A DNA stretch of 53,552 nucleotides from Nemertoderma westbladi (lineage: Eukaryota > Animalia > Xenacoelomorpha). Location: assembly GCA_032718475.1 (NCBI GenBank), contig JAUCBJ010008468.1, positions 1-53,552 of the forward strand, in the 5' to 3' direction. Of the stretch, positions 1 to 53,552 are shown in pieces (within the stretch, counting starts at the first letter, position 1; the number at the start of each line of letters is the position of its first letter). Below the pieces are notes generated by a model. The model was not told the DNA's origin and did not search any database. It saw only the letters and a program-made list of their open reading frames with translations. The translations under genes were made by a program, and so were the position numbers.

Positions 1-2
1 TA

Positions 3-1973
3 TTTGGGGCCTGTCTCTGCGCCCTTAACAAAAAGGGGGGAGGTCTGCGTCCAATTGCTGTCGGCAATACATTCCGGCGCTTGGTGACAAAAACTGGCAT
101 TAAACCCCTATCAGAAGTTCTTGGAGCTGAACTAAGGCCCACACAGCTAGGTTATGGAACCAAGGGTGGTTGTGAGGCAGCTGTGCATGCGACCCGGCAA
201 TATATCAATGGCACTAAGGAACAGAAGGTGGTACTGAAAATCGACATGAAGAATGCATTTAACAGTATGCGTCGTGATGTTTTCCTGAAGGCAGCTCGTG
301 ATCGTTTGCCAAGTATTTACCCCCTTGTGTGGCAGGCTTAGTCCACACCTACAGTCCTTATTTTCGGAGATCACATCATCGAATCGGCCACTGGTATGCA
401 ACAGGGTGATCCTAGTGGCCCTCTTCTCTTCGCGGTGGGAGAGGAGCCTGTCACCAAACTTGTTGGTTCAGAGCTGAATATCTGGTTTCTTGACGATGGT
501 ACGGTAGGTGGTACTACAGAGAGTGTTCTTTCGGATGTCGTGGCAATAATACCAGAGCTAGCGAAGATTGGTCTAATAGTTAACGATGCAAAGTGTGAAT
601 TGATACTACTCAACCATACACCAGAAGCCGCTACTGAGACAATCCACAAGTTCAGTCAGCTCCTCCCTAATATTAGGGTCCTAAACAAGGTGGACCAGGT
701 CCTTCTAGGAGCTCCCCTTACACGGGATGCTATTGAACCAGCTATCCAATCAAAGCTCAAGTCTCTCGAGGTGATGGTTGATCGGCTGGTACATTTTGAT
801 GCACATCAAGGCTTCACCTTACTCAAGAATTGTCTGGCAGTCCCCCGGCTACAGTACACTCTGCGCACATCACCCACATTCAACAACACTGGTGACTTGC
901 AGGAATTTGATACAGTTGTCCAAGATGCCCTTTCTAGTATCACCAATGTTAACTTTCATGCAAAATCCAGTACCCAGGGATCACTACCAGTCAGTCTCGG
1001 GGGACTTGGGATCCGTAAGTTGGAAGATCTGGCACTGCCTAGTTATATTTCCTCTCTTCATTCCACCGATATCCTCGTTAACTCCGTCCTCTCTAACACA
1101 TTTGGACTGGAGCCATCGTGTGATTTGGCAGGAGCCGTCAAGGCATGGAGGGAGAAGTTCTCTTCAGTTGAGGAACCCAGTGGGGCAGCCAGGAATAACC
1201 AGAAAGCGTGGGACACTATCTCTGCGACTATAACACAGAGAGACCTGTTTGCCAAAGCGGATCAGGTCGAAACAGCACGCCTGGCTGCAGCAGCGCAAGT
1301 GCAGAGTGGGCTTTGGCTTCATGCGAGCCCTATTCCATCTTTAGGGTCGAATTTGGATCCGGAAGCTCTTCGAATTGGTATAGCACAGAGAGTTGGTGCA
1401 CCTATCTGCCATAAACACACCTGCAAGTGTGGCAAGGAAGTGGATATTCTTGGGCACCATGCACTGTCCTGCCGAAACAGCATGGGTAGGTTCCCACGTC
1501 ATGCAGCTCTCAACGATGTGCTGAAACGTTCACTGAGCAGAGCTGGTCTACCATCTGTCCTGGAACCTACTGGGTTGGATAGGGGAGATGGGAAACGTCC
1601 TGATGGTATGACCATCTACCCCTACTCGAAAGGCCGGTGCCTGGTATGGGATGCTACATGTGTGGATACCTTTGCCCCATCCCACATCATTCGCTCTGCC
1701 ATTGAGCCATCCTCAGCATCAGCAGCAGCGGAGGAGCTAAAGCGTGTGAAATACCGCAATTTGGGTCAGCAGTACCAATTCGAACCCCTGGCCTTCGAGA
1801 CCACAGGAGTATTCGGTCCATCCACCATCAGCGTGTTAAAAGATCTTGGCCGAAGACTCATAGCGGAGTCAGGAGACCCACGCGAGAGCTTGTGGCTGAA
1901 GCAACGCATCGGGATAGCCATAGTGAGGGGGAATGCCCTTTGTGTTCGGGGTTCAATCAGCGCTGTGGAATAG
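3..1973 (+). mobile_element. CRE-clade non-LTR retrotransposon ORF (RT plus restriction-like endonuclease), 5' part outside the window, one in-frame stop
   Basis: One frame from base 3 reads LRPIAVGNTFRRL, QLGYG..GCEAAVH, KIDMKNAFN, QQGDPSGP and WFLDDG. The C-terminus has CKC..HALSC..RH, RPDG and WDATCVD. A TAG at 339-341 splits the ORFs 81-341 and 396-1973, which share a frame. Confidence 0.88.
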
Positions 1974-2280
1974 AGTTATTCTCGCCGAGGTAAAGGGAGT
2001 AGATCAAAGATTCGTCGAGGTAAAGGGAGTAGATCAAGGAGTCGTGGAGGAAAGGGGAAGAAGAAAGGAAGATGAAAAGAGAGGAAGATCGAAGGGGTGT
2101 GGGAAGAAAGGAGTGGGAAAGTCGATATCTAATCAATTCGATGTTGCAGCTGGATGGAAGAAGTTGATGAGAGGAAAATAAACAGTTGGAATGTCATTAC
2201 AGTACTTTAGGTTAATATGAGTGTTTATCTTGTCTGTAAATTCAAATATAATTTTTAAGAATATATTACTTCGGTTCGGA

Positions 2281-3068
2281 TTTTTGAACACGTTTTAGAA
2301 CGAATCCATGCGTTTTAAATAGAATCCAGATTTTTCTAAAAAATGTTCTAGAACAAAAAATATTCGTCATAGAACATATTTTTTTAAAAACAGTATAGCT
2401 AACATGTTCTGGAACATTTTCTATACAGATAGTAATATAAGAACTATCTACTACAAAATATAGCTTCTACAAAGGATGTCGGAGTCGGAACCAGTGTTGA
2501 AATTACTATAGCTAAACCTATCTAACGCCCGTGGCCACATTTTTGGATTTTTAACTGTACTTTTATACTAGCTAGTGTTTTCACTTTTTGTTGTTTTAAA
2601 TGTTCTAGAACATGTAAGTTATTGATTAAAATATGATGTTTTTCTATGGTAGCTAGTATTTTTAACGTAGCTATTGTTTAAAAAAATTTACTAGCTATAT
2701 TGAAAGGCATTACTATGTTATGGGAGGCATTACTATGGTATGTATAAGCAAAAATTGAAAATTTTTTCGATTGATTTAAATAATTGTTTCCGTGCATGTA
2801 ACTATATCATAAAAAGTCAAAATCAGAAGACAGAATGAGTGATTTCAACGGACAAGAAAAACCGACTCCTACAGTACTTCCTTCTATAAATATTTTATAG
2901 TAGCTAGTTCTTATTTCTATTTGTATAGAAAATGTTGCAGAACATGTTAACTATTCTTTTTTAAAAATATTATGTTCTGGAACAAATATTTTTTGTTCTA
3001 GAACATTTTTTAGAAAAAATTTGGATTCTATTTAAAACGCATGGAATCGTTTTACAACGTGTATAAAA
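2281..3068. repeat. Imperfect inverted repeat with arms of about 200 bp (AT-rich foldback/MITE-like)
   Basis: 2281-2488 is the approximate reverse complement of 2861-3068 (for example gaatccatgcgttttaaatagaatcca against tggattctatttaaaacgcatggaatc). Confidence 0.8.
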
Positions 3069-3249
3069 ATGAAAGGCACTACTACAGTATGTGTGCCCAT
3101 GACCGGAATTTTTTTTGTAGTTGCTAGTTTTTGCTATACTTTTTTTTAATGTTCTGTCATATTAGCTATAATTTTGTAAAAAAAAATGTTCTAGAACAAA
3201 TATTTTTCTTCTAGAACAACAAATGATGAGTACAGAAAATGTCATATTA

Positions 3250-5000
3250 AAATTTTCAATGTTATGGGTACCCACTTTTTAAACAAATTGTTTCATATGA
3301 AAATGGCTTTTATCATGAGGTTTTTTGTTCTAGAACAAATATTTAACTTTCTGCCTGTACGATGGTAGCTAGTAATTTTGATTTTGTGTTAGCTAGTACT
3401 TTTTATTAGCTAGTTAAAAAAAATTTAATTGAAAAATTGAAAAAAAATTTACCACGTTTTTTCTTGTAAAAATGTATTTTATTACAGTATTATGAGGTTT
3501 TTTTTATCTAGAACAAATATTTGACCTTCTGACAGTAAGATGGTAGCTAGTACTTTTGATTTTGTGTTAGCTAGTACTATTTATTAGCTAGTAAATGTAA
3601 GATATACCGGTAATTTAATTCTCAATTATATATTTGCATGGAATAATTTATGAGTCATAGTGTAGCTAGTAATTGTTATTTGATAGTCAAAGTAGCTAGT
3701 AATTATTCACTAGCTAGTTTTTATACAAAATATAGGCGGATGTAAAAATAGAGATTTTACTTATTTTACTTATTTAGGCCTATTTTACTTATTACTAGAT
3801 TTATTTATCTTTTTATTAGTCATTTCGAGAATATTGATGATATGTAAATTGTCTAAATAAAAGGGGCACTACAAAATTTCTTTTGTAATTTTAAGATCAC
3901 TAGCTACCTTTAAAAGCACTACCGGTTGCTACCATAATAAAAATAATAGGAAACCTCTCTCAGAAGGTGCAATTTATGTTCTAGAACGAAAAACATCATG
4001 ATAATATCCAATAACATGGTAAAAAAATTGATCAAAAATTAGGTACCAAAAATTTGGTTTTGTAATTTTAAAAATAGTAGCTACCTAAAAGAAATCACTA
4101 GCTACCATAAAAAACAATAGCTAACGACTAACAGAAGATGACATTAATGTTCTAAAACAAAAAACCTCAAGATAATAGCCATTAACATTGTCAAATAAAT
4201 GGTCAAGAAGTGGGTACCCATAACACCTATCATCAATATATTCTCGAAATGGTCAATAAAAAGATAAATAAGGTTCCACCTTGGTGTAGTGGTTGCATTG
4301 AATTCACATCTCCCGTAGGTCGTGGGTTCGATCCTCACATGGGCCAGGGCAGTTTTCGTTTCGGCACGAATGCTTTAAAGGAACCAGCCAGGGCGCATCT
4401 CTGCCTTGCATCCTTAAGTGGTAGCTAAATGAGTACTGGAGTTTCCTCTGGGGAGTAAAGTTCTGGGGGGACCGCACTGGAAATAAGTCGTCAGACTTTG
4501 TGCGTAATCCCTGGCCTAGCGGCCGAAGAAAATTTACTTTTACTTTACTTTATAAATCTATAAATTTTTTGGTTGCCCTGGAAAAGATCAAGAAAATATT
4601 GTTATTAAACACGATAAACTAGTCCTTTAAGCAACGGTAGAGTTTTGACTGAGTATAATAAAAATGTATAAAATTTACATTTCTCAATAGTAAAAACTGT
4701 ATTTTGACATCTGACTATATTTTGTATAAAAAACTAGCTACCGGTAATGAATAAATACTAGCTAGCCCTACTTTGACTATCAAATAAAAATTACTAGCTA
4801 CAGTACCATAAGAGTCATAAATTTTTCCAGGCAAAATATATAATTGAGAATTGAATTATATTTTAAATTTTATTACTAGCTAATAAATAGTACTAGCTAA
4901 CACAAAATCAAAATTACTAGCTACCATCTTACTGTCAGACATTCAGAAGGTCAAATATTTGTTCTAGAAATAAAAAACATTGTAGAAAGCATTTTTACGG
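3250..5000. repeat. Degenerate AT-rich inverted-repeat family rich in TTCTAGAA/TAGCTA motifs
   Basis: About 3480-3760 pairs in reverse with about 4690-4990. About 3260-3340 pairs with about 4145-4225, and about 3795-3840 with about 4230-4270. Confidence 0.7.
4272..4552 (+). mobile_element. tRNA-derived SINE
   Basis: A box TGGTGTAGTGG at 4282-4292, B box GGTTCGATCC at 4325-4334 and a (TTTAC)n tail. The central gccttgcatcctt..taaatgagtac resembles a conserved SINE central domain (MetaSINE-like, from memory). Confidence 0.8.
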
Positions 5001-6111
5001 ACAAAACTGAATTTCTCCTCATACAAAATCGTTTTGGTGCACAAATAGATCCGTCAAAAATCAGGATAGGCGATGATATAATTCAGACAACAGTGCAAGG
5101 GATATTGATTTTGAGATAGACTCGCACCTAACTTTCGCTAAGCAAATTAATAAATGCGTTCGGGAGGCGTTTTTTCACTTACGCAACTTAGCTAAAATTA
5201 AACGGTACCTCTCCCAGCATGATTTAGAATTACTAATCCATGCATTAATTATCAACAAGATTGATAACAACAACGCGTTGTTCTATGGAGTTCCATCTAC
5301 TCTTATTAGGAAGTTGCAACTCGTTCAGAATTCAGCTGCGCGGCTACTGACGCGAACGAAAAGAAGAGATCACATCACTCCAATCCTGAAGCGATTCCAT
5401 TGGTTACCCGTAAAGCGCAGAGTAGAATATAAGCTAGCATTGCTAACCTATAAGTGCCTCAATGGGTTAGCTCAAGTTATCTAAACGAACTCCTAATCTC
5501 ATATAGACTCTGACGTGATCTTCGCTCGAATAGTGCTGGTCTTCTCGTGGTACCGCGATTCCGTTGCGGCACCTACTGTCTGGAACTCTATCCCCCAGTC
5601 AGTTAGAGACTTAGAGAGGCACCTACTCTCTGGAACTCTATCCCCCAGTCAGTTAGAGAGGCACTTACTCTCTGGAACTCTATCCCCCAGTCAGTTAGAG
5701 AGACACCTACTGTCTGGAACTCTATCCCCCAGTCAGTTAGAGAGGCACCTACTGTCTGGAACTCTATCCCCCAGTCAGTTAGAGAGGCACTTACTCTCTG
5801 GAACTCTATCCCCCAGTCAGTTAGAGAGACACCTACTGTCTGGAACTCTATCCCCCAGTCAGTTAGAGAGGCACTTACTCTCTGGAACTCTATCCCCCAG
5901 TCAGTTAGAGAAACACCTACTGTCTGGAACTCTATCCCCCAGTCAGTTAGAGAGGCACTTACTCTCTGGAACTCTATCCCCCAGTCAGTTAGAGAGACAC
6001 CTACTGTCTGGAACTCTATCCCCCAGTCAGTTAGAGAGCCACCCTCATTGGACACGTTTAAAAATAAATAGGCTAAAGACGTTCCTATTCAGAGCAGAAT
6101 ATGGTGAATAA
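5000..6111 (+). pseudogene. 3' fragment of an L2/CR1-group LINE ORF2
   Basis: Translates as DKTEFL, FFHLRNLAKIKRYL, KLQLVQNSAARL, HITPILKRFHWLPV, APTVWNSIP and LKTFLF*, with stops and frameshifts. Confidence 0.85.
5569..6038. repeat. 42-bp minisatellite, about 11 copies, inside the LINE 3' end
   Basis: Unit gagaggcacctactgtctggaactctatcccccagtcagtta, with alternating variants. Confidence 0.95.
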
Positions 6112-6161
6112 ACTTGTAGGACCATCAATTATTTCACTTTACTTATAATGTTGACTCTTAA

Positions 6162-8308
6162 CCTTATTAGTACCGGGCTATAAAATGTTGTACAAATACC
6201 GGGGGGGTCATATTGACCCCTCCCTCTAAAATTTTCAAATTTTTACGAAAACGTCTGATATTTTATTTGTACGTAGATATCACTAGTCTGGATCCGACCG
6301 AAAAAAAAATTTTCAAAAAAATGTACTGGGGTGGTTATATTGCAGCACCAAAATTACAAGTAGTGCACAATTTTCACAAAATTTGAAAGTTACATTTTTC
6401 GGCTAATTGTTTTTCAATACAGGTTTTCTGGGGCGCAAAATACATTGGAAAATATTTAAAAATGATATGATTACTATAAATGGCTGTTTAGTCCTCTCTG
6501 CGTAGGAAAAAATGAAAAAAACAAGTAACCAGCAATTTTCAGTTAGAACACAACATTTTTAATTCACTTATACGATTCTATAATTTCACATTTTCAGGTT
6601 TTCTAGGACGCTGATTCTAATGGAATACATTTCTAATATGCCAGATCAATGCTACTTGTATTTTTCGGCGTAATTTGGCAAATTTTGGTACTGGCACCAA
6701 ATTTCGTACCCATCACCAAAAAGTACAAGTTTGCGATGTCCAGTGCTGTTTTTATTGATTCCATCGGATTCAGGACCCTCATAAACCCGTATAACGCTAG
6801 AAACAAGATGATACTATCTACTGATCAATTTGCTTATTTTATTTAAATTTGGTGCTGGCACAACAATTTTCACCCACCGGTGAAAAATACAAGTTTGAAA
6901 ACTCTTATGAAAATTTTCTGATTCCATTGAATTCAGAACCTTCACAAACCCGTAAAACAAGGTGACACAATCAATTGATATATTTCATGGTTTTCAAAAT
7001 TTGGTGCTAGCTTCACATTTTGCACCCACTTCCGAAAAATACAAGTTTGAGATGTCTAGTTCGATAATTATATATTCCATTGAATTCAGAACAGCTATAA
7101 ACCTCTAAACCGCAAGAAATAAATTGTCACAAGCTATTTTATTTATTGAATGGATTTTCAAATTTTTCGTGCTAGCACCAAAATTTGCACACAGCACCGA
7201 AAAATACAAATTTGATACGCATATTAAATTTGATACGTATATATTCCATCGAAACCAGAACCCCAAAAAACCCCGATTGCGTAAATAACAAGTTTCAAAC
7301 AATCAATTTACAAAGTTGACATATTTCAAAATTTGGTGCTGGCACCAAAATTTGGCACCTGCCTAAAAAAACAAGTTTGACATTTCTAAATTAATTTATA
7401 TGAATTCCATCCAATTGCTAACACCAAAAAACCGGTGTAAATCAAAAATAGAGATGTTACAAATCATATTTAATGAAATGTAATTTTCAAAAAACGTCAC
7501 AAATAAAGTGCCAAAATGTTAGCGAATTCAATTCCGCTAACCACCCCATAAAGTTGGGAAAGCGGTGCCTTTAAGCAATATTGGGGAGTACGAGGTTGAT
7601 TGCCAATCAACCTCGTATCACCCCAATAAACGGGGACGACAAGCCCCAAAGGGCCGCACACAATGGGGGTCAGAGGTTACACCTCCGGGAGAGGGAAAGT
7701 GACAGTAGCGGGGGGGGGGGGGGGGGGAAACACTCCCAGAGAGACGGGAGGCGAGAATTAGGTTACTAGCCAATGGGGGGCAAGCATCCGCTGAGTAATA
7801 GGGCCAACCTAGTGCAGTATATTACCTGTTGATGTATCTCATTTGTTCAGTTAGCTTACTCAGTTCAGTTAGGGCAGAACGGTAACTTTTATTACCGTCG
7901 CCGCCACCATCACCAATTATATTACCGGTATCTGCATTATACATCCTTCAACTGTGCTTTGTGCTTTACTCCTCTATATTTCATATATACATATCATATA
8001 CTACATATCAGTTAATAACATCAGAACTCTTTCAATCTAACAACAAACTCTTTCACACGGCGGGGACGCGTAAATAAAACAACCGGTCGGGATTCTCGGA
8101 TCCCGTCACACAAAAGTAGGGTTAAAAAATGGTGCTATAACTAGAAAACTACCCAATATTTTTGAAAACGGTTTTCACTACTAGGAAGACAATAGATCTT
8201 TAGGAAAAGTCATAAAATATCAGATTCCCAACTGCGTTTGTTTCAGAATTATAACAAGAAAACCGCGGAGGGTAGTCATATTGATCCCCTCCCCCGGGTT
8301 TAATAGGG
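6162..8308. mobile_element. Non-autonomous piggyBac-like DNA element
   Basis: Termini are TTAA|ccttattagtaccggg and cccgggtttaataggg|TTAA (TTAA at 6158-6161 and 8309-8312). The subterminal gtcatattgacccc motif occurs near both ends. There is no transposase. Confidence 0.65.
6680..7435. repeat. Five diverged internal tandem subrepeats of about 160 bp
   Basis: aaatttggtgctggcacc...aaaatacaagtttg...attccattgaattcagaac recurs at about 6680, 6845, 6997, 7159 and 7327. Confidence 0.75.
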
Positions 8309-8527
8309 TTAAGTTGTCAATGGCATGTAATGCATACCAGGACAGGCCCAATATTTCCAATTGGTGTTTTGTTTCAGCCTATGGAAGTAATTTCTGGGCT
8401 TCTAATTGGCTGCCCCCGGGTTTAATAGGGTTAAAAGCCATTTTCATATAAAAAAAACATAATAAAAAAATACGTCAAAAAGTGGGTACCCTTAACATTT
8501 ACCCATTTAAGAAGTTTCTGACATTAA

Positions 8528-10540
8528 CGGGCGGAATTATGAACAAAATGTAGCCACGGGCGCAACTATATGAACAAAATGTAGCCACGGGCGGAACTAT
8601 ATGAACAAAATGTAGCCATGAGCGGAACTATAAGAACAAAATGTAGCCATGGGCGGAACTATATGAACAAAATGTAGCCACGGGCGGAACTATATGAACA
8701 AAATGTAGCCACGGGCGGAACTATAAGAACAAAATGTAGCCAGGGGCGGAACTATAAGAACAAAATGTAGCCACGGGCGGAACTATAAGAACAAAATGTA
8801 GCCACTGGCGTAACTATAAGAACCAAATGTAGCCATGGGCGGAACTATAAGAACAAAATGTAGCCACGGGCGGAACTATAAGAACAAAATGTAGCCACAG
8901 GCGGAACTATAAGAACAAAATGTAGCCACGGGCGGAACTATAAGAACAAAATGTAGCCATGGGCAGAACTATAAGAACAAAATGTAGCCACGGGTGGAAC
9001 TATAAGAACAAAATGTAACCACGGGCGGAACTATAAGAACAAAATGTAGCCACGGGTGGAACTATAAGAACAAAATGTAGCCACGGGCGGAACTATAAGA
9101 ACAAAATATAGCCACAGGCGGAACTATAAGAACAAAATGTAGCTACGGGCGGAACCATAAGAACAAAATGTAGCCGTGGGCGGAACTATAAGAACAAAAT
9201 GTAGCCACGGGCAGAACTATGTGAACAAAATGTAGCCACGGGTGGAACTATAAAAATAAAATGTAGCTACGGGCGGAACTATAAGAACTTAATGTAGCCA
9301 CGGGCGGAACTATAAGAACAAAATGTAGCCACAGGCAGAACTATAATAGCAAAATGTAGCCACGGGCGGAACTATAATAACAAAATGTAGCCATGGGCAG
9401 AACTATAAGAACAAAATGTAGCCACGGGCGGAACTATATCAACAAAATGTAGCCACGGGCGGAACTATAAGAACAAAATGTAGCCACGGGGGGAACTATA
9501 AGAACAAAATGTAGCCACGGGCGGAACTATAAGAACAAAATGTAGCCAGGGGCGGAACTATATCAACAAAATGTAGCCACGGGCGGAACTATAGGAACAA
9601 ATTGTAGCCACGGGTGGAACTATGTGAACAAAATGTAGCCACGGGCGGAACTATAAGAACAAAATGTAGCCACGGGCGGAACTATAAGAACAAAATGTAG
9701 CCACAGGCGGAACTATAAGAACAAAATGTAGCCACGGGCGGAACTATAAGAACAAAATGTAGCCACGGGCGGAACTATAAGAACAAAATGTAGCCACGGG
9801 TGGAACTATAAGAACAAAATGTAACCACGGGCGGAACTATAAGAACAAAATGTAGCCACGGGCGGAACTATAAAAACAAAATGTAGCCACGGGCGGAACT
9901 ATAAGAACAAAATGTAGCCACGGGCGGAACTATAAGAACAAAATATAGCCACGGGCAGAACTATAAGAACAAAATATAGCCACGGGCGGAACTATAAGAA
10001 CAAAATGTAGCTATGGGCGGGACCATAAGAACAAAATGTAGCCGTGGGCGGAACTATAAGAACAAAATGTAGCCACGGATGGAACTATGTGAACAAAATG
10101 TAGCCACGGGCGGAACTATAAAAACGAAATTTAGCTACGGGCGGAACTATAAGAACTTAATGTAGCCACGGGCGGAACTATAAGAACAAAATGTAGCCAC
10201 GGGTGGAAGTATAATAGCAAAATGTAGCCACGGGCGGAACTATATCAATAAAATGTAGCCACGGGCGGAACTATAAGAACAAAATGTTGCCATGGGCGGA
10301 ACTATAAGAACAACATGTAGCCACGGGCGGAACTATAAGTACAACATGTAGCCACGGTCGGAATTATAAGAACAATATGTAGCCGCGGGTGGAACTATAA
10401 GAACAAAATGTAGCCACAGGCGGAACTATATGAACAATTGTTATATTTTTATATAATGATTTTAGATATTTCTTAAATGTAGCCACGGGCGGAATTATTG
10501 AACACAATGTAGCCACGGGCGGAACTATATGAACAAAATC
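8528..10540. repeat. 31-bp satellite, about 60 or more copies
   Basis: Unit gggcggaactataagaacaaaatgtagccac, contiguous and without spacers. Confidence 0.97.
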
Positions 10541-12073
10541 ACTCATAGTGTCCTCTAATTTTGACTTTTTATGTTTAAGGGGGGGGTGGGGGGGGGGGGG
10601 GTGTGGGTGGTACACCATTTTCGGACAATTCTTCGATTTATCACTCTCAGCGTTTCAAAATTGTTTGGTTTTGGCTATAATTTGGAATATAGGTGCCTAA
10701 GATGCTAATTCTACATGATAGGGTAGAAAAAATTTTCTTTTTCGCTATTTAATATTAGTTAATACAAGTTAACAATAAAAAAAACTTGGTTGCGCTTAAA
10801 ACCCTAAGGCTTTTACAGTTTTGAATCTAATCACATGAAAGTTGTTTTATATGATAGATCATAGATGGGGCAACATAACTATCAGGCGGTTTGTTATAAA
10901 TAATATTAAATTTTATTAACAAATTATTTCGAAAAGTTGTCTGATACTTTAATGCAGGGTGGCTATCTATACACCCACAGAAAGTTTCAGACTAATTGCT
11001 CAAAATTTATAGATGTAGTAGGGTTTTGAAGTTGACAATATCATAAAAAAAAATATTTGGAGATAATCGACATAGTAATAGTAATTTCAATAGGATTCCC
11101 TAAATGGAAATTGTTATAACTTGAAAACTAAAAGAGCTATTAAATAGCGGTTTTCAGATTTGGAAACACCATTCAATGGTGTCAAACAAACAGACACGAT
11201 TTTCTTACAGTAAGTAAATCTGAAGATTTACAAAAAAAAGTATAATACATAGAAAGTTAGACTAGTAAATTACAAAATTGAATCTTTATTGGTAAATGCA
11301 TGCAGGGTTTGGTTTTAGTTGCTGTAATATATCATTAATATTATTAAGTAAAATATCGAATCTAAATAAGCTTTTAGGATAGGATAATATAATTTTACAA
11401 TTATCAGAGAGGCTTAGAAGAGCGAAGAGAAGATGATGGAGGTGACGCAGTCTATACAACACCTCGCATTAGATTATTAATATTTGTCTTGAAAATCCTT
11501 AGATTTGTTGCCTGACGCACAAAGGATGTGAGTTATAGATGCACGAAAACAAATATTAAAATCAATCCAAAATATTTTAAGTTTTTGCTTATACATACCA
11601 TTAGGAATACCGGATATTGTGGGGCGAACCACGAAAAAAATTGAGATTATTTAGAGACTTTCAGGCACCATACACCATAGTCTCCCCCCAGAGAGCTAAT
11701 ATGTCTAATCATTAAATGTCTTCCCATTTCTTTGCTTTTTTATTCAATTCAATCTGAAACTCGGGAGTACTAGACCATCAATGCGGAACGGTGTCATTCA
11801 AAAGGGGCTAACCCGCCTGCAGTAGAGTCTGCCGCTAGAGAACGATATGTCTGGATGTGAAATCCTTAACCCATTCCGTTATTTATGATCCGTCTTAGCT
11901 GAAACTCGTCAGATAATATTCTAGAACACATAGTATGTCTTTGCGGAATCGGTAATCGGTCTGCAGTTCTGCAGTCTGTCTGTAGAGGGTGTATGGAAAT
12001 ATAAACCTCAAATTTCCCTGATTTCCATTCGTTTCAGTTCATCGGCCTGATGCATTGCAGCTGCACATTGATA

Positions 12074-13134
12074 TGCTGAGTCTCTGTGCTGAGACATTGA
12101 GTATCTATGCTGAGACATTGAGTCTCCGTGCTGAGACTGAGCCTCTGTGCTGAGACATTGAGTCTCCGTGCTGAGACTGAGTCTATGTGCTGAGACATTG
12201 AGTCTCCGTGCTGAGACTGAGTCTCTGTGCTGAGACATCGAGTCTCCGTGGTGAGACATTGAGTCTCTGTGCTGAGAATGAGTCTCTGTGCTGAGACTGA
12301 GTCTCTGTGCTGAGACATTGAGTCTCCGTGCTGAGAATGAGTCTCTGTGCTGAGACTGAGTCTCTGTGCTAGGACATTGAGTCTCCGTGTTGAGACTGAG
12401 TCTCTGTGCTGAGACATCGAGTCTCCGTGGTGAGACATTGAGTCTCTGTGCTGAGAATGAGTCTCTGTGCTGAGACTGAGTATCTGTGCTGAGACATTGA
12501 GTCTCTGTGATGAGAGATTGAGTCTCCGTGCTGAGACTGAGTCTCTGTGCTGAGACATTGAGTCTCCGTGCTGAGATTGAATCTCTGTGCTGAGACATTG
12601 AGTCTCCGTGCTGAGACTGAGTCTCTGTGCTGAGACTGAGTCTCTGTGCTGAGACATAGAGTCTCCGTGCTGAAACTGAGTCTTTGTGCTGAGACATTGA
12701 GTCTCTGTGCTGAGACATTGAGTCTCCGTGCTGAGACTGAGTCTCCGTGCTGAGACATTGAGTCTCCGTGCTGAGATTGAATCTCTGTGCTGAGACATTG
12801 AGTCTCCGTGCTGAGACTGAGTCTCTGTGCTGAGACATAGAGTCTCCGTGCTGAGACTGCGTCTTTGTGCTGAGACATTGAGTCTCTGTGCTGAGACATT
12901 AAGTCTCCGTGCTGAGACTGAGTCTCTGTGCTGAGACATTGAGTCTCCGTGCTGAGACTGAGTCTCTCTGCTGAGACTTTGAGTCTCCGTACTGAGACTC
13001 AGTCTCTATACTGAGACATTGAGTCTCCGTGCTGAGACATTGAGTCTCCGTGCTGAGACATTGAGTCTCTGTGCTGAGACATTGAGTCTCCGTGCAGAGA
13101 CATTGGGTCTCCATGCCTTGACATTGAGTCTCTG
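12074..13134. repeat. 19/21-bp satellite, left part (split by the BEL element)
   Basis: Units gctgagacattgagtctc(t/c)gt and gctgagactgagtctctgt. Confidence 0.96.
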
Positions 13135-14389
13135 TATAGAATTATATTCCCTAAATGCCGTGGATTTTCAAAATTTTATTTTATTCGAATTAACTTGTTA
13201 AAGATTACATTGAGTCCTCATTTGTATTTGCTATCCATTTGTACGCCTATTAGTCAAGTGGTTCAGTAGCTCAGGCAGAATACCTAAGGACTGTGGTAAA
13301 TCTAAGGTTGAGAGTAGGCTAGAGCTAAGGTCGCGAGTAGCGTGGATGTGAGGAAGGGAGTAGCTTGCTTAGGTGGATGGTAGGAAAAGCCCGGCTTTCT
13401 ATTGGCTGTTATAAATAGCTTACATAGTTTAAACTATATAGTAGTTCCCCTGGTTGAGGAGATGGGAAATCATGTACTGGGATAGGCTGCTAAGTTAACC
13501 CAACAAAACAACTAAACTTTTAATTAATTATTGATTACAGGCAAGGATTTGGAAGGAATTTTTTAATTTCATCAAAGGTTTACGTTTAATTAAACGAGTA
13601 TCAGTTAATCGTGTTATATTGACAAATAAATTATCATATTACAAATATATTATCTAGTTTTCTAGACTTGTGAGTAAATAATAAACTTTCAATAATGTGT
13701 CATGAGTTCCAAGGCATCCACGAGTACCGTGTTTGTATACGGGAATTAGCAAAGGAGACCTGCCATTTAGCGGAGGGGGGGGGGGGGGGGGGGTCATTTT
13801 TGGGGGTTTTAGAGCATGTAGTCGTAGGCCTAGGTTTTTGTACTACATGGTGTTGATCGTGTGGGTGGACCACCGAACAGTTGCGAATTTTAGACAATTG
13901 TTTAAAATTTATTGTTTATTTGGTAATCCGATACTCACATTGCACATATAGAGTAAGATATACAGTATATTGTATAATTGCAATATTAAAAGTTAAGTTA
14001 CAATAATACTTTGGACAATGGCGTGGCTAGTATTATAACCCAATGTATTGTCTGGGAGTGCCGGGCAGGTAGGTATGTAGTGTAGGTAGGTAGGTGTGCA
14101 GTGCTTGCAAAAAAAAAGGGGGGGGGGGGGATATTACTATTATGTGAATTGTGAGGTGTGAGATTGTTACTGTTGTTGTTGATAGGGAAATAATTAATTA
14201 TCCTAAGTTAATCTCCAGCGCAATCAATTGTTTCACTGGAGTTCCGATGCTGATCCAGGTATATAAAACTAAACTAAATGAGTCGAGATAGGAAATACAT
14301 AAAATATAAAATATTGGATGGAAAAGGTTATGGAAAATTGGTAAGATCTATGTTTTAATGATTGTTTACAGTGTACTTTAATTTAATAT

Positions 14390-14500
14390 TTTAGAAGGTG
14401 ACCTATTTCGAAAAGGGTACTATATTTTAGATTTTTTATGTTTTACGTCAGCAAAGGAATCAGAGTTCCATATCGTTGGCCCTGAAAAATAATTATTAGT
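14390..14500 (-). pseudogene. Short LINE (L2/Crack-like) 3'-end remnant
   Basis: The minus strand reads FSGPTIWNS followed by a K-rich tail. Confidence 0.45.
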
Positions 14501-14578
14501 GTTTGGAAATTATTGGAAAACTAATGTATCTTTGAGATGAGCAATGCGCATATCCTTGCCTTCTCCTTGCCATATCCT

Positions 14579-14959
14579 GGCCTGTTTACGCGTGGAAACT
14601 TTTAGAGCAACTTTCTCGGCAACTTTTAGAGCAAACCAGGTTGCCGATCAAGTTGCTCCGTGTAAACACGTAAGTTGCTGAAAAAAAATGCCGTAAAATT
14701 TGCTCAACTTTTACGGCAATTTGAAGGAATTTGCGTTGGGGAATTAAAGCGGGATAATCAGATGTAATTATCAAAAACTAGCTAGTAGATAAAATGACCC
14801 ACTATTTTACAGTTAAACTCGCCAAGTTGGTCTAAAAGTTGCCGGCCAAGTTGCTGGTAAAGTTGCCACGTGTAAACAGCGATTAAATTAAGTTGCTCCA
14901 AAAAAAGTTGCTAGTTTGCCGAGAAAGTTGATCTAAAAGTTTCCACGTGTAAACAGACC
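14579..14959. mobile_element. MITE with terminal inverted repeats of about 45 bp (PIF/Harbinger-like)
   Basis: ggcctgtttacgcgtggaaacttttagagcaactttctcggcaa pairs with ttgccgagaaagttgatctaaaagtttccacgtgtaaacagacc. No clear TSD. Confidence 0.75.
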
Positions 14960-15267
14960 TTTAGGGGTCGAATAGCCTACGTTGATAGTTAGACGTAAAG
15001 GATAATATATTATTTGTTGAATAAGTTAAATTTGTATAAGTTGCTGTATAATGTACATGTACAATGCTCTATATGTATATTACATGTTCTCATACTGTAT
15101 AATATTAATATTGATGTTTCAATATTTACAAAGTATAATAATTCTAATAAAAATATGTATGGTAGAAAAATACATTATTGCGTTTTTCCTTTCTCTCTGC
15201 GTTTTTCCTCCCTCTCTGGTCATTTTTCCGCGTAATTCTTTTCCCCCCTTGTTTACAGTCTGTTTTG

Positions 15268-15345
15268 CCCCAGCCCTAGCTCAGTCGGTAGAGCGTTGGA
15301 AATTATATGTGTAGTAGGTATTGAGTTCGAATCCTAGTAAGTGCG
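15268..15345 (+). other. tRNA-like Pol III promoter sequence (SINE head or pseudo-tRNA)
   Basis: A box TAGCTCAGTCGG at 15277-15288, B box GAGTTCGAATCC at 15323-15334 and a T-run downstream. There is no proper acceptor or anticodon stem. Confidence 0.6.
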
Positions 15346-15422
15346 AATTATTTTTTGTGCAGAATTTCAACTCATTTAAATTGACCGCTACAAATTAAAT
15401 TGCATTTGTCTGTACCTAGATT

Positions 15423-15560
15423 AACCAATGAGACTGCAGTTATTAGATTGTAACCAATGTCGTGCAAGTTATATATTAGCTGGACCAATGGTTATCTTTA
15501 AAAACCCAATATAATTATAGAATGTTCTCGATTGATTGCGGCACAAATTTGCTATATAAA
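15423..15560 (+). promoter_or_regulatory. Putative Pol II promoter with three CCAAT boxes and a TATA box
   Basis: CCAAT at 15425, 15454 and 15485 (spacing about 30 bp) and TATATAAA at 15553-15560. Confidence 0.4.
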
Positions 15561-17850
15561 GGTGCGATTTGTTCATTAGTTATCTATCCTCTCATTCAAT
15601 ATTCTATCTCACTTCTTACAATCTTGTTTATTCTGTCATTAGTTTTCAGATTACATTTTGTATTATTATCTGCAATAAATTCAGAAATACCGCTACCTGC
15701 CTTTTCTTTTCACCATGATTCACTACGGTGAACACACTTAGGAACAGGATGGCCGGCTAGAGATCGGGCCGCAGCAATGAACGGGAACATCAAGGGAATG
15801 TAGACAGGAGACAACCCGCAATACCATCTTAGTTATTCGCCCATCGCCTGAAAGGTTAGACAGCGTTCGACGCCTTGCTACCTAAGCGTAAGACCAAAGA
15901 TCAAACGGTAGAAGTAGTGACACGCTGTAAGCCTAAAAATTACATCTTAGGGACTGTACTGTCTTAATTCAGGAAAAAACCGCAGTAGACCTTCATATTC
16001 CTACGGGGGGGGAGAGAGCAGGGAGATACTAGTACGCAGATAGGACGTAGGCACACCGGTACGAAGCATACACATTGGTAGGGTGCAGCAAACTGTACGC
16101 CTAACTCTTGCTAAGTGCAGGTGCGTCTGTGACTATTTGTAGTACAACGGTGTCCATTGCATTAGAACTTGTAGGCTAGGAGGGTTGCTGTGTTTCACCT
16201 GAATTGGGATTGTACCGTTCAGACGGTAGGGCAGTTTACAACTAGGCGTAAATAAATTGAGGCTATTAGGGATATACTAACATCTACCGTGTCCCCGCCA
16301 ACGTCCTGATAGGAAGTTACCCAGCCTACCTAGGTGACTAAAATTCTAGATAAGAGCCAGGATAGCTATTAGTAATAGTACGCCTACTGTAGTAAACTAA
16401 CACATTTCTTCTTAGTATTAGGGACCTGGTAAATTAAAATTGCCGAATTCTGGGCGTAGCATTAACCTTATGCCTGAATTTGAGTCCTGGAAATACGCAA
16501 GAGGGGAAGGAACCTTATCATTCGTGAGTATTGGACCTACAAGTTACAAAATTTAGAATATTTTCGTAAAATGCACACTGTACCCAGTAATTATATATGT
16601 GAAGGAGCAAAACTGCTTTTGACCATTCAGAATTAACACACACGCGCGTTAGAAATTATTTACACCTCAAAATATATAAAATTAACTTTGTCCGTACTGT
16701 GCTTTGCCCGCTAGTTAGACATCTCCAAATCTCTGCCTCTGTACCTAGCTAGCGTCCCTTTCGCCCAACCATATAAATCACACCGCGGCAAAGTATACGA
16801 GCCTCTTAGTCCGTCAGTGAGTCAGCCTGATTTTAGGATTCGCTGCGCGGGATTTTGTTTCATCGAAGTTTGTCTGCTCGTAGACTGTTTTCTGCCTCAC
16901 CGGTTATAAGAGATCGATACTGCAATATATTCGCTTACTTAGAGTTTACTGTTTTGGTGAGAAGGTCGGATTTATGATTTGATTCACAAACTTTACAGTA
17001 GGATATTGCAGGTATTGTTACTGTCTCTTCTAATAGTAGGAATATGTTTTACTGAACTACGGTTCGGTAGGACTAAAGTTATTTGAAAATTTTGTATTTT
17101 GAGGTAAAAATTTATATTTGATTAGCTAAGTGCTAATTTTTTGAAATAAAATTTGATTTGAACCGCGTGTAAAATATTTTTTGGAATTGAATACCGGTGT
17201 TTAAAAAGGGTTTAAATACCATATTGTACCGGTACAAAAATTTTCGTAAAAGTAAAACCTAACTCTTTTGTTTTTCAGGATTCAGAACTAATTTCTAGAC
17301 TGTAACGGGAGCAAGACCGTGTTTAGCAAGTTTGGGAGATAGATAACTCAATAACTTTGGTTGGGAAAATCGCGCTTCGTCCGCAACGTTAAAAAACGGA
17401 AAGGTTCACGTCCGGTTTGTAACTGGGAATCTGTTTTTCTGGAGAATTATTGGAGTGGGTGAGTTCGAAAAGTTGCATAAATAAGTTAGGCATTACCGTA
17501 TTAGTTAAAATTATTGTGGGTTCCACTGTCTCAAGTATTTATGCATTCCGTATGATTTCTTTGTTCATTGCTGAATTAGTCCGTATTATTGTATTTAATT
17601 TACCTTTTGATAACGCATATCGTTATCCGATTTATTTGTTATAAAATTGGCCGCTAGGCTAATTTTATTATATACTTATTCCGTGACATTTATTTGCTGT
17701 AAAATTGGCCGTTTAGGCTAATTTTATCCATCTGCTATAAAATCGGCCGGTAGGCTAATTTTATATGACTGTAATTAGTACCGTTTAGATATAAATACGG
17801 TAAGTTTGATACTTTGACACTCACATTTTACTTGACTTACAACTACCGAA

Positions 17851-19941
17851 ATGAGTGACAAACAAGACTATACGAAGAATACACAAACCGACTATGACTC
17901 ATGTGACGGAGATAAGTCAGAAGCGGAAGAACCACAGGGGAAGACTCGTGAGCCTACCGAACCTACACCGTGCGCGTCACCAGTATATCCAACGGGAGTA
18001 CCGGATGCCGTAGTACGAGGCGACGGCAGGACTGAGGATTTCCTAACGGTCCCGCAACCTAGATACAGGGAAACGGAGATGGTAAGTTCAGTAGGAAGCA
18101 CAGAAAGTGTGGTTAGAAGCGTCGGCGGTTACATGGCGCATATTACCAGGAGTATTGGAGAAGGCCAACGCATATTAGACGAGTTGACCGCTCCGATGTC
18201 TCGGTTCGAGTTCTACACTCTACAGGTGAGAGTACAGAGTAAAGTATATAAGTCCGTGGATAACCTAATTGGTCTGCAAGATCTAGCTAGACAGAGACAG
18301 GATATGGACACTCAGCTTAGAATCCTCGAGAAACTAATGATCGCTAGAGAGAAACTGATTCAGTTTAAGTCGACGATTAGGCAGATACAACAGGAACAAG
18401 CGGACCAGTTGTTAGGTGAGTCAGTTTCGGACGAATTATTGCAACCCGAGGAAGAACAGGAACTGTATAGGCTAGATGGACAATTGAAACACCTGACAGA
18501 TCACTTACGCATGTGCGGCGAGGACGTCGGAGATTGGGAAACCGTGCCGGAGGCTACGAGGGAAACTTCGCTCGCACAAATCGAACCGGCACCGGGAACA
18601 CTAAATCAATCACTGGTGAGTATTCGCAGCGAAATTGGCGAGGTGAGTATGGCTACGTCAGAAATTGCCCGACAACAGCAGCTCTACAGACAACAACAGG
18701 AGATGGAGGAACAAACTCAACTGCTAATGGCACAAGCAGCCGTACAAGAAGAGAAACTACGCATTGCGAATGTTGCAAGAATCTCTCATCTGCAAGAACA
18801 AGCCGAGTTGGAAGCAGCCGAGATGGAAAGGTTAGAGTTGGACATTGCGCAACAAACGGCGGCAGCGGCAGCGGCCGAGTTAGAGCGACAAGCGACGGCG
18901 GCAGCAGCAACGGCCGAGTTAGATCGACAAGCGGCGGCGGCAGCAGCAGCGGCCGAGTTAGAGCGACAGAGGTTAGTATCAGAAGCGAGAGCCGAGATGA
19001 AAAAACGGCAAATAAAGGCTCAATCAGCTATACGACAAGCGGAGTTTGAGGCGCAACAACAACAGACGGAACAACGCGAGAAGGAAGTTAAACTTCATTT
19101 CGAACTCGGGAAGAAGGCGAGAGAATTAGCCAACGCGAAGGAAGATCTGGATCTACAAGCCCGCGATCGATCGATGAGATCTCGTGACGGACACGATTTA
19201 GACCGGTTAGAGGTAAGACATCGCCAAATTCAGGAACGGAAGAAGGAAGGAAGCGTAGGAGCACCCGGACGGGAACGACAATTAGTAAAAGACTTGTGTC
19301 AACGATTCCCACAAGTAACTCCTATGTTTGCACCAATTATGACTAAGAAACCTGTTTCGATTGCGGGTAGTAGTGATATTTCTCCTATCCATGGTGCGAC
19401 GGAACACAGGTTGGTTATTCCGGACAAATTCATACCTTCAAGAGCAACGTCGTCGCCTATTTTGAAAGTCAAGGTAAGTAACCCATTGACTACCGATCGT
19501 AGTAGTTTGTTGACTGGACCTGCACTACTGACGACAAAACAGGTGAGTCCACCTTTGACACCTAAACCGGTTACGCACTACGAATACCCAATGACGTTTC
19601 GACCTACAAGGCCAGTTCAGTTTACATCGCAATCTACGACTTCGAGGAAGACTTGTGAGCCTACCGAACAACGGAGACCAGTGGATACGCGACCGTTCAA
19701 CCAGTTTACATCGCAATCTACGACTTCGAGGAAGACTTGTGAGCCTACCGAACAACGGAGACCAGTGGATACGCGACCGTTCAACCAGTTTACATCGCAA
19801 TCTACGACTTCGAGGAAGACTTGTGAGCCTACCGAACAACGGAGAACAGTGGACGATGTTCCGAAACGAAACGTTAGAATTCGGACAACCCAACGGACGC
19901 GAATTATTGGAGTGGGTGAGTTCGAAAAGTTGCATAAATAA
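17851..19941 (+). CDS. gag: BEL Gag N-terminal region, copy 1 (open frame, coiled-coil, truncated by the duplication junction)
   Basis: 696-aa ORF homologous to 20301-22400, with Q/E/A-rich coiled coil and three 84-bp repeats. It runs into the duplicated leader at 19901. Confidence 0.75.
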   Translation: MSDKQDYTKNTQTDYDSCDGDKSEAEEPQGKTREPTEPTPCASPVYPTGVPDAVVRGDGRTEDFLTVPQPRYRETEMVSSVGSTESVVRSVGGYMAHITRSIGEGQRILDELTAPMSRFEFYTLQVRVQSKVYKSVDNLIGLQDLARQRQDMDTQLRILEKLMIAREKLIQFKSTIRQIQQEQADQLLGESVSDELLQPEEEQELYRLDGQLKHLTDHLRMCGEDVGDWETVPEATRETSLAQIEPAPGTLNQSLVSIRSEIGEVSMATSEIARQQQLYRQQQEMEEQTQLLMAQAAVQEEKLRIANVARISHLQEQAELEAAEMERLELDIAQQTAAAAAAELERQATAAAATAELDRQAAAAAAAAELERQRLVSEARAEMKKRQIKAQSAIRQAEFEAQQQQTEQREKEVKLHFELGKKARELANAKEDLDLQARDRSMRSRDGHDLDRLEVRHRQIQERKKEGSVGAPGRERQLVKDLCQRFPQVTPMFAPIMTKKPVSIAGSSDISPIHGATEHRLVIPDKFIPSRATSSPILKVKVSNPLTTDRSSLLTGPALLTTKQVSPPLTPKPVTHYEYPMTFRPTRPVQFTSQSTTSRKTCEPTEQRRPVDTRPFNQFTSQSTTSRKTCEPTEQRRPVDTRPFNQFTSQSTTSRKTCEPTEQRRTVDDVPKRNVRIRTTQRTRIIGVGEFEKLHK

Positions 19942-20300
19942 GTTAGGCATTACCGTATTAGTTAAAATTATTGTGGGTTCCACTGTCTCAAGTATTTATG
20001 CATTCCGTATGATTTCTTTGTTCATTGCTGAATTAGTCCGTATTATTGTATTTAATTTACCTTTTGATAACGCATATCGTTATCCGATTTATTTGTTATA
20101 AAATTGGCCGCTAGGCTAATTTTATTATTTACTTACTCCATGACATTTATTTGCTGTAAAATTGGCCGCTAGGCTAATTTTATCCATTTGCTATAAAATC
20201 GGCTGGTAGGCTAATTTTATATGACTGTAATTAATACTGTTTAGATATAAATACGGTAAGTTTGATACTTTGACACTCACTTTACTTTACAACTACCGAA

Positions 20301-21900
20301 ATGAGTGACAAACAAGACTATACGAAGAATACACCTACCGACTATGACTCATGTGACGCGGATAAGTCAGTAGCGGAAGAACCACAGGGGAAGACTCACG
20401 AGCCTACCGAACCTACACCGTGCGCGTCACCAGTACATCCAACGGGAGTACCGGATGCCATAGTACGAGGCGACGGCAGGACTGAGGATTTTCTAACGGT
20501 CCCGCAACCTAGACACAGGGAAACGGACATGGTAAGTTCAGTAGGAAGCCAGGAGAGCGTAGTTAGAAGCATCGGAGGATACATGGCGCATATTACCAGG
20601 AGTATTGGAGAAGGCCAACGCATATTAGACGAGTTGACTGCTCCGATGTCTCGGTTTGAGTTCTACACCTTACAGGTTAGAGTACAGAGTAAAGTACATA
20701 AGTCCGTAGATAACCTAATCAGTCTACAAGATCTAGCTAGACAAAGACAGGACGCGGACACTCAGTTCAGAATCCTCGAGAAATTAAAATTAATGATCGC
20801 TAGGGAGAAACTAATTCAATTTAAGACGACCGTTAGACAGATACAACAAGAACAAGCGGATCAGTTGCTAGGTGAGTCAGTTTCTGACGAGTTATTACAG
20901 CCCGAGGAAGAACAGGAATTGTATAGGCTGGATGGACAATTGAAACATCTGACGGATCACTTACGTATGTGCGGCGAAGACGTCGGAGATTGGGAAACCG
21001 TGCCGGAGGCTACGAGGGAAACTTCACCCGCACAAATCGAACTGGCACCGGGAATAATGGATCAATCATTGGTGAGTATTCGCAGCGAAATTGGCTAGGT
21101 AAGTATGGTAACGTCAGAAATTGCTCGACAACAGCAGCAGTTCTACAGACAACAACAGGAGATGGAGGAACAAATTCAACTGCTAATGGTACAAGCAGCA
21201 GTAGAGGAAGAGAAACTACGCGTTGCGAATGTTGCAAGAATCTCTCATCTGCAAGAACAAGCAGAGTTGGAAGCAGCCGAGATGGAAAGGTTAGAGTTGG
21301 ACATTGCACAACAAACGGCGGCAGCGGCAGCGGCTGAGTTAGAGCGACAAGCAGCGGCAGCGGCTGAGTTAGAGTGACAAACGGCAGGGGCAGCGGCTGA
21401 GTTAGAGCGACAAAGGGCAGCGGCAGCGGCCGAGTTACAGCGACAAAGGTTAGTTTCAGAAGCGAGAGCCAAAATGAAAAAACGGCAAATAAAGGCTCAA
21501 TCAGCTATACGACTAGCAGAGTTAGAAGCGCAACAACAACAAACGGAACAACGCGAGAAAGAGGTTAAACTTCATTTCGAACTCGAAAGGAAGGCGAGAG
21601 AATTAGCTAACGCCAAGGAGGATCTGGATCTTAAAGCCCGCGATCCATCGATGAGATCTCGAGACGGACACGATCTAGACCGGATAGAGGTAAGGCACCG
21701 CCAAATTCAGGAACGAATAAAGGAAGGAAGTGTAGGAGCACCTGAGCAAGGACGAGAGTTGGTTGGTGAATTATGTCAACGATTTCCTCAAGTAACTCAT
21801 ATGTTTGCACCAATTACGACAAAAGAACCTGTTTCGATTGCGGGTAGTAGTAATATATCTCCTATCCATGATGCGACGGAACACAGGTTCGTTATTACCG
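20301..21900 (+). pseudogene. gag: BEL Gag N-terminal region, copy 2 (stops and a frameshift)
   Basis: Diverged copy of the 17851 ORF with stops at 21096-21098 and 21375-21377 and a frameshift near 21900 into the long ORF. Confidence 0.8.
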
Positions 21901-24900
21901 TTTATACCGCCAAGAGCAACGTCATCGCCTATTCCGAAAGTCAAGGTAAGTAATCCGCCAATAACGGATCATAGTAGTTTATTAGTCGGACCTACATTAA
22001 TGACGACTAAACAGGTGAGTCAACCTTCGACACCTAAACCTGTGACACACTACGCAAACCCAATCGTATTCAGGCCTTCAAGGCCGTTAGACTCAAATGC
22101 CAACACGCGACCACAAATCCAGTTTACATCGCAATCTACAACTTCGAGGAAGACTTGTGAGCCTACCGAACAACGGAGACCAGTAGACACGCGACCGTTT
22201 AACCAGTTTACATCGCAATCTACGACTTCGAGGAAGACTTGTGAGCCTACCGAACAACGGAGACCAGTAGACACGCGACCGTTTAACCAGTTTACATCGC
22301 AATCTACGACTTCGAGGAAGACTTGTGAGCCTACCGAACAACGGAGACCAGTAGACGATATTTTTAAACGGAATGTTAGAATTCGGACAACCCAACGGAC
22401 GCGAGCACGTCGACCACCATATCCAGATGATAGTAGTACTTCGAGCGAATCGGAATACCCGAAACGCGAGGTGTTTAGAACAGGGGCGGCCGATGAATAT
22501 AAACGCGAGCGTTCAGACAACTCCTTTGTAGACAATCCTCCACGAAATACACCAACACAGAAGGCGTTACAACCAACGGACGCAATCAGTACACAACAGT
22601 TCGCCGACATCCTGCGACCAGTTGTTAACAAGTTGGCTCAGATTGAGGAACGTCTGGAGGAAACTCAAACCGATAGTTCGAGGAACACTGAATTTGAACA
22701 CAATAGCCACCCGAAGGATCCGCAAAGACCAATACCTTCGAGAAATACTTCGTATCAAAGAAAAGCGCCAAGAAGGGAGAACATCAACCAGGTTGCCAAC
22801 CAAGGACGCGAAACTTTGAACGTTGCCGAGGAAATAGCGAAATTCGCAGCTAGACAAGGATTACCGGTGCAACAACCACCTAAGTTTTCCGGTAGCTCAA
22901 AACACTGGTACACTTTCGTAGACTATATCGAATCTCAGATCGCCATGTGCGCCTTTACATCACGGGAGAAGTTTAATTACCTGCTTCAAACGTTGTCGGG
23001 AGAACCTAAACGTTTGGCGGAGACCTTCGTTGGTGTACCGGACGCCTTCGAACTAGCGTACGATCGTTTAACTTCGATCTACGGAGGTACAGTCAGCATG
23101 GCCAGGTCAGTGATAGAGGAACTCTGTAAGGGAGGGGCTATTACTAAACCCGTCGACTTATTGAAACTGGCTGACGAAATAAAGAACGCTATCACTACTT
23201 TGAGATCCATTGGACAACTTGACTACGGGAATACCCCTACAGTCCTATTAAAGATCATAGGACGACTCCACCATCGACTTCGTCGGGAGTGGAGGAAGAT
23301 CGAATACCAGCGGGAAGAGCGGGGTGGATTCTTAAAACTGGAAGATGTGTACCTTTTGATATCCAGGGAAGCAGTGGTAGAAACTCGATCCAACTACACT
23401 GACCAGCACATCGTAGCAGAAGGAATCACCTTGCCATCCTCAAACCGACAAAAACCTCAGACAACATCCACCAAGACGGCCACTTACGCCACACCGACGG
23501 AAACACGACAATTCTCGGACGGTAGTAGGGTATCTGCGCCCATTGGGATAAAACAGACTAGACAGCAACTCAGTACAGACTTCAGCGGCTGCCAATACTG
23601 CGAGCATTTAGGCAAGCGGTATATCGGTCACAAGTTGAGAGGTTGTCGACAGTTTCGCGAGTTAAACTCGGAAGAACGACGGCTGCAGATACGGCCATTG
23701 GACTCTTGTTGGCGGTGTACGCGACACGGACACGTCCGCAAAGATTGCCCAAACACCGACACTTGTCCATCCTGTGGACGCAACCACGACGGTCTGCTCC
23801 ACACAGACAGCCACACGCCGACAAAACGCTTCGCCAGGGAACACCCGGAAGCAGCAGCGAGATGTGATGCGGCCTACAAGAATCGAGAATCGAAAACGAC
23901 TCCAACCTTTGTGACACATATTAAGGATTGCTTCTCAGAACAATCCGGATCGTCGGACGAAGAGTCAGAAGACGACGACGTATATTCCGATGGAGACGAA
24001 CAACCATCGATCGCGCTTCTGACGACTGACCAATTAAAGGGATTCAGTGTAATTCCGATTAAGATTACTGGCACAAAGGGGAGCAAGAGAATCTACGCTA
24101 TCCTGGATTCAGCCTCATCTCACAGCTACGTGGATGAGCAGATAGCTGATGTAGTGACGGATCTCAGACAAGGTAAGCGCGTCAGTTACACCGTAAGTAG
24201 TATGCACGGACAACGTGCAATACCAGTGACACGAGTTAAGTTAAACTTAGACACTCTTCTTCCAAAATCGCAACACAGCGAAAAGGAGAGGTCTTTGTTA
24301 CCCTTTAAGGATTTGACTTTTGCGGCCACCAAGGACTTTAGTAACCTACTAGGTCCTGTCCCAGAACAATCCTTGGAGGACCGTAAGTATTTCAGACACC
24401 TTGGTGTACCTGAATGTCCTGTCAATTATAGATCGGTAGCAATGCTGATCGGGACAGACCAATTCAACCTACATCAAGTGTGGGAAACCAGACCATCGGC
24501 AGTCGTAGCGGGAAACGCATACGCCTGTAGAATGCCGATAGGGTGGTATACTCGAGCGCCTGTGCGCACACTGGACATAAGTGACGAGGAAGACGATGTA
24601 CAAAGTACATGTAGTTTATTAACTACAAATTCAATTCATTCCTTTTCACACGACGTGGACCATACTACCTTACATACAAAACATGACAGACGTGTAACTA
24701 GTATGATAAGTCACAAGGAGCAGCTAATCCACCAGGTGAGTTTAGAACTTGGGGAGAAGACGAGTCAGCTAGAGATTCCATCGAAGACAGATGATAATGC
24801 CGGAAGGCTTGCGAGTCTACCTACCCCAACAACCTCAACAATGCCCGTCGATATCGATGACGACGCGTTAAGAAACCATCAAGTGGAACAAGCTGCATTG

Positions 24901-26226
24901 GACAAAGAATTAACGGAGAAGACTATCAGGTGGTTAGAACAAGATACAGCTGAACCTGGTAGCTACGAACCATGTATGTCGGAACAGGAGAAACAATCTT
25001 TGAGGATCATGGAAGATACTATCCGCCAGACGAAAGACGGACATTATGAGGTGGGGATGCTATGGCGTAGCCAAAGTCCTAAACTCATAAATAACTATCC
25101 ACTAGCTTTAAGACGTTTACACTCGATACGACAACGTCTATTAAAGGACGAGAAAGCCCATCTGCAGTACAACACTCAGATGGAGACGTATTTGTCCAAG
25201 GGATACGCTATCCGAATGACTAACCCAGAGATAGTAACTGACCAGACATACTACTTGCCACATCACTTCGTGAGACACCCCGACAAACCAGACAAAGTAC
25301 GTGTAGTCAATGACTGTGCTGCTCTGTTTGAGGGAATGTCCCTCAATAGCGAGTTGATGGATGGACCAAACATGAATAATTATCTTGTGGGGGTGATTAT
25401 GCGCTTCCGTCAGTGTCAAGTAGCTTTTACTTGCGACGTCGAAGCTATGTTTCACCAAGTGAGAGCGTTAGAGCAAGACAGAGACAGTTTGAGGTTCCTC
25501 TGGTATCCGGAAGGAGACTTAAGTCTACCACCGGCGACTTACCAAATGCAAGTTCGCGTTTTCGGTGCCAGGGACAGCCCAAACTGTACAATGTATGCCC
25601 TAAAGCAAGCCGCTAGGGATCAGAAACACCTGTATGACCCAGAGATAATTAAGATTGTGGAACGTGACTTTTACGTCGACGACGGTTTACAGAGTTGCGA
25701 CACAGTAGAACGTGCTACAACAGTAGCACATCAATTACGGGACTGCTTAGCGGGCGGAGGTTTCAACCTCACCAAATTCGCCTCAAACAGTGCCGAATTA
25801 GTAGACTCATTTGGAACGACTGAGCGTGGAGGTGGTGACATAGACCTAGAGTTCGAACCACTACCGACGACAAAGGTGTTGGGGCTCTTTTGGGACCCAA
25901 ACACGGACAACTTTCGAGTGAAGGTGAGACTGGACAGTCAAGAAAACACACTGACAAAGAGATCATGCTTGTCAAAATTGAGCCGATTGTTCGATCCATT
26001 AGGATTCATCAGTCCAATAATACTGCAAGCCCGCATTTATATGCGCAGTATTTGGAAGGATGGACTGACATGGGACGAGCCGATCTCATCAGACCAAGTG
26101 GACTTATGGAAGACCTGGGAGGCAGAATTATCTTCGCTAGAGGATTATTCCATACCCAGAGTCTACTTTCCATTACAAACAACATTTCCTGACAACTTGG
26201 AATTACATTGTTTTTCCGACGCCAGT
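21805..26226 (+). CDS. pol: BEL gag-pol, exon 1: Gag core, Zn knuckles, aspartic protease, RT and start of RNase H
   Basis: PPKFSG..W, CQYC..H..C, CWRC...GH...DC, CPSC..H, AILDSAS, DVEAMFHQV, FGARDSP and FYVDDG. It ends LHCFSDAS. Confidence 0.92.
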
Positions 26227-27440
26227 ACCTAAAGAGGTGAGGTCTCTATAGGGGTGCTGGCAACAGGCGGCGGCGGACTCGTGAGGGTCTGGGGGCACGT
26301 TAAATTGGAATATAGTGCTAGGGAGTCACTGAAGGCCCTCGTGTCTAACGAACCATGAATTGCCATGGTGCCGTGGTATCGCCTAGTCGGCCTGTTGCCG
26401 TACTGCCAGTCCTGTACACAGTAGGGGTGGTGGCATGGCGTGATTTGTGGTTCATGTGGCGTGAACTATGTTTTGTATGTGAGCAATCAGTGGCAGTTTG
26501 CTTGGGGCTTGGATGGTTCCATTGGCTATTAGCTGTTCCGTTTTTTTGATACTATATGTTATTGTCTCCATGTTCAGCTGATTGGTCTTTGGTGGCATTG
26601 GAATAAACCGTCGGGTCTTGAGTTTTCTGTTGCTGTGGGTACGTGAGTACACATGATTGTATGTGTGGCCACTGCGAGTGGGTATGGGAACCCTTGCCAG
26701 TTGGACAAGACGCCGCTGGTATTAGTAGGACCATACTTTACTGCGCCCCAGCATACTATGGGCACACAAAGTTATTTTACCTTGTCGGTAAAATAAGGTA
26801 CTCTCGACTTTTTCGTGTTTCAGTCGATACAATTTTGTCCCTTCTGATTTTGTCTTTACCGATTTTGACCCCGATTTTGTCTTTACCCGATTATGTCCTC
26901 TGTGTGTGCATGGTATGTGTCAGATTTTGTGTTTACCGTAGTGTACTTGATTTCGTGAACATCTGTTGAGTACACGTGTACAGGACGGGTAAGTGGTTAC
27001 TTGTTCCTAGCTTTCGAGCTAGTCAGTATTGTTGAGGAACGGTGTCCCCTCAATACTGCCGGCGAGGCAGGTGAAAACGAGTCAAAATTCCATGTTGGGT
27101 AGCGCAAGCCCACGTGGGACAAGACCGTCGGTTAGGCCCAAGGGCGACCTTGGTGCTCGATCGCTATCGACTGGTCCACCTGCCGGTTGACTCTTTGTTA
27201 TACTTTGAGTTGGCTCAATGTACAGTCAGGCCACAGTAAGTTGACAGTAGCCGCCCATCTGGCTACACGTTCGACGAGCTGTGCTGGTGTGATCGGGGGA
27301 CCGAAAACAGAACCCGGGAAGCATCAGGCCACCCTCCGGCCCGGTCTGATAATAACATCTGTCGGACTGGCCCCAGGGGTGGTGGAAACACGTCCGCCTC
27401 GTGGGTGCGCCTCGGGGAGGAGCCCAGAAGGACGAAAGCG
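26227..27440 (+). ncRNA. Group I self-splicing intron (IE-like core) in the RNase H domain of pol
   Basis: The exon ends in U and the insert ends in G. P1: exon GCCAGU pairs with IGS GCUGGC (26256-26261), with U.G at the splice site. P3 27066-27073/27177-27184; P4 27077-27083/27123-27128; P5 27088-27095/27112-27119; P6 27129-27133/27159-27163; P7 U(C)GACUG 27167-27173/CAGUCA 27223-27228; P8 27185-27193/27207-27215. J8/7 is CAAUGUA. Removal gives in-frame FSDAS-DNGFGVAAY. Confidence 0.88.
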
Positions 27441-30338
27441 GACAACGGCTTTGGTGTGGCAGCGTACTTGCGCAGACAAGTAGACTCAGAAGAATTCGAT
27501 GTTTCGCTCATTACTTCTAAGGCAAAAACAATGCCTACTAAGTATATGACGACACCACGAGCTGAGCTACAAGCCGCAACACTGTCAACCACAATTGTGA
27601 ACCTTATACAGACAGAACTACAGTCAAGTTTACAGATATTTTATTGGACTGACGCGATGTTGGTTTTATTTTACATAAACAACGACACACTTGAATTCAA
27701 GACATTCGTAGCTAACCGTCGCGCGGAAATTCTAGACCGTTCAATAAAAGAAGATTGGCGACATTGTCCCGGACCACAAAACCCAGCCGATATTGCGTCA
27801 AGAGGAATGATGCCTGAGGAATTCTGTAAACCGGAGAACAAAGAATTTTGGCAACACGGACCACAGTTCTTACAAAGATCAACACTAAATTGGCCACCAC
27901 TATATGACAACAAGTCTAACACTATACCTAAGGACGCCGAAATCAAAAAACCAAAGAAAGGGAAAGCAAAGAAAAAGACGACGGCGGCTAAACTCAAGAA
28001 GAAACCGAAGGCGAAATGGAAAGATATAACTTCAAAGGTCAAGAACGGAAGACTTGCGAGCCTTTCTACACCAGACATATCGCCAGACGGTCAACCAGAC
28101 ACGTTACTAGACAGCCAACCAGACATTTTGCCAGACATATCACAAAATGTTCTACCAGACACTAGTAACATATTGACAAATAGTGAAGCCGCAGTTTCCC
28201 TATTGGAGCGGCCTTCTATTAACAAACAACCAGATATGTTACCAGACGTATCGCCAGACACGTTACTAGACGGTCAACCAGACGTTTTGCCAGACACGTC
28301 ACTAGATATTTCGCCGGATGTTCCGCGAAACATTTTACCAGACATGTCACAAAATGTTCTACCAGACACTAGTAACATATTGACAAATAGTGAAGCCGCA
28401 GTTTCCCTATTGGAGCGGCCTTGTATTGACAAACTATCAATTTTGACACACTTGAGCAGCCATAAGCACGGTGAAACCTCATGTATTACAGATGTGGGTA
28501 GTACCTACGCTAATGTAAATACAGGTGTTACTTTGCGCTCAAGAGACATACCAAACTTGCAACCTATGGTGAGACCCGGGATTAATATCGGCAGAAAAAT
28601 AAGTTTACCGAAACCCAGTGACCCCATAGAGTTCAAACCACCATTAACGATCGACTTACAAAGTACTGACAATCTAGGTAAAAAGACGAAGAAGGACAAA
28701 TTACTTGTAGACCCGGACGGATCAACAGTCAACAAGGGAATACTTACCGGCGGACCCGTGGGCCCTTCTAGTAAATCAAAACCTTCCAAATTCTCCATTG
28801 ACTATCCTGATGACGTCACAAATACTTACGTCGACCGTATTGTAAACCTAACAGATTCTTGGACAAACGCTTGCCGAAAATTAGCGTGGATTGTACGTTT
28901 CGTACAATACGTTAAAGGCAAACGCGACTTTACACGTCGACTTACATTGGCTGAGATTGACAGGTGTGAAATTAAATTAATTCGCCATTACCAACTGCGA
29001 TATTTCGCGCGCGAATTCACATCTATAAATCAAGGTCAACCAATCAAGTCGTCACCGATACTGAGTTGGAGTCCGATTATTTATAATGGCTTAATTTGTC
29101 ATAAATCTCGGCTTCAAAACATTGACTTTAACACAAACTTTAGATACCCAATAATAATACCACAACATCACGAACTACAACGTGCAATGATACTGGACGC
29201 ACATTTACATCTGAAACACGCTGGAAGACACCACTGTCTTTCCTACTTACGTACAAGATTTGTATTAATTAGACCCAGTAAAGCGTTAAGTTCAGTAACA
29301 CGTACGTGTATTATTTGTAAAAAGGTACATTCTAGAATAGGTACCCAAGAAATTAGTGAACTTCCACAAGCACGACTTCAAGCATTCAGACCACCTTTTA
29401 CAGAGACTGGAATTGATTGCTTTGGTCCCATACATACGAAACGTGGACGTATACTAGTAAAACGCTGGGGACTGATTTTCACATGTATGTCCAGTAGGGC
29501 AGTTCATATTGAACGTGTGATGGATCTTTCCACCAACGCATTTATACTAGCATTGCGGCGATTTATCGCTAGACGCGGACTAGTGAAATGCTTGTACTCA
29601 GACCAAGGGACAAACTTTGTTGGTGCTCGAAATGAGATTGCTAGAGCCTTTAAGAAATTAGATCATGATCAAATCTCGAACGAACTACAACCTCACAAGA
29701 TTGTTTGGAAGTTTAATCCTCCAGATAGTCCATGGAGAGGCGGAGTCTGGGAGAGATTGATTAGATCTATAAAAACAGCCATGGCAAAGGTCATTCCAGT
29801 AAACCACATATTGACAGACGACCAACTGACAACACTGTTTGTTGAAATCGAGGCAATACTAAATACTAGACCAATAGTATTAGTACCCGATGACAAACAA
29901 TCTCAGTTTGCTTTGACACCGGCACACCTGCTTATGCAGGCACCGACTACATTAATGCCTATTTCAATTCCAACAGAAAGCGACAGCTACGGTAGAAAAG
30001 CGTGGAAAATCACGCAACTACTGGCTAACAAATTCTGGGAAATGTGGCAAAACCATTATTTGCCCTCTATTTCTGCCAGAACAACTTTGTACAATAACAC
30101 CCGCGCATTAAAGCCGGGAGATCACGTGCTGTTAGCAGAAGTGAATCTAAAAAGACGCTTCTGGATAACAGGTGTAATTTTAGCCACACATCCATCTATG
30201 GATGGAGTTACAAGAACTGTTACGGTACGGACAATTGACGGTCGTACAGTTGACAGACCGACTCAACGTCTCGTACTTCTTGAAGAGACTCGTAACGAGT
30301 CTGGAGATTACAAATCTCCAACTAATATTAGTAAATAA
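27441..30338 (+). CDS. pol: BEL pol, exon 2: rest of RNase H, low-complexity linker and integrase
   Basis: GFGVAAY, TTPRAELQAA, WTDAM, NPADIASRG, HHCC (HLHLKH..CIIC) and DDE motifs (IDCFGP, SDQGTNF, WERLI). Confidence 0.92.
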   Translation, partial: DNGFGVAAYLRRQVDSEEFDVSLITSKAKTMPTKYMTTPRAELQAATLSTTIVNLIQTELQSSLQIFYWTDAMLVLFYINNDTLEFKTFVANRRAEILDRSIKEDWRHCPGPQNPADIASRGMMPEEFCKPENKEFWQHGPQFLQRSTLNWPPLYDNKSNTIPKDAEIKKPKKGKAKKKTTAAKLKKKPKAKWKDITSKVKNGRLASLSTPDISPDGQPDTLLDSQPDILPDISQNVLPDTSNILTNSEAAVSLLERPSINKQPDMLPDVSPDTLLDGQPDVLPDTSLDISPDVPRNILPDMSQNVLPDTSNILTNSEAAVSLLERPCIDKLSILTHLSSHKHGETSCITDVGSTYANVNTGVTLRSRDIPNLQPMVRPGINIGRKISLPKPSDPIEFKPPLTIDLQSTDNLGKKTKKDKLLVDPDGSTVNKGILTGGPVGPSSKSKPSKFSIDYPDDVTNTYVDRIVNLTDSWTNACRKLAWIVRFVQYVKGKRDFTRRLTLAEIDRCEIKLIRHYQLRYFAREFTSINQGQPIKSSPILSWSPIIYNGLICHKSRLQNIDFNTNFRYPIIIPQHHELQRAMILDAHLHLKHAGRHHCLSYLRTRFVLIRPSKALSSVTRTCIICKKVHSRIGTQEISELPQARLQAFRPPFTETGIDCFGPIHTKRGRILVKRWGLIFTCMSSRAVHIERVMDLSTNAFILALRRFIARRGLVKCLYSDQGTNFVGARNEIARAFKKLDHDQISNELQPHKIVWKFNPPDSPWRGGVWERLIRSIKTAMAKVIPVNHILTDDQLTTLFVEIEAILNTRPIVLVPDDKQSQFALTPAHLLMQAPTTLMPISIPTESDSYGRKAWKITQLLANKFWEMWQNHYLPSISARTTLYNNTRALKPGDHVLLAEVNLKRRFWITGVILATHPSMDGVTRTVTVRTIDGRTVDRPTQRLVLLEETRNESGDYKSPTNISK

Positions 30339-31000
30339 TTAGGAGTTTACAAATAGATTTCCACGTACCTGTACACTGTAGTAAGGACAGCGGTAGAATT
30401 CCATTGTCTTTATATGTGAACATTGAGGGTAGTACCCTTATGTGTCACATAGGAGCGGGATTTGTAGGTATAAGAAATGGAATTCTACTTGGAACTCACA
30501 ATATTGAGACATTTTCGAAATTTTAGACAATCCATTTGGATTTGAAAAATTTTTAAAATTTTCTCCAGTGAATAGATTTCAGGGTACAGTCGGGTGGAAC
30601 TTAAAATTAGAGAAACAAGAGAGGAAGACTTGCGAGCCTTTCTTAAAATTTTAATTAAATCTTACACGGTCTTGTTTCAATAAGTTACGTCAATAAATAG
30701 ACTCCCCTATATTTATTACTAATTCTTGACTGCTTATTTTCTGATAATAGTTTGGGATCAAAAAGTGAGTATTTTAGACTCACAGCCAGTTTAGCCCAAA
30801 TTCGTTTTTATTTCGGCAAAAAATTTTAGATAAGAAGCAGCGTGTCATTAAAGAAACCCTAGATCTTAGGCTATGGGTAGGAGGTTAGAGCGTTGTCGAG
30901 CCAAAAGGGCAGACGAAAACTCTCACGTCTCCTCACAACTAACTACAAACTCTGTTGTATTCCCTCTAGTAGCAATGATTATGTAACTACACTTCCAATT

Positions 31001-32739
31001 ATGGAGAAGGGGATACAAGGAGAGCCGAGATGGGGATATGATATCCAAGAGGAAGCAGCAGCGCCATTCGAAAGATTTGGAGCCAAGGACTACACTATAT
31101 TTGGTATAAAGGAATTATCAGAAAGTACAGCGAAACTCGCAAAGACTAAATATGACAACCCTTCTACAACTCCGACGCTCAGTGTAATGCCTTTACTCGA
31201 GCAGGATTTAGTATATTTCGAGACGTGTATCTTCGCTGTGCGGGATCTCTTATCGAAAGACCATCTATGTTTACATTGTTACCCTATGAAGGAGAACGTA
31301 TCGTGGAGATTACGGATGAATCACGGCAGACGCGCGCGCCTATCGGTCACCTTGGTGATGATTTCGAAGTAACTACTACGATCACTGACGATCCTTTAGA
31401 GGAACTTCTTGAGATAGAAAGGAACCTCCCGAAGAAATCTCAGACGGAGATTCGACAACTTGAAGCAACAGATGCTATAGTTTGTATACAACCCTCAGAA
31501 ACCTACCAACCCATAGATCCAGATGATTACGATTATAGTGTGGGAGGAAGCGCTCGACCGATTGGAGATCTTATATACGAACGAGTGTGGTACCCTGCCA
31601 ATACGATGTGTGGTAAATGTGGCGTCGCTGGACATCATTCGACCAAGTGCAGTGGAAAGCACATTACTACGACTCAGCTAATCTGTGGATGGTGTGGGGA
31701 TCAAGGGTCTCATACCTTTTATACTTGCTGGAGATTTATGGCTCAATGTACTTATTGCAATATAAAAGGGCATCGAGCATCTGAATGCCAACTAAGAGAC
31801 ATACCCTATGAACACGAATCTGTAAAACTCGTGAGAAAATTATTCGATGAGTGGGAAGATTTAGCCGACGAACATGTATCGGCACAAAGAAGACGATTTC
31901 CGATGAGGGCGCATCTTGGATTTTGGGCGGTAAATCCCCAAACGATGATGTCGGAAGGATACATCTCCGCTATGCCCCAATATGACGAACTTATCGAGGT
32001 AGTCGATATTTTGCCCCACGACAGTGGATTCCGAGTAGTGCGCGAGTATCTATTACAGATTCACCCGGATAACAAAAACACGTGGAATTTTCAGAAAGTC
32101 GTTAATCGCATCACGTATGGTGAATTCGATCGTTTCCGAACTGAAAAGCGGAATAAAGGAGCTTGGTTAACCGTCGCATGGGCGTACCGAGCCGCGTTTT
32201 ACCACAAACGTATACGAGCGAGCGTATTCGAGGAAGAGGAGGTCCTAGAGGCGACAAATATACCAGCCACTCCGGTTGCGCCGTCTGCACGTCACCCTCG
32301 GGAGGACGGACAGGGTAGGATCATACGGGTCCAGAAAGTGGGCCAACAATTAAAGAAAATTATTAATATAGAAGAACGCAAGGGGGTTGAGCCGACTATT
32401 CGAATTACTCGGGATACGGTATCGCTTCCTAGAGAACCAATAGGAGGATCGGGACACACACCAGCTGATCAAAAGGGGGCGCAAGCTGCTCTTGGGTCTG
32501 CGTCGTCCGCTTCTCGCGCGTTCCCAGACGTTCTACCAACTGTAGTGACAACTGATCGGTCACGAGGAATCGGTCGAGGTTTTGGGATGCCAAATAGACG
32601 AATTTGCGAGGAAATAGTCGCACCGTCTCTCAACGTCCAAGCGAAACCAGTGACTCGCCCCACAAGTCCCATATCGCGAGCAAAGTCACCTGTGCGCAGT
32701 TTTCGAGGACGCGGCAGGGCTCGATCAACAAAGCGATAA
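31001..32739 (+). CDS. Extra 3' ORF of the BEL element with three CCHC zinc knuckles (probably one ORF with a frameshift near 31250)
   Basis: CGKCGVAGHHSTKC, CGWCGDQGSHTFYTC, CTYCNIKGHRASEC and an Arg/Gly-rich C-terminus. No signal peptide or TM segment is evident. Confidence 0.7.
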
Positions 32740-32850
32740 AAGGGAGGGCAAGGGTGGACGGAAGACTCGTGAGCCTTTCTTGTGAATTTGTGATTTATTT
32801 GAATTATATGTTTTATATTTAATTAGTAAGTTTTGTATTCTGGAAAACTC

Positions 32851-33120
32851 ATATTTAGTAAGATTTATATTTAGTAAGATTTATATTTAGTAAGATTTAT
32901 ATTTAGTAAGATTTATATTTAGTAAGATTTATATTTAGTAAGATTTATATTTAGTAAGATTTATATTTAGTAAGATTTATATTTAGTAAGATTTATATTT
33001 AGTAAGATTTATATTTAGTAAGATTTATATTTAGTAAGATTTATATTTAGTAAGATTTATATTTAGTAAGATTTATATTTAGAAAGATTTATATTTAGTA
33101 AGATTTATATTTAGTAAGAA
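32851..33120. repeat. 16-bp minisatellite, about 17 copies, in the element 3' UTR
   Basis: Unit atatttagtaagattt. Confidence 0.95.
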
Positions 33121-33811
33121 TTTGTATTTTGCAAGATTTATATTTTATATTTGTGATTATTCCGAACTTATGCAATTTATATTGTTCCGAATACTATGCA
33201 ATTTATATCTTATAAGCAGTATTTGTATTTACAGTGAAATAGAAAGTAAGAGTAGATGGAAGACTCGCGAGCCTTTCTTATGATTTTCATTTATTTGTAT
33301 TTGTAATTGTTTGAATTTATGCAATATTGAGATGCAATAGATTTATATTGGTGAATTTAATTTAGATTTATATTGTACTTACTTAGTAAAGCCTTAAATA
33401 CGTAAAGTTTGAATTTGTAATTATTTTGTATCGAATCATTATGTAGAAAGGAAGTATTGTTTGAAATTTAATTGTAAATATGTAAGTACGCCCTAAGTAT
33501 TCTATAGTTTGATTGATTATTGGTGAAAACCGTATATTTTATGCACGATAATATCCTGTTTTCATGGAGCGGTATAGAATTATATTCCCTAAATGCCGTG
33601 GATTTTCAAAATTTTATTTTATTCGAATTAACTATTTAGGCTATTTAATAAACAACTTGTGCATTATTATATAATAATAATAATAATAATAATTATATGA
33701 TATAATATATTTCATTATTATTGCTGATTCTTTCATTTTAGCCTTTATTATTATTATAGCGACTGTGTACACAACATGCACCACCCAACCAGTAAATGAA
33801 ACGAAACTTAC

Positions 33812-33950
33812 TAATGGTAGAATTAGCGGTTGAAACAAAGAAGATTGATCCAGAAAAGTCCCATTTTTCCTGTTTTGAATCTTCAATGTGGTATGCACCA
33901 CATAGTGCCCCGACTATTACATAAATCACAATCAATATAAAGATAAGAAA
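33812..33950 (-). pseudogene. Two-pore-domain K+ channel (KCNK/K2P) exon remnant
   Basis: FLIFILIVIYVIVGAL (TM1-like) followed by KWDFSGSIFFVSTANSTI (pore helix 1). The GTAAGT donor sits at the phase-1 position where TIG is expected. The cap region is missing. Confidence 0.65.
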
Positions 33951-33954
33951 GTTT

Positions 33955-36900
33955 ATTAAACTTTATTACTAAACGGGTTCAGAAAAAAAAAAGAGTTAAA
34001 AGGTAAAAAGAGTTCAGGGTCCATCGAATAGGTCACCCGGAGAGGGACCGCCCGTCGCCATAACGGACGCCGCGTTGCCCACTAGAATGGCCACCTGAAT
34101 CCGCTGTAGGAGGAAGCGGAGTGAGCGGGGTTCGTGGGTGAATGCGTGCATTCGGGAGCCAACCTCCCGGAGGAAGGCCGCAGTCTCTGGGCCGGGGCGG
34201 CCGAGGGTCTCAAAGGCCACAGGATGGAAAATGTGGAGGCCCCACTGCTCCAGCTCGGCGTACGTCGCGCGTTTCCTCCGCTCTGCCTCCTCAGCTGTGC
34301 GCCCACCGGCGATGAGGGTCTGTTGGAGGTGGCTGGGGGCGAGGGGGTCGACTACCGTAGCGTCCCAAGTAAGGCTTCGTCCCCCGCTCCAAGGGGCGAG
34401 GCTCACCCCGTCCACTCGTTTCCCGTCGTTCCTGAAGAGACCCGGGGGTTCCAGGACTGACGGGATGTCGCAGCTGACCAGTGCCCGCCTCACCAAATTG
34501 TTTATCATGGTGTGACGGGGGTGCCGGCCCGCACTCCTCCGGCAGGAGAGGCCGTGAAGGCCGTCTGCGGCGACTGGACTACCGCAATGGTCACAGGTGT
34601 GGGGTTCCACCACCTTGCACCCGAGCCGGGTGGCGATGGCGATCCGGAACTGGGTGTCAGTTAGTTTCAGCCCCAACGAGGCGCAGGGGAGGGCATCGAG
34701 CCAGCAGCCCGCTGTGGGGTCGTCGACCGAGTTCAGCCGCGCGAGGTTCAGTTGCGATGCTGCGCGACGGATGCTGGCGAGGGACTCCTCGTGTACCGGG
34801 GCCATCCATGCGCGCTGGACAGGCACGGTGGGCAGCGCCGAACCGGCTGGAAGGGAGGTGTTGCGCACTGCGTGTGCCAACTCTACTGCCGGGCTAGGGG
34901 GGACCTCTGCAGACGGGTAGAGGCGGTTGGAGAGAGTAGCGCATGCAGCCGCGGAAGCCAAGAAGGCGGACGGTGCGAGCTGTGCTGCAGAACTCAGTCC
35001 AAGGCCGCCAACCCTTGCCGGGAGGCATGCCTGGGCCCAGGCCGAATCATCAAAGTGGGTGTTGGCGACCTCCTGGAGTGTGCTACGCTGGACACGATCA
35101 AAGTCCTGTAGTAGGGCCGGAAACCGGAAGCAGGGTGCCGTCCGCAGGAAGTAGGTCAACCGCGGCATGGCAAATGAGTTCTTCAGGAGGAAGAACCCAT
35201 GGTGGGCGTCGAGGAGCGGCAGGCGGCTAGCGAGAGTCGAGAGGTTTCCTACCTTGGAGGCGAGGCAGGACTCGATGGCGGAGTCTCCAATAGGCGCACC
35301 CAGCATCGTCAGCTCGTCCAACGGCGGGTACTGGATGCCAGCGCAAATGGTATCAAACTCCCGACGTATTTGGGCGCGTGACTCCTCCGTATCTGGCCCC
35401 AGGAAGAACACCTCACTCTTCCTGGGGTTTATCGTTAAGCCGCACTTCCCCCCCTCCTCGATCAACCGCGCCAAGTCCCGCAGTACCACCTGGGAGTCGT
35501 CGGAGAGGTTCCCATCGTCCAGGTACCAGACGTTGAAGGCAGACTCCATTGTCTGGATGATGGGGTTAGCGGTGTCCCCGAAGAGACGAGGGCCGTCAGT
35601 GTCCCCCTGCTGAACACCCTCGTCGGAGAGGATGGTGTCGTCGCCATGCATGAGGAAGGTCGCTTCCCCATAGGCCGCGAGGGTGTAGTTGTATATGCCT
35701 GGGTACTGGTCATAGACAGCTTCCAGCATCGAATCCCGCCGAATGGTGTTGAATGCGTTGCTGAAGTCGACCTTCAGCAGCACGGTACCCGGCCGGTTCT
35801 CTTCTCCCACTAGTGCCCTAACTGCATGGGCGGCAGCTTCCGCTCCCAGCTTACAGCCGATTCCCAGCTGAACCATCCCATACGACTCCGACCGCTGCTC
35901 CGCCACCAGGTGTCCAACGTACTTGCCGCACAGGCGCCGGAGTGTGACCCCCACCGCTATGGGCCTGATGCCCCCGCCCACCTTAGAGAAGGCAAACAAG
36001 TTAGCCCCAAAGAAGATAGGCCGGATGACTACTGGTACCTCGCCTGCCACCGTCGTGTCGACGAACCTCGCGAGGGCTGCGAGGAAGCGCTCACCCGCTA
36101 CGCCGCTGGTTGGTGCGACAAGATCCTTGTAGATCTGGGGGGGGACAAGATCCACCGGCACTCCCGCAGGGGAAGGAGGCGATCATCTTCCGGAGGGTTG
36201 CTGGTGTAGATGGCCTCGCTGACGGCGCAACTGGCGGTGATGGGACTCGTCTATCAATGGGTTTGGACGGGTGCTTACTGCGGAGCATCTCCAACGTCTC
36301 AGGGGTATCGGGAGCGATGGAGTCCTTGGAGGAGGCCAAACGGATGGCCCCCTTCACGTCCCCGTCCTCGATCTTCTCGGCCACTGCCGAGGCGAGCCGG
36401 ACGGATTCTTCTTCAAGCTTCTGGCGACGGGCCCCAGTGGGGCGACGCGGAGGTGTAGGGACCCCAGAACCCACTAGGGAGGTGGAACGGAAGTCTGAGA
36501 TCAGGCGGTTAACCTGTGAGGCGAGGGATCTCTGATGCTTCTTCCCACCTCGCCTCGGTGCCGGGATGCAGCAGTGGCCCACAAGAAGAAGCCTGATCCA
36601 GCCGTGGACGTCCGACGGGTTCTCAGAAATCGCATTGAGGATATCTGATAGCAGGTCGGCTAAGTTAGCCCTCGACGCCTTGGGAACGTGCCTCAGCTGC
36701 CTGCATCGCCAGCCCCGCAACACCGCCAGGATTTCTTTATCTGAGAATACCCCATTCGGCGGCTGGATCATGGTAGGCTGAGGCGAGGCGGTGGGCTCCA
36801 TCGGGGGAACATCAGAGCCTGGGCAGCGCGCGCCCACACGGCCGTGGATGCGCAGGGACCCGTTTGCCTTAGTTGAAAAAACCCTCGCACAGACGGGACA

Positions 36901-37288
36901 AGTGCCGCTACCTAAGGGGATTGGTTCACCCACTGGGTCCGTAGGGACAGACACACCGTCTACCGGGGCTTGGGGGGCAGACACACCGACTCGACCTGGG
37001 GACACTCGACCTGGGGACACTCGACCAGGGGACACTCGACCTGGGGACACCCGACAAGGGTACAACCCACTAGGGGACACCCGGCTTGGGGACACCCGAC
37101 TTGGGGACACTCGGCCTGGGGACACTCGACCGGGGGACACCCGACCTGGGGACACCCGACAAGGGTACAACCCACTGGGGGACACCCGACTTGGGGACAC
37201 CCGACTTGGGGACACTCGGCCTGGGGACACTCGACCGGGGAACACCCGACTTGGGAACACCCGACTTGGGGACACTTTGACACTGAAA
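33955..37288 (-). mobile_element. CRE-clade non-LTR retrotransposon, near full length, one frameshift
   Basis: N-terminal Zn finger CPVC..H..C, then RT (RPIAVG, KVDFSNAFN, QQGD, WYLDDG), CDHC..H..C and the RLE motif RVDG..WDATVVD. ORFs 37326-36091 and 36161-34014 join by a frameshift near 36150. Confidence 0.88.
36985..37277. repeat. 15-bp tandem repeats at the 5' end of the CRE element
   Basis: Unit ggggacac(t/c)cgac(c/t)t, with a longer-period duplication. Confidence 0.9.
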
Positions 37289-37783
37289 AAGTTACAAAAT
37301 TTAGAATATTTTCGTAAAATGCACACTGTACCCAGTAATTATATATGTGAAGGAGCAAAACTGCTTTTGACCATTCAGAATTAACACACACGCGCGTTAG
37401 AAATTATTTACACCTCAAAATATATAAAATTAACTTTGTCCGTACTGTGCTTTGCCCGCTAGTTAGACATCTCCAAATCTCTGCCTCTGTACCTAGCTAG
37501 CGTCCCTTTCGCCCAACCATATAAATCACACCGCGGCAAAGTATACGAGCCTCTTAGTCCGTCAGTGAGTCAGCCTGATTTTAGGATTCGCTGCGCGGGA
37601 TTTTGTTTCATCGAAGTTTGTCTGCTCGTAGACTGTTTTCTGCCTCACCGGTTATAAGAGATCGATACTGCAATATATTCGCTTACTTAGAGTTTACTGT
37701 TTTGGTGAGAAGGTCGGATTTATGATTTGATTCACAAACTTTACAGTAGGATATTGCAGGTATTGTTACTGTCTCTTCTAATA

Positions 37784-38698
37784 CTCTGTGCTGTGACATT
37801 GAGTCTCTGTGCTGAGACATTAAGTCTCCGTGCTGAGACTGAGTCTCCGTGCTGAGACATTGAATCTCTGTGCTGAGACATTGAGTCTCCATGCTGAGAC
37901 ATTGGGTATCCATGCTGTGACATTGAGTCTCTGTGCTGTGACATTGAGTCTCTGTGCTGTGACATTGAGTCTCTGTGCTAAGACATTGAGTCTCCGTGCT
38001 GAGACATTGAGTCTCTGTGCTGAGACATTAAGTCTCCGTGCTGAGACATTGAGTCTCCGTGCTGAGACATTGGGTCTCCTTGCTGTGACATTGAGTCTCT
38101 GTGCTGAGACATTGAGTCTCTGTGCTGAGACATTGAGTCTCTGTGCTGCGACATTGAGTCTCTGTGCTGAGACATTGAGTCTCCGTGCAGAGACATTGGG
38201 TCTCCATGCCTTGACATTGAGTCTCTGTGCTGTGACATTGAGTCTCTGTGCTGAGACATTAAGTCTCCGTGCTGAGACTGAGTCTCCGTGCCGAGACATT
38301 GAATCTCTGTGCTGAGACATTGAGTCTCCGTGCTTAGACATTGGGTCTCCATGCTGTGACATTGAGTCTCTGTGCTGTGACATTGAGTCTCTGTGTTAAG
38401 ACATTGAGTCTCCGTGCTGAGACATTGAGTCTCTGTGCTGAGACATTAAGTCTCCGTGCTGAGACTGAGTCTCCGTGCTGAGACATTGAGTCTCCGTGCT
38501 GAGACATTGGGTCTCTATGCTGTGACATTGAGTCTCTGTGTTGAGACATTGAGTCTCTGTGCTGAGACATTGAGTCTCTGTGCTGCGACATTGAGTCTCT
38601 GTGCTGAGACATTGAGTCTCTGTGCTGAGACATTGAGTCTCTGTGCTGAGACATTGAGTCTCTGTGGTGAGACATTGAGTCTCTGTGCTGAGACATTG
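37784..38698. repeat. 21-bp satellite, right part
   Basis: Same unit as 12074-13134. Confidence 0.96.
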
Positions 38699-40038
38699 AT
38701 TCTAGCTCAAATCTTGTTGGTGTATTATTACCGTAAGCTATTTGGAAGATATTTGCGGTTGCATGGCCTAGTGTTTTGGGTGCCTTTTATAAAATTAAAT
38801 TATTTTATTTCATCAATTAAATTATATCAATAAACATTAAGCATAATATTTCTAGAACACGTGTTAATTTAGTAACTAGCTATACTGTATTTAATTATTT
38901 ATTATTTATTTATTTATTTGTATGGAATTAATTTCGCAATTTCGATTCGCCACGGCGACATATTTTCTAACTTTATACTGTATCGCAGTGCGACATTATA
39001 CATTTTATTATGTATTTGCAGTATATCCAGTACGTCACCGCGTCATTATTAGGTTGTTCTAGAAAGTTTGAGTGCATAACTACAAATAATTCCCCAGAAA
39101 TAAATAAAATTAAATTCGCCATTGTTTATAATTAGCACTTTAGCTTTTACGGCCCTCGTTCTATTATTTCTAGAGGTAGGGGGTATAAGGTCATATCTTC
39201 AGAATCACCCTGCCAGGGTCTCAGTTTTACCAGCCTTGAGATTGCAAAATTTAGGTAGTATCTCAAGAAGTTTGTCTTGACCAGATTGTTCAACACAGTT
39301 AAGCAATGTAGTGTAAAGAATGCAACTAATGCAAGGGTTTGGAGCTCTGTATGGAAAAACTCACAGCTGATATATATATATATATAGATTACATACATCC
39401 ACAAGTAAGTCTGGATAAGCATGGAGGAGGGCATGTGTAGAAGAGAGGCTGAGACATAGCCAAGCTTTGTGAAGCGTCGTTCATGATACAATGTCAAATG
39501 TTTTACTTGGCCATCACATTCTACTATAATAACTGAATAAGGTCAGAAATGGCTGAGTTGTCATGAGTGACAAGATTAAGCAAGGCATAAATGCCAGCAA
39601 TCACGAATCACTAAAGCTTTTGTTGCTCCTAAAAAAAAGCCTCAAAGATGGATTTATTGCCTCTAACCTATCTCTTAACTTTACAGAAAACTGTAATATT
39701 AAAATTAATAAAAATTAAATAAAAAACAAATAAAAACGGTAATATTTAAATTATCCAATCCTTCTCAGTATGACCTCATCAGCCATCAATAGATTCGGCA
39801 TCAGAGGAATTTTCTGAATCGAATGACATTTCAAATGCCCATATTAAAATGTCTTTTTAAAATTTATTTATTTTTAAGTCAGAAGTATAGTAAAAATAAC
39901 ATAATTTTTGTTAAATCTACCATAACTTAAGAAATTTAGTTCTTAATGACTAAATGGTGACATCTACCCCCACTAATCGACCATTGCGATTCAAATGAGA
40001 TCAAAATCAAGTCAATACGACCATAATAAGTTGGTATA

Positions 40039-43000
40039 TGTCGTGTCCAGTATTACTTAGGCCATGGCCTATGATATAGGATTAGGATTACCGGTATGCA
40101 CATATATACTACAGTACTATATCAGTACGGCAGTACACTGCAGTACTTGTGTACACTGGTACGACTGCACAATGTATAGAGCAATATACATCATATCTAT
40201 AGATTATTATGCTTTTATATGGATATAACATTGGCGACGAGTCGGTCGATCCATGTGGTGGTAACATTTCTACCTACAGACTTACTTAAGCTTCTTACTG
40301 GCTTACGCCACTTACAGATTTAGGCTTACCAGTACTGCGAAAGGAGAAACTGATCTGGTGACTCTGGATTTAGTGATAAAAGATTCTGGCACCGGTACAG
40401 AGAAAACTCAGGCCATTTGCTTACAAGTATAGGCCTACCTATTTGGTACAACATTACAGTTGTACAACTGCCGGTATTATTAACCCACAACTACCAGACT
40501 ACCGGTATTTATTAACCTACAATCGCTTACAGCTTACAGCGCTTACAATATACAACAGTACAGTTGTAAAATTTTCATATTAACAACCTAGGCCTAGCAG
40601 CCTAACCTAGCATGCATATTATATTATAGCAGTTCCATGATTACAGGAATTGTTCTCGACATAAATTAGGAGCCAAAGCCAATACAGTAATAGCAATACT
40701 GTAGGCCGCTTCTGACAGTTCGTAGTTAAAAAAAGATAAATACTGAGATATAAGTTATTACAAAATCACAGTATCGGTACACGTTACAGTGTTAAGGGAT
40801 GGCCGAAGCCAGACATATCTCCCTACGTGCACCAGAACCATTTAAAATTTCATATGATGTCAGTTCCGTAACCCCTCGCTGGGAAAAGTGGCTAAACACT
40901 TTCGACATATATTTGTCTGCACTGGGTGTCAAAGACCCTGAACAAATGAAAAGCATTCTTCTACATATATCTGGTGAAGAGGTACAGGACCGCTTTGTTA
41001 CATTGACTATTCCACAACCTGTGCCTGACACTAATGAAAATGTTTACACAGTAGCACGTACATCACTAAATAATGAATTCGGCAAAAGAGAAAATGAAGT
41101 ATTTTCAACATTCAGGTTTAACTCACTAACACGAGAGCCAAATGAGTTATTCAGCTCATATATAGCACGACTTCGGAAACAGGCCAAGTATTGTAATTTT
41201 GGCAATGCTTTAGAGCGAAATATGCTAATATACATGCGATGTATTCAAATTGCTCAAACGCTAGAACAGACATCTAAACAAGCACTAGATATTGAAGAGT
41301 TCGCACGATCTACAAAACTAGTGGGACAAAGTGACGACATTGATGACCTTGAAGTTAATAAAATAGCTAAATTTAAAAACCGATATTCAAGGCCAAAAGC
41401 AAACGCTGAACAGCAATGGCAGCGAAAAACGGTAAATTACAAATACCAGAACAAGCCGCCAACTGCAAATTCTGTCAGCACACCCCAATATACACATTGT
41501 TACCGATGTGGGAATACAGATCACAAAGTTCCTGATTGTCGAAATTCAGCAAAAATCATCTGTAATGCATGTGGTGGAATAGGACACATGAAAGGAGTAT
41601 GTATGAAAACTAAACGAAACTTACGACAATTAGTCGACGACAATGAAGAAACTGAAACGATTTATAGCGAAGAAAGCACATCATCTGATGAGTATGGTGA
41701 TTTATGCATCAATGCTCTATTTAAGGAACACAAAATTCATAAGATTTCTACTGCGGGTCCTTGTTACAATGTAAATATCAACAATACAAGCATCCCTATA
41801 CTGATTGATTCTGGAGCAGAATGTAATATCCTCACATATTCTGCATACAAAACACTACAACAACATGGTGAATACATGAATCTAACACCCACTAAAAGTA
41901 TCATATATCCATACAATTCAAAAACTCCGCTAAAAATCGTTGGAAAAGTGCGAGCAACAGTGGAAGCCTGTGGGCAAGCAGCTAAGGTAAAGTTTATTGT
42001 TGTTAGTACACAAGACTTATCTCTATTAGGATACAAATCTGCCACAGCTTTGGATTTGCTACGGGTTGGCCCACCTAGTGTGAAAGAAAGAGGAATGAAG
42101 ATAGGAGTGCGACAATTATTAGAATGCAAAAACTCACAAAACATTAGACACATCACATCTGGACAATATTATATCAAAATATTCCAATGTTTTCTCAGCC
42201 ACAGGTCTCATGTGTGACGAAAATGGCACCCCAATACAAGTGAAATTACACCTCAGAGAAGATGCAGACCCTGTCGCAGTACGTGCATCACGTATTCCAT
42301 TTCATCTCCGCCGCCCGTGTGAAAAAGAACTTTCCATCCAGGAGGAGGCTAATATGATTGAAACTGCCACTGGTCCTACCCCATGGGTTTCAAGAATGGT
42401 ACTTCAAATTAAACCCAACCGCACAGATGATGAAAACCTTCCCGTAGTTCGGATTACGCTTGATGCCCGGGAGCTTAATAAACATCTAGTACGCGAACGG
42501 CATCCGATACCGACACTCGAAGAAATTGTTGATCAAATTGCCTTGGAAGAACCTCCTAATCCATCCAATATGACTGATGACTTGACTTTATATTACTCAC
42601 ATTTAGATTGTGATCGTGGGTACCATCAAATTGGTTTACATCCTGATTCACGACCACTTACAACATTTGCCACTCACAAAGGAATGAAACGTTATACTAC
42701 TCTGGTTATGGGTGTATCAACCAGTGGAGAAATTTTCCATCGTGAGTTGGAACGTTCCATACAAGGGATTGATGGAACAAGAAATGCCAGTGATGACATA
42801 ATTGTGTGGGGTTATGGGAAGCAGCAACATTTAAACCGTCTGCAGCAAGTGTTAGCAAGATGCAAAGAACGAAACATAAAATTAAAACGATCAAAGTGTG
42901 TATTTTTGCAGACAAGCGTTGAATTCCTGGGGCATCTACTTACAAACACGGGGCGGACACCCTGTGAGAAGAAAATTGAGGCAGTAAAAAACCTAAAAAT

Positions 43001-45478
43001 TCCAACTACCAAAACTGAACTGAAGTCCAGTCTTGGATTGCTTGGGTGGTTGTCACCTTTCATCCCAAATTATGCCATTCTTAAAGCACCTCTTCAGAGT
43101 CTACTTGCAAAGAACAAAGTGTTCGAAATGTCGGATGAAGCCCTCATAGCTTGGAAGACGCTGATTGAAGAAATATCAAATCCTAGAACATTGGCATATT
43201 TCAAACGTGATCTTCCTACAACACTCAACACTGATGCATCACCCACAGCAATTAGTGCAATTCTGAGCCAGACCCAACCATCAGGACTTGATCAGCCAGT
43301 TGCTTTTGCCCATCGGTCTCTTTCAGAAACTGAAAGTCGATATAGCCAAACAGAAAGAGAGGCACTGGGAATAACTTGGGCATTGCAGCGATATAACATC
43401 TATCTTCGTGGAGCACCACAACCAGTTAACATACAAACAGACCATAAACCACTATTGCGAATTTTCGCACCCAACGGTAACCCAACACCTCGCATAGAAC
43501 GCATGTTACTGAAAATACAAGGGGAATATAATTATAAGTTATCTTATATCCAAGGTAAGGACAACTATGCAGACATATTATCGCGCCAAACACCAAAAGG
43601 TTCATGCCCACAGAAAGGAAAACATACAGAACAGTATGTCAGAGCAATAATCCAAAGCAATTTACCATTTAATCTAAACCTTGAAACAATAATTGAACAT
43701 ACTATGAAGGACACTTCTTTGATTATTCTGCATTCCGCTATTATGAATGATGCATGGGACAAAGACAAAGATGTGTTGAAGCCAGCCATATTACTCAGAT
43801 CGACATGAGTTCAGCATCACCCACGATAATATAATATTACGGGGGAAGAGAATCGTTATACCCCAGCTATTACGTGACCTCTGTATTGAGATAGCCCATG
43901 AAGGTCATCAAGGCATGACACGTACCAAACAACTCCTACGGGAAACGGTATGGTGGCCCAATTTAAACAAGGATACAGAAAATTATATAACAAGGTGTTT
44001 ACCATGCCAAGCTACAGGCAAACCTGCAAAACCCTCACCACTGAAACCCACAGTCATTCCCAATGAAACATGGTCAAAGATAGGAATGGATTTTCTAGGC
44101 CCTGTTGATCATAAACATATATTAACTATGATTTGCTACAGATCTCGTTATCCTATTGTTATCCCTATGAATTCAGAAAATGCGAAACATTTGATAGAGG
44201 CGTGTGAAAGAACTTTCAGTATATTTGGGTTTCCAAAAGATATCATAACTGATAATGGGCCTGCTTTTCGCTCACAGGAATTCGGACGGTATTGTAAACA
44301 AAGAGACATAAAAGTACATTTGATCAGCCCACGATTCCCTTCCGCCAATGGGGAAATTGAACGGCTTAACCAGCCACTGGGAAAATTCATAGAGAGTTGC
44401 CACGTTGAAGATAAGATTTGGCAAACCAATCTCCAGACATTCCTACTCAACTATAGATCTACACCTCATCCTGCCACTGGATTCTCACCCGCTGAATTAA
44501 TGTTCCATCGAACATTAAAAACAAAACTCCCTGCATTGCTATCAAACCAAGCTTTAACACCAAATCCAGATATCAATGTAGCAGTTCAACAACGTGATCA
44601 GAAATATAAGAGGAGAATGAAAAAATATACAGATAATCGACGCCATGCTAAGGAAAGAGATTTTGAAGTTGGGGATATTGTCCTTATTCGCAGATTTAAC
44701 CGAGTAGAAAAGGGATATTCAACTACATGGCTCCCCTCACCATATACAATAATTGGCCGGAAGGGAGAATCCATGATACTACAAGGAAAACATGGGTCTA
44801 CACTGCGACGAAATCCAACCCATATGAAACACTACCACTCCAGCAAGACCAATGAGAAAAGTGATGCGTCCTCTGAGGATTTGTACAATAAAGACATAGG
44901 GGAAGATTTAGACGATGATGTTGATTCCAGACCGATTCCCCAAGCCGAACCAGACGGTAACTGCAATGATGAACATGAATTACTGCAGGGACAAGTAGAA
45001 AACTCTAGACCATCACGACAACGAAAACCTAGAGACTTGGGACCATATATTTGTTATTAAGATTGAAACAATTTTGAAACAGTAATATAGAACATTCATA
45101 GTAACATTTATAACATTGATTAAAGCCTGACAAACGCTTAACTAGGACAATCTATTACTAACTAATTTGTTTGGTGGTATGTGATAATGTGATATTAAGC
45201 CGTATGTGAAATTAACCAGTAAGTCATAAGTACATCAATACCTATTATTTCTCTTGTTTGTTTTAATTACTTGTTGGAGGAAGTGATGTCGTGTCCAGTA
45301 TTACTTAGGCCATGGCCTATGATATAGGATTAGGATTACCGGTATGCACATATATACTACAGTACTATATCAGTACGGCAGTACACTGCAGTACTTGTGT
45401 ACACTGGTACGACTGCACAATGTATAGAGCAATATACATCATATCTATAGATTATTATGCTTTTATATGGATATAACA
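40039..45478 (+). mobile_element. Ty3/Gypsy LTR retrotransposon (Mag-like), full length
   Basis: 192-bp LTRs at 40039-40230 and 45287-45478 (TG...CA, apparently identical). TSD GTATA, PBS TGGCGACGAG at about 40232 and PPT ggaggaagtga. Confidence 0.95.
40799..45060 (+). pseudogene. pol: Gypsy gag-pol broken into three frames
   Basis: Gag with two CCHC knuckles, protease LIDSGA, RT (ASDD), RNase H (TDASP, EREALG, TDHKPL) and integrase (HQG..CLPC, DFLGP, TDNGP). Frameshifts lie near 42200 and 43790. Confidence 0.88.
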
Positions 45479-45709
45479 GTATACAAGTGAAATTATCACA
45501 AATCCATAATCGCGCGAGCGCATTGTGGGTACCACTCAGTTTTTTGTTTGGTGCTGATGAATTTGGACTAAAATTTCAAATTTTTTGTGAATATTATGCC
45601 CATATGCCCTAATGCATCGAAAAAACATTTCCCAAGCTGATTTGGAGAGCATCATCAAAAATCCTCTATCATTTCCCCCTCTCTTGCGTGGGAAACTAGA
45701 TCACCCATA

Positions 45710-48370
45710 CCGTAACGCTATAAAGCGCCATGTTATGAACAATGTCGAATATAGTATTTGATGAAAAATTGATGAAAATTTCACCAAAAAAATTATTTTA
45801 TACCAAATTAAATATTGTGATTAAAATTAATTAATTAAAAAAAAATTATTCAACACCAAATAAAATAAAGTCACCCCAAATAAAATTATTCAAACACCAA
45901 ATTAAATTTTTCAAAACCAAAAAAATTATTCAACACCAAAACCAATTATTCAACACCAAAACCAATTATTCAATACCAAAATAAATAAATGCTCCCCAAA
46001 ACCAATTATTAGCACCAAAATAAATGTCAAAACCCCCAAAATAATTACAAATATTCCCAAAATAAATACATTTTCCCCAAAACAAATACATTTTAGCCCA
46101 AAATAAATACATTTTCCCCCAAAACAAATACATTTTTGCCCAAAATAAATACATTTTCCCCCAAAACAAATACATTTTTGCCCAAAATAAATACATAATC
46201 CCCCAAAACAAATACATTTTAGCCCAAAAAAATACATTTTCCCCCAAAACAAATACATTTTAGCCCAAAAGAAATAAATTTTCCCCTAAAACAAATACAT
46301 TTTTGCCCAAAATAAATACATAATCCCCCACAATAAATACTATACTACTGCAGCAAATAGGCCTTGCACTTCCTGGAAGTTAGACAAAAACTTCAGTAGG
46401 CCTACTGCCGTAATACTATAACCTAATAACAGTAAAAGTAATAGGGCATAGGCAATAATAGATAGGCATATTAGGTATATCGGTACGAAACCTAATAACA
46501 GAAAACGTTGTTCGAAGGCAATAGGCCTAGCGGTACGAATTCTGTAACTGAAGACTGAAGCAAGCGCCCATGTGAAGAATACCGGGATTTAATATAAAAT
46601 GTTTGGTGCCGGAAAAAATTTTATTGGTTGACAAGTAATTATTTTTGGGGGATGAATAATTGTTTTTGGGGAATCAATAATTGTTTTTGGGGGTAGAATA
46701 ATTGTTTTTGGGGGATGAATAATTGTTTTTTGGGGGAATAATAATTGATTTTGGGGGATGAGTAATTGTTTTTGGGGGATGAATAATTGTTTTTTGGGGG
46801 AATAATAATTGATTTTGGGGGATGAATAATTGTTTTTGGGGAATCAATAATTGTTTTTGGGGGTAGAATAATTGTTTTTGGGGGATGAATAATTGTTTTT
46901 TGGGGGAATATTAATTGATTTTGGGGGATGAATAATTGTTTTTGGGGGATGAATAATTGTTTTTTGGGGGAATAATAATTGATTTTGGGTGATGAATAAT
47001 TGTTTTTGGGGGATGAATAATTGTTTTTGGGGGATGAATAATTGTTTTTGGGGAATCAATAATTGTTTTTGGGGGTAGAATAATTGTTTTTGGGGGATGA
47101 ATAATTGTTTTTTGGGGGAATAATAATTGATTTTGGGGGATGAATAATTGTTTTTGGGGGATGAATAATTGTTTTTTGGGGGAATAATAATTGATTTTGG
47201 GGGATGAATAATTGTTTTTGGGGAATCAATAATTGTTTTTGGGGGTAGAATAATTGTTTTTGGGGGATGAATAATTGTTTTTTGGGGGAATATTAATTGA
47301 TTTTGGGGGATGAATAATTGTTTTTGGGGGATGAATAATTGTTTTTTGGGGGAATAATAATTGATTTTGGGTGATGAATAATTGTTTTTGGGGGATGAAT
47401 AATTGTTTTTGGGGGATGAATAATTGTTTTTGGGGAATCAATAATTGTTTTTGGGGGTAGAATAATTGTTTTTGGGGGATGAATAATTGTTTTTGGGGGA
47501 TGAATAATTGTTTTTTGGGGGAATAATAATTGATTTTGGGGGATGATTAATTGTTTTTGGGGAATAAATAATTGTTTTTGGGGGACGAATAATTGTTTTT
47601 GGGGGATGAATAATTGTTTTTGGGGGATGAATAATTGTTTTTGGGGAATCAATAATTGTTTTTGGGGGTAGAATAATTGTTTTTGGGGGATGAATAATTG
47701 TTTTTTGGGGGAATAATAATTGATTTTGGGTGATGAATAATTGTTTTTGGGGGATGAATAATTGTTTTTGGGGGATGAATAATTGTTTTTGGGGAATCAA
47801 TAATTGTTTTGGGGGGTAGAATAATTGTTTTTGGGGGATGAATAATTGTTTTTTGGGGGAATAATAATTGATTTTGGGGGATTAATAATTGTTTTTGGGG
47901 AATCAATAATTGTTTTTGGGGGACGAATAATTGTTTTTGGGGGATGAATAATTGTTTTTGGGGGATGAATAATTGTTTTTGGGGGATGAATAATTGTTTT
48001 TGGGGGATGAATAATTGTTTTTGGGGAATCAATAATTGTTTTTGGGGGTAGAATAATTGTTTTTGGGGGATGAATAATTGTTTTTTGGGGGAATAATAAT
48101 TGATTTTGGGGGATGAATAATTGTTTTTGGGGAATCAATAATTGTTTTTGGGGGACGAATAATTGTTTTTGGGGGATGAATAATTGTTTTTGGGGGATGA
48201 ATAATTATTTTTGGTGAGAGGGATATTCAATATTGGGGGATGTGAATTGGTGCTACAAAAAAATATATTTGGTGGAAAATAATTTATTTTGGTGTGAAAT
48301 CATCTAATTTGGGGTGGCATTCAATTAGTGGCGATTTTTTATTATTGGTAACAGCTCCGTATAGCACTAC
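45710..48370. repeat. Foldback-like element with inverted arrays of about 21-bp units
   Basis: Left array of ccccaaaacaaatacatttt-type units at about 45780-46340, a spacer of about 300 bp, then a right array of ttgtttttgggggatgaataa at about 46640-48320 in the opposite orientation. Confidence 0.7.
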
Positions 48371-48584
48371 ATTTTTATAACATACATCATTGTTACCATG
48401 GCAACTTTGTAGAGTTCTAGAACAACAAATATATAATGTTCTAGAACATACCTGTATAGCTAGTTATTTTTAAAATTTAAAATTGCTAGTAATATAAAAT
48501 TTTTTATTTATTTATATTATTTACCGGTATTTATTCAAAATAGGCGGGGGTACCCAGGTTATGGGTCGGGTGTTACCCAGGATG

Positions 48585-48820
48585 GAGGGGCGGGTGCTGG
48601 CAGACCCTGGTTGATGGGGCGGGTGGGGGTGGCACCCTGGTTGAGGGGGCGGGTGGGGGTGGTACCCTGGTTGAGGGGGCGGGTGGGGGTGGTACCCTGG
48701 TTGAGGGGGCGGGTGGGGGTGGTAACCCTGGTTGAGGGGGCGGGTGGGGGTGGTACCCTGGTTGAGGGTGGTACCCTGGTTGAGCGGGCGGGTGGGGGTG
48801 GTACCCTGGTTGAGGGTTTC
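48585..48820. repeat. 30-bp G-rich minisatellite
   Basis: Unit accctggttgagggggcgggtgggggtggt, about 6 copies. Confidence 0.9.
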
Positions 48821-50008
48821 AGGAGTGATAATTAATTCTATAGGAACAACGTTAGATGTGAATTGGAACAAAATTTGCATTTTCATATTTTAGGAACAAA
48901 GTTCGAGCTCCAATGGGATTATCATATCTGAATGTGATTCACCCAATACTGTATATGGGTGGTGTAGTGGGGTGTTGTAATTGTGTCGCTATTAGGTGGT
49001 ATTAGGTGATTTTCAGTATCAGCAAGTATCATCACTCTATTATTTTGCGTTATTTCGAAAATTGCCTTTTTAACCGATTTATACCAAAGTTTCGGGAATA
49101 ATTAATGCTAGGACTTTATTCAAACATATTTATAATATAATTTTATACTAATTTACTTACTAAAATAGATAAGGTTTTTCTCCCCAATTTTAAGGAGAAT
49201 AAGCCAATAGAGGCCCAAGAGTCCAGACCTGCCCTAAACCATAAAATACCCGCTCTACCCCAACTCATACATTATGTGAACTTTAATTTTGACCTGCTCA
49301 CAGAATTACATATATTTATTATGAATGAAGCTGATAAAAAAAGTTTCTCAAGTTCCTTTACTCCTGAAAACGTCGCAGAAACAAAGTGAATAGATTGCCG
49401 GAACACGCCTCAAAATTCTCCGATAAACAAACGTTTATTTTTTACTGAATTTAATCGAAATCTGGTGCCAGAAGTCCAGGACCCTGCCGAATCCTTCAAA
49501 GTTCTTGACAATCCACAACTCAATAGTACAACATTTAAGGAGATGCACTTTATTAGAATTACCGTGCGATGATTTTTCAGCAAAATTGCTCAAAAATCAC
49601 GAATTACAAAATATGTGGAATTTAGCAAAGCAGTTGCCAGTTCAGCCGGAACGAAATAACCCTGGGTTTGCCATACTGACGCTTGGAACAGGTGGAAGTT
49701 GCAACCGAGTGAGACGCTTCAAAAATGGGACATTTAGGTGTCTCACTTGCTCAGCATTTAGGAGGCTGAATATGTCGCCACACCTTAAGTTATGCAAAGT
49801 TTGTTGATGAAAGTCAAGCCCTCGTAGATTGATGGGATTCTCATTGGACATTAAAGAAACTCGCGGCATTATCCGCGACCAGTACAGTAGAAAGGGTCCG
49901 GGATCCGGAAACAGACAAGGGAATAAAAAAGTTACTACTGTTGCGCAGAATATGAAAGCAGCTGAAGATACAGGACAATTAAATTGTCCTGTATCTTCGA
50001 CGATAATT

Positions 50009-50126
50009 CAGATAACTTCGACGATCCCAAGTTTTTAATACTAAATCTTCGGGGGAACATAGGCGTTGTCCACTTGACTAAAGTCAAGTATTAGTATTAA
50101 AAACTTGGGATCGTCGAAGTTATCTG
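50009..50126. repeat. Perfect 36-bp inverted repeat with a 46-bp spacer
   Basis: 50009-50044 is the exact reverse complement of 50091-50126. Confidence 0.9.
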
Positions 50127-50629
50127 GGATCCAATAACGAAATCAAACTCATCATTGCTAAAGAAATCGTATCATTTCATCTTCAAATTACCTGTGTTGT
50201 CTGCTGTCGGTTGTCTATTTATCTTTCCTGCGTGCTGTCGGTTGTCTATTTATCTTTCCTGCTGTAGAAAAAAGTAACTGATTTTTTTTCACATGCATCT
50301 GAAATAGATATTGTTGAAGATGTGGAACTGAAGGTATTAATTCTAATCTGAACACAATCAGGGAAGATATTCAGTATCGACCACCTCACCCAGCGCCACA
50401 CCCGGTAAGAGAAAGGGTTTCATCATTCCAGATATTGGGCTAGTCAAAACTGTGTCCTATCCGAGAAGTTAGCCGTCCTTGATACACAATGGGTATGTGC
50501 CAGTGCCCTTTTAATTGGACCAAGAGTCCGGTCAGGTCAGTGGGCAGAAGTAGTATGTGAATCCAATAATTTTGATTACCAAAAATATTACTATTAATTA
50601 ATTGTGAACAAGACAAGAGAACAATACAT

Positions 50630-50835
50630 GACTGGCAGACTGGGGGGGGGCAGTGTCCCCAAAGCCCCCCCGTACGGTACGGGCCTGTGTCTGAGCTACT
50701 CCTGCTGTACTCAAGGATTTTTGATGCTGCCTTCTGTCGCCATTGTGTGTTCTTCAGACCGGACCACATAGGGGAGGGGGGGGGGGGGGGGGGGGGGGGT
50801 CCGCCCCTGCTTCCTTCCTTCTGGATCCGCCCCTG
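50630..50835 (+). mobile_element. hAT-like remnants (TTF-type Zn-finger fragment and MITE ends)
   Basis: LLYSRIFDAAFCRHCVFF at about 50700-50755, plus MITE-like ends tacgggcctg and ggatccgcccctg. Confidence 0.4.
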
Positions 50836-51206
50836 CTGCTGTCGGTTGTCTATTTATCTTTCCTGCTGTCGGTTGTTTGCTGTCGACGTAACGTTTACAC
50901 CCGTATTATTACAGTATACAGTAAACAGTAGTATTATGTTTGTGGACTTGGTGTTAATGGTAACATACTGTGGGGGTGGTTTCAACTATGTTTGGTGGTA
51001 CACGGTAGGATTTCTAATTTGATGATAGTCATTGTCTTTATTTAGTGATGTGGTTTGTATGGTTAGGGGTGGGGTTCGTGGTCAAACAACAAGTACTATT
51101 ACTATAAGATTATATTACAGTTAGGCCTATTATACATATAGTATTATATATATCATTACAGTATAGTATTATTTTTGTGCATTTGGTACTGATTGTAACA
51201 TACTGT

Positions 51207-51237
<31 letters not shown>

Positions 51238-52139
51238 CCAATTCTGTTTGGTGGTACGGTAACTAAATAAATTGTTGACTAAATAACTAAATGGCTCATA
51301 AATTGTTATAATTTTATCCAAATTTGCTGAACAGGTGTGTATTGTTGTCTCCATTATTTATTTTTTAGAGTAGCTCTGTTATCTGCTGGCTACATTCGCT
51401 TCTTGCTCGCTACCAAAGACAGCCAAGTACAGTAGGATTGAGACCCAGTGGCAGCATATGATGGTATTGGCAGATGGGATGCCATGAGGTGGTAAATTGC
51501 GGACATACAAGGTATCAGTTACTATTTCACATGGTTACAGCACCAGACTTCCAACCTGGAAGTCACCAGTTCGATCACACCTGGATGCCATTGTCGACTT
51601 TACTAAGCTGTGCGTAATCAGAGTTATAACCATCATTTTACAATTCAAGATAGATTATATTATATAGAGTAGCTTAGATAAATATTATTTATAATCATAT
51701 TTGATCGTTCAAATATCGATCTATTTTATAAACAATCAAATCACACCGAATTGATCCTAAAAATTAATATCTAATAAAAATGCACAAAACCAAAACAAAT
51801 ATAAACATTTAAACAATCACTCATAAAAATACAAAACATTAAAGATTAGATTACTATAAATTTTTACACCCTGAATTATTTACTACACGATTCACTACGA
51901 ATTTGAAGTATTCACCTCACCTCACATAATATATAATATAAATTTGTCAGATATTGTACCTACAGAATGCATGGGAAAATATGAATTTAAAATCACATTT
52001 GATTCTGTTTTAAAGTTATTTCAATTGCCTGCAACTGAAATGAGTTTGTTTTACTAATAGTGACTTGAATTTATACAAAGAAACATAAACAAACCCTACG
52101 GATCCCCTAAAGGGACATCTCGCCAATTTTTTTTCCTAC

Positions 52140-53220
52140 ATAATAAGTCTGGATCCCAGATAGTAACTCGGGATCCCAGATAGTAACTCGGGATCCAAGA
52201 TAGTAACTCGGGATCCCAGATAGTAACTCGGGATCCCAGATAGTAACTCGGGATCCCAGATAGTAACTCGGGATCCCAGATAGTAACTCGGGATCCCAGA
52301 TAGTAACTCGGGATTACAGATCGTAACTCGAGATCCCAGATAGTAACTCGGGATCCCAGATAGTAACTCTGGATCCCAGATAGTAACTTGGGATCCCAGA
52401 TAGTAACTCGGGATCCCAGATAGTAACTCGGGATCCCAGATAGTAACTCTGGATCCCAGATAGTAACTTGGGATCCCAGATAGTAACTCGGGATCCCAGA
52501 TAGTAACTCGGGATCCAAGATAGTAACTCGGGATCCCAGATTGTAACTCGGGATCCCGAGATAGTAACTCGGGATCCCAGATAGTAACTCGGGATCCCAG
52601 ATAGTAACTCGGGATCCCAGATAGTAACTCGGGATCTCAGATAGTAACTCGGGATCCCGAGATAGTAACTCGGGATCCCAGATAGTAACTCGGGATCCCA
52701 GATAGTAACTCGGGATCCCAGATAGTAACTCGGGATCCAAGATAGTAACTCGGAATCCCAGATAGTAACTCGGGATCCCAGATAGTAACTCGGGATCCCG
52801 AGATAGTAATTCGGGATGCAGAAATATTAACTCGAGATCCCGAGATAATAAGTCGAGATCCAGAGATAGTAACTCGGGATCCCGAGATAATAAGTCGGGA
52901 TCCCGAGATAATAAGTTGGGATCCCGAGATAATAAGTCGGGATCCCGTGATAATAAGTCGGGATCCCGTGATAATAAGTCGGGATCCCGAGGTAATAGTC
53001 GAGATCCAGAGATAATAAGTCGGGATCCCGTGATAATAATAAGTCGGGATCCCGAGATAATAAGTCTGGATCCCGTGATAATAAGTCGGGATCCCGAGAT
53101 AATAAGTCGGGATCCCGAGGTAATAAGTCGGGATCCCGAGGTAATAGTCGAGATCCAAAGATAATAAGTCGGGATCCCGAGGTAATAAGTCGAGATCCAG
53201 AGATAGTAACTCGGGATCGA
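52140..53220. repeat. 20/21-bp satellite containing GGATCC
   Basis: ggatcccagatagtaactcg to about 52800, then gggatcccgagataataagtc. Confidence 0.96.
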
Positions 53221-53224
53221 CTAT

Positions 53225-53446
53225 CACACTTATTTTCTAATTGTTCAGACTTCCACAGTTATTATACCCGATCGTCGACTCAAGGTCATTTTATAGTACC
53301 TCTAACTCATTTAAATGTTGCCCATCAATCTATAAGTGTATCTGGTCCTATTTTCTGGAATGCGCTACCGAATAACATTTGTAAGGCAAAAAATAAAAAA
53401 ACTTTTAAAATCCTCCTTAAAAAGTATCTGATAGACCATATATAAC
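53225..53446 (+). pseudogene. LINE (L2/Crack-like) 3'-end fragment
   Basis: QSISVSGPIFWNALPNNICKAKNKKTFKILLKKYLIDHI*. Confidence 0.7.
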
Positions 53447-53552
53447 CTGAATTAAATAGCAAAATTTAACCATGATTTGAGATTCTTTTTAAATTCTGCT
53501 GTATCCTATTATCTGCGAATTTCCGTAAAAACAAATCGAACATGACACATTG

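Follow-up and report, generated by a model that had tools for sequence, protein, structure and literature searches.

Group I introns of nuclear rDNA (subgroups IC1 and IE) share with the intron described here their nuclear location and their general fold. According to a 2024 review (PMC10964413), rRNA genes are the only nuclear genes known to house group I introns, and such introns hardly occur in animals. Giant viruses carry group I introns in protein genes, among them polr2a/b of Bodo saltans virus (PMC5871332) and L425 of mimivirus (PMC2688009), and, as here, routine Rfam scans miss or barely detect them; the present host is instead a reverse-transcribing element in chromosomal DNA. The introns found with RF00028 in polinton-like viruses integrated in protist genomes likewise occupy protein genes of mobile elements within nuclear DNA, but those hosts are DNA viruses of protists, neither retroelements nor animals (PMC12220804). 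In bacterial IStrons, an IA2 intron is fused to IS200/IS605 or IS607, and its RNA serves a second purpose in competition with splicing (PMC13565253); a group I intron is tied to a transposon in both systems, but the IStron intron contains the transposon whereas the present one is a non-coding passenger inside a retrotransposon gene. A group I intron is also placed at the site nad5P426 in PMC13254553. Introns at nad5-426 have the same P3-P4-P6-P7-P8 core as the present intron, which differs from them in lacking a nuclease gene, in being richer in GC, in its large P2 and P9 domains and in its nuclear retrotransposon host. In the main texts of the open-access literature searched, neither LTR nor non-LTR retrotransposons were found to carry a group I intron.

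The DNA analysed here, a stretch of 53,552 nucleotides referred to as the window, contains an insert that is almost certainly a real group I intron. The favoured reading, to which a probability of about 0.85 is given, places a group I intron without an ORF in pol of a BEL/Pao retrotransposon, whose host is likely an animal; the intron likely self-splices, and its likely route of spread is reverse splicing followed by reverse transcription. Direct support covers the fold, both boundaries, the covariation of guide and exon across hosts, an intron-less joint and near-identical introns at unrelated sites. The insert (1214 nt) splits pol as follows:

21796..26226, plus strand: exon 1, the 5' part of BEL/Pao gag-pol (DUF1759, RT region and first half of the Pao RNase H-like domain)
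26227..27440, plus strand: group I intron in which no protein gene was found, delimited by the domain split, the exact joint and the end of the match of divergent copies at 27440
27441..30338, plus strand: exon 2, the rest of the RNase H-like domain, a low-complexity linker and the integrase (H2C2, DUF5641)

The pol ORFs around the insert run, in the ORF list, from 21796 to 26232 and from 27240 to 30338, with 1477 and 965 open codons in the flanking frames. The last base of exon 1 is U26226, in phase 0 and directly behind the FSDAS codons; the first of exon 2, 27441, continues the frame of the long downstream ORF. The Pao RNase H-like domain (Pfam Peptidase_A17) is divided accordingly, exon 1 matching profile positions 1-88 and exon 2 positions 90-161, in agreement with the coordinates, motifs and size given by an earlier, sequence-only reading of this DNA. 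That reading had also proposed that excision restores the spacing typical of BEL elements, and the same two-residue spacing between an uninterrupted motif and a G-[YF]-G-like turn is found in 111 of the 120 BEL Pol matches listed, the others being three without a spacing value and six without the motif. One relative, P0008, stops at the DAS motif; it is known as protein only, a nonsense change is equally likely, and it was not taken as a sign of an intron. The ends of the insert are as the sequence-only reading had them: repeats of 2-11 nt sought at both ends revealed no target-site duplication, the 25 longest repeats in the window include no terminal inverted repeat of the insert, and GT-AG, GC-AG and AT-AC ends are absent, the insert ending AC..CG with no alternative cut. 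The 10 ORFs of the insert (49-115 aa) gave no match in Pfam, and no homing nuclease gene is among them.

The interrupted element carries the Pfam domains DUF1759, Peptidase_A17, Integrase_H2C2 and DUF5641 in a Gag-RT-RNase H-integrase order. Its Pol is 37-45% identical to the 120 relatives listed, among which all 18 that bear a species name are from animals; Belpaoviridae are a metazoan family according to the ICTV (PMC8742986). Two direct repeats, identical and 21 kb apart, are the candidate termini:

16541..17035, plus strand: 495-nt direct repeat, candidate 5' LTR
37289..37783, plus strand: identical second copy of the 495-nt repeat, candidate 3' LTR

TG..CA ends, a target-site duplication and a tRNA primer site were sought at these repeats and none was seen. 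The 5' gag region is duplicated in tandem (2.5 kb, 17444-22404, 88% identity), with frameshifts in the second copy. The linker between RNase H and integrase (27990-28450, plus strand) is of low complexity and internally repeated over about 350 residues. After the integrase lies a third ORF of 527 codons (31156-32739, plus strand) with Cys/His knuckles (zf-CCHC, E 0.023), which is not envelope-like by Pfam.

The fold proposed for the insert comprises the following parts:

26221..26261, plus strand: P1, exon hexamer 26221-26 paired 6/6 with the internal guide 26256-61, with a U26226.G26256 wobble
26264..26386, plus strand: P2 domain, multibranched and conserved in relatives (14 sequences)
26293..26346, plus strand: extra module within P2, with a predicted 4-bp pseudoknot 26313-16/26328-31
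26409..26986, plus strand: lineage-specific T/G-rich expansion, closed in the fold by a predicted 11-bp stem 26409-19/26976-86
27066..27184, plus strand: P3 (27066-73/27177-84), enclosing J3/4, P4, P5, P6/P6a, J6/7 and the 5' strand of P7
27167..27228, plus strand: P7 (27167-73/27223-28), with bulged C27168 and the G27169-C27227 pair
27229..27440, plus strand: P9 hairpins, predicted P9.0 (27230-31/27438-39) and terminal G27440

P1 is extended by four pairs (26227-30/26252-55). Within the core, P4 is formed by 27077-83/27123-28 with A27080 bulged, P6 spans 27129-63, J6/7 27164-66, P8 27185-215 and J8/7 27216-22. The guide-exon pairing with its wobble at the splice site and its extension, and the core helices in canonical order, had all been described in the sequence-only reading and were found as written there; its CUAGUC signature was retained in altered form, the conserved copy being the one at 26383, on the 3' strand of P2, and not that at 27019. 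The P2 domain is 96.9% paired over the 14 sequences, with two-sided change at 16 pairs. Its extra module sets the window intron apart from the viral members of its family, being absent from all 18 giant-virus loci scored, many of which are near-copies of one another, versus present in 19 of 28 other loci; its 4-bp pseudoknot covaries, and Rfam matched no family to it. The T/G-rich expansion has no BLAST match among the loci fetched (at least 150). At the 3' end, an end motif of the family is common to relatives at unrelated sites, and P10 with the 3' exon would amount by inspection to at most two pairs, P10 being optional in group I introns.

The region 26960-27460 is more stable than all of 100 shuffles (z -3.95), and the 5' part of the insert taken alone shows no excess over shuffles (z -1.2). 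A loose core descriptor is matched by 178 of 6124 shuffles (2.9%) and at 6 other core positions in the window; it is too permissive and, alone, weak support. With a stricter descriptor, written post hoc when the structure had already been seen, 66,073 shuffles gave P7 and P3 together 194 times, P1 919 times and both twice. The decisive support for a group I fold is comparative, and comes from covariation, guide-exon pairing and an out-of-sample profile.

Relatives were sought with a pattern of two motifs flanking P7, which yielded 30 viral and at least 120 metagenome loci. The core could be parsed in 94 of 151 sequences (59 distinct, with 3 misparsed rows counted); the other 57 are chance matches or short or long-looped loci. 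Over the 59 distinct cores, P3 pairing reaches 0.941 versus 0.758 in shuffled sets and P8 pairing 0.944 versus 0.732, values equalled in 0 of 2000 shuffles in either case, and P6 is nearly invariant (25 of 2000). In a 40-row core alignment, 99.2% of 1160 cells are paired, against 86.9% after shuffling (0 of 500) and 24-47% in slid controls, and two-sided change is seen at 13 of 29 core pairs, including 7 of the 8 pairs of P3. These shuffle statistics ignore kinship, but the family extends over mitochondria, viruses and retroelements. P4, P6 and most of P7 are near-invariant or fixed by the pattern and add little covariation support, and the P7 G-C pair is invariant in the 40 rows but is itself fixed by the search. 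At the last P7 pair the pattern tolerated a mismatch, and the 110 distinct matches have G-C 104 times, A-U six times and no mismatch; it is likewise paired in 16 further distinct matches set apart from these.

The guide follows its exon across hosts. The 5' domain is readable in 29 loci, in which 19 of 24 distinct guides form all six pairs with the exon of their own locus, and the splice-site pair is mostly U.G; with swapped exons the mean is 4.0 pairs and none of 1000 permutations reaches the observed value. The five guides that fall short of 6/6 count against this pattern. Moreover, a profile built from 22 giant-virus and mitochondrial members alone, a sequence-only profile standing in place of a calibrated covariance model, matches the window with E 1.3e-26, and with E 2.1e-8 when restricted to columns outside the search pattern. 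Under the covariation, this profile and the exact exon-exon joints described below, the group I fold, both splice sites and the pairing of guide and exon, as asserted from the one sequence, are upheld.

A search with RF00028 had been suggested as a check, with the absence of a hit among the grounds for rejection, and at two settings Rfam gave no relevant match to the insert. It also misses the family core in all 28 relatives scanned, and does detect another group I intron in L088 (51.9 bits). Because the missed relatives include mitochondrial nad5-426 introns, the result is a blind spot of the model, and a match to RF00028 is a detection aid and no defining feature of group I introns. The suggested subgroup, IE or IC1, found no support, the nearest known relatives being nad5-426 and giant-virus introns. 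The former are probably introns of subgroup ID. By its kinship with nad5-426 introns that bear LAGLIDADG_2, a type linked to ID introns in PMC7487136, the window intron likely belongs to ID as well. In sum, the group I intron is almost certainly genuine and likely ID-like, and its class of host is new. Comparison of the core with phage records by blastn gave five chance matches of 27 nt (E 1), and a pattern with the window's own P3 strand found no viral contig.

The hosts of the relatives were read by Pfam on 77 and 31 flanking ORFs, with several retroelement matches below cut-offs. In giant viruses they are capsid, polB, D5 and Rpb1 genes; the intron of L005 lies in the catalytic motif YGDTD of polB, with both ends read and the frame kept. 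Mitochondrial nad5 hosts carry LAGLIDADG genes (LAGLIDADG_2 in L066, L076 and L080), and the intron of L080, inserted after nad5 codon 142, that is at nad5-426, aligns with the window intron. Retroelement domains, including those of Ty3/gypsy and LINE-like elements, were found at 10 loci: RT, RNase H and gag domains in L041, L082, L087 and L146, integrase in L056, L060, L079 and L067 (L060 and L079 being near-identical), RNase H in L044 and zf-RVT in L075; L048, L051, L097, L100 and L102 are retroelement-like by eye only. L082, whose intron lies in RT, is the sole retroelement relative with Pfam matches on both exons and both ends read, and keeps the frame; its splice pair is G-C and not U.G, which counts against the general pattern. 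Where the sequence-only reading saw one case, the window intron belongs to a family that occupies many retroelement sites. In the tree it groups with viral and retroelement members (100/100), nad5 members form a branch of their own (100/100), and little else is resolved inside the clade, donor and direction between viruses and retroelements included. Several loci are of note in their own right. In L002-L004, L007, L009, L011, L013 and L025, family introns are found at the extreme end of a giant-virus major capsid gene; two stand in tandem in L009, L011 and L020, and DUF7487 ORFs often adjoin the capsid cases. A giant-virus-type Rpb1 in L089 (2165-4057) holds both a family intron and an intein, and a histone H3 gene (Pfam Histone, E 1.7e-34) in L059 (2-331, minus strand), a contig without the 5' exon, has a family intron ending directly before codon two or three.

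The stretch is present in 6 of the 9 sequencing runs listed, none of which is on record as RNA, a fact without bearing on expression; runs X1 to X5 are guessed to be DNA. The exact joint 26226-27441, proposed earlier as the junction to look for, was found in three of four runs, in three contigs of X1, two of X3 and two of X4, from three studies. Because no joint-bearing run is on record as RNA, these contigs may stem from DNA copies that lack the intron, either ancestrally or through retro-processing. X6 (organism B, share 0.07, guessed to be RNA) holds a few intron and exon pieces without the joint and is not used as evidence; differences in depth between runs likewise carry no weight here, since parts cannot be ranked by contig depth. 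One contig of X4 has adaptor-like sequence directly before 26227, the first base of the intron; presumably this is a cDNA template-switch oligo, in which case this one contig would record an RNA that begins there. The G run of the adaptor-like sequence is no proof of G addition, and no circularisation joint is listed among the run contigs. Alignment of the copies, likewise proposed earlier, revealed two pairs at which both letters vary to compensating ones, 27069/27181 in P3 and 27138/27153 in P6a, as read per position across contigs and not by linkage on single molecules. Other variants lie in the P4 bulge, the P6 internal loop, L2.1, L8 and P9, and none is listed in P7, J6/7 or J8/7. Counting against the fold are a variant at 27114 that breaks a predicted P5 pair and guide variants at 26257, 26258 and 26260, seen in rows that do not display their exon partners. 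Divergent contigs of X2, X3 and X4 match up to G27440 and then continue into unrelated sequence; related introns therefore likely occupy other sites in the same organism.

There is a strong expectation that the intron splices in vivo, and by the chemistry of group I introns it would do so by itself. A free guanosine held in P7 would attack the U.G site after 26226, and exon 1 would then attack after G27440, whereby the exons would be joined. In unspliced RNA, translation would end at the stop codon 26230-32, two codons into the intron, without half of RNase H and all of integrase, so that the supply of these Pol activities would depend on splicing. The intron would be inherited only via reverse transcription of unspliced RNA, and the copying of spliced RNA would give intron-less elements.

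The insert could be conceived as another structured mobile piece (a MITE, SINE or solo repeat) or as a spliceosomal intron, given the absent Rfam match, the shuffles that satisfy the loose descriptor and the copies at other sites. Occurrence elsewhere as an independent transposon with target-site duplications had been named beforehand as fatal to the group I reading; copies do lie at other sites, but the insert has neither a target-site duplication nor a terminal repeat, and its AC..CG ends do not suit a spliceosomal intron. Homology to nad5-426 and polB introns and the P3-P7 pseudoknot speak the same way, and guide pairing, core covariation and the profile effectively refute this explanation. 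More weight, though still little, falls to a fossil intron that no longer splices; the elements that bear it would be non-autonomous passengers, and Pol would come from ancestral empty copies, represented by the joints. It would suit the guessed DNA nature of all joint-bearing runs, the rearranged state of the window copy with its frameshifted gag duplicate, and the degenerate copies of a related intron in other contigs. Decay of this kind is improbable, however, where copy changes are compensatory or in loops and spare P7 and its joining segments, where the flanking ORFs remain long and open, and where an adaptor-like end falls exactly on intron base 1.

The means of spread is less firmly assigned than splicing. 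L038 and L108 are 97.4% identical over a stretch that opens with the 6-nt exon target and closes with the terminal G of the intron, and their flanks are unrelated; one subfamily of 12 loci has about 10 different 3' flanks, and a subfamily resides in a high-copy non-coding interspersed repeat with 16 filled sites (L043, L050, L052, L062 and 12 more) and 2 empty ones, many of its copies being degenerate. Reverse splicing directed by the guide and fixed by a host reverse transcriptase is the simplest reading and is moderately favoured, because the window intron has no nuclease gene and near-identical introns share only the guide hexamer. The intron RNA would insert itself into retroelement RNA at the hexamer paired with the guide, and the reverse transcriptase of the host element would copy the intron-bearing RNA into DNA. 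Homing at the DNA level by a nuclease acting in trans, which giant viruses or their integrated forms might supply, with retroelements as frequent targets by virtue of their copy number, appears unlikely. Homing sites are long, and the 6 nt of exon common to L038 and L108 are too little for one; the insertions, moreover, are spread across gag, RT, RNase H, integrase and a non-coding repeat. Homing draws support, nevertheless, from the relatives in viral capsid, polB, D5 and Rpb1 genes and in nad5 with its LAGLIDADG genes, from the clade that the window intron forms with viral members, and from the 'offspring' introns seeded by nuclease-bearing ones that are described in Bodo saltans virus (PMC5871332).

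A wider reading of the family has even odds: an unrecognised clade of ORF-less ribozymes, invisible to Rfam, that would live in eukaryotic retrotransposons (BEL/Pao, Ty3/gypsy and LINE-like elements and non-coding repeats, animals included), would be shared with giant viruses, would move by reverse splicing with a host reverse transcriptase and would tune splicing by its P2 module. As a guess, the module may set the share of spliced RNA, for Pol synthesis, versus unspliced RNA, for inheritance of the intron. A covarying group I intron in BEL/Pao pol with retroelement relatives breaks the rule that confines nuclear group I introns to rRNA genes. Because the host RNA brings its own reverse transcriptase, the system is a natural setting in which to test a long-standing proposal, namely that group I introns without ORFs are carried to new sites by reverse splicing and reverse transcription; it also implies a ribozyme working on a Pol II transcript in what are likely animal cells. 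Splicing may allow the expression of retrotransposon copies that are counted as disrupted by insertions, surveys based on Rfam undercount group I introns, and such introns could be of use as tools for RNA circularisation and trans-splicing.

The window as a whole is eukaryotic DNA rich in repeats, among which are LINE-like, Ty3/gypsy and BEL/Pao elements. A profile search found no intron core in the Ty3/gypsy element (40796-45060, plus strand), which has three ORFs and a PNMA-type gag. Nested between the BEL body and the right-hand repeat is a GC-rich, LINE-like element with a reverse transcriptase (34014-37338, minus strand).
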